NCBI GenBank assembly: GCA_963827685.1
Contig: CAWHBU010000003.1
Coordinates: 704,001-768,000, forward strand
Source of the DNA: an uncultured delta proteobacterium
GTDB lineage: Bacteria; Desulfobacterota; BSN033; UBA1163
DNA: 64,000 bases
Direction of reading: 5' to 3'
In this document: positions 1 to 64,000 of the stretch, piece by piece
How positions within the stretch are numbered: position 1 is the first letter of the stretch
How the letters are laid out: the number at the start of each line of letters is the position of its first letter
The notes under the pieces: model-generated
Seen by the model: only the letters and a program-made list of their open reading frames with translations
The model's database searches: none
What the model was told of the DNA's origin: nothing
Program-made: the position numbers and the translations under genes

Positions 1-561
1 GGGGCCGGGGTAATTGACTGCAAGGCAGCCCTTCAAGAAGCCCAAGGAAATATAGAAGCAGCGATCGATTACCTCCGGCGGAAAGGATTGGCCACTGCTG
101 CGAAGAAGGCAGGCCGAATTGCGACCGACGGCCTGGTCTCCTCATACATCCATGCCGGAGGGAAGATGGGAGTGCTGGTCGAGATCAACTGCGAAACCGA
201 TTTTGTCGCAAAGACGGAAGATTTTCAAACCTTCGTTAAAAATATCGCCATGCATATCGCTGCTGCCAACCCTCAATATATCCGGAGGGAAGAAATCCCC
301 GCAGAGGTGTTGGAAAGAGAGCGGGCAATCTATCGAACGCAAGCCCTGGATTCAGGAAAACCTCAAAAAGTAATCGATAAAATTGTCGAAGGGAAAATGG
401 AGAGGTTCTATTCTGAGGTTTGCCTCTTGGAACAGACCTACGTCAGGGACTCCGATCTCACGATCAAGGAATTCCTGGACGCCATGATTGCCAGGGTCGG
501 GGAGAACATTACGATCCGTCGGTTTGCAAGATTTCAACTGGGTGAGGGATTATCCTCTTAA
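1..561 (+). CDS. tsf: Elongation factor Ts, short form, 5'-partial
   Basis: Frame 1 is open from base 1 (GAGVIDCKAALQEAQGNIEAAIDYLRRKG). Contains EINCETDFVAK and ends IRRFARFQLGE. Lies upstream of pyrH. Confidence 0.97.
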   Translation, partial: GAGVIDCKAALQEAQGNIEAAIDYLRRKGLATAAKKAGRIATDGLVSSYIHAGGKMGVLVEINCETDFVAKTEDFQTFVKNIAMHIAAANPQYIRREEIPAEVLERERAIYRTQALDSGKPQKVIDKIVEGKMERFYSEVCLLEQTYVRDSDLTIKEFLDAMIARVGENITIRRFARFQLGEGLSS

Positions 562-594
562 TCATTAACGACAGCCTCTTCTTCGGTGAAGTAG

Positions 595-689
595 ACCCCG
601 TTAGAAATTCCAGCTGGGTATTAGACCCTACCGGAATGATTTAAAAGTTAACCCCGCCGAAGTCAGTGGGGCATGATTTCTAACGGGGT
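595..689. repeat. MITE/REP-like element with 14-bp terminal inverted repeats
   Basis: ACCCCGTTAGAAAT (595-608) ... ATTTCTAACGGGGT (676-689); non-coding interior. Confidence 0.75.
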
Positions 690-890
690 AGAGGAAGTTG
701 TCTTCCCCGAAATATCCGGACTGGGCAGGGAAGAATCCATTGACTCATTCGGCGGCGCCAAGACTTCGGCGTGAGCTCAGTCGAACGCCCTGCTTTTGAA
801 GGGGGTTAAGAAACACTGCTCAGGGTCAACCTTGAGCCCTTGGCCTTTTGGCCGAGGAGCCGAAGGGTTAACCTAAACGCTTGTTCCTCC

Positions 891-1607
891 ATGAAAAGAC
901 CCCAATATAAAAGGATCCTCTTAAAACTGAGCGGTGAGGTGTTAACGGGTGAGAGAGGTTTTGGAATTGATCCTGTTGTGATCCAGAAGATTGCTCAAGA
1001 GATCAAAGAAGTAAAAAATCTGAGGGTGGAGGTAGCCATTGTCATTGGCGGAGGCAATATCTTTCGGGGAATGGCAGCCAGTGCAAAAGGAATGGACAGA
1101 GCCTCCGCAGATTATATGGGGATGCTGGCCACCGTGATGAACGGCATTGCTCTTCAGGATGCTCTCGAAAAGATCGATGTTCAGACCCGAGTCCAAACAG
1201 CCATTGAAATGCGGGAGGTCGCTGAACCCTACATTCGAAGAAGAGCCATTCGCCATCTGGAAAAAGGCCGGGTGGTCATCTTCGCCGGAGGGACGGGAAA
1301 CCCTTATTTCACCACCGATACCACCGCTTCCCTCCGAGCCATGGAAATTGAAGCAGACGTTATTCTCAAGGCCACCAAGGTCGATGGCGTCTATGATGCA
1401 GATCCACTGCTCCACAAGCATGCCCATAAATATCGTGAACTCACCTATCTCGACGTCCTCAAGAAACAATTAAAGGTCATGGATGCAACGGCGATTTCTC
1501 TCTGCATGGACCATCAGATTCCTATCATCGTCTTCAATTTAAAGCGAAAGGGAAATGTCAAACGGGTTGTTTTGGGAGAAAGAATAGGAACGAAAGTGAG
1601 GGGATGA
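891..1607 (+). CDS. pyrH: Uridylate kinase
   Basis: [35 protein letters not shown] motifs. ATG at 891 is preferred over the TTG at 840. Confidence 0.98.
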
Positions 1608-1610
1608 ATC

Positions 1611-2170
1611 ATGGATGAGAAGACTTATACAGAAACTGTCGCCAAGATGGAAAAGACCCTCTCCTCCCTCAAGACAGATTTGAATAAGATCAGGACGGGC
1701 AGAGCTTCCCTCGCCCTCTTCGATGATATCCGAGTGGACTACTACGGGACGCCGACCCCTCTCAACCAGATGGCCACCTTGTCCGTCCCCGAGCCAGACT
1801 GATCACCATTCAACCCTGGGATACCTCCGCCATTGGCGAAATTGAAAAGGCCATCCTCAAATCAGAACTCGGGGTAACCCCTGCGAGTGACGGGAAGATC
1901 ATCCGCATCAATATCCCACGATTGACAGAGGAACGTCGTAAGGAACTGGTTAAGGTGGTAAAAAAGATGGCCGAAGGGGCAAAAGTGGCGATTCGAAATA
2001 TCCGAAGAGAGGCAAATGACCAGTTGAAAGGATTGGAGAAAAATAAAAAGATTTCTCAGGACCAACTTCACCAGTGGATGGATAAGGTACAAAAATCCAC
2101 GGATCAATTTATTGAGAAAGTGGATGGTGTTCTTGCCGCCAAGGAGAAAGAAATTTTAGAAATCTCTTAA
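1611..2170 (+). CDS. frr: Ribosome recycling factor, split by an apparent 1-nt deletion near 1794
   Basis: [21 protein letters not shown] in the first frame; LITIQPWD...[11 protein letters not shown]...IRNIRR in the next frame. One added C (GAG CCC AGA CTG) restores a 186-aa protein. Confidence 0.95.
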
Positions 2171-2190
2171 CCTCAAAGGGGGTGATGCCA

Positions 2191-2358
2191 GTGGCTTATG
2201 TCATTACGGAAGAATGTGTGGCCTGCGGGACCTGTGCAGAAGAATGTCCTGCTGAAGCCATTGATGAAGGGGAACCCTATGCCATCAACGAAGAGAAATG
2301 TACCGAATGTGGAAGCTGTTTTGAGGTATGCCCCGTTGAAGCGATTGTCGAAAAATGA
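2191..2358 (+). CDS. 2x[4Fe-4S] ferredoxin, 55 aa, not in the ORF track
   Basis: GTG start after AGGGGGTG. MAYVITEECVACGTCAEECPAEAI...KCTECGSCFEVCPVEAIVEK has two CxxCxxCxxxCP motifs. Confidence 0.93.
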   Translation: MAYVITEECVACGTCAEECPAEAIDEGEPYAINEEKCTECGSCFEVCPVEAIVEK

Positions 2359-2455
2359 GACTGAAGGGGGAAGAGGAATCCTTCTGAACATCTTCCCCTT
2401 TTTCCCCTCCTAAGATCTTCCCTTTCTGCTGACCCTTTTCTTCATGAATCATGGA

Positions 2456-2484
2456 TTGAAAAACAGTATCTGATATGCTAATTT
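2456..2484 (+). promoter_or_regulatory. Putative sigma70 promoter of uppS
   Basis: TTGAAA-17 bp-TAATTT with an extended TG. Confidence 0.45.
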
Positions 2485-2555
2485 AAAAAATAATTGACCT
2501 GAGAACTCGTTTACTAAGAACCTCACGTCTCGGTCTCCAAAAGGGCCTGTCAATC

Positions 2556-3299
2556 GTGACAGAAATCGATAAAGAAAAACTTCCCCATCATATCGCCATC
2601 ATTATGGATGGAAATGGTCGCTGGGCCAAAAAGAAGCTCCTGAACCGGATCAGCGGCCACATCAAAGGAGTCAATGCCGTCAGGGAGGTTGTCACGGCTT
2701 GCCGGGAATTGGGGATCAAGGTATTAACCCTCTACGCCTTCTCGATGGAGAATTGGAGGAGGCCTGCGGAGGAGGTCAATGCCTTGATGGGATTGCTAAA
2801 GGAATATCTTCAGAAAGAATGTGCGGAGATGGTTCAGAATAATATCCGACTCAATGTCATCGGTCGCGTTGAAGATCTTCCTCTTGACGTCCAAACGACC
2901 TTGCAAGAGACGAAGAAAAAGACCGAACACTGCGACGGGATGATTCTCAATTTAGCATTGAGTTATGGCGGTCGTTCCGAAATCCTTCACGCTGTTCAAG
3001 GAATCATCTCCGATCTCCCAAAGGGCAAGATCAAACCGGAGGACATTACGATTCAACGGTTTTCTCAATACCTCTGGACTCATGGGATACCTGATCCGGA
3101 CCTTCTCATCCGGACCAGTGGTGAATTCCGCATTTCCAACTTCCTTCTTTGGCAGATCGCCTACACAGAGTTATATGTCACCGACACCCTGTGGCCGGAT
3201 TTCGATCGAAAAGAACTCCTGAAGGCCATCTCCGATTATCAGTCCAGAGAGAGAAGGTTCGGTCTGACCAGTGAACAACTGAATGGAAGAGAAGAATAA
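2556..3299 (+). CDS. uppS: Undecaprenyl diphosphate synthase
   Basis: HIAIIMDGNGRWA, YAFSMENWRRP, LIRTSGEFRISNFLLWQ. Confidence 0.98.
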   Translation: MTEIDKEKLPHHIAIIMDGNGRWAKKKLLNRISGHIKGVNAVREVVTACRELGIKVLTLYAFSMENWRRPAEEVNALMGLLKEYLQKECAEMVQNNIRLNVIGRVEDLPLDVQTTLQETKKKTEHCDGMILNLALSYGGRSEILHAVQGIISDLPKGKIKPEDITIQRFSQYLWTHGIPDPDLLIRTSGEFRISNFLLWQIAYTELYVTDTLWPDFDRKELLKAISDYQSRERRFGLTSEQLNGREE

Positions 3300-3425
3300 T
3301 TGAATAATAAGTTATGAATTATAAGTTAAGAGTTTAGAGTTCGAAGATCTAAAAAGATAAACTCTGAACTCCTGCCTGCGCGTAGCCGCTTCGGCGAAGG
3401 CAGGCCGAACTAATTACTCCGAACT
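3300..3425. repeat. Intergenic inverted short-unit repeat (GAGTT.../AACTC...) with a nested REP hairpin
   Basis: Shares CCGAACTAATTACTCCGAACT with the element at 62495-62570. Nested CCTGCCTGCGCGTAGCCGCTTCGGCGAAGGCAGG at 3371-3404. Confidence 0.7.
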
Positions 3426-3440
3426 ATTCAAAGGGGTGGT

Positions 3441-4259
3441 ATGGGAAAAATAGAAAAGAGGAAGGTATGGATGGCGTTGATCATGATTCCTCCCATCATC
3501 CTTTTAATCGTCCTGGGACATCCTGCTTTTCTCCACCTCATGGTGTTTCTGGCCACTTTTTTCGGACTCCGTGAGTATTACAACCTTGTCCTTCCTGACT
3601 CCAAATGGATCGAACGTGCAGTAGGCATCGGGTTAGGATTGGTCCTTTCGATCATCGTTTCATTCGGGGAGATGAAAGAAATTTCTCCGTTCTTCGTCAT
3701 CGTACTTCTGATTCTTTCTCTCCTCTTCATGGTCACCTCAAAGGATCTTTCTTCGACGATCTCGAATATGGGGATGGCCCTCTTTGGAATCCTCTTTATC
3801 GGATTTCTTCTCGCTTATGTCTCGCTCGTTCGAAACATGACGAATGGAAGGCTATGGGTTCTTTTTCTCATCATAACGGTCTGGGCCGGGGACATCTCTG
3901 CCCTGCTGAGCGGCTCCTTCTTCGGAAGGCACAAACTCTATCCCAAGATTAGTCCGAAAAAAACTGTTGAAGGATTGGTCGGAGCGATCGTCGGCTCGAT
4001 CATTGTGGCACTCGCCTTTGCCCTGTTGTTCATCCCAAATTTGCAAAAGAGATCCTGTATCCTTCTGGCCATCGGCTTAGGGATTTTCGGGCAATTGGGA
4101 GATTTTACGGAGTCGATGTTGAAGCGAAGTGCTCAGGTAAAGGATTCCGGTGCTCTTATTCCAGGCCATGGAGGCATGTTGGATCGGTTAGATAGTTTTC
4201 TCTTCTCCGCCCCTTTTCTTCACTACGCCCTCCTCTATTTCTTGAAGGAGATCCCATGA
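3441..4259 (+). CDS. cdsA: Phosphatidate cytidylyltransferase
   Basis: Multi-TM; SPKKTVEG, GDFTESMLKR..VKDSG.LIPGHGGMLDRLDS. Confidence 0.97.
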   Translation: MGKIEKRKVWMALIMIPPIILLIVLGHPAFLHLMVFLATFFGLREYYNLVLPDSKWIERAVGIGLGLVLSIIVSFGEMKEISPFFVIVLLILSLLFMVTSKDLSSTISNMGMALFGILFIGFLLAYVSLVRNMTNGRLWVLFLIITVWAGDISALLSGSFFGRHKLYPKISPKKTVEGLVGAIVGSIIVALAFALLFIPNLQKRSCILLAIGLGIFGQLGDFTESMLKRSAQVKDSGALIPGHGGMLDRLDSFLFSAPFLHYALLYFLKEIP

Positions 4260-5419
4260 GGCGTCTGTCCGTCCTCGGCTCAACAGGTTCGATTGGGGTC
4301 AATACCCTCCGCATCGTCAGTCAATTTCCGGAACGATTTGAGGTGGTCAGCCTTTCTGCCGGTCTCAATACGCAGCTTCTCAAACAGCAAATTCTCCAGT
4401 TTCGACCGAAGATCGTCTCCGTTCTCAATAAAGAATTGTCAGAGGCCCTCCGGAGGGAACTTCCTAACGTATCCGTTGAAATCGTCCATGGGGTAGAGGG
4501 GCTCATTCAAGTAGCCACTCATCCAGAAGTCGATCAGGTCGTTTCGGCGATCGTGGGGGCGGTCGGTCTCATCCCTACCCTTTCCGCCATCAAGACCGGA
4601 AAAAGCATTGCCCTGGCCAACAAAGAATCGTTGGTCATGGCAGGAAAGATTCTGATGGAAGAGGCAAAGCGGAATCAGGTTCAGATTCTACCGGTGGACA
4701 GTGAACACAGCGCCATCTTCCAGGCATTGCTCGGCCACCAAAGGGGAGATGTCCATCGCCTTATCCTCACTGCATCGGGAGGACCTTTCCGGAACCTCCC
4801 CCTTTCCAGACTTCACGATGTCACCGTAAGAGAAGCCCTCAACCACCCTCACTGGGAGATGGGAAAGAAGATCACCATCGACTCTGCGTCACTGATGAAC
4901 AAAGGATTGGAGGTCATCGAGGCTCACTGGCTTTTCGATATCCCGATTGAAAAGATCGTTGTCCTCATCCATCCGCAGAGCGTCGTTCATTCGATGGTTG
5001 AATATGTCGATGGCTCGATTGTCGCCCAGATGGGGATTGCAGATATGAAGATCCCGATCTCCTATGCCCTTTCCTTCCCTGAGCGGCTCAATCTGAACTT
5101 ACCTCCTCTGGACCTTTCAAAAAGTGAAGCCCTTACTTTTTCCCCTCCTGATTCAGAAAGGTTTCCTTGTCTCAAATTGGCCTACCAATCGATCGAGATC
5201 GGAGAGACCATGCCCGCCGTCCTCAATGCGGTCAATGAAGTGGCAGTCAATGCCTTCATGGATGGGGCGATTCGATTTACGCAGATGCCTCTTCTTATCC
5301 AGCAGGTGATGGAAAGCCATGAAGTAAAACCTGTCCATACGGTCGAAGACATCCTGAGAGCCGATCAATGGGCCAGGGAAAAAACAAAAGCTCTCTTAGG
5401 AGGAAGAAAAACGTGTTAA
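4256..5419 (+). CDS. dxr: 1-deoxy-D-xylulose 5-phosphate reductoisomerase
   Basis: LGSTGSIG, LANKESLV, LPVDSEHSAIFQ, MGKKITIDSA, NKGLEVIEAH. Confidence 0.98.
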   Translation: MRRLSVLGSTGSIGVNTLRIVSQFPERFEVVSLSAGLNTQLLKQQILQFRPKIVSVLNKELSEALRRELPNVSVEIVHGVEGLIQVATHPEVDQVVSAIVGAVGLIPTLSAIKTGKSIALANKESLVMAGKILMEEAKRNQVQILPVDSEHSAIFQALLGHQRGDVHRLILTASGGPFRNLPLSRLHDVTVREALNHPHWEMGKKITIDSASLMNKGLEVIEAHWLFDIPIEKIVVLIHPQSVVHSMVEYVDGSIVAQMGIADMKIPISYALSFPERLNLNLPPLDLSKSEALTFSPPDSERFPCLKLAYQSIEIGETMPAVLNAVNEVAVNAFMDGAIRFTQMPLLIQQVMESHEVKPVHTVEDILRADQWAREKTKALLGGRKTC

Positions 5420-6507
5420 TCACCATTGTTGCAACAGTGATCGTTTTGGGAATTCTCGTCTTTGTCCATGAGCTGGGCCATTTTTTGCTGGCAAAGAAGT
5501 TAGGAGTGAAAGTTCTAAAATTCTCCCTGGGTTTTGGACCTAAGCTCATTGGAAAGAAAATCGGAGAAACAGAATACCAAGTTGCCGTCTTTCCCTTAGG
5601 AGGATTTGTAAAACTTCTTGGGGAAGACCCACATGAAGAACTCAAAGAAGAGGACCGTGGCCGTTCCCTCTGGGTACAGCCGATTTGGAGACGACTATTC
5701 ATCTTCTGCGCAGGATCTTTTTTCAATCTCTTTCTCGCGATCGTCCTCTTTTCAAGTGTTAACCTATTTAAAGGTGTTGCCCCTGTCCCAACAATCCCCC
5801 CAAAAGTAGGGGAAATCAGTGCTGGTTTACCTGCAGAAAAGGCAGGGCTCAGAAAGGGAGATCTCATCCTTTCAATCAATGGTAAAAATATTTCAAAATG
5901 GGAAGAATTGCATGAAATCATAAGCTTTAGCAAAGGAAAAGAGCTCTCACTTAAAATAGACCGTGATGGTGAAATTCACGAATTGCGAGTGACTCCAATC
6001 ACTGTCTCGGAAGAAACAATTTTCGGTGAAAAAATCCAATCCTTTAGAATCGGGATAGTACCTCCCCGTGTAAATGTCGAGATCAAGAGGGTTGGCCCGT
6101 TAACAGCCATAGGCTATGGATTTTCTCAAACCTGGCAGACCATCGAGTTTTTTATGATTGGGATTGTAAAAATTATCCAAAGAGTGATCCCGGCAAACCA
6201 GATAGGCAGTGTTATCATGATCGCTAAGCTAACGGGTGAACAAGCCAAAAAAGGAATTGTAGACCTGGCCCTGTTGACCGCTCTTATCAGTATTAATCTT
6301 GGCATTATCAACTTGTTTCCCATACCCGTTCTTGATGGTGGACACCTTCTCTTTTTAGGATTAGAGGCGATTTTGCGAAGACCTATTAGCCTTCGGAAGA
6401 TGGAAATCGCCCAACAAATCGGATTAATTTTTCTCATACTCCTGATGCTCTTTGCCTTCCGCAATGACATGATCCGTTATTTTTTCCCGGGTGGGTTTAA
6501 ATTCTGA
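5413..6507 (+). CDS. rseP: RIP metalloprotease RseP
   Basis: HELGH, PLGGFV, PDZ domain, NLFPIPVLDGG. GTG start at 5413 overlaps the end of dxr. Confidence 0.96.
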   Translation: MLITIVATVIVLGILVFVHELGHFLLAKKLGVKVLKFSLGFGPKLIGKKIGETEYQVAVFPLGGFVKLLGEDPHEELKEEDRGRSLWVQPIWRRLFIFCAGSFFNLFLAIVLFSSVNLFKGVAPVPTIPPKVGEISAGLPAEKAGLRKGDLILSINGKNISKWEELHEIISFSKGKELSLKIDRDGEIHELRVTPITVSEETIFGEKIQSFRIGIVPPRVNVEIKRVGPLTAIGYGFSQTWQTIEFFMIGIVKIIQRVIPANQIGSVIMIAKLTGEQAKKGIVDLALLTALISINLGIINLFPIPVLDGGHLLFLGLEAILRRPISLRKMEIAQQIGLIFLILLMLFAFRNDMIRYFFPGGFKF

Positions 6508-6512
6508 GATAT

Positions 6513-6609
6513 GAATCCAGGATTCAGGAATTGGGGAATTGGGGATTTGGGAATTTGGGAATTTGGGAATTTTGGGATTACCAATTCCTCAATCCCTAAA
6601 TTCTAAATT
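6513..6609. repeat. Intergenic inverted 8-mer repeat (GGAATTTG/CAATTCCT)
   Basis: Tandem GG(G/A)ATT(T/G)G units followed by CAATTCCTCAATCCCTAAATT; same family as 45479-45540. Confidence 0.75.
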
Positions 6610-6620
6610 TGGTGAAAAGT

Positions 6621-7319
6621 ATGAAAGTCCTGGGCATTGATACCTGCACATCCTGTGAAAGCGTGGGATTGATTGATGACGGAGAAGTCATCTCCGATTA
6701 CCTCCTCAATATCCCGGTGACCCATTCTGAAAGACTCCTCGGTGCAGTCGAATTTGTTCTCAGAGAAGCTTGTTGTCCTATTGGAAACATAGACGGATGG
6801 GCAATTGCCCTCGGCCCGGGCTCCTTTACAGGTTTGAGAATCGGAGTGGGCACTGTGAAAGGCCTGGCCTTTGCCACCGGAAAACCTGTGGCAGGTGTCT
6901 CCATCCTTGACGTCTTAGCTTCTCAGATCGCTCCCACCCCGCACCTCATCTGTCCGATCCTCGATGCCAGGAAAAGCGAAGTCTATACCGCTTTTTATCG
7001 TTATGAGAAAGGGACTTTCCTCAGGCGACAATCGGATTATCAGGCTATTCGGCCTGAAGATCTTGTCAAAAAGATTACGGAACCAACAATCTTCCTCGGT
7101 GACGGAGTAAAAACCTATGGGGACTTTCTCCTAAATTCCCTCCCCTCTTCGGCCATCTTCCCACCTGCTCCCCTCCATGTTTCCCATGGCTCAATGGTGG
7201 CAAAATTGGGGTTTGAGCTTCTTAGCAAAGGGGAGCACTTGAACCTTTCAACTTTTTCCCCTATCTATATCCGGCCTTCAGAAGCTGAGATGAAATGGCG
7301 GCAAACACATTCTGATTGA
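6621..7319 (+). CDS. tsaB: tRNA t6A biosynthesis protein TsaB
   Basis: VLGIDT, HSERL, GPGSFTGLRIG, DARKSEVY, PIYIRPSEAE. Confidence 0.96.
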   Translation: MKVLGIDTCTSCESVGLIDDGEVISDYLLNIPVTHSERLLGAVEFVLREACCPIGNIDGWAIALGPGSFTGLRIGVGTVKGLAFATGKPVAGVSILDVLASQIAPTPHLICPILDARKSEVYTAFYRYEKGTFLRRQSDYQAIRPEDLVKKITEPTIFLGDGVKTYGDFLLNSLPSSAIFPPAPLHVSHGSMVAKLGFELLSKGEHLNLSTFSPIYIRPSEAEMKWRQTHSD

Positions 7320-7573
7320 CCATAATCCGTAATCAAAATTAAAAACCTTAGGGATATCCCTGTCATACTGAAATTTTTCAGCATCTCTCATTTTCGATAA
7401 CCCATAGATCCTGGCACGAAGTGATGAACGAATGTGAATCAACGAGCCTGATCTTCATCAGGCCAAGGTTCAGGATGACGATTACGGATTATAGATTGAC
7501 AAACAGCCTGGATTATATTAGTCTTTTTTGTTAAGCGGTCTGTTATTACAACGTTTTTCTATCGGGGGCTGAG

Positions 7574-7792
7574 ATGATGACCAAAGAGGAGGTATTGATC
7601 GAAAGACTGATGAGAGAAAATGAGGAATTTTCGAAGGTCAAGCAAGCACATAGCCAGCTTGCGAAACAATTGGAGGAATTGGAAAAGAAGCCCTTTCTCA
7701 CCCCTCAGGATGAGACGGAGATAAAAATCATCAAGAAGAGAAAATTGGCACTTAAGGACCAGATGGAAAAAATTCTGGTGCAATACCGATGA
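7574..7792 (+). CDS. Small coiled-coil protein, YdcH/DUF465-like
   Basis: H..L..QLEELEKKPFLTP..E.E...IKKRKL.LKDQM pattern. Confidence 0.75.
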   Translation: MMTKEEVLIERLMRENEEFSKVKQAHSQLAKQLEELEKKPFLTPQDETEIKIIKKRKLALKDQMEKILVQYR

Positions 7793-7794
7793 GT

Positions 7795-7970
7795 AAAAAT
7801 CAATGTCAAAGTTCAAAATCCCTGCCTTCGCCGAAGCGGCTTCGCGCAGGCAGGCAATTGCCAAATGAATGCCAAAATCCAGGCTAATGTTAAGGCTTAG
7901 AATCTAGTCTTTTTAGCTTTAACCTTAACTTCAGTCTTAACCTTTATTTTAAGATTTGGAATTTGGCATC
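7795..7970. repeat. Compound inverted short-unit repeat with a nested REP
   Basis: CAAA-rich left arm and TTTGG right arm, inner TAAGG/CCTTA arms. REP at 7821-7854 is the reverse complement of 3371-3404 with 1 mismatch. Confidence 0.65.
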
Positions 7971-8006
7971 CATTTTGCTTCTCAACACTAAAAATCTACG
8001 GTTTTT

Positions 8007-9695
8007 ATGAAAAAGACGGGCTCTCAAATCATTGTTGAATCTTTGAAGAAGGAAGGGGTGGATATCATTTTCAATTACCCAGGCGGGGCCGTTATTCCGC
8101 TTTTTGATGAACTTCAAAATGCTCCATTCCGACAGATCTTAGTCCGACATGAGCAGGCTGCGGTCCATGCGGCGGACGGGTATGCGCGGGCGACAGGAAA
8201 GGTGGGAGTGGTCATCGTCACCTCTGGGCCGGGGGCAACCAATACCGTCACTGGCATTGCCACCGCCTTTATGGACTCTGCCCCAATCGTTGTCTTGACC
8301 GGTCAGGTCCCTACCCTTCTCATTGGAAACGATGCCTTTCAGGAAGCCGATATTGTCGGCATCACCAGACCGTGTACCAAGCACAACTACCTTGTGAAGG
8401 ATATTAAAGATTTAGCTCGAACCTTAAAGGAAGCCTTTTATGTGGCACGAAGCGGAAGACCTGGACCAGTTCTTATTGATCTTCCCAAAGACGTCTTGGT
8501 CAACTCCACTGAATTCAAATATCCTGAAAAAGTCTTTATTCGTGGTTACCAGCCCACTTATGAAGGACATCTTGGCCAGATTCAGAGGGCTGTAAAACTT
8601 ATGTTGAAGTCTAAGAAGCCCGTTCTCTATGTCGGAGGCGGAATCATTTCTTCAAATGCCTCAAAGGAGCTTACCCTTTTCGCTGAAAAATTGGGTATCC
8701 CTGTCACGATGACCTTGATGGGATTGGGCGGCATCCCAGGCAATCATCCTCTCTCTTTGGGCATGTTGGGAATGCATGGAACCTATTGGGCCAATATGTC
8801 GATCATGGAGTCTGACCTCCTCATCGCCATCGGATCTCGTTTCGATGATCGGGTAACCGGAAAGATCGAGGCCTTTGCTCCCCAGGCCAAAATCATCCAT
8901 ATCGATATCGATCCTACCTCCATCAGCAAAAATGTGAGAGTGGATCTTCCCATTGTCGGGGACTGTAAACACATCCTCTCCAAGATTCTCTCCCTCCTCG
9001 GAGAGGAAGATATTGCTGCCTTCAAGGCGGGGATGGAGAAATGGCATCATCAAATCGACAAATTCAAGGCCATCCATAATATGAGTTATGAGCAGAAAGA
9101 AATCATCAAACCCCAATACGTCATCGAAAAGATTTTTGAACTGACCAAGGGCGATGCGATCATCTCCACCGAGGTGGGACAAAACCAGATGTGGACGGCT
9201 CAGTACTTCTCATTCCTCAAACCAAGGACATTGCTCACTTCGGGGGGGTTGGGAACAATGGGTTATGGATTGCCTGCAGCCATGGGTGCCCAGGCTGCTT
9301 TTCCAAATAAGCTGGTCATCGATATTTCAGGCGACGGGAGTTTCCAGATGAACTCTCAGGAACTGGCCACGGTCGTCCAATATCATCTACCGGTGAAAGT
9401 GGTGATCCTGAACAACGGTTACCTTGGAATGGTGAGACAGTGGCAGGAATTCTTCTATGGAAAACGATACGCCTCCGTTTCCCTGGAAGGTGTCTCTCCG
9501 GACTTTGTCAAATTGGCCGAAGCTTACGGAGCAGTGGGTTTGAGGGCGACCAAGCCGGAGGAGGTACTCCCCATATTGAAGAAGGCGTTCTCGATTCCCG
9601 GGCCCGTCATCATTGATTTTGAGATTGATCCAGAAGAAAATGTCTATCCCATGGTCCCGGCAGGAGAACCGCTCAACCAGATGAGGCTGGTGTAA
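8007..9695 (+). CDS. ilvB: Acetolactate synthase large subunit
   Basis: [45 protein letters not shown]. Confidence 0.98.
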
Positions 9696-9704
9696 GAGGA
9701 GGAT

Positions 9705-9822
9705 ATCAAATTCCAAAATCCAAGCACCAATCTCCAAATAAATTCCAATCATCAATATCCGAAACTTTTGGTGATTGGGATTTGGATATTGTTTGGGTTT
9801 TGGAATTTTGGATTTGGAGCTT
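9705..9822. repeat. Intergenic inverted 7-mer repeat (CCAAAT/ATTTGG family)
   Basis: CCAA-rich left arm and TTGG-rich right arm; same family at 13020-13114 and 41169-41288. Confidence 0.75.
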
Positions 9823-9831
9823 TAGAAGCCT

Positions 9832-10332
9832 ATGCGTCACGTCATCACTCTTTTAGTCGAAAATGAATTTGGCGTCCTGACCCGAATTGCAGGACTCTTC
9901 AGCGGCAGGGGTTTCAACATCGAAAGCTTGTGCGTGGCTGAAACCCTCGATCCCACTGTGTCGACCATGACCATCGTTACCCGCGGGGATGACCAGATCC
10001 TTGAACAGGTGCTCAAACAACTGAATAAATTGATCTCAGTGATCAAGGTTGTCGATCTCATTGAAAAGGACTTTGTCGAACGGGAGATGGTATTGGTGAA
10101 GGTCTCAGCCACTCCTGAGACGCGAGAGGAAATCCTGAGAGTGGTCGATATCTTCAGAGGCAAGGTGATCGATGTGGGAGCCAAAACCTACACGATCGAG
10201 GTGACCGGGGATGAAAAAAAGATTAATGCCATCCTCGCCCTCTTCAAGCCTCTCGGCATTAAAGAACTGGTCAGGACAGGCCGTGTGGCCATGATCAGAG
10301 GGAGTAAAATCACAACGGAACCTGGTGGCTAG
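9832..10332 (+). CDS. ilvN: Acetolactate synthase small subunit
   Basis: [38 protein letters not shown]. Confidence 0.97.
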
Positions 10333-10362
10333 ATCCCAGAAGATGAAGATTACCAAGAACTG

Positions 10363-10454
10363 TCCTCCCCCTTGACGGGGGAGGATTGAGGTGGGGGTGG
10401 ATTGAGATAGTGTTCTCCCCCTCACCCTCGCCCTCTCCCACGAGGGGAGAGGGA
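10363..10454. repeat. REP-like double hairpin
   Basis: TCCTCCCC..GGGGAGGA followed by CCCCCTCACCCTCGCCCTCTCCCACGAGGGGAGAGGG. Confidence 0.65.
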
Positions 10455-10495
10455 ATAATCTGTCTTTTTTCTAAATAAGGGAAAGGAGTTCAGGG

Positions 10496-11494
10496 ATGAA
10501 AATCTATTATGACAAGGATGCAAATCTCAGTAGCCTGAAGGGAAAAAAGATTGCGATTATCGGCTATGGGAGCCAGGGGCATGCCCAGGCTCAAAATCTG
10601 CGAGATAGCGGTCTCAATGTGATCGTTGCCGAAATGAAGGGAACTGAGAATTATCAGTTTGCCCTCCAAGATGGCTTCAAGCCGATCAGCGCCTCGGAGG
10701 CATCGAAACAAGCCGATCTTATTCAAATCCTCACCCAGGATGATGTCCAGGCCAAACTCTATGAAATGGACGTTAAGCCCAATCTTCCAAAAGGGAAAAC
10801 CCTCTTGTTCTCTCATGGATTCAATATCCACTTTGGCCAGATTGTTCCTCCCAAAGAAATCGATGTGGTGATGATCGCCCCGAAAGGTCCCGGCCATTTG
10901 GTGCGAAGAGAATTTCAAAAGGGAGCGGGCGTCCCGTCATTAGTGGCTATTTATCAGGATTTCTCAAAGAAGGCCAGGCAGACGGCCCTGGCTTATGCCA
11001 AAGGCATCGGTGCCACTCGAGCCGGCGTGATTGAAACCACCTTTAAAGAGGAGACCGAAACAGACCTCTTTGGAGAGCAGGCGGTTCTCTGTGGAGGGGT
11101 GACCGAACTCATCAAGGCAGGCTTCGATACACTGGTGGAGGCCGGATATCAGCCGGAGATCGCCTATTTCGAGTGTCTCCACGAATTGAAACTCATCGTG
11201 GACCTGATTTATGAGGGAGGAATTCCCTTCATGCGTTACTCCGTCAGCGATACGGCCGAATACGGCGACCTGACACGAGGGAAGCGGATCATCACCTCGG
11301 AAACCCGTGAGGAGATGAAGCGGATGCTCAAGGAAGTACAGACGGGAAGTTTTGCAAAGGAATGGATTTTGGAAAATCAGGTAAGGCGCCCCATGTTCAA
11401 TGCCTTGAGGAAGAAGGAAGCTGAGCATCCGATCGAAGAGGTCGGGAAGAAATTGCGGTCCATGATGGGTTGGCTCCAAGAGAAGAAAAAGTGA
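10496..11494 (+). CDS. ilvC: Ketol-acid reductoisomerase
   Basis: [46 protein letters not shown]. Confidence 0.98.
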
Positions 11495-12138
11495 TGGGAC
11501 AGAATCAATGGCACATTGCTAAAGAAGGGCTTCCCTTCTTTATCCCCATGGTTCTCTTAACGATTATTCTTGGGATCGTGGGGTGGAAGGTTTGGATGTT
11601 TCTGGGAATCCTTCTTTCTCTGTTCATCGCCTATTTTTTTAGGAACCCGAGGAGAGAGATCCCAAACCTTCAGAACATCGTTCTCTCTCCAGCCGATGGC
11701 AGGGTCGTTCATGTCGGGGAATGCGAGGAAGATCGTTTTTTAAAGGAAAAAGCTTTAAAGATAAGTATTTTTATGTCCCTGTTCGATGTTCACATCAATC
11801 GGGCACCTGTTTCTGGAAAGATTCTCGAAAGAAATTATCTCCCGGGCCGATTTTTGGTGGCCAGTGTGGAGAAGTCATCCCTCCTCAATGAGCAAAATGC
11901 AGTGATCCTGGAAACCGAGGATCGGTTTAAAATCCTCCTGATCCAGATTGCAGGTTTTGTGGCAAGAAGGATTGTCTGCTATGCCAAGGCAGGCGATCTC
12001 TTGAGGAAGGGAGAAATCTTTGGCTTGATCCGATTTGGATCGAGGGTCGATCTCTACCTCCCCCTTGAAGTGAAACCTATTGTCAGGGTGGGACAGCATG
12101 TAAAGGGAGGGGAATCGATCATTGGGTATCGAGTATGA
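11494..12138 (+). CDS. psd: Phosphatidylserine decarboxylase proenzyme
   Basis: SPADG, IFMSLFDVHINRAP, RFGSRVD cleavage motif. Confidence 0.95.
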   Translation: MGQNQWHIAKEGLPFFIPMVLLTIILGIVGWKVWMFLGILLSLFIAYFFRNPRREIPNLQNIVLSPADGRVVHVGECEEDRFLKEKALKISIFMSLFDVHINRAPVSGKILERNYLPGRFLVASVEKSSLLNEQNAVILETEDRFKILLIQIAGFVARRIVCYAKAGDLLRKGEIFGLIRFGSRVDLYLPLEVKPIVRVGQHVKGGESIIGYRV

Positions 12139-12914
12139 AAAAGAAAAGAACACCCACGAAAATGAGAAGGGGAATCTACATCCTTCCTAATCTTCTCACG
12201 ACCGGTAATCTCCTGTGCGGATTCTGGTCGATCATCTCTGTGTTTCAGGAACGATTTTACCTTGCCGCGGTGGCCATCCTACTGGCAGCGGTTTTCGATG
12301 TCTTCGATGGAAAGGTGGCCAAGCTTTCAGGAGCCACTTCCAAATTCGGAATGCAGTATGACTCGCTGGCCGACCTCGTCTCCTTTGGAATCGCTCCGGC
12401 TCTGCTCGCCTTCAGCTGGGCGCTCAGGCCTTATGGAAAATTTGGCTGGCTGGCTGCTTTCCTTTTCGTAGCCTGCGGGGCAATCAGGCTGGCCAGGTAC
12501 AATGTGATGGCATCCACCGGAGAGACAAAGTATTTTAAGGGACTTCCCATCCCTGTCGCCGCGGCGATGATTGCCTTCACCATCCTTCTCTACTTCCAGT
12601 TGATTGAGACGGGCTGGGTCAAAGATATTGTAATCCTGGTGATGATTTACATCCTGGCCTTCTTGATGGTATCGAACATCCGGTACTTCAGCTTTAAAGA
12701 ACTCAATTTGGCCAAACGAAAACCGTTCAGCATTTTTATTTTTGTTGTCCTTTCGCTGGTTGTGATCGTCATGGAACCTGTTGTTGTCCTCTCTGGTTTC
12801 ATTCTCCTCTACGTCTTCTCTGGTCCAGCGAATATGGTGTTAGCATGGCACAAGAAGAAGGTTTTTAGAAAGATGGAGCCGATTCCAGAAGAGGATCGGG
12901 TGCTCCGTGGATGA
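12135..12914 (+). CDS. pssA: CDP-diacylglycerol-serine O-phosphatidyltransferase
   Basis: DVFDGKVAK...FG.QYDSLADLVSFG CDP-alcohol motif; adjacent to psd. Confidence 0.95.
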   Translation: MKKKRTPTKMRRGIYILPNLLTTGNLLCGFWSIISVFQERFYLAAVAILLAAVFDVFDGKVAKLSGATSKFGMQYDSLADLVSFGIAPALLAFSWALRPYGKFGWLAAFLFVACGAIRLARYNVMASTGETKYFKGLPIPVAAAMIAFTILLYFQLIETGWVKDIVILVMIYILAFLMVSNIRYFSFKELNLAKRKPFSIFIFVVLSLVVIVMEPVVVLSGFILLYVFSGPANMVLAWHKKKVFRKMEPIPEEDRVLRG

Positions 12915-12920
12915 TTTTGT

Positions 12921-12949
12921 TTGCCATCTTTCATATTTTTATGTAAATT
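12921..12949 (+). promoter_or_regulatory. Putative sigma70 promoter for tRNA-Asn
   Basis: TTGCCA-17 bp-TAAATT. Confidence 0.45.
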
Positions 12950-13121
12950 AATCTTCTAAAGATACCTCGGTAGCTTTTACCCGCCGGAGGGAGGCAATCG
13001 GCAGCAGCGCCAGGCAGGAATCATCAATAATCAAATAGCTTTAATACTGGGTTCATGTTTCGGTCATTGAAATTTGGTTATTGGGGATTATTGGGATTTG
13101 GTTATTGGAATTTTTACATAT

Positions 13122-13197
13122 TCCTCGGTAGCTCAATCGGCAGAGCGGGTGGCTGTTAACCACTAGGTTGCAGGTTCGAGTCCTGCCCGGGGAGCCA
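13122..13197 (+). tRNA. tRNA-Asn (GTT)
   Basis: TCCTCGG acceptor stem, anticodon arm GTGG CTGTTAA CCAC, GGTTCGAGTCC T-arm, encoded CCA. Confidence 0.97.
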
Positions 13198-13208
13198 GCA
13201 AACAATGA

Positions 13209-13236
13209 GGCCCGTACAAAAGTATGGGCCTTTTTT
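13209..13236 (+). terminator. Rho-independent terminator after the tRNA
   Basis: GGCCCGTAC-AAAA-GTATGGGCC followed by TTTTTT. Confidence 0.8.
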
Positions 13237-13378
13237 GTTTGCTGATTTTCCCTTTTGGAGGACTCGAAGCGAGGATTCCGCCGACCGATCAGGGAGGAAA
13301 AGCCCCACAAAGTGCTGCGACAGGAATCCGAAGGGGAGGTGACGCAGGGAGAAACAGGTTGTTTCGACCGTAGTGACC

Positions 13379-13461
13379 GAGTCCTACCCGGGGAGGCATT
13401 TCGAGAGCAAAAAGTAGCTTTGGTTTCTATTGTGTTATTGCAAGACCTGATCTTTTTGTTC
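13379..13461 (+). repeat. Degenerate tRNA-Asn 3'-end copy plus conserved downstream motif
   Basis: GAGTCCTACCCGGGGAGGCA has 2 mismatches to 13178-13197. The following AGTAGCTTTGGT...TATTGCAAGACCTGA block recurs at about 15005-15055. Confidence 0.8.
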
Positions 13462-13538
13462 TTTTTTCACAAATGTAGAGGCATTTGCCAATGGGCCAGA
13501 AAAAATCTTGACATACTAATCGTCATTTGTCATGATAT

Positions 13539-14717
13539 ATGACGACTATGGCGGCAAACGAAAAAACACCAAATGGCCCGGTCTACGTCGAGCGAGTTCT
13601 GAATCTCCCTTTTCTTCTTCAGAAAAAATCTCATTTCCTTTTCGGCCCACGGCAGACGGGGAAAACCTCTCTCATTCGTCATTCCCTGAAAGGAGTGAGG
13701 TCATATGATCTCCTCGACAACTCCGTATATCTGTCTTTAAGCCAGGATCCGGGCCGCATTGCCCAGGAAATCAACCCACGAGACAAAATCGTTGTCGTAG
13801 ATGAAATCCAGCGTTTGCCGGTCCTCCTCAACGAAGTCCACCGGCTGATAGAGGAACGTGGCATTCGTTTTCTTCTTACTGGATCCAGCGCACGGAAACT
13901 TCGGCGAGGTGGAGTAAACCTCTTAGGTGGACGGGCACGAACAAAATACATGCACCCCCTCACCTATCGGGAGCTTGGAAACCAATTTAATCTGTTCAAA
14001 GCCATCGAGCGAGGGCTTCTCCCTTCGATCTATCTCTCGGATGATCCCCATGCAGACCTTGAAGCCTATACGGGCTCCTATCTGCAGCAAGAGATCGTTG
14101 CCGAAGGGGTCACCCGTAATGTACCTGCTTTCAGCCGTTTTCTGAAAGTGGCTGCTCTGTGCAACGGCACGGTCGTGAATTTTACAAACGTCTCGAATGA
14201 TGCTCAAGTGCCCCGTACTACGGTTTACGAATATTTTGAAATCCTGAAGGATACGTTGCTCCTCTATGAACTCCCCTCATGGCGCAAATCAAAAAAGAGA
14301 AAGCCTTTGACCTCTTCCAAATACTATTTTTTTGATGTGGGGGTGGTGGCCACGCTTCAAGGTCGGCAGTTTCGGCCGGGCACTCCAGAATTCGGCGAGG
14401 CATTTGAGACGTATCTCATGCATGAACTGGTAAGCTACCGTGACTACATTTCCGGAGAGTCGCTGAGCTACTGGCGCTCCACTTCAGGATTTGAGGTTGA
14501 TTTCATTCTGGGTGATCATACGGCGGTAGAGGTGAAGGCAAAAGAAAATGTCTCGGCCAATGATTTGAAATCCCTTCGGGCCTTCGCTGAAGAAAAGAAG
14601 CTGAAACGTTATCTCTGCGTGAGCCTTGGACCACGCAGACGAAATCTGGAGAATGTGACCATCCTACCCTTTCGAGAATTCTTGGAAGCCCTCTGGAGTC
14701 GCGAATATTCGTCGTAG
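13539..14717 (+). CDS. AAA_14-type ATPase with DUF4143 and C-terminal restriction-endonuclease-like domain
   Basis: GPRQTGKT (Walker A), VVDEIQ (Walker B), LTGSSAR, KYYFFDVG, YWR...EVDF....VEVK. Confidence 0.88.
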   Translation: MTTMAANEKTPNGPVYVERVLNLPFLLQKKSHFLFGPRQTGKTSLIRHSLKGVRSYDLLDNSVYLSLSQDPGRIAQEINPRDKIVVVDEIQRLPVLLNEVHRLIEERGIRFLLTGSSARKLRRGGVNLLGGRARTKYMHPLTYRELGNQFNLFKAIERGLLPSIYLSDDPHADLEAYTGSYLQQEIVAEGVTRNVPAFSRFLKVAALCNGTVVNFTNVSNDAQVPRTTVYEYFEILKDTLLLYELPSWRKSKKRKPLTSSKYYFFDVGVVATLQGRQFRPGTPEFGEAFETYLMHELVSYRDYISGESLSYWRSTSGFEVDFILGDHTAVEVKAKENVSANDLKSLRAFAEEKKLKRYLCVSLGPRRRNLENVTILPFREFLEALWSREYSS

Positions 14718-14825
14718 TATCATGGGAGAACTCACTGATTGACGGGTGGCAGGAAATCCGCTCAAACCTCATCAAACAAGAAATCGAAAGAAGTCCCCCT
14801 CGAATTTACAAGTTCCCTTGTCGAG

Positions 14826-14845
14826 GAGTCCTGCCCGGGGAGCCA
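14826..14845 (+). repeat. Exact 20-bp copy of the tRNA-Asn 3' end (att-like core)
   Basis: GAGTCCTGCCCGGGGAGCCA is identical to 13178-13197. Confidence 0.9.
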
Positions 14846-15232
14846 TTTCGACGCGAAAGGGCAGTATCACTCCATTGATACTGTCCCTTTCTTGCTCAAG
14901 GCCTCCGACCGAGCACAAAGGATGGCGTCGAAATGGCCCTGAGCTTGCCTTGAGCTCGCCCCGAGCGTACTGAAGGGCGTGTCGAAGGGCTATTTCTGGA
15001 GGAAAGAGTAGCTTTGGTGTCCATTGTATTATTGCAAGACCTGACTCTTTTGTTCCAGAATAGAGAATTAAATAGCATAGTTGCCTTTTTGGAGTGATCC
15101 TATCCTTAAAATCCCAGATGAATAATTCTATACGAAGTTCGGAATATCCGATAGAAAATCAAATCGGCCATTTCTACATTAGTTAGTGGGCAGGGTTTGG
15201 TAACGTTCGTGATAAAAAATGGATCAATTTGA

Positions 15233-15592
15233 TTAGGCTTTTTGTGATGGACGCATAAATCCGACGAATATGAAATTGATTATTAATGTAACAATTGTCG
15301 CAAAGAAAGCCAATGAAATAGAAAAAGCTCCTTCCTTATGTTCCAAGCCAAAAATCATTGCAAGACAACTCTTTACTTCAGTTACAAGTAGAAATATTGT
15401 AGACATTACGGCCACTACAAGAACTATTGCCAAAGAAAGCCATCCGGGTTTTGAAGTGAATTCCGCCTTGCCACCCTTCTCTAATAACTTAAAAAGGCTG
15501 TAGGCTTTCTTATTGGCGATATATGCAATGACACTAAGAAGTAAGAGAAAACACAATATCATTATTACTGATTTTACAAGTTCCGAAGTCAC
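15233..15592 (-). CDS. Hypothetical membrane protein, 3 predicted TM helices
   Basis: Three hydrophobic stretches; GTGA overlap with the upstream gene; AT-rich. Confidence 0.75.
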   Translation of the reverse strand: MTSELVKSVIMILCFLLLLSVIAYIANKKAYSLFKLLEKGGKAEFTSKPGWLSLAIVLVVAVMSTIFLLVTEVKSCLAMIFGLEHKEGAFSISLAFFATIVTLIINFIFVGFMRPSQKA

Positions 15593-16068
15593 TTTTCTAT
15601 CTGCTTTCTTTGCTCAATTTTTACCATTGTATAGAAGCCAAGAGATGCAACCAAGAACAATATTGCCAAAAACGGGTTTATAATATGAACCTTTAGTAAA
15701 AATGAAATCAAAAGAGAAAAAATAGTTATAGAAACCCCAATAAGAGAGATAATTTCGATATTCGTCACGGCATTATATTTGATACAATCAATAATATTCA
15801 TGTTTTCTTCCTTAATGAACTTAATTATTTCAGACCGAGCTTTGCCCAACTCTTCAGTCATATGTTGACGGGTTTTGTGTGCTTCTTCTGTTGTTACAGT
15901 AACAACCGATTGTTGCAATAAATATAAATAACTATATATTTTCTCCTGTTCGGCCTTGCCCAACTTACGAATCAATTCTTCATACTTCTTATCTTCTATA
16001 GACTCCTCGGGTTTTTCGGGATAAATTTCAGATGAAGGACGATTGCTAATAAAAAGTTTTACAACCAC
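15589..16068 (-). CDS. Hypothetical protein with helical N-terminus and two C-terminal TM helices
   Basis: GGAG RBS inside the 3' end of the upstream gene; hydrophobic hairpin IISLIGVSITIFSLLISFLL / FLAILFLVASLGFY. Confidence 0.78.
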   Translation of the reverse strand: MVVKLFISNRPSSEIYPEKPEESIEDKKYEELIRKLGKAEQEKIYSYLYLLQQSVVTVTTEEAHKTRQHMTEELGKARSEIIKFIKEENMNIIDCIKYNAVTNIEIISLIGVSITIFSLLISFLLKVHIINPFLAILFLVASLGFYTMVKIEQRKQIEK

Positions 16069-16070
16069 TG

Positions 16071-16745
16071 TTACTCCTTTTTAAGAGTGGATTTGAAAAT
16101 ATCAAGTTGTTTCTTTGCCAACCGAAGCACGTTAATAAATCTATCGAAATCTGACTCGGTTATGACGAAATAATTGTATCTCCTACCTCCAGGCCCGTCT
16201 GTTGTTACTTCTAATGCAATTCCCGGGAAAAGGCTTGACACTCTTGTTGAATATGACTCTGGATTATCCTTTGCAGTAAATTCCTTCTCAAAAGATGGCA
16301 AAAGAAGACACCGAGTAACACATCTCCTATAAACACGTAGAACAGAGTTGTATAAATCAGCGGCTGTGTCAGCGTAAATTGCTTTTGATTTCTCTGAAAG
16401 TTTTTCATATCCAGTTTTTAGTTTATCAATAGCTTTGTCAGAAATGATGTCTAGGGTAACTAAATCGTCAATGAAATTTTCTAAACTATCATTATATTGA
16501 GATAGAAGCGAAGCAGTATATTCCAGAGTCCCAAATAAAGAATAAATCTTTTCCATGGGAAGATTCGCCTTTTGTGAAATTTCAAAGCGAACTTGTTCCT
16601 CTATTAATATATCTTTAGGGTCTCTTAATTTGGATAAATATTCCGCAATATTATCAATTTGCTCAAAAGTTATAGATTGGTAAACTTTAAGGTCTTCCTT
16701 GAATTTTTCCGGCAGAGTGGTTACTGCTATCGCTTTTGTCTTCAT
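16071..16745 (-). CDS. Hypothetical protein, putative prokaryotic COMMD-like
   Basis: ATG after GGGGA. About 130-aa helical N-domain, then three predicted beta strands and a long amphipathic helix (LFPGIALEV...YFVITESDFDRFINVLRLAKKQL). The CDS is solid; the fold call is a visual inference. Confidence 0.6.
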   Translation of the reverse strand: MKTKAIAVTTLPEKFKEDLKVYQSITFEQIDNIAEYLSKLRDPKDILIEEQVRFEISQKANLPMEKIYSLFGTLEYTASLLSQYNDSLENFIDDLVTLDIISDKAIDKLKTGYEKLSEKSKAIYADTAADLYNSVLRVYRRCVTRCLLLPSFEKEFTAKDNPESYSTRVSSLFPGIALEVTTDGPGGRRYNYFVITESDFDRFINVLRLAKKQLDIFKSTLKKE

Positions 16746-17082
16746 GTGATTCCCCAAATTATAGGTGTGAATTAATTAGAATCGGTGAGTTATATTTATA
16801 CAAAATATAAATTATTCTCTCTAAATTGTAAACATAATTTCTGAATTTGTCAAAAGTCTTAATTCTTAGACCATTTGTGAATTACAACTTTCTTACTTTG
16901 TTTATTCTCTGTTCCTAAGAGTAATGGATGACGGAAATCAAATTTACGAAAATTGTAATAAACTGGAATAGAAAAGTCAATAAATATTTGAAGCTTTTGG
17001 CCGTCAATCCGTTTTTAGTGGTACCGTGGTGTTCTTTATTCAAAAGCCTGTAGGGAAAGAAAATGAAGGAATCATTGGATCA

Positions 17083-17240
17083 GGGGTCGATTCTTCAATC
17101 GTCACATTTTCCAAGAAGCCCTTTGAATAAATTCTGAGCATTTCGATCATCGCTCAGCCGATCCCTCAATCTCCTTCACTCCTGGCTCACCGATCTATCA
17201 CCCACTCGGAAAAGCTCTCCTATCTCCGGCCTCTTAATCT
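17083..17240 (-). pseudogene. Relic 3' end of a REP-associated (Y1/RAYT-like) transposase with HTH tail
   Basis: Minus strand reads RPEIGELF.VG..SVSQE*RRLRDRLSDDRNAQNLFKGLLGKCDD* followed by GAAGAATCGACCCC. Confidence 0.5.
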
Positions 17241-18365
17241 TTACTTTACTAGTAAAAGAAAAACTCCTTGACAAACCTTTGGCAGAAAGTTAAACAACCA
17301 AAGAATGCGTTTCTGCTCATCCATTCATGAGGAGGAATTGGATGAAAGAGGGTCATCTTCCGCCGATTTGCTCGAAGAGGATTCGAATCTTATGCCAAAT
17401 GGGATTGATGGGATTGATTGTAGTATCTCTCATCCCCTTGGTGGTCAAGGACGTTTTTGCAGATGTTCCGACCAGCGGGGGGTCTAGTAGGCCTCAGATC
17501 TTATTCGTAAAAAATATGCAAGGAAACGAAATGATCGAAAATACAAACCTTTACGAGACAATATTCAAGCGGAAATCGGTCAGAGAATACGATCTGACTC
17601 CGCTTGATGGGCATACGCTCGCGGAGATTATGGCACATATGAGCGCTTTAAAGCCCATGTATGATGATATCAAAATCGAAATGAAACTTGTGTCGCAAAA
17701 GGATGTTAAGGGTTTTTTGTTGGCAAAAGCACCCCATTATCTTGCAGTATTTTCAGAAACTAAAGATGGATATTTAACGAATGTTGGTTTTATGCTGCAG
17801 CAGATGGACTTGTTCCTTTCGGCTAACGGTATCGGCAGCTGTTGGCAAGGAATGCCGAAACCGACAAAAGAAATATTGAACAGCTCAAAGCTTGAGTTTG
17901 TCATTTTATTAGCTTTTGGTAAGCCAAAAGAAAGATTGCATAGAGAAAGCGTTTCGGAATTCCAGAGAAAACCACTTGGGGAAATAACTAACATTAATGG
18001 CGCAGATGAGCTATTGGAACCTGCTCGCCTTGCCCCGTCTGCAATGAATCGTCAGCAGTGGTTTTTCACGGGCAACGCCAGCACCATTCATGCCTATCGC
18101 GCTAAATCAAGCTTTCTAACAGCCTTTATGTTTGAAAAGGTGAGCAAGGTTAGCATGGGTATTGCCATTTGCCACTTGTGGATAGCTGCAAAACACTTTG
18201 GTAAAGAAGTCGAATTCATATGTGATAAAGAGGCACAAAATAATCCGCCAGCCGGGCATTATTATGTTATCACTATAAAAATAAAATAAATTCTGAGCAT
18301 TTCGATCATCGCTCAGCCGATCCCTCAATCTCCTTCGCTACTGGCTCATTGATCTGTCACCCACT
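17126..18365. repeat. 81-bp direct repeats (17126-17206 and 18285-18365) flanking the nitroreductase gene
   Basis: AATAAATTCTGAGCATTTCGATCATCGCTCAGCCGATCCCTCAATCTCCTTC is identical in both copies; about 5 mismatches in the remainder by eye. Confidence 0.92.
17531..18289 (+). CDS. Nitroreductase family protein (TM1586-like)
   Basis: IFKRKSVREY, GIGSCW, ARLAPSAMNRQQW. The likely start is ATG 17531 after AAGGA; the ORF-track extension to 17327 looks like a fragment of another gene. Confidence 0.88.
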   Translation: MIENTNLYETIFKRKSVREYDLTPLDGHTLAEIMAHMSALKPMYDDIKIEMKLVSQKDVKGFLLAKAPHYLAVFSETKDGYLTNVGFMLQQMDLFLSANGIGSCWQGMPKPTKEILNSSKLEFVILLAFGKPKERLHRESVSEFQRKPLGEITNINGADELLEPARLAPSAMNRQQWFFTGNASTIHAYRAKSSFLTAFMFEKVSKVSMGIAICHLWIAAKHFGKEVEFICDKEAQNNPPAGHYYVITIKIK

Positions 18366-18409
18366 TTCAGCATGTTCTTATATGGCTTATCAACGATGAA
18401 GAACTAACC

Positions 18410-18718
18410 CTATTGACCCAACTCATGGTGCGTCAGCCCTTTAACAAGGTTACGTTGGGATTTGTATCGGGTCAAGACCCATGCTGGTTTGTCGGCATCT
18501 ATTATGAGGACAAAATAGAACTCTTTGACGCTGTCTGGGTGATTGAGATAGTGATACGCGGCCAGATCCAGATATCAAATGATCTGATCTCTTCGTACGT
18601 CATTAGTCCTCTTTGAGCTTACACGAGCAAGGTACTTCGCCTCAATGAAGATGATCCCATCCTTGTAGGAGATAGTGACGTCTACTTCTGAGATATCCTC
18701 TCGGTACTTCCGGCTTCT
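18410..18718 (-). pseudogene. PD-(D/E)XK-like nuclease fragment with an internal stop
   Basis: SEVDVTISYKDGIIFIEAKYL...RDQII*YLDLAAYHYLNHPDSVKEFYFVLIID; TGA at 18575-18577. Confidence 0.6.
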
Positions 18719-18721
18719 TTT

Positions 18722-19225
18722 TCACTTTGCCGATACGCCTAGACCCTGTAAGATCTCACGCATGTGGTCAATGTGAAACTGTATATGATACTCTCCCAAG
18801 CCCCCGAGGAAACCCCCCAGGGTCGGATATTCTCCCAGCGGCGAGTCTTTGAGCATGGGAATATACGCCTTCCGGTTGAGTTGATCTCCGGATAAGCCTT
18901 CCGCGAACTTGGAGATACCCTCATACTCCCGTTCAACCTCCGAGAGGAGTTGAGCAAAGGTCATTTGGGCACGCTTCTCCGAGTAAAAAGGAATCCCAGG
19001 GTTTATGTCGATCACGGGAGTCTCTCCGTCGAGAAAAGCCTGAAAGATCGGTAAGTGGCCAGAACCTTCCGGCCCCCAAAGGTGAGAAAGAATTTCTTTA
19101 GGAGACCATCGTCCCGCGGGCGCGCGGGAAGCTGTGCCCTCATCAAGCCCTGCACATACTTTCTTCAATTCATCGATCTTCCGGCGGATGCTTTGAGTTA
19201 ATTGAATCCCTGTTGAAGCTGCCAT
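18722..19225 (-). CDS. DinB/YfiT family protein
   Basis: [11 protein letters not shown] and H..FH.DH; AGGAGG RBS. Confidence 0.85.
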
Positions 19226-19634
19226 ATCTGATTACCTCCTTTCCCGCTCTTTCTTCATTTGTCATTCTATAACTTAAACATAATCATTCCCTTCATTCTT
19301 TACAAAGTGACGTTGTCGGGACAACGCCGAGCGAACGTCGGCGGCTGCGGGTCGCCATCAGTGGTCCGCCCTACGATCGTCTAACCGGAAATTGTTGTCG
19401 AATTGGGTGCCAAACTTGTCGAATCCCATTATTAATCGAAATCTAAGAAGAAAACATTTACCGCTTTAAAAAGATCGACAAACCTTTCCGGTTTAAAACT
19501 AAACGTCATTGCTCCGACTTTTAGAATGATTGAATTTATCCAACTGTCGAATGTCCTAATAAGTCTTTGAATAATCTGGATAAATCAGGTTGAGGATGGC
19601 GCAAAAAATCTTTTGAAATCCTTTGAAAATGGAT

Positions 19635-19650
19635 TGGCATATGAGTTGCT
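19635..19650 (+). promoter_or_regulatory. Putative sigma54 (-24/-12) promoter
   Basis: TGGCAT-N5-TTGCT in an AT-rich intergenic region upstream of 19819. Confidence 0.55.
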
Positions 19651-19818
19651 TGCAGATACTTTACTGAATAAAACAGATAAAAAGAGGTAGGACCGACGAA
19701 AAAGGCAATGCTTGCATCAGGGCTGGTAGCTATGATGCTTCTTCATGTCTCATATGTCTGTTCACAAAATATTAATCTAACCTGATTATTGAAGTCTAAC
19801 AAGCATGGATTCTAAAAC

Positions 19819-20124
19819 ATGAAAGAAAGATTCAAAAGGATCCAAATTCTTCTGGTTATAGCAATTTCTCTCTTTATTCTGGCGCTTCCGGCTTATCTCC
19901 GTTGCACCATGCTGTCACAAATTAAATTTGTTTCTTCCGATTTGAGCTTTGAGAATCCGGATCAAGAAGAGGGGCTGCCTGATAATGGGAAGGGATTGAA
20001 GGTACTCGGGCCAACTGCCCTCTTCATTATATTCCCTTTGGGCGCCAATCTCTTCGAGCAGTCTTCGCATTTGTTTTCCCACACACTTTCTCTCCGTCAA
20101 AAAACCTTCGTTCTTCGTTGTTAA
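19819..20124 (+). CDS. Hypothetical protein with N-terminal TM/signal
   Basis: Basic N-terminus plus hydrophobic helix; ends VLRC. Confidence 0.55.
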   Translation: MKERFKRIQILLVIAISLFILALPAYLRCTMLSQIKFVSSDLSFENPDQEEGLPDNGKGLKVLGPTALFIIFPLGANLFEQSSHLFSHTLSLRQKTFVLRC

Positions 20125-20236
20125 GAAAACACAGCTGCTTCATTTCTTCATTCCCTTTTATCTCCACTGCTACACTCTATAGAATCTTTGGGGTTATATG
20201 TAATGCCACACTTGATTTTTATAGAGGAGGCTATTA

Positions 20237-20701
20237 ATGACAACAAAACTTTTTACTACCTGGAAACGACGAGCAAACCGACTCAAAATGGAGGCCTACG
20301 CCATTTACCTGGCTTACAAGGATCCCCGAGTTCCCTGGTATGCCAAGATTCTTATTGTTTGCATCATTGGATATGCCTTTAGTCCCATAGACAAGGTCCT
20401 AAATTCCATCCCTATCATAGGGTATGTGGATCATCTTATCCTGGTCCCACTGGGTGTTGTCTTGGTATTCAAAAAGATGATTCCGTCAGCGGTTTTGACT
20501 AATTGTCGAGAAATAGCCATGAATCGAAAGAAACCTATAAACTGGGTTGACGGTTCCATCACCGTTTTCATCTTGTTGCTCTTCGTATCGTTGGCAATCG
20601 TTTCCACAATATGGACTATGAAAGATTGGAATCTGGTTCTCGTGCAGTGGTTCAGGTGGTTTACACGAACGGTAATAATTTCAGAATCACATTCTCGTTA
20701 G
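20237..20701 (+). CDS. YkvA/DUF1232 family membrane protein
   Basis: DPRVPWYAK....GYAFSPID..IPIIGYVD; GAGGAGG RBS. Confidence 0.85.
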   Translation: MTTKLFTTWKRRANRLKMEAYAIYLAYKDPRVPWYAKILIVCIIGYAFSPIDKVLNSIPIIGYVDHLILVPLGVVLVFKKMIPSAVLTNCREIAMNRKKPINWVDGSITVFILLLFVSLAIVSTIWTMKDWNLVLVQWFRWFTRTVIISESHSR

Positions 20702-20737
20702 TGAAGATGTAATATAACAGCGATAAGGAGAGGAAAA

Positions 20738-20929
20738 ATGGAAAAGAAATCATCTGAGAAAACCAAACTTAAAATCAAGAAGGTTCGATTCAATTTGAAT
20801 ACGCCTAAAACTGAAAAGGTATCCTTGGCAGGAGATTTAAACGGTTGTGTGTTGGTCATTCCAGAAATCCCCGGGATGAACGAGCACATCACGCTTTATC
20901 AAGGAAGGTTTCCCGGGTATCACCTTTGA
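20738..20929 (+). pseudogene. N-terminal fragment of a glycogen-binding (CBM48/AMPK-like) protein
   Basis: KKVRFNLNTP..EKVSLAGDLNG, after which similarity is lost. Confidence 0.5.
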
Positions 20930-20999
20930 GCCTTATATGTGGGGAAAAAAAAGGCAAGTTCATCGGAACCAAAAAGAATCCAAAAAAAAGGAGAAAACC

Positions 21000-21254
21000 A
21001 TGCTTATTTATGTTTGGAACCTACCCCCTAATGTACCAGAGGATTTTTTTCGCCAGACCTTTGAGGCTTTCGGAAAGGTAAGCTTTGCAACAATCTCATC
21101 AATAATTCTAAAGGACAGATATGATGGTCAGTCACGAGGATTTGCTTTTGTAGAAATGCCTAATCAGGCTGAGGCGCGAGCGGCAATTCAGAACCTTAAC
21201 AGAAAGGCCCTCCTTGGCCGGCAGATGATTGTCTACGGATCATCTGAAAATTGA
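21000..21254 (+). CDS. RRM (RNP-1) RNA-binding protein, somewhat degenerate
   Basis: IYVWNLP (RNP2-like) and SRGFAFVEM (RNP1). Confidence 0.85.
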   Translation: MLIYVWNLPPNVPEDFFRQTFEAFGKVSFATISSIILKDRYDGQSRGFAFVEMPNQAEARAAIQNLNRKALLGRQMIVYGSSEN

Positions 21255-21309
21255 CCAGAAAATTAACTTATAGAGCTGTGGCAGAAAGGGAATAAAAGGA
21301 GAAACCACC

Positions 21310-21486
21310 ATGAAAACAAAAGATGGGGATACAGTAAAAAGTTTTTTGAATGGCAATGACTATAAGGTTAAAAGAATTGTGAACAGCATGGTTGTCCTTG
21401 AATCTGAAGATGGGCAAACCCAAATTTTAACAGAGGTTGAGAATTTGAATTTATTTTATAAGAAAAAGGAGAGTATTAAAGTATGA
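21310..21486 (+). CDS. 58-aa hypothetical protein, not in the ORF track
   Basis: AAAGGAG RBS; MKTKDGDTVKSFLNGNDYKVKRIVNSMVVLESEDGQTQILTEVENLNLFY suggests a small beta-barrel. Confidence 0.7.
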   Translation: MKTKDGDTVKSFLNGNDYKVKRIVNSMVVLESEDGQTQILTEVENLNLFYKKKESIKV

Positions 21487-21534
21487 ATCAAGACGTTATC
21501 ATCCCTTTTCGCTACAGCTTTTTCTCTTTAATTA

Positions 21535-21875
21535 AACTACCCTCGCCTTCAAGGCGAGCGGTTTGAAATAACAGGTCGGCTTGAAGTCGACCTTGCCCGT
21601 CCTCCTTCTTTCGTCCGTCATTCCTGCGCAAGCAGGAATCCAGGGTTTCCTGTAGAAACAGGAATCAAGTTCTTATTGGTTCCCTGCCTCGCAGTGGCAG
21701 CGTCCTGGATTCCCGTTTTCACGGGAATGACAATGGTGATGCTATATTGTTCAGAGGCTCATGGTCGGCTTCATCTCAATCCCATGAAGAATATGTCACC
21801 AAGGCTGGCCGACCATTTGGCAAAATCTTTACTTCGCCTGAAGGCGAGGGGTTTCCACCATCCCCGATGGTGACA
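21535..21875. mobile_element. Non-autonomous IS200/IS605-like relic with nested REP hairpins
   Basis: End hairpins CTCGCCTTCAAGGCGAG and TTCGCCTGAAGGCGAG; inner GTCATTCC..GGAATCCAG / CTGGATTCCC..GGGAATGAC. Confidence 0.5.
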
Positions 21876-22162
21876 CTGAGAATAAAGGGCAAAGCGCCCG
21901 CCTACAATAGACATTTTCGGTAGGCAGGCACAGTGCAAGGTTGAGGGAAGCATCACCCTCTTCATGAAAGCCTGAACAAGCAGCATCTTCATTTTTCCAC
22001 CAAGTCCATCGATGTTTCTACATTTGATCAAGTCTAACCTGCTACATTATAAACAACATTTTTTATTGATGGGGTTCTGAGATTGATATTCTTTCATTTA
22101 ATCCGGAAGCCTCTACGAAAATTTGGCTTGACATCTTTGAGTGAAATAGCGAAGGTGTTTCT

Positions 22163-23773
22163 ATGTCTTCATGGCTCGTTCGGGGTGCACTGGTGATCGA
22201 TGGCTCGAATAGAGAGCCCTTCCGGGGAGATATTGCCGTTGAGAATGGAATGATCACAGAGGTCTCACCGTCTATAAAAGGTGGAGGAAGAGCGGTTATT
22301 GAAGCGGATGGACTCGTGGCCGCCCCAGGTTTTATTGATATCCACTCCCATACCGATCTCACCATCTTCAAACACCCCCTTGCCGAAAGCAAGGCATTGC
22401 AGGGAGTGACGACCGAGGTGATCGGCAATTGTGGAATCGGTGCCTTTCCCGTGAATGATGAGCGAAGGGCTGTTCTTATCGACTACCTGAAAATCCATGA
22501 ATTTCATCTCCCTTCCGATGGGTTAAGCTGGAATAATTTCACCCAATATGCAGACCAATTGGACCGCATCGGTCTCGGACTAAATTTAGTCCCCTTAGTG
22601 GCCCATGGGGCACTCCGCATCGCCATTTTAGGCGTGGAGGATCGCATCCCCAGTGACAAAGAACTTGAAAAGATGAAGAACCTCTTGAAAGATTCCCTCG
22701 AGCAGGGAGCCTGGGGACTCTCCACAGGCTTGATCTATCCGCCGGGAAGTTTTGCGAAGACAGAAGAACTGGTGGTCCTCGCTAAAATCGTCGCCGGTTG
22801 TGGAGCCCTCTACACCAGCCACATCCGAGGCGAAGGGGTTACACTCATGGAGGCTCTGGACGAAGCCATTCGCATCGGAAAAAAGAGTGGTGTCAGAGTG
22901 GAAGTCTCTCATTTAAAGGCGTTGGGGAAAGACAATTGGGGCCGGGGTAAGGAAGCCCTTTTAAAATTAGAAAAAGCGCGTCGGGGCGGGGTGGATATCG
23001 CCGCCGACCAATATCCCTATGAAGCGACAAGCACTTCATTGACCGCTTTGGTTCCCCCATGGGCTCATGCGAGTGGTGTCAGTAAACTTATAAAGAGGCT
23101 CGCTTCTCCTGAAACGACAAAACGACTTCAGGGGGAGATTCTTCATGAAATCGACCAACGAGGCGGTCCGAGTCGGATTGTCATTGCCGGAATAGGCTCG
23201 GTAAAGAATATCGGTCTCTCCGGAAAAAATGTTAGCCAGATCGCTGAACTCTGGAATTGCGCACCGGAAATAGCAGTGATGCGACTTCTCCTGGAGGAAA
23301 AGGCAGCCGTGGGAGCGGTCTATTTCTCATTATCGGATGAAGATGTGGCTGCCATCCTCTCCAGCGATCAGGTGTCCGTCGGTTCGGATGGGATGGGGAT
23401 GAATGCAGAAAAAGATTTCGGAAAATCAACCCATCCTCGCTCTTACGGAACATTTCCCAGAATACTGGGCGTCTATGCACGGGAAAAGGGAACCCTCTCC
23501 ATGGCAAAAGCCATTCATAAAATGACAGGACTGGTTGCCGGCCGAGTGGGTTTAAAAAACCGCGGCTTCATCAAACCGGGATTTACGGCTGATCTGGTCT
23601 TGTTCGATCCCCTCACGATTCAAGACCAATCGACCTTTGATCATCCCCATCAATACGCTACTGGCGTGGTCTACACATGGGTCAACGGTTGCCCTATTGT
23701 TCAAGAGGGAATCATCACAGGGAATACCCCGGGAAGGGTTTTGCGGAAAAGAGGGGTTTCATCCCATTCATGA
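22163..23773 (+). CDS. N-acyl-D-amino-acid deacylase (D-aminoacylase)
   Basis: PGFIDIHSHTD, GNCG, STGLIYPPG, SHIR, SHLK, HPRSYGTFPR. Confidence 0.93.
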   Translation: MSSWLVRGALVIDGSNREPFRGDIAVENGMITEVSPSIKGGGRAVIEADGLVAAPGFIDIHSHTDLTIFKHPLAESKALQGVTTEVIGNCGIGAFPVNDERRAVLIDYLKIHEFHLPSDGLSWNNFTQYADQLDRIGLGLNLVPLVAHGALRIAILGVEDRIPSDKELEKMKNLLKDSLEQGAWGLSTGLIYPPGSFAKTEELVVLAKIVAGCGALYTSHIRGEGVTLMEALDEAIRIGKKSGVRVEVSHLKALGKDNWGRGKEALLKLEKARRGGVDIAADQYPYEATSTSLTALVPPWAHASGVSKLIKRLASPETTKRLQGEILHEIDQRGGPSRIVIAGIGSVKNIGLSGKNVSQIAELWNCAPEIAVMRLLLEEKAAVGAVYFSLSDEDVAAILSSDQVSVGSDGMGMNAEKDFGKSTHPRSYGTFPRILGVYAREKGTLSMAKAIHKMTGLVAGRVGLKNRGFIKPGFTADLVLFDPLTIQDQSTFDHPHQYATGVVYTWVNGCPIVQEGIITGNTPGRVLRKRGVSSHS

Positions 23774-24019
23774 AAGCTTGTTTGATGGAGCCTCACGGGC
23801 AAGCCCGTGCTTGCGCGCCGAAGTGGGCTTCAGCACGCAGGCGTGGTCCCAAGATACCATACCCACCTACGCCAAGGCTTCGGCGGGCCATCCGCCGGTG
23901 AGCGAAATCCGCCGAAGCAAAGTAGATCCACGGCTGACAGAGTTGGCATTCACAGTTAAGCCTTCCTCTATGGCCATGGCTGTGGTCTCTGCATAGGCGG
24001 ATGAAAGGAGGATGACCCG

Positions 24020-25330
24020 ATGGGAGCAGAAGTTGGATTCAATGTATGGTGGGGCTTACTGGGCCTTTTACCCCTCGTGGTTTATATCATCCTCGTCTTC
24101 CGGGATGTGGATCCCCTTCCAGCCACAGCGATTTGCGTCTTGATCGGAGCGATCCTGACGCACCAGAGCCTCATTTCCTTTGGTGAGGTCTTGGCCAAGG
24201 CGATGGGTTCTTTTCTGGCATTGGTTGGTTTGATTATCATGCTTGGCCGCGGGCTGGGGGAAGTCCTGACGGAAACCAAGGTCAGTCACACCCTTGTCCA
24301 TAAGATTATTTTTGGAATCGGGATCGATACCGAAAAGAAGGCCATGCTTGGAACCATGTTAGCCTGTATGGTTGTCATCGGTCTCTTGGGGACGATGGCA
24401 GGAGGTAATGCGATTCTTGCTCCGATCGTCTTGCCCATTGCCGCTTCCGTGGGATTGTCGCGGAGCACGGTGGCCGTTATCTTTCAAGCCGTGGGAGAGG
24501 AGGCTTTGATCCTCGGACCTTTTACACCCCCGGTCGTTACCCTTCTCGGTTTAACCAAAATTGGCTATGGCGAGATGATATTATTTGCTGCCGGGCCTAT
24601 TGCCCTGATCACATTGACTGCCACCTGGTTCATGCTCCAGAGGATCCAACGGCGAACAAAAGAGATCAACCCCTATGAACGTTTAGAGGGCGTAGAACGG
24701 TTTGTCCCAACCCCCCGGAGCAAGCGAGCGACGAAAACCTTTGCCGTTCTCTTCCTTGCGGCAGTCACTTACGGGATCATCGTTAAAGCGGCAACCTCTT
24801 ATGTGATCATTGTCATGCTGGGACTTGCCGTGATTACCGGCCTGGTGGGCGGATTAAAGTTTGATCATATTCTTAAACTGATCGTCAAAGGGATGGCTGG
24901 AAATGTGGGGCTCTTCTTTCTCTTCGTGATCCTTGACCCCTTCATCAATTTTATAGAGCTTGCCGGAGGTTTTAAGGCCCTGACAGTCATTCTTAAACCT
25001 TTGGTCGATCTCGGGGGAAAGACAGTCGTCGTTATCCTGGGGGGCCTCATTGGGGCTTTTGGTATTTCAGGAGCCACGGTGGCAACGCTCAATGTGCTCC
25101 ATTCCATGTTTAACCCATTGCTGAACAAGCTGGGTGTTTCGATGCTGGCCTGGTCCGTGGCACTGATCGTCGCGACAAGAGTGAGCAATTTCATTTACCC
25201 GGGGGCCAACATGTTCAGCTCCTTGGGATTTGCCGGGACGAAAGATATCAAATCCATGTTAAAAAACGGTTGGGTCGTCGCTGCTTGCCAAACCCTTTTC
25301 TTGGTGATCTATAGCTTACTTTTTGCATGA
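24020..25330 (+). CDS. Multi-pass permease (IT superfamily; GntP/NhaC/DctM-like)
   Basis: About 12 hydrophobic segments; AAAGGAGG RBS; downstream of the deacylase. Confidence 0.75.
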   Translation: MGAEVGFNVWWGLLGLLPLVVYIILVFRDVDPLPATAICVLIGAILTHQSLISFGEVLAKAMGSFLALVGLIIMLGRGLGEVLTETKVSHTLVHKIIFGIGIDTEKKAMLGTMLACMVVIGLLGTMAGGNAILAPIVLPIAASVGLSRSTVAVIFQAVGEEALILGPFTPPVVTLLGLTKIGYGEMILFAAGPIALITLTATWFMLQRIQRRTKEINPYERLEGVERFVPTPRSKRATKTFAVLFLAAVTYGIIVKAATSYVIIVMLGLAVITGLVGGLKFDHILKLIVKGMAGNVGLFFLFVILDPFINFIELAGGFKALTVILKPLVDLGGKTVVVILGGLIGAFGISGATVATLNVLHSMFNPLLNKLGVSMLAWSVALIVATRVSNFIYPGANMFSSLGFAGTKDIKSMLKNGWVVAACQTLFLVIYSLLFA

Positions 25331-25719
25331 ATGAGGACTTCAGAAACGGGACAAAGAGGGCAGGAAAAACCTCTTACTGATCGTGGATGCAAAAAAGGAC
25401 TTGGTGCCAGGCATCAGTAATAGAAATAGCCGATAAGGTCTTCGACAAACTTTCTTTCTAAACGGGCTCTGAACTGGCCTCTTGCGACTCCCAAGATTTT
25501 TTTGAACTACTTCCATGATAGCCAGCCAATCCCCTTTGGCCGGAACGTGACCCACAAGCCCCGCCTTGAAGGCGGGATCAGGGGGGAACCATATGAATGT
25601 AATACCTTGCTGGGAAGCCCAGCCCTGCGGACGGGGAGCTTCATAACAGACGGCCGATGTCCATAGGAGGCTTGAAGAGGCCGGGGGTGGTTAGTCCCTT
25701 GATAAGGTTCTGATTATAT

Positions 25720-25900
25720 CGATATCTATGATAAGAACAAAATAGAACTCTTCGACGCTGTCCGGATGGTTAAGACAGTGGTATGCTGCCAGATCCAGAT
25801 ATCGAATCACCGGATCTCTGCGCAAGTCGTTGGTCGTCTTTAGGCTTACTGGAGCGATGAGTGCCCAGGCTTTTGCTTTGGCTGAGATCGAAGAGATCAA
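25720..25900 (-). pseudogene. Second, diverged copy of the nuclease-like fragment at 18410-18718
   Basis: TNDLRRDPVIRYLDLAAYHCLNHPDSVEEFYFVLIID aligns with the first copy. Confidence 0.65.
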
Positions 25901-25928
25901 TGCCGCCTGTTATGAAAAGGAGTTTGGG

Positions 25929-28256
25929 TTAAAGCTTCAATTGATAAACCCGGTACATTTTAATGCGTTTACCCCCCATCGTCTCAATCCTCTTGTTGAG
26001 CAGGTTGTTGTCTTCCCGTATCCATGAAAGCTCACCGCCCGTGTAACCGCGCGCTTTTGCTACCCGGAAGGATTCGAGATACAGGAGGGTCTCCAATCCC
26101 CGGCGCTGGAAAGCTCTGCGTACAGCCAATAAGGCAAACCGCAGGGTCTTGATTTGCTTGGAGTAGAAATAAAATTTCAACATGTCGGCAATACCCACGC
26201 GGCCGTCAAAGCGTTTGAGCACTTCATTATAGTCCGGCAAAATCATGGAGAAGGCCACTGGCTTCCCCTTGACCTCTACAAAATTCACCAGCTCTTTTTC
26301 AATCACAGGCCGGAGCTTAGTGATAAAATAGTGCAGGTCACCGGCGCTTAGAGGAGTAAAACCGAATTCCTGACTATTGGCATCGTTTAATATTCCCATC
26401 AGGGTATTCATTTCTTGGCGGAACCGGCTCATGTTCAGGTGCCGGATGACAATCCCTTCCTTTTTCTGGGCATGCTCGGATAGTTTCTCCAAACCCTCAG
26501 GAAAAGGTCCACGCGCATCCATCCAATAGGCATAGAAATCTTTCTCTTTCTCGAAACCATATTTCTCTAAAAATTCCGGATAATAAGCAGGATTGTACGG
26601 CATCATGATGGCCGGTGGATAATCAAACCCATCCACTAAGCAACCCATCCCGTCCAGCTGGGAAAAAGCCATCGGCCCACGCATGATTTTCATGTCTCGG
26701 TCTAACAACCATTGCTTGGCGGCATCTAAAAGCGCAACGGCGGCTCTGTAGTCCAGGCCTACCTCGAAAAAACCAAAGAAGCCCGCGCGCTCGTTATGAT
26801 ACCGGTTGGCACGATGATCAACGGCAGCCACAATCCGGCCTGCCATCTCGCTGCCTCGATAAGCCAAGAAAGCTTTCGCCTCGCCGTGGGCATAAAAAAT
26901 ATTTTCTTTACGGTCAAAAATCGTCTCCACATCCGTAATCATCGGTGGCACCCAATTGTGGTCTCGGGTGTAGATTTTCCAGGGCAGTTTCAAGAAATTC
27001 ATTTGATCGCTCTTTTCCTCACCGACTGTACGGATGTCGATCGGTGCTCCCGGAGCATTGGGTCCGATCAAACCCAATTCCGTTCCAATTTTTTTAAGCT
27101 TCTCCAAGGCATAGTCCAGTTCCTGGCGGGAATGCGTAGCCGTATAAGAAGTCCGCAGACTGGCCATCCCTGGCGGAACGGCTGGAGAAACCACCGGATT
27201 GACATAGACACCTTCTTTCTCAAGCATCTTGGCAAATTGAAAGGTTTTCAAATCATCGCCTACAAGGATGGGAATGATGGCGGATTTTGTAGCCGAGGTT
27301 CTAAATCCCATGCCCTGAATTTCTCTGAGCATGTAGCGCACATTTTCCCAAAGCTTTAGCCGGCGCTCCGGTTCTCGTTCCAGAATATTCAAGGCAGCCA
27401 AAGCGGTTGCCACGGCGGCGGGTGGAGGTGCAGCCTGGAACATAAAGGTGCGGGCATTATGCTTTAAGAACGAGATCACCTTTTCTTCGCCGGCGATAAA
27501 TCCACCCAGGCTGGCAAACGATTTTGAAAAAGTACCCATCACGAGATCAACCTTATCCAGCACACCCATTTCTTCGCAGGTACCGCGGCCGCCCTTGCCC
27601 AGAACACCCAGGCTATGTGCTTCATCCACCATGAGGCGGCATCCATATTTTTTGGCCAGAGGGACAATATGTTTCAAGTCCGCTAAATCGCCTTCCATGG
27701 AAAATACGCCATCGACCACAATGAGTCTGCCCACCTTCTTATCTTGAATATTCATCAAGATACGCTCCAGGTCTTCCATGTCGTTATGGCGAAATTTCAA
27801 AAGCTTTCCCAAAGCCATCCGGCAGCCGTCCAGGATCGAAGCATGGTTGGTGCGGTCTGAAATCACCACATCATTTTTTCCCACGATCGTCGAGATAACG
27901 CCCAGGTTGGTAGTAAATCCGGTACTGAATACTAAAGACGCTTCTTTCTTCATAAACCGACCCAGACGTTCTTCCAACTCCACATGCAAATCAATGGTCC
28001 CGTTTAGGAAACGGGAGCCCGTGCAGCCGGTCCCATACTTCTCAATGGCTTTGATGGCGGCCTCCCTCACTTCCGGATGCGAGGTAAGACCCAAATAATT
28101 GTTCGAGCCAATCATCACCGTTTTGCGGCCACTCATAATGACCGTTGTATCTACAGCTCCTTCATTGACACGAAAATAAGGATAGAGGCCGAGATTGATA
28201 ATTTTCTCAGCATCATGATAGTTATAGGCCTTGTCAAACAGATCCACCCTAATCAT
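25929..28256 (-). CDS. Fusion of serine palmitoyltransferase-like PLP enzyme and GNAT bacterial ceramide synthase-like domain
   Basis: N-half: GLYPYFR, GSNNYLGL, GTGCTGSRFLNGT, NHASI, VDEAHS, GTFSKS. C-half: LPWKIY..D.NWVPP, GFFGFFE, RGP, MPYNP.YY, ELSWI.EDN..MGG...K.YRVY. One continuous frame. Confidence 0.85.
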   Translation of the reverse strand: MIRVDLFDKAYNYHDAEKIINLGLYPYFRVNEGAVDTTVIMSGRKTVMIGSNNYLGLTSHPEVREAAIKAIEKYGTGCTGSRFLNGTIDLHVELEERLGRFMKKEASLVFSTGFTTNLGVISTIVGKNDVVISDRTNHASILDGCRMALGKLLKFRHNDMEDLERILMNIQDKKVGRLIVVDGVFSMEGDLADLKHIVPLAKKYGCRLMVDEAHSLGVLGKGGRGTCEEMGVLDKVDLVMGTFSKSFASLGGFIAGEEKVISFLKHNARTFMFQAAPPPAAVATALAALNILEREPERRLKLWENVRYMLREIQGMGFRTSATKSAIIPILVGDDLKTFQFAKMLEKEGVYVNPVVSPAVPPGMASLRTSYTATHSRQELDYALEKLKKIGTELGLIGPNAPGAPIDIRTVGEEKSDQMNFLKLPWKIYTRDHNWVPPMITDVETIFDRKENIFYAHGEAKAFLAYRGSEMAGRIVAAVDHRANRYHNERAGFFGFFEVGLDYRAAVALLDAAKQWLLDRDMKIMRGPMAFSQLDGMGCLVDGFDYPPAIMMPYNPAYYPEFLEKYGFEKEKDFYAYWMDARGPFPEGLEKLSEHAQKKEGIVIRHLNMSRFRQEMNTLMGILNDANSQEFGFTPLSAGDLHYFITKLRPVIEKELVNFVEVKGKPVAFSMILPDYNEVLKRFDGRVGIADMLKFYFYSKQIKTLRFALLAVRRAFQRRGLETLLYLESFRVAKARGYTGGELSWIREDNNLLNKRIETMGGKRIKMYRVYQLKL

Positions 28257-28810
28257 CCCTTTCCAAGAGTAATCCCGAAAGCCGGGTAAACATTGTGAGG
28301 AGGTGCTTCATCCCTCTAGCCAAATACAAACGAAGTCGGAATTTCGAACCTGAGACGAACCACCTATCAGCCATCTGCAGGGTACCTGGACATCGTACCC
28401 CGAAGTCATACCCCTTTTCCGCCCGCAACGAGCTGTGGAATATTTGGCGAAGGAGTATAAAGTAAGTTCAAATGCTTATTCAAATTACGACGCTGGCCAT
28501 TCGCAAACCATCTGCAATGATAAGAACCTGCTTTTAGGTGAGTTGAATATACAAAAAAGGGAGTTGTATGTCAAGAACGAAGGACCACAAGATATGAAGA
28601 AAGGCTTTAGGCCGGTATGGAAGATAATGACTGTCAAACGAAATCTTACATTGTGGTCGAAATCTGTCAGTCAACTTACTCGGGATTTCCTTTTGACTCT
28701 CCAATGCCATCTTCAGTAGACTCTGTTATAATTGCATTTAATAAATATCTCATAATTCGACACTTGATCTCAATAGGACCAATAGAACTTTCCGTTTTAA
28801 GGAGAAAAAG

Positions 28811-31800
28811 ATGGAACCATCTCTTATTTCCAAAAGATATTCATATCTCCTTGCAGGGATTTTGGTCTTTCTTGGACTATACCTGGCCAGTCTCTACAAT
28901 TACCTCCTTTTTCACAGCCTCGCCGAAATCTTCTCTATTGTTGTCGCTTGCGGCATCTTTATGGTCACTTGGAACTCCCGCCGTTTCCTCAACAACAATT
29001 ATCTTCTCCTCCTGGGGATCGCCTATCTATTCGTTGGCGGTCTGGATCTAATCCACACCCTGGCCTACAAAGGGATGGGGGTATTTCACGGATATGAAAC
29101 CAATTTGCCCACCCAACTTTGGATCGCTGCTCGATACATGGGGAGTCTTTCTCTCTTCCTGGCCCCCTTCTTTTTTGGACGGAAGTTGAAAGTCAATTTT
29201 GTATTTCTCGCATATGCGTTAGCTACTTTTCTCCTGCTGTTGTCCATCTTCTACTGGAGTATTTTCCCCGTTTGCTTTATCGAAGGGATTGGATTAACCC
29301 CATTTAAGAAGATCAGTGAATATATTATCTCACTCATTCTTTTGGGATCGATTGCCCTGCTTCTAAAGAATCGAAGGGAGTTTGAACTAAAGGTACTGCA
29401 GGGGTTGGTTTGGTCCATTACCGTGAGCGTTGCTTCTGAATTAGCCTTCACATTTTACATCGATGCTTACGGATTCTCCAATTTAATTGGTCACTTTTTC
29501 AAGATTCTATCATTCTATTTCATTTACAAAGCCATTATCGAGACGGGCCTAACAAAGCCTTATGACCTCCTTTTCAGAAATTTGAAGCAAAGCGAAATGA
29601 CGGTGCGGGAAGAGAAGAACAAAATACAGAACTACCTTGATATTGCAGGGGTGATCCTCGTCGTAGTCGATGCCAACCAAACGGTGAGCCTGATCAACAA
29701 AAAAGGCTGTGAAATCTTAGGATATGATGAAGAGGAGATTCTTGGCAAAAAGTGGTTTGATACATTCATCCCAGAAAAAAATAGAGATGGAGTGAGAGTG
29801 AGTTTCGAAAAGCTCATGAAAGGGGAAATTGAAACTGTTGAATGTTTCGAGAATCCGATTTTAACCAGAAACGGTGAAGAAAGAGTCATTGGATGGCATA
29901 ACGTCGTATTGAGAGATGAGAAAGGGAATATTACTTCTACCTTAAGCTCGGGAGAAGACATCACCGAGCGCAAGAAGATGGAAAAACTCCTTACCCAACT
30001 TGCATCTTTTCCAGAGCTTAACCCAAATCCCATTGTTGAAGTCGACCTGGCCGGACATATTCACTATCTCAATCCTGCTGCCGAAAACTTATTTCCCAAC
30101 CTTCACCACAAAGGGCTCACTCACCCATGGCTGATGGATTTAGAGAAAATGGACGACACGCTGAAGAGCGAACCCAAAAGAGCCCATGTTCGGGAACTAA
30201 AAGCCGGGGATAACTGGTACCAACAGGCAATTCACTCAGTCATGGAAGGTAGGCGATTACGGATCTATGGCTTTAACATCACCAAGCGCAAGAAGGCGGA
30301 GGAAGCGATCAGGGCAAGTGAAGAACGGATGCGGGAGCAAGCGGCGCGTTTGCAGACAGTGCTGGATACCGCGCCTGCGATCATCTGGGTCGCTGGCGAC
30401 AGGGAGTGCAGAGAGATTATAGGAAACCGTGCAGCATATGTTTTCTTACGGGTGCCAGAGGGGACCGATATGTCGAAGTCGGGGCGGGCGCCGGAACGCC
30501 TTGCGCACTACCGCGTCTTCAAGGATGGGGTGGAACTGACGGCACGGGAGATGCCGATCCAGAGGGTGGCGGCGTCAGGTCAAGGACTCAGCGACTATTC
30601 TATGGAGCTTGTCTTTGACGACGGGACGGTGCGCTCGGTATTGGGCAACATCAGCCCGGTGCTCGACTCCGAAGGACAACCAAACGGCGCCATCGCCGCC
30701 TTCGTGGACATCACCGAGCGCAAGCAAATGGCGGAGGAACTCCGCAAATCCCACGATGAGCTGGAATTACGGGTTCAGGAGCGGACCGCTGAGTTAACAA
30801 AAGCTAATGAAAAACTGGAAGACCAGTCACGGATCTTAGAGGGATTCTTCACTTCCATGATTACTCCGTTAGTATTTCTTGACAGAAATTTCAATTTTAT
30901 CAGAGTCAATGAGGCCTATGCCAAAGCCTGTCAGCGCGAGGTGTCAGAGTTTCCCGGCTATAACCATTTTGAATTCTATCCCTCTGATGCCAAGGCCAAA
31001 TTCGAGCAGGTTGTCCAGACAAAAGAGCCTTACGTGGCCATTGGGAAACCTTTTACCTTCCCAGATCATCCCGAGTGGGGAACCTCTTATTGGGACTGGA
31101 CACTAACGCCTCTATTAGACCAGAAAGGTGAGGTTGAATATTTAGTTCTCTCGCTTGAGGACGTGACCGAGCGCGTCCGAGCGGAGAAATCGAGGAGCCG
31201 GCTCGCCCATATCGTTGAAACAACGTCCGACCTCATAGGAATGGCAAATTTGGACGGGCAGTTGTTCTACCTAAATAAAGCCGGTCGGAAGATGCTTGGC
31301 CTCGGTGAGGAGGAGGATATATCGGGAGTGAGGATTGCTGACGCCCACCCTGACTGGGCGAGCGTCATGGTTCTTACTGAAGGTATTCCAAGCGCTTTGC
31401 AGACGGGTTTCTGGAGCGGCGAGACTGCTTTTCTGCGCCGTGATGGAGCGGAGATCCCCGCTTCTCAGGTCATCCTCGCACATAAAGGTCCGAATGGAGA
31501 GGTGGAGTTCCTTTCCACGATTGCGCGGGATATTACCGAGCGCAAGCAAGCCGAGGAGGCTGTCAAAGCCGAACGGCAGCGGTTCAATAACGTTCTGGAG
31601 ATGCTACCAGCCTATTTAGTGCTGTTGACGCCGGATTATCACGTGTCCTTCGCCAATCGCTTCTTCCGGGAGCGCTTCGGCGAGTCCCACGGCCGGCGCT
31701 GCTTTGAGTATCTCTTTGGCCTCAGCGAGCCCTGCGAGATTTGCGAAACTTATACCGTTCTGGAAACCAATACTTCCCACCATTGGGAATGGACCGGCCC

Positions 31801-33892
31801 AGACGGCCGCATTTATGATGTCTTCGACTTTCCCTTCACCGACACCGACGGCTCCACCTTCATCCTCGAGATGGGCATTGATATTACCGATCGCAAGCGT
31901 GCCGAGCATGCCTTACACGAAGCTTCCTTGTATAACCGGAGCCTCATCGAAGCAAGTCTTGATCCTCTTGTCACCATCAGCGCCGAAGGTAAGGTGACGG
32001 ATGTCAACAGGGCGACGGAGCTTGCGACCGGTGTTCCCCGTGACCAACTCATCGGAAGCGATTTTTCCGATTACTTCACCGAACCCGAGAAAGCAAGAGA
32101 GGGGTACCGGCAGGTGTTTGAGATAGGATCGGTGAAGGATTATCCTCTCTCCATCCGACATACATCAGGGAATATCATTGAGGTATTATACAATGCGGCA
32201 GTATATCGGAATGAAGCTGGAGAGGTGCAAGGTGTCTTTGCGGCTGCACGGGATATCACCGAGCGAAAAAGAGCCGAAGAGGCTGCTCAGGCCCAATACG
32301 CTCTCCGTGAGGCTATAGAAAACTCGCTTGTCGCCGGTATCATGGTTGTGGAAAAAGATGGAAAGCTCGCTCATGCAAATCCTGCCTTCTACAGGATGAC
32401 GGGGTGGAAGGAAGAAGAATTGATAGGATCAATGCCGCCCTTTGCCTTTTGGCCACCCGAAACCTTGGGAATTCGCACCGAGTCTCTTCGCGCATTGCTA
32501 AGCGGGAAGATACCGCTGAAAAGCTTTGAAGCCCGTCTCCGCCGAAAAAATGGAGAGAGTTTCGATGCCCTTGTAGTGGTCTCGTCTTTAAAAAACGCTC
32601 AAGGAAAGGCGCTGGGATGGGTTGCTTCGATCGGAGATATTACCCAACGAAAGGAAACGGAAAGGCAAATCAACGCAACCAATGCCTTGCTCAGTCTATT
32701 TTCGAAAAAATCTTTACGAAAGGAATACCTGAATTCAGTGGTCGATCTCATTCAAAGTTGGAGCGGATGCCGATGTGTAGGCATCCGAGTGTTGAATAAG
32801 CAGGGGGGCATCCCTTATGAGTCCTATGTGGGGTTCAGCCGGGAATTCTGGGAATCGGAGAATTGGCTTTCGGTTCAAAGGGATCAGTGCGTTTGCATCC
32901 GCATTGTCACTGGAAAATCGGATCCCCAGGATATCTCCGTCATAACGCCAGGGGGGTCATTTCGTTGTGGCAACACAATAGAATTTGTAAACCATCTTTC
33001 AGAGGAGGAAAAATCGAGATATCGAGGCGTCTGTATACAAAATGGATTCCTTTCTGTGACGATCATCCCGATTCGCTACCTTGACAAAATAGTGGGGGCA
33101 ATTCATCTGGCCGATGAAAGAGAGGCATTCATGCCGTTAAGTATCGTGGAATTCCTTGAGTCCATGGCACCTCTCATCGGAGAAGCGGTCAACAGGCTTA
33201 ATTTGGAAGAGGAATTACGGGAATCGGAGAATCGGCTCCGCTCCCTCTCTTCACACCTTTTAACCGTTCAGGAAAATGAGAGGAAAAGGATTGCTATGGA
33301 ACTCCATGATAGCATTGGACAAATGTTGACTGCTATCAAATTCAAAGTAGAGAATACCCTCCAAGAAAAGGGTAAGGGCAAGGCGAGAGCAAGAGAAAAA
33401 TCATTAGAGGCTATCGTTCCAATGGTTAGAGAAAGCGTTCAAGAAGTCAGAAGAATTCAGATGGATTTGCGCCCTTCCACTCTGGATGACCTGGGGATCT
33501 TAGCCACCCTGGGGTGGTTCTGCCGGGAATATCAAAGAATCTATTCTCGCATTCGCATCGAAAAAGAGATTGGCCTCCAGGAAAACGAAGTCTCTCCCAT
33601 TCTTAAGACCGTGATCTACCGATTGACGCAGGAGGCCCTGAACAATATCGCCAAGCACAGCAAGGCAGAGCTCGTTCATCTCTCACTGAGAAAAAAAGGC
33701 GACAGGATAGAATTGGTCATTAAAGATAACGGGACGGGATTCGACTTAGCAGAAACCCTTTCCTCGGAAAGATCTAAGAGAGGATTGGGGCTTAATAGCA
33801 TGAGAGAACGGGCCGAACTCTCGGGAGGGACTTTTGAGATCGAAACGACCATGGGAAAAGGAACGGTGATCAAAGCCAGTTGGCCAATTTGA
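28811..33892 (+). CDS. Membrane sensor histidine kinase: MASE3, multiple PAS/PAC, GAF, HisKA_3, HATPase
   Basis: NYLLFHSLAEIFSI (MASE3), repeated DITERK, ERKRIAMELHDSIGQ, QEALNNIAKHS, DNGTGF, GLGL. Confidence 0.93.
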   Translation: MEPSLISKRYSYLLAGILVFLGLYLASLYNYLLFHSLAEIFSIVVACGIFMVTWNSRRFLNNNYLLLLGIAYLFVGGLDLIHTLAYKGMGVFHGYETNLPTQLWIAARYMGSLSLFLAPFFFGRKLKVNFVFLAYALATFLLLLSIFYWSIFPVCFIEGIGLTPFKKISEYIISLILLGSIALLLKNRREFELKVLQGLVWSITVSVASELAFTFYIDAYGFSNLIGHFFKILSFYFIYKAIIETGLTKPYDLLFRNLKQSEMTVREEKNKIQNYLDIAGVILVVVDANQTVSLINKKGCEILGYDEEEILGKKWFDTFIPEKNRDGVRVSFEKLMKGEIETVECFENPILTRNGEERVIGWHNVVLRDEKGNITSTLSSGEDITERKKMEKLLTQLASFPELNPNPIVEVDLAGHIHYLNPAAENLFPNLHHKGLTHPWLMDLEKMDDTLKSEPKRAHVRELKAGDNWYQQAIHSVMEGRRLRIYGFNITKRKKAEEAIRASEERMREQAARLQTVLDTAPAIIWVAGDRECREIIGNRAAYVFLRVPEGTDMSKSGRAPERLAHYRVFKDGVELTAREMPIQRVAASGQGLSDYSMELVFDDGTVRSVLGNISPVLDSEGQPNGAIAAFVDITERKQMAEELRKSHDELELRVQERTAELTKANEKLEDQSRILEGFFTSMITPLVFLDRNFNFIRVNEAYAKACQREVSEFPGYNHFEFYPSDAKAKFEQVVQTKEPYVAIGKPFTFPDHPEWGTSYWDWTLTPLLDQKGEVEYLVLSLEDVTERVRAEKSRSRLAHIVETTSDLIGMANLDGQLFYLNKAGRKMLGLGEEEDISGVRIADAHPDWASVMVLTEGIPSALQTGFWSGETAFLRRDGAEIPASQVILAHKGPNGEVEFLSTIARDITERKQAEEAVKAERQRFNNVLEMLPAYLVLLTPDYHVSFANRFFRERFGESHGRRCFEYLFGLSEPCEICETYTVLETNTSHHWEWTGPDGRIYDVFDFPFTDTDGSTFILEMGIDITDRKRAEHALHEASLYNRSLIEASLDPLVTISAEGKVTDVNRATELATGVPRDQLIGSDFSDYFTEPEKAREGYRQVFEIGSVKDYPLSIRHTSGNIIEVLYNAAVYRNEAGEVQGVFAAARDITERKRAEEAAQAQYALREAIENSLVAGIMVVEKDGKLAHANPAFYRMTGWKEEELIGSMPPFAFWPPETLGIRTESLRALLSGKIPLKSFEARLRRKNGESFDALVVVSSLKNAQGKALGWVASIGDITQRKETERQINATNALLSLFSKKSLRKEYLNSVVDLIQSWSGCRCVGIRVLNKQGGIPYESYVGFSREFWESENWLSVQRDQCVCIRIVTGKSDPQDISVITPGGSFRCGNTIEFVNHLSEEEKSRYRGVCIQNGFLSVTIIPIRYLDKIVGAIHLADEREAFMPLSIVEFLESMAPLIGEAVNRLNLEEELRESENRLRSLSSHLLTVQENERKRIAMELHDSIGQMLTAIKFKVENTLQEKGKGKARAREKSLEAIVPMVRESVQEVRRIQMDLRPSTLDDLGILATLGWFCREYQRIYSRIRIEKEIGLQENEVSPILKTVIYRLTQEALNNIAKHSKAELVHLSLRKKGDRIELVIKDNGTGFDLAETLSSERSKRGLGLNSMRERAELSGGTFEIETTMGKGTVIKASWPI

Positions 33893-33924
33893 TTGCGGAA
33901 TGCGGAGTGCGGATTGCTGAGTAA

Positions 33925-34344
33925 ATGAACTACTCCCTTGATATAGAACACGGAATGAAAATGAATGAATACAAGAACATGACAGGTGAAAAACAGAATT
34001 ATCTTAAAGAACGGACAAAGATGTTTGCTTTGCAGATAATTAAATTGGTTGAACAATTGCCAAAAGGGCGAACGGCAGATGTCATTGGAAGGCAGTTATT
34101 AGAGTCGGGTACCTCTGTCGGAGCCAATTACCGTGCTGCAAGCAGGGCAAGATCGCCTGCTGACTTCATCTCGAAGATGGGAATTGTTGAGGAAGAGGCC
34201 GACGAAACAATATATTGGATGGAGCTTCTTGTTCTTTCAGGATTAATTCATAAATCCGATATAACAAACCTACTAGATGAAGCAAACCAAATTTTAGCCA
34301 TGACCGTTTCTTCAATCAAGACGGCAAAAACAAGAAAAAAATGA
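33925..34344 (+). CDS. Four-helix-bundle protein (TIGR02436 / 23S rRNA IVP-like); true start may be 33961 or 33979
   Basis: RTKMFALQII, GRQLL.SGTSVGANYRAA.RARS..DFISK..IV.EEADET.YW. Confidence 0.9.
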   Translation: MNYSLDIEHGMKMNEYKNMTGEKQNYLKERTKMFALQIIKLVEQLPKGRTADVIGRQLLESGTSVGANYRAASRARSPADFISKMGIVEEEADETIYWMELLVLSGLIHKSDITNLLDEANQILAMTVSSIKTAKTRKK

Positions 34345-34388
34345 CTCCATGTTCCGCGATCCGCACTCCGCATTCTGCATTGCGGTTA

Positions 34389-35048
34389 TCATTCACGCGA
34401 GACCAATCCCCTCTCAATGGCGAAGGTGGTCAGGGCCTGGATGTTGTGAAGATCCAATTTTTCCATGAGATTGGCCCGGTGTTTCTCAACCGTCTTGACG
34501 CTGATACAGAGATCATCTGCAATCTCTTTATTCTTGTATCCTTCGGCAATCAGCTTCAGGATCTCTCTCTCTCGCTGGGTCAGGGTTTCCCAGGATGTGC
34601 GGGATTTTAGACTCTTTTTCCCCTCTAAGTACCCTACGATCACCTTTTCTGAGATTTCAGGACTGATATAATGTTTACCGTTTAAGACTTTTTTAACTGC
34701 CATCACTAACTCGGAATGGGTAGAATCCTTTAAGATATACCCATCGGCTCCGGCCCGGAAGGTGGCCAGGATGTATTCCTCCGCCTTGTGAACGGTTAAG
34801 ACCAGGACCTTGGTCGCCGGTGATTCCCTCTTGATCTCCTTAATGGCCTCCATACCGTTCATCCTTGGCATGGAGAGGTCCGTCAGGATGAGGTCGGGTT
34901 TGAATTTCTCAGCACAGCGGATGGCCTCCCGGCCGTCTTCTGCCTCCCCCACGATCTCGAAGTTTGGATTTGAGGAAAGGAGTGACCGCAATCCCTCCCT
35001 GAGGATGGTATGATCTTCAGCGATGACAATTCGAACTTTTTGGCTCAT
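34389..35048 (-). CDS. NarL/LuxR family response regulator
   Basis: REC domain (AEDH, DLSMP) plus LTQREREIL...SVKTVEKHRANLM. Confidence 0.95.
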   Translation of the reverse strand: MSQKVRIVIAEDHTILREGLRSLLSSNPNFEIVGEAEDGREAIRCAEKFKPDLILTDLSMPRMNGMEAIKEIKRESPATKVLVLTVHKAEEYILATFRAGADGYILKDSTHSELVMAVKKVLNGKHYISPEISEKVIVGYLEGKKSLKSRTSWETLTQREREILKLIAEGYKNKEIADDLCISVKTVEKHRANLMEKLDLHNIQALTTFAIERGLVSRE

Positions 35049-35219
35049 GAGTTAGATTCCTCCTCTCCCGATCTACCCACCTTATGGTAGATATCCTTCT
35101 TACTTAGTTTTACCCCCAAAAATACTGTATAACCCTCGTCCAATTACAGTGTATACCCTATTTACCATTTTTGTAACTATTAGTAAAGTAGATGCATGAT
35201 GGGTAGAGAAGGAAAGTCG

Positions 35220-35627
35220 ATGAGAGTAGATATGGAACGCGTATTAATTGTTGAGGATAACCCTTTCTTCCTGCAATTTCTCAAGGAGACCCTCCATTCC
35301 CGATTCCCTTCAATAGATATTCTTGAAGCAGCCAACGGAGAGGAGGCGATGCAGAAGATAAAGACGCTCAAGCCCGAAGCCATCTTTATGGACCTCAGAT
35401 TGCCCGGGGAAAACGGCCTCGAATTAACAAAAAAGATAAAGGCCGAACATCCGGACATCATCGTCGTCATTATTACAAATTATGATTTACCGGAATATCG
35501 AGAGGCTGCATACCAGTGTAAGGCAGATCATTTCCTTTCAAAGGATTCCTTTCTGAATATGATAAATTCTATTTTACCAAATCGAAATACTGGTCAGGAT
35601 GATTCACATCGCAAGCAACCATCTTAA
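35220..35627 (+). CDS. Stand-alone receiver protein
   Basis: IVEDN, FMDLRLPGENG, FLSK. Confidence 0.88.
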   Translation: MRVDMERVLIVEDNPFFLQFLKETLHSRFPSIDILEAANGEEAMQKIKTLKPEAIFMDLRLPGENGLELTKKIKAEHPDIIVVIITNYDLPEYREAAYQCKADHFLSKDSFLNMINSILPNRNTGQDDSHRKQPS

Positions 35628-35643
35628 AGGGGGTCAATTTACC

Positions 35644-36045
35644 GTGCCCAAAGCATTGCTCGTTGAGGATAGCACCATTTTCCGAAAATTACTTAAAGAG
35701 ACCCTGCATTCTGGATTTCCGTCCCTGGAGATTTCTGAGGCGACAGATGGGGAGGAAGCGATGCAAGAAATTGACGCCCGACCACCTGACCTCATCTTCA
35801 TGGACATCAAATTACGCGGAGAAAACGGCCTTGAGCTAACTGCAAAGATAAAAGACAAATATCCTGACGTAATCGTCATCATTCTGACGAGTTACGATAC
35901 CCCGGAATATCGAGAGGCAGCGGTTCGAGCCAAAGCTGACCATTTTCTTTCAAAAGGTTCATCAAGCAAAGAGGGTATTTTGGCATTAGTTGAGTCTATT
36001 TGGGCTGGCCGGTGGAGGCCTACGGGCAAAGCCCGTGGTTCCTAA
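35644..36045 (+). CDS. Stand-alone receiver protein, paralog of the upstream gene
   Basis: LVEDS, FMDIKLRGENG, PEYREAA, FLSK; GTG start after AGGGGG. Confidence 0.88.
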   Translation: MPKALLVEDSTIFRKLLKETLHSGFPSLEISEATDGEEAMQEIDARPPDLIFMDIKLRGENGLELTAKIKDKYPDVIVIILTSYDTPEYREAAVRAKADHFLSKGSSSKEGILALVESIWAGRWRPTGKARGS

Positions 36046-36287
36046 TCAACGCCCCTGAGGGGCGACATCTCGGCCAAGAGATGGTTGCATTCATTCACGG
36101 CCGAAGGCCGTGGTTTTCTGCTGCCGGGGTAAACCCGACCTATTCCCCTCTGGCAAAGGAGATCTAAGGGGATTTTAAAAAGGAAATACCGTATTTTCCC
36201 ACATAAAATAATGGGTTTATTTAATTCACTTTTTACACCATTTTACGTAACAATACTTCTAAACCCCTAGCCCTGAGGAGGCAGCTA

Positions 36288-36665
36288 ATGAGAGATTACA
36301 AAATTCTGTTAGTGGACAGAAATCCCAAGAGCCTCCAGGAAATGAGTCTGTTCCCGGATTCAACATCCGAAGCACTAAAATGCGGACCGGACGAGAACAT
36401 TCTGAACCTGCTGAAGATCATATCGCACGATATCCGAGGGCCTCTCGTCTCAATGGTGGCAACCCTGAAGCTGCTGAATCGGGGATATTACGGGAAAATG
36501 GACGAGGACGTGGCCAATAAGATCAAGGAGCTCCTCTCAAATGCCACCCGCCTCACTGAGATATATGCGCAGAGTGGTTTAGATGAGGACAAACAAAATT
36601 GGCAAATGGCAAACCAAAAGAAAGGGGGTGGCGAAAGTGCTCCACGGTTACGGTCCGATCACTAA
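36288..36665 (+). pseudogene. Internally deleted hybrid histidine kinase remnant
   Basis: Receiver start (YKILLVD) joined to an H-box (ISHDIRGPL); no HATPase domain. Confidence 0.55.
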
Positions 36666-36888
36666 AAAGATATCAAAAAAGACCTTGACCAAACATCACC
36701 CTGGAGATCGTTTTGAGGATCTCATGAGGGGGGAATTTTTCAACGGGGCATTTAAGAAAATCCTTCTGCTTTCTCACGAGTCCCCGACCCAAAGACAACT
36801 ATTCCCCTCGATCACGGGTTGAGTCGCTTATGGAATAGCTGTCATTTGGGGTAGCCCATAAAGCAGATTGAAAAGGAGGACCAAAGGA

Positions 36889-38319
36889 ATGCATTACCCG
36901 CGAATGCGCTGGCATCAATGGTTTGTTTCTTTCCCTTATATTCTTCTCATCACCTTTTTGCTTTTTCCGTCCTCTCCCGTTCAGGGAGCAGAAAAAAGGG
37001 TTGATTTAAGCACTGCCATCGTGCAGGTGGCAAGACAAACGATTCCTGCTGTCGTGCATATCGAAGTGACAGAGCGTCAAGAAGTGGCGAATCCATTCTT
37101 CCCTTTCGAAAACGATCCGTTCTTTCGCCATTTTTTTGATGTTCCCAAGATACCAAAGAAGTTCAAACGGGAGTTGAAAGGGTTGGGGACAGGGATGATC
37201 ATCGATCCCCAGGGCCACATTCTCACGAACTATCATGTGGCCGGAGGAGCGACCAAGATCGAGGTGCTTCTTTCAAACGGACAGCGATACCCGGCGAAAC
37301 TGGTGGGAGCCGATCCAAAAACAGATTTGGCGGTGATTCACATTTCGGCCAAGGAACACCTTCCCCACGTCACTTTTGGTGATTCTGACAAAGTGGAGGT
37401 GGGAGAGTGGGTGGTCGCCATTGGCCATCCCCGTGGTTTGGATCAGACGGTGACTCAAGGCATCATCAGCGCCAAGCATCGTCGCGGTATCACAGACCCC
37501 AGTAGTTATCAGGATTTTCTGCAAACGGACACAGCGATTAATCCGGGCAACAGTGGCGGTCCCCTCTTGAACCTCCAGGGCGAGGTGATCGGGGTCAACG
37601 CCGTGATCATGTCTGAGTCCGGTGGTTTTGAAGGGATTGGATTCGCTATCCCGGGCAATATGGCCCTCCATATTGCCAAGACATTGATTGTCCATGGCAA
37701 AGTGGAACGGGGCTGGCTGGGCGTTACCGTTCAGGATCTGACACCGGAATTGGCTAAAACGGTTCATGTGGAGACGCTCAAGGGCGCCTTGGTTGCTGAG
37801 GTGGTTAAAGAAGGGCCAGCGGAAAAGGCCGGACTGAAGAAAAATGACGTGATTATTGCTTACCGCGGTAAAGAGGTTCCGGATTCCGGTAGCCTCCGGA
37901 ATGAAGTGGCCGCTACACCCATCGGTCAGGAGGCAAAGTTGACCATTTTGCGCAGCGGCAAAAAAGAAGAGCTTACCATTAAGATCGGGAGTCTTGAAAC
38001 GGCCACGAAGCTATTGGCCTCCTCGATCAAAGAAAGACTTGGGGCAGAGGTAAGGCCTGTCACTTCTAAAGAGGCTGAAAAGTATGGTCTGGAGCCCAAA
38101 CAGGGTGTGGCGATCGCCTGGCTGGATTCTAAAGGGCCTCTTAAAGGGGCGGGGTTTGAGGTGGGAGATATTATTCTCGGCGTTGAGAATCAGGAGGTCG
38201 ATAGCCTTGAGACTTTTGTTAATCTGGTCGGTCCATTAAAACCAAACCAACGAATCACTCTGCTTGCCTTGGATTATCGTACCGGTAGTACAGGCGAGGT
38301 TCAGGTGGGGGTACGGTAG
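36889..38319 (+). CDS. DegP/HtrA (Do family) serine protease with two PDZ domains
   Basis: Signal peptide, LTNYHV, TDLAV, INPGNSGGPL. Confidence 0.95.
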   Translation: MHYPRMRWHQWFVSFPYILLITFLLFPSSPVQGAEKRVDLSTAIVQVARQTIPAVVHIEVTERQEVANPFFPFENDPFFRHFFDVPKIPKKFKRELKGLGTGMIIDPQGHILTNYHVAGGATKIEVLLSNGQRYPAKLVGADPKTDLAVIHISAKEHLPHVTFGDSDKVEVGEWVVAIGHPRGLDQTVTQGIISAKHRRGITDPSSYQDFLQTDTAINPGNSGGPLLNLQGEVIGVNAVIMSESGGFEGIGFAIPGNMALHIAKTLIVHGKVERGWLGVTVQDLTPELAKTVHVETLKGALVAEVVKEGPAEKAGLKKNDVIIAYRGKEVPDSGSLRNEVAATPIGQEAKLTILRSGKKEELTIKIGSLETATKLLASSIKERLGAEVRPVTSKEAEKYGLEPKQGVAIAWLDSKGPLKGAGFEVGDIILGVENQEVDSLETFVNLVGPLKPNQRITLLALDYRTGSTGEVQVGVR

Positions 38320-38554
38320 GATGAGATGAAAAAGAAGTGAGCAGAAAAAGGGTTAAGCCGATTCTTTCAAAAGTCATCCTCACATGACCGTATTATAGGG
38401 AGGTAAGGAAGACACTCATTCATGTTGAGCAGGCTCAAAAGGAAGGAGATGTGACGACGGCGTTCATGGTCAAAAAGATCCTTGAAGATGAAGGAGGCCG
38501 TCGCGACCTCTTTACCACGATGCCAAAGAGGTTTGAAGGAAATAGGAGGTGCCT

Positions 38555-38731
38555 ATGAAGTGCTATCGCTGCAGAGGTGACATGGTTTACGAAAAATTTT
38601 ATGGCCCCCACGAACACTTTTGGGGATGGCGATGCATCTTTTGTGGAGAGATTATTGATCAGGTGATTTTAGAAAATCGCGGTTCTCCAACGGGACGAGC
38701 TGTCGTCAATGGACGCACTCGGAGAAGGTGA
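38555..38731 (+). CDS. Small zinc-ribbon protein
   Basis: AGGAGG RBS; MKCYRCRG.M...GWRCIFCGEIID. Confidence 0.75.
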   Translation: MKCYRCRGDMVYEKFYGPHEHFWGWRCIFCGEIIDQVILENRGSPTGRAVVNGRTRRR

Positions 38732-38913
38732 TACCAGATGATCATCAAAGGAGGGTATAAGGAGAACAAAAGTTCATCGGTCTCAGTGAGGAAAGCACGG
38801 TGAACCTTTTGAAACCAGGGCTTCCTTCACGGTGGGAGAAAGGAGGCCCTGCATATAAATCTTGAAACTTCGCATAAGACAATATATGATTCTATCAAAA
38901 GAGAGGTTTAAAA

Positions 38914-39276
38914 ATGACGAATATCTTCTTTTATTTGCTTTTGGGTTTGGCTGCTGGAGTGATCAGCGGTCTGATCGGCATTGGGGGAGGAACGATTATT
39001 GTCCCGGTGCTGGTCTTTTTATTTGGACTGTCTCAACACGAAGCTCAAGGGACGACATTGGCACTGTTGGTCCCCCCCATCGGTTTCCTGGCCGCGTGGA
39101 CCTACTATAAAGAAGGATATGTGGACCTGAAAATTGCCTCCCTCATCTGTCTGGGTTTCTTTTTCGGCGGTCTCATAGGGGCCAAGCTGGCCACGAGATT
39201 GTCCAGCATTGTTTTGGAGAGAGTGTTTGGAATTGCTTTGCTTTTCATCTCGTTAAAGATGATCTTTGCAAAATAA
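38914..39276 (+). CDS. Half-size TauE/SafE (TSUP) transporter
   Basis: SGLIGIGGGTIIVPVL, QHEAQGTTLA. Confidence 0.88.
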   Translation: MTNIFFYLLLGLAAGVISGLIGIGGGTIIVPVLVFLFGLSQHEAQGTTLALLVPPIGFLAAWTYYKEGYVDLKIASLICLGFFFGGLIGAKLATRLSSIVLERVFGIALLFISLKMIFAK

Positions 39277-39317
39277 GAAAGAAAATATCTGTGTCATCCT
39301 CTTTGAAATCTGAGTAA

Positions 39318-40496
39318 TCAATCTTTAGCCAATTTCAGATATCCTACCAAAATAGCACCTCCAAGAAGGATCCCCCCTAAAATGATAAACCCGGTCGAGA
39401 AGGAGCTTGTCTGCCCAAGAAGTCCGATCATGGCTGGGATCACCCCACCTCCGAGAAGGAAACTCACTGGCATGATCAAAGAAACGGAAGTACTCTTGAA
39501 CTTAGCCCCTCCTATTCGCGAGAGCGCGGCAAAACCTGGCGGGAAGAAGGAAGAAGCCAACATGGGTTGAAGGAAAATGAGAAGGACCATCCATAATCCG
39601 GATGCCACACCGAGCAACGTGACAGCAATCCCATTAGCGAGAAAGATCACTTTCAAGGCTCGCTTTGGCCCCAGACGATCTGTCACCCACCCGGAAAGAA
39701 TGGCCACTCCTGCAGGAGAGATCCTGGAAAGTCCTACCAATGTATTAGCCCAGACCTGATCCATCCCTTTCTCTGAAACCAGATAAAGAGGAAACATGGC
39801 AAACATTCCGAGAGTGCCGCCAATGCCCAGGCTGAAAAGGGACATCATGACCCAGAAAGAAGGCTCCTTCAGGATGATCCGCAGAGTGCTGACATTGAGA
39901 GGCTCCCCACAGAATTTTCCTCCCCTGCCGAAAATGGAAAAAAGAATGCCGACGAGAACCGAAAAAATTCCAAATAATATGTAAATACCTTGCCAGGAAA
40001 ACCATCTTAAAGACATTTCCGCGATCAGTGGAGCCACGACAAAACTTAAGTTCGGTGCTAATTCATGAATGGAAATAGCCTTCCCCCAATCTCTCGGCTT
40101 CACCAATTCAGTGACCGTGGCAATTCCCGAAGGGAGATAGAGTCCTGCTGCCATTCCCAGCATGAAGAGTCCTAAACGAACCATCCAAAGCTGATGGCTA
40201 AGACCGACAAATAGAAGACCCCCGCCCAAGGTGACGGTGGAAAGGATGATCGTTCTCCGATGATTGATGCGAGAAGAGACAAAACTCGACCCGAGAAGCA
40301 TGATGCAATACCCAAGAGATATCAGAAAAAAGAAGGATCCTGCTTCCTCATGCCCTATTTTCAGATCCTTCTCAACGGTGGGCAACAAGGGTGACAAGAC
40401 AATCCGAGAAACGAAGTTCAAGAAGAAGATCCCTACAAGAAAGAGAAGGGGGGGCATCTGAGAACGAAACGAGGATTCTGTTTTTGGTGCGACCAC
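39318..40496 (-). CDS. MFS transporter
   Basis: About 12 TM helices; GWVTDRLGPK motif A. Confidence 0.9.
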   Translation of the reverse strand: MVAPKTESSFRSQMPPLLFLVGIFFLNFVSRIVLSPLLPTVEKDLKIGHEEAGSFFFLISLGYCIMLLGSSFVSSRINHRRTIILSTVTLGGGLLFVGLSHQLWMVRLGLFMLGMAAGLYLPSGIATVTELVKPRDWGKAISIHELAPNLSFVVAPLIAEMSLRWFSWQGIYILFGIFSVLVGILFSIFGRGGKFCGEPLNVSTLRIILKEPSFWVMMSLFSLGIGGTLGMFAMFPLYLVSEKGMDQVWANTLVGLSRISPAGVAILSGWVTDRLGPKRALKVIFLANGIAVTLLGVASGLWMVLLIFLQPMLASSFFPPGFAALSRIGGAKFKSTSVSLIMPVSFLLGGGVIPAMIGLLGQTSSFSTGFIILGGILLGGAILVGYLKLAKD

Positions 40497-40511
40497 TCCT
40501 CAACCTCGTTA

Positions 40512-41098
40512 TCAATGAAGGAAAGGAATTCGGAAGATCAGAAAGAAGCCATTGAGTGATGAGAGAGCCCCAAGCAGGCACTGACAATGGCAAAATAGAA
40601 AACTGGGCGGGATCCTGAAAGAATGGAGACGGAGGCCATCACGATGGCGATCTGAAGCAAAACTTCCCCATAGTCGAAGTAAGGATCTTTGTCTCGATTA
40701 ACATCCCTTTCGTGTTCGAGTTTTTTCGCCTCTTGCTCGATTTCTCTCTTTTCAGCATTATACCGGGCTTCCTCTTCGCCCATCTTTTTGAGCACCGCCT
40801 CAACCCGTCCTTTCACCTCTGGCTTCATCGCACTGCCTCGCTCGATCAGGTCTATCTCCAAGCGCACCTTCTGGCCCCGGTAAAGATGCTCACGTAAAAC
40901 TTTGGCCTGGTAGAAAGACCATTGGTCAGAGGACTGCTGCTGGGCGAGCAGCATCTCCTTCATCGCATTATTCCCCCCTAACGAAGTGATCGCGAGCATG
41001 ACCGCGAAGATTGCCGTGGTGAGGGCCACACGCTTCGTAAAGGCCTTCCCCTTCATCTCCTCAAGCTCTTCTGCATTTGGAAGTTCAACCTCTGTCAT
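40512..41098 (-). CDS. DUF4337 family membrane protein, apparent 1-nt deletion near the 3' end
   Basis: VALTTAIFAV, SDQWSFYQAK, LLQIAIVMASV. One extra G in GGGG (40568-40571) gives ..ACLGALSSLNGFFLIFRIPFLH* ending at 40512. Confidence 0.8.
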
Positions 41099-41252
41099 AT
41101 CGATTTCCTCCCTATTATCTCTTTTAGTCCTTACTTCAGATTTAGTTAACCTCAGAGAGCGAAGCGGCAAAATCCCAAATTACAAACTCCAAATTCCGAT
41201 GGATAGTGACCAAAACAATCTGGTTACCATTTCAAATTTCGATCATCGGAAT

Positions 41253-41465
41253 CTATTTGGAATTTGGTGTTTGGGATTCGGCGCTTCTGATGTATATCTT
41301 CATCCCTTCCGACAGTGCTCCGTCCAAGCCTAACTGATTTCCCCATTCATCGTAGGCTTTCTTCGAAACTTCTATTTCCTTAAGAAGTCCTGCGCTCATC
41401 AGGGCATGTTTCACCGTCATCCCAGGTAAAACATCAACAGATCTCTGATTGACATGAACTTTCAT
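41253..41465 (-). CDS. Small beta-grasp-like (ThiS/MoaD-like, no C-terminal GG) protein
   Basis: MKVHVN...V..GMTV..AL...L.EG.KIYI; translationally coupled to the nucleotidase. Confidence 0.55.
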   Translation of the reverse strand: MKVHVNQRSVDVLPGMTVKHALMSAGLLKEIEVSKKAYDEWGNQLGLDGALSEGMKIYIRSAESQTPNSK

Positions 41466-42998
41466 CAGCGAATCTCTATGATCCTACCTTCAATCAACGG
41501 AGCAATCCTTTTCTTTTCTCTTATGTATTCCACCACCACATCTCTCAGCCATTTGCCTGACTCGCTGTAGACCACTTTTTCCCCTTTCATCATACCCCCG
41601 ATGACTGAGAAATCTCTGGATGATTTGATGGCTTCTCCAAAGGCCTTATATCCATCTCCTCCAACAGCCAGAAAATCATTCGTAGCCACAATATACTCTC
41701 TGTCGAAGTCGATTGGATGACCTGTCACAGAAATTTCCTCTATTCTTGAACCTCTTTCTTCCGATGGGGAATATTTAAAAGAGAGACCCGATACCTGCGG
41801 GAACCGACCTTCCTCATCCTCGACAGCGGATACCCCGTGCTCTAATGCTTCTTTAATCTGTCTCCCCGCCACTTTGATGGCAACGATGTAGTTGTCAAAA
41901 GGCAATACGGAGTAGATATCTCTTACTCTCATTTCCCCTTTTTTGATGCTTGTCCTGATCCCTCCTCCATTAATCAAGGTGACGTCAGCCCCCGATGTAC
42001 GTCTCATAATATCTGCAATAAAATTACCGAGGTTTGTCTCCATTTTTCTTACGTTTTCTCCATCCAGGTCTACCTCCGTCTCTCCAATTCTTTCATTGAG
42101 GACTGCTTCCACCCTTTTCCCATATCTTTCCATTATGGCCAAGGTTGCCTTATCCCCTTTACCCTTTTCGGGCCTGATTTCCTCGAGATGACCTTCGAAT
42201 CCGATGATCTTTCCATCTTTTACAATGAGGTCCAAAACACCGAGTGCTTTCCCATGTTCCCAGGCTTGAACGATAAGTGTGTTCCCAACCGTTATCGGTT
42301 TTACAATCTTCGTATGGGAATGTCCGCCCACGATCACGTCAATCCCCTTCACTTTCTCTGCGAGGTCCCTATCCGAAGGGTATCCTATATGCGATAGGAC
42401 GACAATGACATCAGCCTTTTCCTTCAATCCTTTAATGTATTTCTCCACGGTTTCTATCGGAGAGATAAATTTTAGACCCACCACATTCCGGGGATGGGTT
42501 GATAAGGGAACATCTTCTGTGACGATACCAATGACCCCTACTCTGATCCCTTTCAGTTCCTTGATGACATAAGGTCTGAGAGGGTCCAGACCCTCCACAT
42601 TGGCCCCAAGAATAGGAAACCTTGCCTCTGAAATTCTTTTCTTAAGCACCTCCTGTCCAAAATCAAATTCATGGTTTCCCAAGACCATCGCATCAAATCT
42701 CATCTCATTCATCCACTCCATCACGGATTCACCCTGAAAGAGATTTGCCCAGTTATTGCCCTGGATCATATCTCCCGCAGAAAGCAACAGAGATGGTTTT
42801 CCTTTACGAAGCCCGTTGACCTTAGCGGCAAGATAAGGAATGCCTCCTAACGGTTCATCTGATCCCAATGGTTTATACGGTTCAGCAAATCCATGGAAAT
42901 CATTGACATGAAGAATCCTGATTTCGACCTGCTGACCATAGGCGAAAGTCGTAAATAGGAAAAATACAAGAACAGAAGACAGCTTGCCATTTTTTCAT
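41465..42998 (-). CDS. 5'-nucleotidase / UDP-sugar hydrolase, apparent frameshift in the signal peptide
   Basis: ILHVNDFHG, SAGD, LGNHEFD, GGHSH, NGGGIR, FPQVSG. ATG at 42998 is one base out of frame across an A6 run. Confidence 0.9.
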
Positions 42999-43260
42999 AT
43001 AGGCTTTCTCTTAATAAACCATTCCGCTTTTCAATAAATTATTCATGACAAGAGTATGACGTGAAGAGTCGGTTTGTGCAGGAGTTTATAAGATATGCAT
43101 AGGGAAGTCAAGGTGCAAAGAAGCAGTTCCGAATTGAGGCTCAGCAAGTCGATTAGGAGTCAAAGTCAAAACGATTGATATAACCCAAGCGGTTTTTCTC
43201 GTATCCATCCTCCTCCAAAATAGAATTTGCTGATGAGCTAATATCTATATCAAAACATCT

Positions 43261-43298
43261 AAAAAAAGAAAAGGCCGGAAAGGAATCTACCGGCCTTT
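43261..43298 (-). terminator. Rho-independent terminator
   Basis: Minus strand AAAGGCCGG..CCGGCCTTT followed by TCTTTTTTT. Confidence 0.8.
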
Positions 43299-43305
43299 GA
43301 AATCT

Positions 43306-43422
43306 TTAAGAAGTTTTGATTGTCTTTCTTACCTTCTGATGAGCCGTTTCACGTCTTGCTCAGGACCAACGCAACGAACCACAGGTCGAACAATGAGTTG
43401 CATGGGGGAACATCCATCTCAT
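43306..43422 (-). CDS. Unannotated small ORF: 20 aa to UGA, or 38 aa if UGA is read through
   Basis: AAGGAGGTGA RBS; MRWMFPHATHCSTCGSLRWS-(TGA)-ARRETAHQKVRKTIKTS-TAA; has its own promoter and terminator. Confidence 0.55.
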
Positions 43423-43448
43423 GGACCTCACCTCCTTCTTACACTATT

Positions 43449-43478
43449 ATTTTAAAGTCACTCTCCCTCACCTGTCAA
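43449..43478 (-). promoter_or_regulatory. Near-consensus sigma70 promoter
   Basis: Minus strand TTGACA-18 bp-TAAAAT, just upstream of the RBS. Confidence 0.65.
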
Positions 43479-43570
43479 GGGAAAATTAAATTGGCAAGAC
43501 GAAGGAGAAAAAGGAGGAATACTTTCAATTCTTAAAGGCCTCGCTGATCGCGTTATAAAAAGGGAATCGC

Positions 43571-43969
43571 CTAATCTTTTCCTTTTTTCTTCAGAAAACC
43601 GAGGAGGTCGGATTCCTTGGAAGATTTTGTATTAGGCTTCTCCTTTTCAATGCCGGGCTTCAATTCTTCTCTTTTCAACTCCTTCTCCCGGATCATATGT
43701 CTCTCAATCCAGTGGTCGAGAGCTTTCACATCGAAAAGAACCCGGTCCCCAATTTTGAGGTAAGGAAGTTTTTTCAGGGAGGCCATCCGGTAGACGGTGT
43801 CTGTCGAAAGGCTTAAGTACTGGCTCGCTTCTTTGGCAGTAATCAATCTTCGGAGTTCGGGAATCTTTTTCATCCGGTCATCGATCCGTTCAAAATACTT
43901 CTCGAGCAGCAGCTCTGCCAGCATGTCTAAGAATTCTTTGACCGGAGGCCGGTATTCTTCTTGTGCCAT
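43571..43969 (-). CDS. Excisionase-like (HTH_17) DNA-binding protein
   Basis: LITAKEASQYLSLSTDTVYRMA...LPYLKIG..VLF; GGAGG RBS 28 bp after the REC-LpxC stop. Confidence 0.85.
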   Translation of the reverse strand: MAQEEYRPPVKEFLDMLAELLLEKYFERIDDRMKKIPELRRLITAKEASQYLSLSTDTVYRMASLKKLPYLKIGDRVLFDVKALDHWIERHMIREKELKREELKPGIEKEKPNTKSSKESDLLGFLKKKGKD

Positions 43970-43997
43970 TTGTCCCTCCAGAGAACAGGGTGATTTC

Positions 43998-45365
43998 TCA
44001 CCGTTCTTTTTCTCTTGCCACTTTCTGAATCTTCTTGAGGAGAGCGATGTTTTCTGTATGACCGGTCAGATGGGCAGTCACTTTTCCTCGAATCGGACGG
44101 TTGAGAAGATAGAAATCGCCAATCAAGTCAAGAATCTTATGCCGGACAAATTCGTCAGGAAATCGAAGTTCGGTGTTGACGACCTTCTCGTCATCAACCA
44201 GGATGACGTTGCTGAGTCGCCCACCCCCTCCCATCCCCATCCGTTCGAGCATCTTATAATCCTTGACAAAGCTAAAGGTTCTCGCTGGAGCGATCTCATC
44301 CTTGAAGGCCTCCTCGCTCCCTAAGATAAAGGCCAGGGTCTGCTGCCCGATGGGAGGGGGATAATCCAAAAAATAGTGAACAGAAAAGGTTTCAGCAGGT
44401 TCAATGACCAGAGACTTATCCCGATGGACGACCTGCAGTCGACGATCGATGATCAATTCGTCCACCCTCTCCTCTTGTTCCTCCACACCCGCCTCTTCGA
44501 CAATCTTACAAAACTCCAAAGCCGAGCCGTCCATCACCGGAATCTCTTCAATCATCTTCACCATCAAGTTGGTGATACGATAGGCGTGCAGCACTGCCAT
44601 GAGGTGCTCGACCGTCCTCGCAACGGCTCTCCCCTTTTTCAGAGAAGTGGCAGACTCTGTCGTTTCGACATAGTCGACATGGGCAGGAACCACTTCGTCC
44701 GCCGAGATGTTTCCGAACAGGATCCCGCTATGAGGGGGCAGGGGTTGAAGAAGGAGTCCTGTTTTTTTCCCAGAAAAAAGTCCTGTTCCGTAAAGCACCA
44801 TGCTCTGCTTCAGAGTACGCTGAGGCAATAAGGAGGTCCCTTTCTTGTTCGCAACCTCCTTGGCTAAGGGAATCGCTTCCCGGACGGAGGAAACGGGAGG
44901 TCCGGTGACTTCTCCGGCAATCTCTTTTGGAAAGATCTTCGTGGCCTGGAAGGGTTCTTCGGTGACAATTTCCCCCGATCGCTGGACGGTCAGCAACTCC
45001 TTCTGATGATTAAGGGCTCGATGGATGGTCATAAGAAGAACATCAAGAGAAAGAGGTTTTTCAATGAAGTCAAAAGCCCCTAATTTCACAGCGGTCATGG
45101 CAGTCGAGATCGTTGCATGACCGGAGATCATAATCACTTGACACTCTGGGGCAATCCATTTGAGCCGTTTCAATACCTCGATGCCATCCATCCCCGGCAT
45201 CCAGATATCGAGAAGCGTAACATCCGGCCCTTCTTCCTGAAAAACTTTTATTGCCTCTTCTCCACTCTTCGCCTGGGCGACTCGGAAACCTTCATCCTCC
45301 AGAACCCCCGCGATCGATTGGATCACTCTTTCCTCATCATCCACGATGAGGACTTTTCTCTCCAT
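43998..45365 (-). CDS. lpxC: Receiver domain-LpxC fusion (UDP-3-O-acyl-GlcNAc deacetylase)
   Basis: REC: VDDE, LLDIWMP (D53), ISGH, FIEKP. LpxC: QRTLK..GTGL.SG, TVEHLMA, PVMDGSA, IAPARTF, RHKILDLIGD, GH. Confidence 0.9.
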   Translation of the reverse strand: MERKVLIVDDEERVIQSIAGVLEDEGFRVAQAKSGEEAIKVFQEEGPDVTLLDIWMPGMDGIEVLKRLKWIAPECQVIMISGHATISTAMTAVKLGAFDFIEKPLSLDVLLMTIHRALNHQKELLTVQRSGEIVTEEPFQATKIFPKEIAGEVTGPPVSSVREAIPLAKEVANKKGTSLLPQRTLKQSMVLYGTGLFSGKKTGLLLQPLPPHSGILFGNISADEVVPAHVDYVETTESATSLKKGRAVARTVEHLMAVLHAYRITNLMVKMIEEIPVMDGSALEFCKIVEEAGVEEQEERVDELIIDRRLQVVHRDKSLVIEPAETFSVHYFLDYPPPIGQQTLAFILGSEEAFKDEIAPARTFSFVKDYKMLERMGMGGGGRLSNVILVDDEKVVNTELRFPDEFVRHKILDLIGDFYLLNRPIRGKVTAHLTGHTENIALLKKIQKVAREKER

Positions 45366-45431
45366 AACGTCTCCCGCAAAGAGGATTTTGACTTTCCAAT
45401 ATCACAACCTCGTCAAAGAATCAACATCTTA

Positions 45432-45551
45432 TTGGAATACTGGAATAGTGGAATACTGGAACATTAGAAAAAGATCTTAAATTTAGGTATTTAGGAATTT
45501 AGGGATTCGCAATTCCTCAATTCCTTAATTCCTCAATTCACATTATTCCAT
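45432..45551. repeat. Compound inverted 8-mer repeats
   Basis: TGGAATAC units ... CATTATTCCA enclose ATTTAGGA/AATTCCTC arms; the outer family recurs at 58291-58394. Confidence 0.75.
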
Positions 45552-47039
45552 TTATTTATCGATCTGGGCCTTCTGAAGCCGACCACTGAAATCCCGATAG
45601 ATTACCTTCCATCGACTGTAGGTATCCAGAGCGCCCCCTCGACCTCCTGCCTCCTTCCTTCCATAACCCGAACTTTTGATCCCGCCAAAAGGCAGTTGTA
45701 TCTCCGCACCAATTGTGGACGCATTGATATACACAATTCCGGTCTCAAGATCCCTCTCTGCGACAGCCGATGCATTGACATCCTGGGTGTAAATGGCGGA
45801 GGAAAGTCCATACGGGGTGCGATTGACAATCTGAATGGCGACCTGAAGGTCTTCTGCCTTGATCACGGAAACCACGGGCCCAAAAATTTCCTCTTGGGCG
45901 ATCCGCATCTCAGGAGTTACCTCAATAAAGATGGTCGGTTCGATGAAATACCCTTTCGAACAGTCCCCTTTTTGATAGGCCTTCCCTCCCAAAATGAGTT
46001 TTGCCCCCTCTTTCTTTCCGATCTCGATATATTTGAGAATTTTGTTGAACTGGGATTCATTGATCACCGGCCCCACGTCTGTCTCTTTTTGAAGGCCATC
46101 TCCCAGTTTAAGACGGGAGGCGGCAGTCTTGAACTTTTCGATGAATTTCTGGTAGACTTTTTTGTGCACGACGATTCGACTGGCGGCAGTGCATCGTTGG
46201 CCGGTCGTTCCAAAACCGCCCCAGATGGCCCCTTCAACAGCCAAATCGAGGTTCGCATCATCCATGACAATGATCGCATTCTTCCCGCCCATCTCAGTCA
46301 CAATGATCCGATGAATGGCTCCACAAATTCCTTCGAGACGTTTCCCAGTATCAAAGGAACCCGTAAAGGAGATGGCATCCACCTCTGGATGGTTCACCAA
46401 ATATTCCCCCACCTCCCCTCCTGGCCCATGGATTAGATTCAGAACCCCTTTAGGCAAACCCGCCTCCGCCAGAGCCCCTACAAATTTTGCGGCACAGACG
46501 GTGGTATCGCTGGAGGGCTTCAAGACAACCGTATTGCCACAGATGAGGGCTGGAAAGACCTTCCATCCGGGAATAGCGATAGGAAAATTCCAGGGAGTGA
46601 TCAAGCCGAAAACACCAATGGGAACACGAATCGATTTCATATCCTTATTGCAAAGTTCGGAGGGAACGGTTTCTCCAGAAAGTCTTCTGCCCTCGCCGGC
46701 CATGTAATAACCCATGTCAACGGCCTCCTGGACATCGCCTAAACCTTCAGAAAGGATTTTACCCATTTCCCTGGTTTCGAGCTTTCCCAAAGATTCTTTA
46801 TTTCTCAAAAGAATTTCTGCAGCTCTGAACAGAATTTCACCCCGACGTGGGGCCGGGGTGAGTCGCCACTCTTCATAGGCTCCTCGGGCTGCCTTGACGG
46901 CCTGATCCACATCTTCCCGGCCTGACTTCGAGACAATTCCAATCACTTCATCTTTGTTGGCGGGATTGATCGACCGAAAAGTCTCTCCGGATTTGGAATC
47001 AACCCATTTCCCATCAATATAATTCTTAATACGTTCCAT
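45552..47039 (-). CDS. Aldehyde dehydrogenase family protein
   Basis: ITPWNFP, FTGS, EMGGKN, GQRCTA, EEIFGPV, PFGG. Confidence 0.95.
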
Positions 47040-47086
47040 CTTCGCCCCTCACTCACTCCGCAATCCGTATTCTACAATCTGCAATT

Positions 47087-48115
47087 TTAATAGTTCCCTA
47101 CCCCAACCTTCTTTTTCAGGAGATCATAATCCTGCTCCGACGAAGCAAAAACTCCGGTGTTTCCCAACCTCACATTCCTCAGCCCGACGGCCTTGGCTTC
47201 CAGGTAGGCTTCAATCATCTCAGAAACCTTTGGATGTTTATACCGTTTCATTTGGTACTCTGGGAAAAAAGCCAAAATGGTAAAAGGGATTTCTGGATCG
47301 ACATCAAAAATCAATTGAGCGATCTTCTTCAACTGGGGCGTCTCCACGAGGTTTGGAATATAGAGAGAAAGGATTTCCAGAACAAAACCCCTTGTAACAA
47401 TCTCTTCGGGAAGTTTGAGGATGTTCCGGTTGAAACAGCCGGTCAACCACTTATGGTCGGTCCCGTCATAGGCCTTGATATCGAGCCAGAAAGAGTCAAC
47501 CCCTGCCTTCTTTAACGCATCGAGGTTCTGAGGGGTAAGGCCATAACCATTGGTTTCGATCAGCACCCATAACTCGGTCTCTGCCTTAATGAGGCGAGTA
47601 CAGTCGACATAGTACTCCGGACAACAGGTCAGATCTCCCCCTGTGAAGGCAACGATATTGCGGGCAGGCCCCCATCCCTGGGGACTTAAAACGATCTCTT
47701 TTTTCTGGATCACCTTGGGACAGAGAGAAGACCGTTTTCCATACATGACACAAGCCCCGCAACCACGACAGGAATCATGGGCATGAAAGGCAGTAGCTCT
47801 GTTTCGAGGCTCCCGGACGGTCACTTCTTTTTCATATTCTTTGCATGCCTTTAACACATCGGCAGGAGACCACCAATCGCCCTTGGCAATTCTTGTGAAA
47901 TTCCAGGAATGACATTTTCGGCAGGAGAAGTTACAACCTGATTGGTAGATGGAGAGGTAATTCTCTGGGCGCGAGAGATGGACAGCGGAGATGAGTCTGA
48001 GGAGACCATTGTCCGTCCTTTTGAGGGTGGCTTCACAGGCAGGAGACTTCCCCCGCTCGATCTCAATCAGACAGCTTCCCTGAGGATATCCTTGCTTAAT
48101 TAAATTACATTTCAT
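47087..48115 (-). CDS. Radical SAM protein (PFL-activase-like) with an extra Cys cluster
   Basis: GCNFSCRKCHSW, FTGGD, ETNG, DIKA; additional CRGCGAC...CP. Confidence 0.85.
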   Translation of the reverse strand: MKCNLIKQGYPQGSCLIEIERGKSPACEATLKRTDNGLLRLISAVHLSRPENYLSIYQSGCNFSCRKCHSWNFTRIAKGDWWSPADVLKACKEYEKEVTVREPRNRATAFHAHDSCRGCGACVMYGKRSSLCPKVIQKKEIVLSPQGWGPARNIVAFTGGDLTCCPEYYVDCTRLIKAETELWVLIETNGYGLTPQNLDALKKAGVDSFWLDIKAYDGTDHKWLTGCFNRNILKLPEEIVTRGFVLEILSLYIPNLVETPQLKKIAQLIFDVDPEIPFTILAFFPEYQMKRYKHPKVSEMIEAYLEAKAVGLRNVRLGNTGVFASSEQDYDLLKKKVGVGNY

Positions 48116-48218
48116 CCTAGAATTTTATCACATGGCGTCTTCCTCTTGCAAGTCACGTTAACCGTGTGCTATAGGGAATGGAAAACGGGAAATAACAAAT
48201 AGCAATGTGGAGGTAAGA

Positions 48219-48998
48219 ATGGAAGAACAAGTTAAAAAGATTGCACAATGGATTACCACTTCCAAAAAGGTGATCGTTTTTTCGGGGGCAGGTCTCAGCA
48301 CAGAATCCGGAATCCCGGACTTCCGTACCCCTGGTGGAGTATGGGACCGATATAATCCCGAGGACTTCTACTTCCAGAATTTCCTTGCCAGTGAAGCCTC
48401 CCGGGAGAAATACTGGCAGTTGGCAACGGAAATGTGGGGACCGATAAAAATGGCCCAACCTAATCAGGCTCATCTCGCCGTTGCAGAATTGGAGAAGCTG
48501 GGCAAACTTGAATGCATCATCACTCAAAACATCGATGGTCTGCACTTCAAGGCTGGAAATTCAGAAGAAAAGGTAATACAGCTTCATGGGACATCCATCA
48601 TTGTCTCCTGTTTGAGCTGCAATAAGAGATATGATCGCAATGAGATTCAAGAACGAATAAAGGAAGGACAGAAGGCCCCCCGTTGTGACGATTGTGGGGG
48701 AATTCTCAAACCTGCGACCATCTCATTCGGCCAATCGATGCCGGAGAGAGAAACACAAGAGGCTTACCATCGATCCTCACTCTGTGATCTCTTCATTGTC
48801 GTCGGTTCCTCATTGGTTGTCCAACCGGCTGCTTCAATGCCTCTGGTGGCAAAGAGAAGTGGAGCGAGACTGGTGATTATCAACCGAGACCCAACTCCTT
48901 ACGATGACATGGCGGATGTTGTCATTCATGGTGAGGCTGGCGCTACCATGGCCAGTGTTTTGCAACATGTAAAACGGGCGTTAGGAGTTGGGATTTAG
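48219..48998 (+). CDS. cobB: NAD-dependent protein deacylase (sirtuin)
   Basis: GAGLSTESGIPDFR, TQNIDGLH, HG...CxxC...CxxC, GSSLVVQPAA. Confidence 0.93.
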   Translation: MEEQVKKIAQWITTSKKVIVFSGAGLSTESGIPDFRTPGGVWDRYNPEDFYFQNFLASEASREKYWQLATEMWGPIKMAQPNQAHLAVAELEKLGKLECIITQNIDGLHFKAGNSEEKVIQLHGTSIIVSCLSCNKRYDRNEIQERIKEGQKAPRCDDCGGILKPATISFGQSMPERETQEAYHRSSLCDLFIVVGSSLVVQPAASMPLVAKRSGARLVIINRDPTPYDDMADVVIHGEAGATMASVLQHVKRALGVGI

Positions 48999-49217
48999 GG
49001 GATGGAAACGTCTCTTCTCGAATGGATTGCTTTTAGTCGAATGAAATCCCCCTCTTATATCCATTCTTATTTTCTTATTAGTTCATTCCCAATAATCGAC
49101 TAAAAAACTGGACATTTTGTGTAACCATTATACAATAATTTGGCACTTTTGCAGGGTCAAATCAAATTACTTTGTAGAAAAATTCTGTAAATTCAAATAA
49201 TTATGATATCCAAAATT

Positions 49218-49233
49218 TGGCACTTATTTTGCT
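49218..49233 (+). promoter_or_regulatory. Putative sigma54 promoter
   Basis: TGGCAC-TTATT-TTGCT consensus 42 bp upstream of ATG 49276, with AT-rich upstream DNA. Confidence 0.7.
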
Positions 49234-49275
49234 AAACTCTAATATGTTTAATGCTTTCCGTAAAGCAAAAGGTTT

Positions 49276-50235
49276 ATGAAGAACATATTCTTGATAATAA
49301 TAACACTTCTTTTCCTATTAGGTTGCGCCATTGTCGAGCCTACTACAAAATCTACTTCCTCAACACGGCCAACATACGGACAGATATTGAAAGAAAAGTA
49401 CAAAGGACCTAAGGCAAGAGTGGTTGTAATCAAGTTCGTCGATAAATCGGCCGGGTCAAGAGAGATGAGCCAGGTTGGGGAAGGAATGGCCGAGATGTTA
49501 CGTAATGCCTTGTTGCCCACAAATCGATATATTGTTCAAGTGCGGAAATCCTTAGATGACGTGGTCAGAGGCCAGGATATTGGAAACGGCGGTCGGGCGA
49601 AGAAAGGGAATGAGATTGATCTTCTGATTGATGGGGAGATTAGGGAATTCAAAGCCGGCATCCCAGGGGCCGGAGATGAAACAGGGGGGGCATCCCATGT
49701 TACCATTGTCGTAACGGTGACCGATCCAAGGACCAAACAGATTCTTGCCACCGAAAAAGTGAGAGCAAAGGCGACGGAATTTGGAGGACCTACCGGAAGA
49801 GTCGGCGGTGTCCTGCCAGAAGTATTCAGAGGTTTTTCAAAAACACTGATGGAGAAGGCAATACGTATGGCTATTGAGGAATCGGCGAGTTTAGTAGTCG
49901 CTAAGACACCCCCTGAGTGTTACCGGGTTGTGCCTGTTATGACAGCCTCTAAAACTCCTCCCGTATCTTCAAAAGCCACCCCACCTTCACCACCTTCTCT
50001 TCGTACCGCCGAAGTTTTATGGGACTCTGTGAATCTGCGTGAAGGGCCGGGAAAGGGCTATAAAGTCATAGGCAATGCAAAGAAAGGGACATCTCTGAAA
50101 ATCCTTGAGGTGGATGGAAATTGGTTGCGTGTTCGACTCGAGGACGGGAGTTCGGCATGGGTGAGTAAACTGGCCACTTCCGAGGCGCCCAAACCTTCAC
50201 CTTCTACGACTTCTGTTACACCCACGCCCATGTGA
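49276..50235 (+). CDS. Lipoprotein with CsgG/HfaB-like domain and C-terminal SH3b domain
   Basis: Lipobox LLGC, YKGPKARVVV..F.DK, VNLREGPG..Y.VI....KG...W..V.....WV. Confidence 0.8.
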   Translation: MKNIFLIIITLLFLLGCAIVEPTTKSTSSTRPTYGQILKEKYKGPKARVVVIKFVDKSAGSREMSQVGEGMAEMLRNALLPTNRYIVQVRKSLDDVVRGQDIGNGGRAKKGNEIDLLIDGEIREFKAGIPGAGDETGGASHVTIVVTVTDPRTKQILATEKVRAKATEFGGPTGRVGGVLPEVFRGFSKTLMEKAIRMAIEESASLVVAKTPPECYRVVPVMTASKTPPVSSKATPPSPPSLRTAEVLWDSVNLREGPGKGYKVIGNAKKGTSLKILEVDGNWLRVRLEDGSSAWVSKLATSEAPKPSPSTTSVTPTPM

Positions 50236-50265
50236 TATCAAAAGGCTAATTTCAAAGAGGCATCC

Positions 50266-51807
50266 ATGCTGGTCTGCAAGAGTTGTAACATTGAATATGA
50301 GGAAGGTAAAAAGTTTTGTAAACATTGTGGCGATCCCCTCGTCCCGAAAGTGGAATCCATTTCAACTCAAAAGAAAGTGAATCGGGCTGAGGAGGAGAAT
50401 GCAGATGGAAAACTGATCTGCCCAAATTGTAACATCATTTATGAATTTGGAAGTTCCTGCATCCAATGCGGGTCCCCTCTGGGACGTCAAATCCCCCCTG
50501 AGGCAAAGGAAGAACCTGAGACAGCGTCCGAAGAAAAACCCGCTCCAGTACAAACATCCCGAGAACAAAAGATGGGGGCACCCCGTGCAAAACTCATTTG
50601 TCCTAACTGTAAAATAATCTATGAAAGCGGAAGTTCTTGCATCAAATGTGAGTCAGCCCTGGTTCCTCAAACTCCCTCTCAGGCAAATGAAGAACCTAAA
50701 ATGTCTCCTATCTCTGAAGGTGAGGGAAAACCCTTAAAAATACAAACGATCCAAGAGCAATTAGTCGAGGCACCCCGTAAGAAACTCATCTGCCCCGCTT
50801 GTAAGATTATCTATGAACGCGGAAATTCTTGCGTAAGATGTGGATCAAGTCTTGTTCCGCAAACGCCATCCCAAGAAAAGGAAAAACCTAAGTCATCCGA
50901 TACCGAAGTGAGTCTTTCGGCTCTTGATCTGGACGTTGGAACTGGCCCGGCCCAGGAAGGGGTTGACTTTGAGTGGCCCTCTCTTACCAGTCCGAAGAGG
51001 CGGGACTCGGGTGCCGTCGAAAAGGGGAAAAAGAAAGAGCTCGAGGTGTTCCCAACAATGGAGGTTGAAGAAGACTTCTTCAAAACCCAGACCTCAAAAC
51101 AACAACCCCCTAAAACATCGGCTGATGATTCGGGGAGGAAGTTAAGCCTTTCGACCAAACCCAAGAAAGACTATCGCCGCTTGTTTTTGGAAGTAGGTGG
51201 CATCACGATCATGGCTCTGGCGGGAGGGTATTTCCTATGGTCAGTCTATTCCCATTTAATAAGGAAAGAGCCCGATCCGAAAACACTCATTTCTAAAGAT
51301 GCAGTCACCCAGATCCTTCCCGCTTCTTCTGCCAATCCTGCTACCACTGGGACGGAGTCAGGAGGATTCAGAAGCGGGGAGGAAAGTTCGACAATTTCTA
51401 AAGAGGCGCCCCCTTCTCCCCTTCCTTTCCCGGATGCTTCCAAAACACCTTCTATAGAGATCCGAGAGATACAAAATATTAAAACCCTCCTCGAGAATAT
51501 CCGGCAGGCAAATTTACAGAAGGATATTGACCTTTTCATATCCTGCTATGCTGCTGATTTCAAAGACCGAGAAGGGAAAAGGAGGGCAACACTTGCCTAT
51601 TGGAAAAGATTTGATTACGTCGACCTGTCGTATGATTTGAAGAATTCTTCAATATCAGGGGATACGGCCAAGATAAAAGTTGAATGGGTGATCAAAGTTT
51701 CTCAAAAGACTGGTAAGCAGCCACAGAAAAGTAAAACCAATCTGGATGTCAAACTGAAGAAAGAAGAAGGCGGGTGGAAGATAGAAGAAGTGAAACAGGC
51801 AGGTTAA
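50266..51807 (+). CDS. Membrane protein with four double-zinc-ribbon repeats, one TM and an NTF2-like C-terminus
   Basis: KLICPxCxIIYExGxSCxxCxSxL three times plus an N-terminal copy; TM near GGITIMALAGGYFLW; ends WKIEEV. Confidence 0.75.
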   Translation: MLVCKSCNIEYEEGKKFCKHCGDPLVPKVESISTQKKVNRAEEENADGKLICPNCNIIYEFGSSCIQCGSPLGRQIPPEAKEEPETASEEKPAPVQTSREQKMGAPRAKLICPNCKIIYESGSSCIKCESALVPQTPSQANEEPKMSPISEGEGKPLKIQTIQEQLVEAPRKKLICPACKIIYERGNSCVRCGSSLVPQTPSQEKEKPKSSDTEVSLSALDLDVGTGPAQEGVDFEWPSLTSPKRRDSGAVEKGKKKELEVFPTMEVEEDFFKTQTSKQQPPKTSADDSGRKLSLSTKPKKDYRRLFLEVGGITIMALAGGYFLWSVYSHLIRKEPDPKTLISKDAVTQILPASSANPATTGTESGGFRSGEESSTISKEAPPSPLPFPDASKTPSIEIREIQNIKTLLENIRQANLQKDIDLFISCYAADFKDREGKRRATLAYWKRFDYVDLSYDLKNSSISGDTAKIKVEWVIKVSQKTGKQPQKSKTNLDVKLKKEEGGWKIEEVKQAG

Positions 51808-52086
51808 GTTTCCAGCTATTGATTGCCCCCTTTTCCCCGATCCTCCGCAAACCCTTCAGATTGAATCTTTCCTGAATCATCGAACTCTGCATTATACCGT
51901 TACGACAAAGAAATGCACGGTGGTATATCAACGTGTAAAAGGTTCTTCAGGCAAATTGGAAATAGCCATTGGATGGGTTAGAATTTATTCAATGGATTCA
52001 AGGAGTCCAGGGTTCATGTGGCCAAGTGAAGTTTCACCGAACCCTTGAACCCCTGAACCTTCGAAATCCTATCAGTGAGGTCTCAA

Positions 52087-53707
52087 TGGGCTGTTGCTCA
52101 AAAGCCCAATTCAAAAATATCTGACAGTTTGAGTTTCCATGAATGATAGCCGAGGGTAAGTAAAACCAAATAGCACCATTCGGCCAATTTTTGAGTTCAT
52201 TAGCTCCTTAAAATCTGAAAAGGACCTTATCTCCCTTGTCACAGCCCCTTTGATCTGCTCCATCATCACCGATGGACTTCTCTTTAGGTAAGATCCGTAC
52301 CTAAGCAAAACCTCAATGTTCTGGACAGCAGAGATCAGGTATTCCTGTATCTGCACCCGCCAAAGCCCTCTCCATCGTGCCCGGTCATATCCATACCGCG
52401 TCCCTCTGGCATAGGAACGCTCCATCAAATGCTGCCTCACTTTGATATCCCGCTTCGCTTTGGCCGATCGACTCGCTTCTCGCATCCTGTCTAGATCTTC
52501 CTGCCTCAGATGTCGCTTAATTGTCCGACCTGATCTGTTTCTAGTACACTGCTCTCTTAAGTCACATGCTGCACAAATCTTCTTGGGTGCAGCGTAATCT
52601 CTACTTTGCCGACTCATATGTAATGATCTAGGCTTCAACCGATGCCCAGCTGGACAACGATAGGTGTCACTCTCCCGATCATACTCAAACCGCTCTTCCC
52701 CAAAGATATTCTGCTTTTCTGTACGCTTCAATGAAATTTCCCTCAAGTCCGGCATGTGGGCCTCTACTCCTCTATCATGACAGGCCAAAAAGTTCTCGAT
52801 CGTCCCGTATTTGCTGTCGGCCACCACCGTATCCGCATTGATCCCTGTATTTAAACGGTGGCTCTCTATCAGAGGAATCATCTCATGCGCTTCATTGACA
52901 TCTCCTGTTGTCGTCTCGATCGCCGTGATCACTTCACTCCGCTCATCCACGGCCCGATGTACCTGATAGGAGAGTTTGGGCTTGCCACGATTCACAATCG
53001 ATGCATCCGGATCGGTCGTTGAAATGTATCGGCTGTTCTCTTTAACGTATCTCCTGGAGGAATCCGTGCTCTCGCTCTTTTCCTCTAATCGTGCTTCCAG
53101 CTTCTTGTAGCCCTCCTGGAGTTGAACCTTCAACGATCGCGTGTCGATCACGGAGTTGTTCGATGCATCCGCATCCACCAGGCTCGAATCCACAAAGATC
53201 TTTCTGCCGTCCACTAACCCCGCCTCCACACATTGCCACACCATTCGCTCAAAGAACCCCCTAAACGCTTCCACTCCCCACCGCGCCCTGGCTTTACTCA
53301 AAACACTGTGATCCGGCACCTCACTGTCTATGTCGTACCCTAAAAACCATAGCCAGTCTAAACGCATGGGGATCGTTTCCATTAACTCTCGTTCCGATCG
53401 AACATTGTAAAGAACTAACAGCAACATCATCTTCAGGATTACAGGAGGGGGAATGGACACATTCCCGTTGCCCCCATAGGTGTCTCTGACCTCTGCATAG
53501 ATGAAGTTAAAGTCAATCTGCTCTTGAATCCTTCTCAGAAGGTGTGTCCGGGGAATCCTTTATTCCAGGTTCATATGATGATAGAAGATCTTCGGCTGAA
53601 TTCCTGTCTGTTGTCCCATCATGGCAATATCTCCATTCCAGATTTGTGCTGCCATGCTTATAGCTCGAATGTATAATCGTTGCAAGTATCATTTGGGCAA
53701 CAGCCCG
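52087..53707 (-). mobile_element. IS1182 family insertion sequence
   Basis: TIRs GGGCTGTTGCTCAAA (52088) and TTTGGGCAACAGCCC (53692-53706); flanking TCAA duplication. Confidence 0.9.
52111..53622 (-). pseudogene. IS1182 transposase with a nonsense codon at position 21
   Basis: MMGQQ...MNLE*RIPRTHLLRRI...SIPP; VPDHS.LS, VDSS, TDPDA, VADSKYG, CPAG. Confidence 0.88.
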
Positions 53708-53710
53708 TCA

Positions 53711-54361
53711 ATGGGCCACCTCATAAGAAGATGGATTAAAATGCCCCTTACCCGTAGGGGTTTTTTCGGAGCAATCGGTTTAGGTTTATACCACGTTACA
53801 TCCAAAACGGCGGGCTGGGCGAAGGTTACATATCTTCAGGTCAAAGAATTTCTCATCCGTTCCGTTGAAGGAACTCAGCGCGTCGATCTCAAGACATGGC
53901 GCCTCAAGATCGAGGGATTAGTTGAAAAGCCCATCGCTCTCAGTTTCGGCGAAATCCAGGCTCTTCCCAGGAAAATTCAAGTGAAACATTTCATCTGTGT
54001 CGAAGGCTGGAGACTGGATAACCAAAAATGGGAAGGAGTTCACCTCAAGGAGATTTTCTCAAAGGTAAAGATCAGCCCAAAAGCGAAATATGTCACTTTC
54101 CATGCAACGGGGGGGAAATATCAAGACAGCCTATCCCTGCAAGAGGCTCTTGAACCCGAGACGATGCTTGCCTATAGAGTGAACGACAAAAACTTACTTC
54201 CAGAAAATGGTTTCCCTCTTCGACTGATCATCCCACGTATGTACGCTTACAAAGGTGTCAAATGGGTGGAGCGAATCGTCTTGACCGAAAAAGAAGAGAC
54301 GGGATATTGGGAAAAGTTTGGTTATCCCGCAGACGGCTCCGTCCCGGGTCTGAAAGCTTAG
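53711..54361 (+). CDS. Sulfite oxidase-family molybdopterin oxidoreductase (MsrP/YedY-like) with Tat-like signal
   Basis: LTRRGFF, W.L.IEGLV, FICVEGW, GFPLRL, YAYKGVKW, GYWE..GY. Confidence 0.88.
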   Translation: MGHLIRRWIKMPLTRRGFFGAIGLGLYHVTSKTAGWAKVTYLQVKEFLIRSVEGTQRVDLKTWRLKIEGLVEKPIALSFGEIQALPRKIQVKHFICVEGWRLDNQKWEGVHLKEIFSKVKISPKAKYVTFHATGGKYQDSLSLQEALEPETMLAYRVNDKNLLPENGFPLRLIIPRMYAYKGVKWVERIVLTEKEETGYWEKFGYPADGSVPGLKA

Positions 54362-55065
54362 AGATATTTTTTAAACCAACCCACACTGAGTTCCATGGCT
54401 CGTTGACGATGAACCGGATCTGTCAATCGATGATCTGCACCTCCGATTATATGAATCTCTTTGGGGACACTCAAATTGTAAAAGATTCCCAGGGCTTGAT
54501 CCAAAGGAACAAACTCATCTTCCTCTCCATGAATAACGAGACATTGAGAGACCTTATTCAATAAAGGGACTAACCGGTGTTTTGGAAGATCCTCAAAAAA
54601 GGCCTCTGGAGGGAGAGGATGATCTTCCTCCTGCTTTTTCGATCCGAGATCATCTAAGTGAAGGGGCGTCGCCCAGATCACGACAGGTCTAATCTCTTTA
54701 TCCTCCGAGGCTTTGATCAAGGAAAGAAAGCCTCCAAGGCTCGAACCGATTAACCCAATCCGATTTCCCAGACCGGGATAAGATCTCATAAAATCAACCC
54801 CCGCATTCAGGTCGGAGAGCTTTTTGCTGATCGTATTGTCTTCCTCACTCCCTTCGCTTTCTCCGATTCCCCTAAAATCGAACCGAAGCATGGCCATTCC
54901 CTCCTCTGACATCCGCTCCCCAAGAGCAATATACTTTTCACTATCCTTACTGGAGAGGAGGCCGTGAGAGGCAATCACGCAAGGTGGGTTCTTTTCGTCA
55001 GGAAGATGAAGAATTCCTGAAATCTTCATACCCTCACTCATAAAAGAAACTCTCTCCATTTTCAT
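54358..55065 (-). CDS. Alpha/beta hydrolase
   Basis: HG, RFDFRG.GESEG, GSSLGG, IHGEED, GADH. Confidence 0.9.
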   Translation of the reverse strand: MKMERVSFMSEGMKISGILHLPDEKNPPCVIASHGLLSSKDSEKYIALGERMSEEGMAMLRFDFRGIGESEGSEEDNTISKKLSDLNAGVDFMRSYPGLGNRIGLIGSSLGGFLSLIKASEDKEIRPVVIWATPLHLDDLGSKKQEEDHPLPPEAFFEDLPKHRLVPLLNKVSQCLVIHGEEDEFVPLDQALGIFYNLSVPKEIHIIGGADHRLTDPVHRQRAMELSVGWFKKYL

Positions 55066-55232
55066 TCTGGAATTTCCCTCTTATCGTGACCGTGCCTGCA
55101 CGCCGAAGTGCCTGCGTTACGGCACGCAGGCGTGTCCCTGCCACGTGTCCGTTAAAAATCTCGTGATCAAAAACATTATCGTATCTTTGAGCTTTCAGCC
55201 TTCTGCTGACTGCCTACTGCTTTCTTATCACT

Positions 55233-56942
55233 TTATGTTTTAATTCCTGCTTCTTTCATTGCTTTCAAATACTCTCCCTTCAATTGTTCTTTCGAGATAC
55301 CATGGTCAATGAAATCCCAAGGAAAGATTTCATCCAAATCCCTTTTTCGATAGACGTAGAAGTCAGCGTTGATGCTGGTCTCTCGAACGGCCTGCCTCCA
55401 ATTTCCCTGATACCGATGGGTTGCCATCAATATCTTCCCCACCCTCCGATCTCCTTTTGAGAGCAGAGCCTGAACATAAGCCCATTTGGGAAGGTCGTGG
55501 ATCATCTCCATTCCTTTTTCACCTTGAACTCCCCTTTGAATCATCTTTAACTTCTTCTTTAAGTCCCCGACTTCTTCCAAGGGCACCCACTGAAAGGGCG
55601 TAGCTGGTTTTGGAATAAAGGGGTTGACGCTCAGAATTAACCTCCATCTTTTCTCCCGGTGCTTTTGATTCGAGAGAATCTGATGCCGAATCCGTTTGGC
55701 GAGGAGGAGAATTTCTCTAATATCCTCATCGGTCTCAGAGGGAAGGCCAATTAAAAAATAGCACTTGATGCGGGAGAGACCGTTCTCAACCAACGTATCA
55801 ATGGATCTTAAAATCTCATCTTCACGATAACCCTTCTTCAACATCTTTCGGAGTCTTTCTGAACCTGCCTCAGGGGCAATGGCTACGGTGCGATCCTCTC
55901 CCTCTCTCAGACACTGAATCAGGGGTGGCGTGACGGCATCTACTCTCAAGGAGGATAAAGAAATCCCTCCTTGCTGAGAGAGGATACTCTGGCACAATGG
56001 GAGGAGTTTGGGATGGTCGGAGACCGCAGTCCCGGTCAAACCAATCCGATGCTCTTTTAAAAGGGCTTCCTTTGAAATCGATTCCAGAAAGGAAAGGCTT
56101 CGGTTTCGAAAAGGATGGTAAACAAAACAAGCTGCACAGAAACGACAACCCCTGGGGCAACCCCGGTTTACCTCTACCAAAGCCATCTCTTTAAACTCCG
56201 TGTCCGGAGTGAAAAGAGTAGATTGCGTTGGGAATTGATCGAGCTTAGGGACCCATCTCCGTTTGATCTTTCTGGGAAATCCCGGCTCGGGATCCATCGC
56301 CTCTATCTTTCCATTTTCAGCATAACTCACTCGATAAAACTTTGGAATGTAAACCCCTTCCAGCCCAGCCAGATTCTTCAAAAGATCGTCCTTCTCTCTT
56401 TTCCTTTTATCTGAAAGGGTTTGACGACAAACCTCTAAGAATTCTCCCATCACCTCTTCCGCCTCTCCGAGAATAAAGAGGTCAAAGAATTCACTGATGG
56501 ATTCCGGATTTAAAAAAACGGCGACCCCTCCAGCTATCACCCACGGATATCTTCCATTACGAAGACGGCTCTCTAAGGGAATATGCGCTAGTTCCAGAAG
56601 CGTGAGGACATTGAGAAAATCGTTCTCGAAAGAGATAGAGAAGGCTAAGATATCGAAGCTGGAGAGAGGTTTTTGGGATTCTAACGAGAAAAGAGGGGTT
56701 TGGGTATTGCGATATTCTTGGAGATCTTCTGAGTCAGGAAGGAAGGCTCTTTCACAGACCACATCGTCATCAGCGTTTAAAATCTGATAAAGGGTCTGAA
56801 ATCCAAGGTTGGACATCCCCACATGGTAAGCGTTGGGATAGAGAAGACAAATCGTAATTTTCCCGCCCCATGGTTTTCGGACAGTTCCTTTCTCTTTTTC
56901 AAGCACACCCTTAGCCTTCTGAACAAGTTTCCAGGAAGTCAT
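55233..56942 (-). CDS. B12-binding-domain radical SAM protein
   Basis: YPNAY.VGMSNLG, EVNRGCPRGCRFC, APEAGSERLR, FIPKPATPFQW. Confidence 0.9.
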   Translation of the reverse strand: MTSWKLVQKAKGVLEKEKGTVRKPWGGKITICLLYPNAYHVGMSNLGFQTLYQILNADDDVVCERAFLPDSEDLQEYRNTQTPLFSLESQKPLSSFDILAFSISFENDFLNVLTLLELAHIPLESRLRNGRYPWVIAGGVAVFLNPESISEFFDLFILGEAEEVMGEFLEVCRQTLSDKRKREKDDLLKNLAGLEGVYIPKFYRVSYAENGKIEAMDPEPGFPRKIKRRWVPKLDQFPTQSTLFTPDTEFKEMALVEVNRGCPRGCRFCAACFVYHPFRNRSLSFLESISKEALLKEHRIGLTGTAVSDHPKLLPLCQSILSQQGGISLSSLRVDAVTPPLIQCLREGEDRTVAIAPEAGSERLRKMLKKGYREDEILRSIDTLVENGLSRIKCYFLIGLPSETDEDIREILLLAKRIRHQILSNQKHREKRWRLILSVNPFIPKPATPFQWVPLEEVGDLKKKLKMIQRGVQGEKGMEMIHDLPKWAYVQALLSKGDRRVGKILMATHRYQGNWRQAVRETSINADFYVYRKRDLDEIFPWDFIDHGISKEQLKGEYLKAMKEAGIKT

Positions 56943-57063
56943 TTGTTAGTGATTCGTGTTTCGTGCTCGTGATTCGTTAAAAAACATTTTACCACAAAGA
57001 AGAAAACTTAACCAATCATTGGTTTTCCATCACGAATCACGAGTCATCCTTCACTGTCACTGA

Positions 57064-58269
57064 TCAGTCGGCCTGTTTTCTTAAAAAAGTTGGGATATCA
57101 AAACGATCCTCATCCTCAACAGAGAAATCCGACGGTGGATCCAATTTTAGTTCATCGAACCGCTCGCTCGTCTTCCCCCTTCTCATAAAAGCAGGGATGT
57201 CCCTGTTATTCTCTTTGTTGCCAAAAGAGAAGTGTGGAAAATCTTTATTCTGCTCTCGGAGGCCAAATGAGATAGGAGCCATTTTCTTAAACTGAGATGT
57301 TCTCTTATCCTCTTTCTTTCCGAAACCGGTAGCAATCACGGTTACCCGAATCTCTTCCTTCATGGTTTTGTCGACCACCATCCCCCAGATCACATTGGCA
57401 TCTTCATGGGCTTCCTTCTGAATCAGAGTGGTTGCCTCATTGATTTCGCTGAGGGTCATATTCTCGCCCCCGGTGATGTTGATGAGAAGCCCCCGGGCTC
57501 CTTCAATCGTAATATCTTCCAAGAGAGGGCTGGAAATCGCTCTTTGGGCAGCTTCCACGGATCGATTCTCACCCATAGCAATTCCTGTTCCCATCAATGC
57601 CATTCCCGTCTCAGACATGACGGTGCGGACATCGGCAAAGTCCAGATTGATGATTCCATGGCCAACGATGATATCTGAGATCCCTTTGGCAGCATGATAG
57701 AGAACTTCGTCTGCTTTCTTGAAGGCCTCCAGCAGAGTCATGCTCTTCCCGCTGACACTAAGGAGACGCTGGTTCGGGATCGTGATGAGGGCATCCGCTG
57801 TCATCTTGAGATTGGCCAACCCTTCCTCTGCCTGTTTCATCCTCTTCTTTCCTTCGAAGTAGAAGGGTTTGGTCACAATCGCTACGGTCAGGGCACCTAT
57901 TTCACGGGCCACTTCTGCAATCACCGGCGCCCCGCCCGTACCCGTCCCGCCGCCTAACCCGGCTGTGATGAAGACCATGTCTGACCCTTTTAGAGCTTCG
58001 CGAATCTTCTCGATATCCTCGAGGGCAGCCTTCCTCCCTATCTCTGGATTGGCTCCGGCTCCCAAGCCCTTGGTCAAATTTTCGCCCAATTGCAATTTGA
58101 TGGGAGCCATATTTGCCGCCATCGCCTGGGCATCGGTATTGGCGGCGATGAACTCGACCCCGGAGAGTTGATAAGAAATCATGGTATTCAGGGCATTATT
58201 TCCTCCTCCTCCAATTCCGATGATCTTGACCTTGGCAGCCAAATTCTTATTTTCGTCGAATTCGATCAT
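57064..58269 (-). CDS. ftsZ: Cell division protein FtsZ
   Basis: GGGGNNA, GLGAG, GGGTGTG, NLDFADV, C-terminal DIPTFLRKQAD. Confidence 0.99.
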   Translation of the reverse strand: MIEFDENKNLAAKVKIIGIGGGGNNALNTMISYQLSGVEFIAANTDAQAMAANMAPIKLQLGENLTKGLGAGANPEIGRKAALEDIEKIREALKGSDMVFITAGLGGGTGTGGAPVIAEVAREIGALTVAIVTKPFYFEGKKRMKQAEEGLANLKMTADALITIPNQRLLSVSGKSMTLLEAFKKADEVLYHAAKGISDIIVGHGIINLDFADVRTVMSETGMALMGTGIAMGENRSVEAAQRAISSPLLEDITIEGARGLLINITGGENMTLSEINEATTLIQKEAHEDANVIWGMVVDKTMKEEIRVTVIATGFGKKEDKRTSQFKKMAPISFGLREQNKDFPHFSFGNKENNRDIPAFMRRGKTSERFDELKLDPPSDFSVEDEDRFDIPTFLRKQAD

Positions 58270-58393
58270 ATCCTCCCTCCTCTCATAAAATTGGAATGAT
58301 GGAAGAATGAAATGATGGAATATTGGGTTTCAGTCACACGGGAGTAATAATATTTTACCCATTATTCCATTTTTCCAATATTCCAGTCTTCCA

Positions 58394-59620
58394 TTAAAAG
58401 AATTCTTCAATCCATTCCCTCATCCGGTGGGTGACCTTGCTGAAGATGTTCCCCTCACCCACCTTAAACCGACTCTGTCCTTTTTTTCGACTTCCATAGA
58501 GAACCAGACCCACCCCGGTCGCATACATTGGACTCGCGACCAGATCCACTAATCCTCCGATACCGATGGGGGCCCCTCTGCGAACGGGCAGATTAAAGAT
58601 CTGTTCAGTCAACTCAGGAACGCCCTCCAGAATGGCGCTCCCGCCCGTCAGGACAATCCCGGAGGCAAGCAGATTAGCAAAGCCTGTCTTCACCAGTTCA
58701 TTATGAACTAAGGAGAGAATCTCCTCGACCCTAGGTTCGATGATCTCTGCCAGAGTCTGCCTGGAAAGGACGCGAGGTTTCCTGCCCCCGACGCTGGGGA
58801 CTTCAATGGTTTCGTCCTTCCGAACCAAAGAAGTCAGGGCGCATCCATATTTAATTTTGATCTTTTCCGCTTCCTCCACCGGCGTCCGTAGTCCCATCGA
58901 GATATCGCTCGTGATATGGCTTCCTGCTAATGAAAAAATCGATGTATGTTTGATCGCACCATTTGAAAAGATGACCAGATCAGTGGTTCCGCCTCCGATG
59001 TCGATGATGGCCACTCCCAGGTCTTTCTCCTCAGGTGTCAGGACCGCTTCGCTCGAGCCCAACTGTTCTAAAACAATGTCGTCCACATCCAGCCCTGCCT
59101 TGTTGGCGCATTTAATGATGTTTTGGGCAGAGGTAATGGCGCCGGTGACAATATGAACCCTTCCCTCCAGTCTCACCCCCGACATCCCGACAGGGTCTTT
59201 GATCCCGTCCTGATCATCCACGATGAATTCCTGGGGAATGATGTGAATCACCTCTCGATCCATCGGCATGGCGACGGCGCTTGCAGCATTGATCACCCGT
59301 TTCACATCATTCGGACCGATCTCTCTGTTTTTGACAGCGATCACACCATGACTGTTAATGCCTCTGATATGCCCTCCTGCGATTCCGGCATAGACAGAGG
59401 TGAGGTGATAGCCTGCCATTAACTCCGCTTCTTCAACCGCCTTCTTGATCGAATGAACGGTGCTCTCGATATTGATGACCACCCCTTTTCGTAATCCCTT
59501 CGATGAAAAAGTTCCAAGGCCGATGATGTTGACCTGACCCTCAGAAATTTCTCCGACCACGGTGCAGATCTTTGTCGTCCCGATGTCCAACCCGACTACC
59601 AACGAATCCTTCTTCCCCAC
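58394..59620 (-). CDS. ftsA: Cell division protein FtsA
   Basis: GLDIGTTK, DIGGGTTD, VLTGG, C-terminal amphipathic helix. Confidence 0.98.
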   Translation of the reverse strand: MGKKDSLVVGLDIGTTKICTVVGEISEGQVNIIGLGTFSSKGLRKGVVINIESTVHSIKKAVEEAELMAGYHLTSVYAGIAGGHIRGINSHGVIAVKNREIGPNDVKRVINAASAVAMPMDREVIHIIPQEFIVDDQDGIKDPVGMSGVRLEGRVHIVTGAITSAQNIIKCANKAGLDVDDIVLEQLGSSEAVLTPEEKDLGVAIIDIGGGTTDLVIFSNGAIKHTSIFSLAGSHITSDISMGLRTPVEEAEKIKIKYGCALTSLVRKDETIEVPSVGGRKPRVLSRQTLAEIIEPRVEEILSLVHNELVKTGFANLLASGIVLTGGSAILEGVPELTEQIFNLPVRRGAPIGIGGLVDLVASPMYATGVGLVLYGSRKKGQSRFKVGEGNIFSKVTHRMREWIEEFF

Positions 59621-59637
59621 CTTTTCATCACCTCCTT

Positions 59638-60471
59638 TCAGTCCCCATAGGGAACCTTTTTGACCACCATTCTTTTCAAGTCACTGCAATCAATCGAGGC
59701 TGCTGAAAATCCTCTTTTCCGAAGGTCGGACCAGATGAGAGACAATCTTCTCAACTTCTCCCCAAAGTCCTCCCATCCCATCTTGACCTCCACCCCTTCT
59801 GTCTTGGTAAAACAATGGATTCCAAGAGCCTTCTCCATATGGATCTCAGATATTTCCTCCAGGGGAGGTAATTTTTCTTGACTGACGATCCTCAAGAGAT
59901 CCAGCGCCTTGGTAATCAGGCGTTTTGCCTCCGCAGGATCTATTTCTAAAACCCGACGGGTCAAGCCAGTGAGATAAGGGTAGTTGTATTCATCTCTCTC
60001 TCCTACAGGAGAAAAGATCTCCCCTTTGGTATCGATATAGTAAAGCTCTTCTAATTGAATGATGGCCATCGGCTTTCTCTCTTCAATCTGGATCAATATC
60101 TTGTTGGGAAAGACCTTCCTCACCCGAACCTGGTCAATCCAAGGATGGGACTCTAATCGTTTGACGACCTCCTTCAGCTTGACCGAGAAGAGATTGGGCA
60201 TTCCTTCCATCACCGTGAGGGAGAGAAGGGTCTCTTTTGGAATCTTTTGACCTCCTTCCACCTCGACTTCCCTCACTCGAAAATAGGGATCTCCAAAGAG
60301 ATGGACATAAATCCAATGGCTGATAAAAAGGAAAAAAGAGAAGAGAAGAAGTTGAAAAGCCACTCGGATCGTCTTTTTCAAGATCCTGAAAAACTTCTCT
60401 GCTCCTTTTTCTTCCCTTCTTACTTTCGGTCGGAGAAACTTTCCATCTCGGACTGTAAGGGTCTCTCCCAT
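59638..60471 (-). CDS. ftsQ: Cell division protein FtsQ/DivIB
   Basis: One TM plus POTRA (PWI..V.VRK.FP..I.I.IEER); lies between ddl and ftsA. Confidence 0.92.
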   Translation of the reverse strand: MGETLTVRDGKFLRPKVRREEKGAEKFFRILKKTIRVAFQLLLFSFFLFISHWIYVHLFGDPYFRVREVEVEGGQKIPKETLLSLTVMEGMPNLFSVKLKEVVKRLESHPWIDQVRVRKVFPNKILIQIEERKPMAIIQLEELYYIDTKGEIFSPVGERDEYNYPYLTGLTRRVLEIDPAEAKRLITKALDLLRIVSQEKLPPLEEISEIHMEKALGIHCFTKTEGVEVKMGWEDFGEKLRRLSLIWSDLRKRGFSAASIDCSDLKRMVVKKVPYGD

Positions 60472-60560
60472 CTCTCTTGACTCCGGTTTTTTGAGTTCAT
60501 TGAGTTGGTTAGGTTTTTTGAGCTAACCCAAAGAACTCCAGCAACGCGATCATCTAAAAA

Positions 60561-61505
60561 CTACTTTTCACTTTCTATCTTTAAAGATGCCCCCAACAAA
60601 ATCCGTTCCACTAAGTCTTCAAATGGAATGCCGGCATAATTGGCCGCCATGGGCAAGAGACTCGTCTCCGTCATTCCAGGCATGGTGTTGACGTCAATTA
60701 CAAACGGATTTTCATCTTCATCGGTCATCAGATCGACTCTCGCTACACCTGAACAATCCAGCTCTTGAAAGGCTCTGAGGCTGATCTCTTGCGCATAGAG
60801 ATATTTTTCCCTTGGAATTCGAGCAGGGAGGATGTATTGCGTCTCACCCTTTGTATATTTAGAATAGTAATCGTAAAAACCGCTCTTGGGAGCGATCTCA
60901 ATGACGGGTAATGGGATATTTTCAAGAATGCCAACGGTGATCTCCCTGCCTTTCATAAATTCCTCGACCAATATCTCCTCATCGTATTCTCCTGCCTTCT
61001 TTAAGGCAGGGCCCAATTCTTCATCCTTCCGAACAATGGAAACGCCGATCGTAGATCCCTCTCTGGCCGGTTTGACCACCACTGGCAAAGGAAGGGAAAT
61101 TCTTTTAGGCAGATCTTTTTTTATCTCTTCTCGATGAAAAACCTCAAAGGGAGGAGTCGGAATCTTTTCACAAAGGAAGAACTTCTTGGACATGATTTTA
61201 TGCATGGCCAAAGCGCTCGCCAGAACTCCTGAGCCGGTATAAGGAATTCTCATCAACTCCAACATCCCCTGAATGGTTCCATCTTCTCCAAATCTTCCGT
61301 GAAGAGCCAAAAAGGCACATTCAATCTTTTCTTTGACCAATTTTTCCGCAATGCCGTCCCCAACATCGATGGGGATCACCGTATATCCCTTCTCAGTGAG
61401 AGCTTTCAGGATAGCCTTCCCCGTCTTCAGGGAGATCTCTCTCTCCTGCGAAAGACCCCCCATCATCACAGCGGTTTTCTTCTTCTTGAGCGATGGCTCT
61501 TTCAT
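60561..61505 (-). CDS. ddl: D-alanine-D-alanine ligase
   Basis: GG.S.EREISL, LHG.FGEDG, EGSTIG, YDYYSKY, NTMPGMT. Confidence 0.97.
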   Translation of the reverse strand: MKEPSLKKKKTAVMMGGLSQEREISLKTGKAILKALTEKGYTVIPIDVGDGIAEKLVKEKIECAFLALHGRFGEDGTIQGMLELMRIPYTGSGVLASALAMHKIMSKKFFLCEKIPTPPFEVFHREEIKKDLPKRISLPLPVVVKPAREGSTIGVSIVRKDEELGPALKKAGEYDEEILVEEFMKGREITVGILENIPLPVIEIAPKSGFYDYYSKYTKGETQYILPARIPREKYLYAQEISLRAFQELDCSGVARVDLMTDEDENPFVIDVNTMPGMTETSLLPMAANYAGIPFEDLVERILLGASLKIESEK

Positions 61506-61575
61506 TTACTTACCGCCAAATCCCCACAGTCTTTATTCCGCAATCCCTGCCCCGCATTGCGGGGCGAAATTCGAA

Positions 61576-62481
61576 TTACTGTTCACCCACCACCTTCACC
61601 TCCCTTTCAAGGGAGATGCCCTTTTCTTCGTAGACTTTCTTTTCTACAAACTCCATCAAACGGACCACCTCTTCAGCCTTGGCCCTCCCCAGATTGATGA
61701 TGAAATTGGCATGGCGCTCTGAAATCATCGCCTGACCTATCCGAAACCCTTTCAGCCCAGCTTCTTCGATCCATTTTCCGGCTGGGCCTTCTTGGGGGTT
61801 TTTGAAAATGGACCCGGCACTGGGATAATCTAAAGGTTGCTTTCTCTTTCTCATCTCCGAATAAGATTTCACCCTTTCAAGAATTTCTTCTTTCTTTCCC
61901 TTCTTCAACTGAAACCTACCCTTGAGAATAATCCAAGAAGAAGGAATGACCAGTCCTCGATAAGAAAATCGAAGCCTCGAACGGGACCTCTCCACGATTT
62001 CTCCATCTTCCCTCATCAACGTCACGGAAAGTAGGACATCCTTCAATTCGGCACCCCAGGCTCCGGCATTCATCGCCACTCCCCCTCCTACGGTTCCAGG
62101 GATGCCGGAAAAGGGCTCGAGCCCTGTCAGCCCCTTCTGAATGGAGAATTGAACCAGTCGTTGAAGGGAGAGACCTGCCTCTGCTTCCACGATCTCTCCA
62201 TCGATCCCGATTTTTTTCATCCCTTGAGTCAGATTGATTACCCATCCCCGTACTCCTTTATCCCTCACAACAAGATTGGTTCCTTTTCCTAAAATCAAAA
62301 AAGGAATTCTTTTTCTCCTGGCACATCGAATCACCTTTCCTAATTCATTCACACCCTTCGGGAAGAAAAGACAATCTGCAGGCCCTCCCACTTTCATCGA
62401 CGTAAACTGCTTCATCGGTACATCGAAAAGAACCCTTCCCTTGATCAGACCCGACGCCCATTTTCTGTAGTCCCTTTGCAT
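61576..62481 (-). CDS. murB: UDP-N-acetylenolpyruvoylglucosamine reductase
   Basis: VGGPA, G.GTNL, GIPGTVGG..MNAGA, SAGSIFKNP, HANF. Confidence 0.97.
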   Translation of the reverse strand: MQRDYRKWASGLIKGRVLFDVPMKQFTSMKVGGPADCLFFPKGVNELGKVIRCARRKRIPFLILGKGTNLVVRDKGVRGWVINLTQGMKKIGIDGEIVEAEAGLSLQRLVQFSIQKGLTGLEPFSGIPGTVGGGVAMNAGAWGAELKDVLLSVTLMREDGEIVERSRSRLRFSYRGLVIPSSWIILKGRFQLKKGKKEEILERVKSYSEMRKRKQPLDYPSAGSIFKNPQEGPAGKWIEEAGLKGFRIGQAMISERHANFIINLGRAKAEEVVRLMEFVEKKVYEEKGISLEREVKVVGEQ

Positions 62482-62569
62482 CCGCTTCGCGTCTGAGTTC
62501 GGAGTTAGGAGTTTTGAGTTCGGAGTTTCTACACATTTCTCCGAACTCCGAACTAATTACTCCGAACTT

Positions 62570-63943
62570 TCAGTTCAGTCTGCTCACCAACTCCTCTGAA
62601 ACCTGCCAGACATCTCCTGCTCCCAGGGTGATGACCAAATCACCCGGAGAAACAATACGGAGGAGATGCTCAATGATCTCCTCTTTATCTGTTAAATAAG
62701 TGACATCCTTATGGCCATATTCCCGTATCCCCTCGAAAAGGGCTTTCGATTCCACGCCTTCTATGCGATCTTCTCCTGCCGGATAGATATCGGTAAGGAT
62801 GAGGACATCGGCGTCATAAAAAGCAGTGAGAAAATCTTTGAACAGGGCTTGCGTTCTCGTATAGCGATGAGGTTGAAATACCGCGATGATCCTTTTTCCC
62901 CAACCGGTCCGTGCCGCCTTGAGCGTGGCCATAATCTCCACAGGATGATGGCCATAATCATCCACAATGAGAATCCCTTTCTTCTCTCCTTTGATTTGAA
63001 ACCGTCTCTGAATCCCGCTGAAATCGCGCAGCGTTTCTTGGACGACCTGGAAGGGAATATCCAGTTCAAAAGCGGTGGCTAAAGTGGCTAAGGCATTGTA
63101 GACATTATGGAGTCCAGGCATCCGGAGGCTTAATTTGCCTATTTCCTGGCGTTGGTGGATGACATCAAAAGAGGTTGAGAGCCCTTCGAATACAATCTCT
63201 TTCGCTTGAAAGTCCGCTTGCGTGGTCAACCCGTAAGTGGTAAACCGCTTCTTCAATCTCGGAAGAAGACTCTGAATGTTCGGATGATCGAGGCAGAGTA
63301 CGGCCAAGCCGAAAAATGGAATCTTGTTCAAAAAACAGAGGAAGGTCTCTTTGATCTCGTCGATGTCTTTATAATAATCAAGATGTTCTGGGTCGATGTT
63401 GGTCACCACGGCAATGGTGGGCATCAGTTTGAGAAATGAGCCGTCGCTCTCGTCGGCTTCGGCCACCAAGAACTCACCCTGCCCAAGCCTCGCATTGCTT
63501 CCGATACTGTTGAGCCTCCCGCCGATCACCACCGTAGGATCAAGACCACCCGCCGCCAGGACGGTAGAAATGAGGGAGGTGGTCGTGGTCTTCCCATGAG
63601 TTCCCGCGATGGCAATCCCGACCTTCATTCGCATCAACTCTGCCAGCATCTCTGCCCTCGGGATGACAGGGATGAGCCTCTCTTCCGCAGCTTCGACTTC
63701 AGGGTTTCCTTGCCGAACGGCTGAGGAGATGACCACCACGTCCGCTTCTTTCAAATTCTCCTTTCGGTGACCGTAGGAGATTTCGCAGCCCAAAGACCGG
63801 AGTCTTCGGGTCACCTCTGTCTCCTTGACATCGGAACCGCTGATATGGTAGCCGAGGTTAAACAACACCTCGGCAATCCCGCTCATGCCAATCCCGCCGA
63901 TGCCTACAAAATGGATATGCTGGATCTTTCCTCTTCGATACAT
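62570..63943 (-). CDS. murC: UDP-N-acetylmuramate-L-alanine ligase
   Basis: [38 protein letters not shown]. Confidence 0.98.
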
Positions 63944-64000
63944 CTCAGTTTCTTGTGTTCTCAGTTCATTGAGTTCGTTGAATTAACCCAATAAACTCAA

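Follow-up and report, generated by a model that had tools for sequence, protein, structure and literature searches.

How might a cell control LpxC when the enzyme is joined, in a single polypeptide, to a phospho-receiver (REC) domain? This question is raised by one gene in the window, the whole 64,000-nucleotide stretch of DNA analyzed here. For stand-alone LpxC, the known controls given in a review are proteolysis and transcription, not a fused receiver (PMC12444477). An earlier note on this DNA had suggested that two-component phosphorylation may set LPS flux directly at this locus, a mode of control that it did not know to have been characterized, and we likewise found no paper in the literature that describes a REC-LpxC fusion.

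A receiver and a complete LpxC in one gene

The fusion gene and its surroundings comprise the following features, in window coordinates.

43998-45365, minus strand: REC-LpxC fusion gene, 455 aa, ATG start and TGA stop (open reading frame with Pfam/NCBIfam domains)
45024-45353, minus strand: NtrX-type receiver, residues 5-114 (Pfam Response_reg; D9, D10, D53, S81, K103)
44976-45023, minus strand: extension of receiver helix alpha5, residues 115-130 (AlphaFold2 helix 107-130)
44832-44975, minus strand: flexible linker, residues 131-178 (low pLDDT, low conservation)
44025-44822, minus strand: LpxC catalytic domain, residues 182-447 (Pfam and TIGR00325; E253/H254, T363/F364, H409/K410/D413, D417, H436)
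43970-43997, minus strand: 28-bp gap separating the fusion and HTH genes; it carries GGAGGG, a ribosome-binding motif, ahead of the HTH ATG
43571-43969, minus strand: HTH_17 (excisionase-family fold) gene, 132 aa (Pfam and NCBIfam)
45366-45551, minus strand: 186-bp intergenic region 5' of the fusion gene, presumed promoter region (gap to an aldehyde dehydrogenase gene)

Both halves of the protein scored above the cut-offs of their families. The receiver matched Pfam Response_reg at 110 bits (cut-off 30.2; residues 5-114), and the enzyme half matched Pfam LpxC (PF03331) at 274.8 bits (cut-off 27), covering profile positions 1-267 of 268, and the NCBIfam lpxC model TIGR00325 at 231.5 bits (cut-off 187.25). 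A receiver, a linker and a full LpxC thus share one open reading frame, as the earlier note had read it, and the motifs that it named lie where it placed them: VDDE at residues 8-11 (D9, D10), LLDIW (D53), MISGH (S81) and FIEKP (K103) in the receiver, and TVEH (251-254), HKILD (409-413) and TGH (434-436) in LpxC.

The zinc ligands of LpxC are His, His and Asp, and its catalytic residues are Glu and His. The LpxC half aligned to Pseudomonas aeruginosa LpxC with an E value of 7.8e-50 (36-38% identity to its chains); E253/H254, H409, D413 and H436 matched the TVEH, HKILD and GH motifs of that enzyme, and 10 residues followed the last aligned position. The top Foldseek matches of this half were all LpxC (TM scores of 0.83-0.95 on target length), for example 1p42_A (TM score of 0.95 on target length, rmsd 1.5 Å). 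Compared with the stand-alone LpxC of P. aeruginosa, A. aeolicus and E. coli, the fusion has the same catalytic domain, motifs and fold but adds about 180 residues of receiver and linker at the N terminus, which are absent from the solved chains. By these comparisons the LpxC half is a complete LpxC, and it is predicted to act as a deacetylase on UDP-3-O-acyl-GlcNAc. Another natural LpxC fusion is the bifunctional LpxC/FabZ (NF009667). That model matches the LpxC half described here at 202.9 bits, far under its cut-off of 465, and it pairs LpxC with a C-terminal metabolic enzyme, whereas the partner here is an N-terminal signaling domain.

AlphaFold2 predicted two confident folds in the window protein, residues 1-130 and 179-455 (pLDDT mostly >90 for 179-455), joined by a disordered linker (pLDDT <50 at residues 130-176). 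At about 48 aa, this linker agrees fairly with the roughly 60 aa estimated beforehand. The model had a pTM of 0.65, and no defined contact between receiver and enzyme was predicted. A 414-aa homolog with a short linker was predicted with a pTM of 0.85, which is above expectation for two freely tethered domains and may hint, if only indirectly, at packing of the receiver against LpxC.

The fusion gene starts 11.7 kb downstream of ftsZ (57064-58269, minus strand), on the same strand; ftsZ ends a murC-murB-ddl-ftsQ-ftsA-ftsZ row. The distance of about 12 kb given previously, with the fusion not directly after ftsZ, is therefore correct. No sigma70-type consensus site reached the scan threshold in the 186-bp intergenic region before the fusion gene. 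At the other end, the only hairpin overlapping the stop codon is weak, with 5 pairs and no T run, the HTH gene does begin after the 28 bp reported earlier, with GGAGGG in the gap, and we infer that the two genes are co-transcribed. The 132-aa HTH protein matched HTH_17 (48.1 bits versus a Pfam cut-off of 27) and TIGR01764 (45.8 versus 28.8). Its gene is flanked by the fusion gene and a 5'-nucleotidase gene, and no integrase or mobile-element setting was found next to it; the protein has an excisionase fold without sign of an excisionase role.

The HTH gene is a family-specific neighbor of the fusion gene. Of the 24 other genomes in the source family, 23 have a single copy of it, immediately 3' of the fusion (66-93% identity), and its database homologs all belong to the same lineage (top 120 at 85-93% identity). 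It was not found in eight genomes of family f2, five of f3 or the one of f4, and no HTH_17 gene was seen among 20 downstream genes scanned, from 25 other loci inspected. Outside the source family (f1), we rejected the HTH gene as part of a wider fusion system, as it is absent beside the fusion elsewhere. The earlier suggestion that it may add transcriptional control keeps in its favor an adjacency preserved within one family, but the lack of the gene beside the fusion in other families speaks against it.

Spread of the fusion and conservation of both halves

In the source genome, PF03331 had a single match, the fusion, and a six-frame hmmsearch also returned one (about 5% of the genome is unassembled), which answers the earlier question of whether this is the only lpxC. 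LpxB and LpxD are present, so the lipid A pathway is in use. The best explanation is that REC-LpxC is the housekeeping LpxC of the cell, covalently tied to an NtrX-type receiver. A Zn_ribbon_LapB family match in the same genome, considered as a LapB candidate, is RadA by NCBIfam, and no LapB was seen by way of this family.

The earlier note had allowed that the fusion might be unique to this assembly, as a chimera. Our survey found the architecture far beyond it. REC and LpxC occur together in all 120 of the best database matches and in all 24 other genomes of family f1 (in G008 split across two overlapping frames); among the searched genomes of related families, the fusion is present in seven of eight from f2 and in the f4 genome. 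Across the phylum, 103 of 401 sampled genomes carry a fusion-type LpxC, 102 of them in open frames of at least 399 aa, and the type also occurs in Nitrospinota MAGs. At 19 of 20 sampled loci REC and LpxC lie in one frame, the remaining locus being frameshifted. The same architecture in dozens of independent genomes, together with the 120 database matches, rules out an assembly chimera or chance. The fusion is the sole PF03331 match in all sampled fusion genomes except G075, G238 and G349, which have an extra standalone lpxC; in G115, a second match sits at a contig edge. Three Nitrospirota loci considered as fusions (L161, L167 and L198) proved to be separate, unrelated receiver genes followed by lpxC. 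In a tree of the LpxC domain, one branch (SH-aLRT 97) has all 44 fusions on the same side, a separate, all-fusion clade distinct from stand-alone LpxC.

We aligned 30 fusions spanning 30-87% identity. D10, S81, K103, E253, H254, H409, K410, D413, D417 and H436 were invariant, and D9, D53 and T363 were at least 90% conserved; one protein, P0139, has Asn at the D53 position. Among 119 close homologs, mean identity was 92% for REC, 85% for LpxC and 65% for the linker, the length of which ranges from about 20 to about 100 residues among the aligned fusions. Because these residues are invariant or at least 90% conserved and REC is the most conserved region, both the receiver and the LpxC half are under selection. 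The prospect, raised at the outset, of an enzyme half or phosphosite that has lost its function thus finds no echo in the alignment, where the phospho-acceptor and catalytic residues are kept in full or nearly so.

NtrX ancestry and the candidate kinase

The best NCBIfam receiver model for the window protein is NtrX (122 bits), and its receiver is 56% identical to the NtrX receiver of an unfused relative. At 56 kinase-facing and phospho-site positions, it shares 36-38 with NtrX of unfused kin, and 30 paralogs of the source genome share at most 26. The receiver-domain tree is poorly resolved and by itself does not group the fused receivers with NtrX. The source genome has 97 receiver-domain matches. 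Pfam detected neither Sigma54_activat (AAA+, GAFTGA) nor HTH_8 in the window protein, which by its sequence is a derivative of NtrX and the NtrC-family sigma54 activators, not a member.

Unfused relatives have the gene order lpxC-DUF4390-ntrY-ntrX, with an NtrX that is a complete sigma54 activator. Longer fusions connect this arrangement to the window protein. One of them, P0121, aligns to the NtrX model from position 3 to 451 (of 452) and then continues into lpxC. Long fusions stand directly 3' of DUF4390-ntrY in five MAGs, four of Nitrospinota and one unclassified, and they hold a full AAA+ module where the window protein has its linker; PF03331 matches nothing but the fusion in all five long-fusion genomes. 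GAFTGA and the Walker-B Glu are absent from all 15 long fusions, and the four unfused NtrX proteins all keep GAFTGA or GSFTGA plus the Walker-B DE. Two relatives, P0129 and P0131, retain an HTH_8 remnant in the linker region, and short fusions nest among long ones in the LpxC-domain tree. Frames of 1007-1423 aa had suggested a triple NtrY-REC-LpxC fusion; we rejected it, as Pfam identified REC and LpxC only, with ntrY in a different frame just upstream.

Comparison of these forms shows how REC-LpxC arose from NtrX. Other lineages carry a whole NtrX joined to the N-terminal side of LpxC, with the gene immediately behind ntrY; the AAA+ module of this NtrX has decayed, with GAFTGA and the Walker-B glutamate gone; and several sub-lineages, including that of the source genome, have deleted the module to give REC-linker-LpxC. 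The linker occupies the place that the AAA+ and HTH_8 modules of NtrX took up in longer relatives.

We identified one clear NtrY ortholog in the source genome (834 bits versus 146 for the next match), at G000:C6:206840-209047. It contains NtrY_N, HAMP, PAS, HisKA and HATPase domains, with a DUF4390 gene in front, and its locus reads DUF4390-ntrY-smpB, the ntrX slot being empty. An NtrX-like match was found at none of 28 ntrY loci of fused families, where smpB directly follows ntrY in 24, and ntrX is retained at two unfused loci in the same comparison. No NtrX-type regulator other than the fusion was found in the source genome by comparison with NtrX and across 30 paralogs. Beside the fusion gene itself, on contig C3, there is no NtrY-type or directly flanking kinase gene, and of the histidine kinases in the window, an unrelated HisKA_3 gene (28811-33892) comes closest; the earlier note was right that no cognate kinase is adjacent, the NtrY-type kinase being on another contig, C6.

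Because kinase and fusion lie on different contigs, their pairing rests on comparison with other genomes. In the first 80 of 103 fusion genomes, which the ntrY search covered, the fusion gene is directly 3' of ntrY in 20, from 10 families, and away from it in 60. At least 14 of 80 unfused genomes have lpxC upstream of ntrY, at a distance of 320-1228 bp. NtrY was present in 80 of 80 fused and 72 of 80 unfused genomes of the phylum; its retention was dropped as an argument for pairing, since it is nearly universal. The position of the fusion after ntrY and the empty ntrX slot in the source family bear out the earlier guess of an NtrY-like kinase, and the NtrY of the source genome is likely the kinase for the fused receiver.

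The NtrY/NtrX family, including Bordetella PlrS/PlrR/PlrP and Desulfovibrio vulgaris DVU2931/DVU2934, has in common with the fusion an NtrX-type receiver and a DUF4390-NtrY kinase, DUF4390/PlrP being described as a periplasmic third component of such systems (PMC13001219). A functional link to lpxC is also common to this family, according to two papers (PMC3333781, PMC7240162). The single target of the response regulator DVU2934 is given as lpxC, and in S. fumaroxidans lpxC is placed directly upstream of an operon orthologous to that of DVU2934 (PMC3333781); from the synteny remark of the same paper, we took DVU2934 as the ortholog of the NtrX of unfused kin. NtrYX is stated to affect lpxC transcript and LPS levels in R. 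sphaeroides (PMC7240162) and Caulobacter (review PMC12444477). Unlike these regulators, the fusion cannot act as a transcription factor because it has no AAA+ module and no HTH_8 domain; its output is an enzyme, and kinase and receiver genes are unlinked in the source genome. Together, the fusion (a "Rosetta stone"), the lpxC-ntrY linkage in unfused genomes and the single target of DVU2934 indicate a tie between NtrYX-type systems and LPS synthesis that reaches well beyond the alphaproteobacteria.

Proposed phospho-control of LpxC and its alternatives

The best explanation of these data, and one that we favor with some confidence, is that transcriptional control of lpxC has been replaced by direct phospho-control of the enzyme, so that a membrane sensor kinase probably controls LpxC directly. 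An NtrY-type membrane kinase, which lacks a neighboring response regulator of its own, would act with a periplasmic DUF4390 (PlrP-like) partner and phosphorylate D53 of the fusion. The phosphorylation state of D53 would then change LpxC output at the protein level, likely through altered packing of the receiver against the catalytic domain or through its dimerization, as in enzyme-output response regulators. As to direction, our guess is that phosphorylation activates, as a carry-over of ancestral sigma54 activator logic. CheB (receiver plus methylesterase) resembles the fusion in placing a receiver before a catalytic domain via a flexible linker, but its output domain is unrelated to LpxC. 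In CheB, the active site is masked by the unphosphorylated receiver.

The receiver might instead set the amount or location of LpxC rather than its catalysis, by exposing or hiding a degradation signal or by holding the enzyme at the membrane near the kinase. Receiver-type protease adaptors and substrates exist, and the long disordered linker and the lack of a confident receiver-enzyme contact in the model of the window protein would suit such a role. The enterobacterial LpxC degron is C-terminal, and the 10 residues past the P. aeruginosa alignment leave little room for one of that kind. Proteolysis also controls LpxC in the best-studied bacteria, as the review has it (PMC12444477). We nonetheless consider this reading unlikely: we identified neither a protease nor an adaptor nor a degron, the linker, which is less conserved than either domain, varies in length (about 20 to about 100 residues) in a way that fits a conserved degron poorly, and the compact body predicted for the short-linker homolog (pTM 0.85) better fits direct domain contact.

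Less probable still is a receiver that persists as a phosphorylation-independent relic, a folding or dimerization appendage, with LpxC regulated otherwise or not at all. The AAA+ module of this ancestral regulator did decay and disappear, which makes decay of the receiver conceivable; P0139 has Asn for D53, and the fusion is not beside the kinase in 60 of 80 fusion genomes. Such a relic would hardly be expected, however, to keep its phospho-acceptor set invariant or at least 90% conserved across 30 fusions whose identity falls as low as 30%, to be more conserved than the enzyme half, or to retain NtrX-type kinase-facing segments that the 30 paralogs compared within the source genome all lack, and the kinase has stayed where it was, beside a regulator slot that is empty. 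Single-domain and enzyme-linked receivers can serve as phosphate sinks, and the 97 receiver-domain matches of the source genome speak of elaborate signaling; the fusion could on these grounds be chiefly a signaling part, a phosphate sink or a substrate-sensing partner feeding back on NtrY, with LpxC chemistry secondary. We regard this as very improbable, as the fusion is the only LpxC in the source genome and in nearly all fusion genomes, with all catalytic residues kept, and no other NtrX-type regulator is present to take the main signal.

Direct phospho-control, the reading that we prefer, reduces to one protein, one aspartate and one candidate kinase. If true, receiver-controlled LpxC would be a third, post-translational and signal-driven control mode beside proteolysis and transcription. 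A broader picture, which we offer more tentatively and with rather less than even confidence, is that about a quarter of the phylum, along with Nitrospinota and other uncultured lineages, may run lipid A homeostasis through a dedicated phosphorelay, in which NtrY/DUF4390 would sense the envelope from the periplasm and switch the catalytic activity of the sole LpxC, within seconds, by phosphorylating the fused receiver; control of LpxC would then be the ancestral core function of NtrYX-type systems. Such a phosphorelay would do the job of FtsH/LapB/YejM proteolysis in enterobacteria and would explain the envelope phenotypes of alphaproteobacterial NtrYX. The path recorded by the long and short fusions is a rare one in evolution: a transcription factor was joined to the protein that its own target gene encodes, after which it lost its DNA-binding and ATPase parts stepwise.

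A receiver-LpxC protein as the sole LpxC of the genome

The gene at window positions 43998 to 45365 (minus strand) is a single open reading frame (ORF) of 455 amino acids (aa). In Pfam, residues 5 to 114 match a receiver domain (110 bits), and residues 182 to 447 match a full LpxC domain (274.8 bits; positions 1 to 267 of a 268-position profile). Among NCBIfam models, NtrX ranked first for the receiver, and the LpxC half scored 231.5 against a curated lpxC cutoff of 187.25. The residues listed in the earlier note were all located, namely, D9, D10, D53, S81, K103, TVEH (251 to 254), HKILD (409 to 413), and TGH (434 to 436). An AlphaFold2 model built on 30 fusions contains two confident folds (residues 1 to 130 and 179 to 455) joined by a segment with a pLDDT below 50 (residues 130 to 176), and the pTM of the whole model is 0.65. 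The LpxC half aligned closely with solved LpxC structures (TM up to 0.95 on target length; RMSD 1.5 Å), and none of the solved chains matched in this comparison spans the receiver and LpxC halves together. Identity among 119 close homologs was 92% in the receiver, 85% in the enzyme half, and 65% in the linker. Judged by these sequence comparisons, the protein carries an intact NtrX-type receiver that is under strong purifying selection.

The earlier note had asked whether this is the only lpxC in the genome, and it is. PF03331 has one match in the window genome (14 contigs, 94.5% complete), which is the fusion gene, and a six-frame hmmsearch with an LpxC-half profile gave the same result. Comparison thus shows the fusion enzyme to be the sole LpxC of this genome, which also encodes both LpxB and LpxD. 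Separately, the Pfam family Zn_ribbon_LapB was considered as a marker for LapB and rejected: its 54.9-bit match in this genome (G000:C4:381562-381645) is the N-terminal zinc ribbon of RadA, and a control search showed that the family also matches Gram-positive genomes and is not LapB specific.

Distribution of the fusion

The best 120 database matches to the window protein (81 to 100% identity, the top row being the protein itself) all contain both domains. Among 40 related genomes compared, the fusion was present in 24 of 24 other members of the window genome's family (f1), in 7 of the 8 members of another family, f2 (~57% identity), and in one genome of family f4, where it occupies a 424-aa frame and where Pfam recognizes both domains in a 414-aa ORF. 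The f2 genome that gave no fusion match (G034) is 75% complete. Stand-alone lpxC was found in five genomes of family f3 and in two other relatives. Two fusions, in G008 (G008:C50:81088-82451) and at locus L222 of G306, are split over two overlapping frames, reflecting either an assembly frameshift or a broken gene. The f2 genome G033 has two copies ~130 kb apart (L018:3754-5184 and L019:3072-4490), each with a 229- to 232-aa protein with a hydrophobic N terminus encoded upstream; the one scanned (L018:5227-5916) had no Pfam match.

In an even sample of 401 genomes from the phylum, 377 had an LpxC match, and 103 had a fusion-type match to the window protein (E ≤ 1e-62). Of these fusion-type matches, 36 span the query from residue 5 or earlier to residue 442 or later, and for 102 of the 103 the open frame is 399 aa or longer. 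Among 20 loci excised from rows that matched the LpxC half only (19 families), a receiver lies in the same frame in 19, and one is frameshifted; 12 encode a short form (receiver-linker-LpxC) and 8 a long form (whole NtrX in front of LpxC). Three of the 103 fusion genomes (G075, G238, and G349) have a stand-alone lpxC in addition, and G115 has two LpxC matches, one at a contig edge. In G238 and G075, the stand-alone lpxC lies just upstream of ntrY and the fusion-type copy is on another contig; these genomes may be intermediates, or they may have acquired the fusion gene by transfer. The fusion, which the earlier note had allowed might be unique to this assembly, is thus widespread. As far as could be found, it is also unstudied: the full-text literature, whose coverage excludes most subscription journals, yielded no publication on it.

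Origin of the receiver and the candidate kinase

When 1.84 billion cluster representatives were searched, the matches included the short form as well as proteins of 650 to 736 aa, which by Pfam consist of a receiver, Sigma54_activat, AAA_lid, and LpxC; in a 491-aa form, an HTH_8 remnant sits between receiver and LpxC. The representative P0121 is a whole NtrX in front of LpxC, since the NtrX model is matched over positions 3 to 451 of 452 and lpxC follows. Unfused relatives of the window's class have the gene order lpxC-DUF4390-ntrY-ntrX-smpB. In four Nitrospinota metagenome-assembled genomes (MAGs) and one unclassified MAG, the long fusion gene directly follows DUF4390-ntrY, in the place of ntrX, and is the sole LpxC match. 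The NtrX of unfused relatives has GAFTGA or GSFTGA, Walker A, and the Walker B DE in 4 of 4 cases, whereas GAFTGA and the Walker B glutamate are absent from all 15 long fusions and Walker A is kept in 13.

A tree of 90 LpxC domains, built with a quick method, has a branch (SH-aLRT 97) with all 29 short and 15 long fusions on one side, along with five proteins of 283 to 347 aa whose context was not visible, and 37 stand-alone representatives and four unfused kin on the other. The rows were drawn from the best matches to the window protein, so the tree is silent on LpxC diversity at large. At three points in the tree, two of them with support of 100, short forms branch from among long forms. Constraining the fused and unfused LpxC of the window's class together, a group named after the tree had been seen, was 81 log-likelihood units worse (p-AU 0.028). 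We read these data to mean that NtrX and LpxC were fused once, that the ATPase module decayed, and that this module was deleted repeatedly. The comparison shows that the transcription factor parts of NtrX are gone from the window protein.

In the window genome, a single gene stands out clearly as the NtrY ortholog (G000:C6:206840-209047): it is 55% identical to its counterpart in an unfused relative and scores 834 bits, versus 146 for the next match. The genome has no clear NtrX ortholog, the best full-length matches being ~15 paralogs with similar scores (37 to 47% identity). The kinase locus reads DUF4390-ntrY-smpB, with a 274-bp gap where unfused relatives have ntrX. Across 28 NtrY loci from two fused families, none showed an NtrX-like gene beside ntrY, and smpB directly follows ntrY in 24, the remaining four ending at a contig edge or showing no smpB; two unfused NtrY loci keep both lpxC and ntrX. 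Over 56 positions in kinase-facing and phospho-site segments, the window receiver has 36 to 38 in common with NtrX of unfused kin, versus at most 26 with any one of 30 paralogs encoded in the same genome. In other families the two genes are neighbors: ntrY is immediately followed by the fusion gene in 12 of the 20 excised loci and, judged by coordinates, in 20 of 80 fusion genomes (the first 80 of the 103; 10 families). One NtrY ortholog was found in 80 of 80 fusion genomes versus 72 of 80 unfused genomes, a presence not to be overread because the kinase is common across the phylum, unfused genomes included. Among the lpxC matches listed, at least 14 of these 80 unfused genomes have lpxC in the same orientation as ntrY and 320 to 1,228 bp upstream of it. 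The observation in the earlier note is confirmed, the note's guess of an NtrY-like kinase is borne out by the adjacency to ntrY and the missing ntrX, and, within the reach of sequence analysis, the note's interpretation stands.

Proposed control of LpxC and the gene neighborhood

Rajeev et al. 2011 (PMC3333781) found lpxC to be the single target of the Desulfovibrio vulgaris regulator DVU2934, a putative ortholog of the NtrX genes considered here, which shares an operon with the kinase DVU2931; in Syntrophobacter fumaroxidans, the orthologous operon is immediately preceded by lpxC. A Rhodobacter sphaeroides ntrYX mutant is described as having an 8.8-fold-higher lpxC transcript level and more LPS, with no NtrX site at lpxC (Lemmer et al. 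2020, PMC7240162). A 2025 review of lipid A regulation names NtrYX and ChvGI as transcriptional inputs and does not contain the words "receiver," "response regulator," or "fused" (PMC12444477). DUF4390 is PlrP, which has been proposed to serve some NtrYX systems as a third component in the periplasm (PMC13001219).

We propose that NtrY, with its DUF4390 partner, would phosphorylate D53 of the fusion and that the state of the receiver would set LpxC output at the protein level. The linker is long in the window protein, variable among fusions, and predicted to be disordered, which favors a tether over a rigid joint. The 414-aa homolog, with a linker of ~20 residues, was modeled with a pTM of 0.85, above expectation for two independent domains, which hints at a defined contact. 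Our guess is that phosphorylation raises LpxC activity, because the ancestral regulator activated lpxC transcription. The fusion is a variant on two established themes, the response regulator with an enzyme output and the control of LpxC.

An HTH gene (43571 to 43969, minus strand), preceded by a GGAGGG motif, begins 28 bp downstream of the fusion gene. In 23 of 24 other f1 genomes (66 to 93% identity), it is single copy and immediately follows the fusion gene; the f1 genome G022 gave no match, and searches of f2 (0/8), f3 (0/5), and f4 did not find it. In other families, the region downstream of the fusion was inspected at 25 loci; of the 20 ORFs there that lie on the same strand and reach 108 aa or more, none matched HTH_17, and they encode mutase, NUDIX, CobO, SDR, glyoxalase, integrase-family, and other proteins. 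The HTH protein has an excisionase fold without mobile-element context, and the gene is a feature of family f1, not of the receiver-LpxC system.

ftsZ (57064 to 58269, minus strand), the last gene of a murC-to-ftsZ row, lies 11.7 kb upstream of the fusion gene in the same orientation, with a transposase gene and unrelated genes between them. The fusion gene may occupy the old "envA after ftsZ" position, displaced by inserted genes. The transposase is of the DDE type (52111 to 53460, minus strand). The fusion gene is immediately preceded, in the same orientation, by aldehyde dehydrogenase and radical-SAM genes (45552 to 48115, minus strand); the former has a strong match (88 to 94% identity) upstream of the fusion in 10 of 11 related loci and, in the eleventh (L006), only a 50%-identity match over 58 residues. 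Farther away, a 775-aa ORF (25929 to 28256, minus strand) matches the class I/II aminotransferase family at residues 47 to 387 only, its ~390 C-terminal residues having no Pfam match at an E value of 1e-6. The stretch from 28811 to 36045 contains a gene for a 1,693-aa sensor kinase with MASE3, at least five PAS domains, HisKA_3, and HATPase, followed by genes for a 23S rRNA intervening sequence protein, an opposite-strand LuxR-type response regulator, and two overlapping single-domain receivers.
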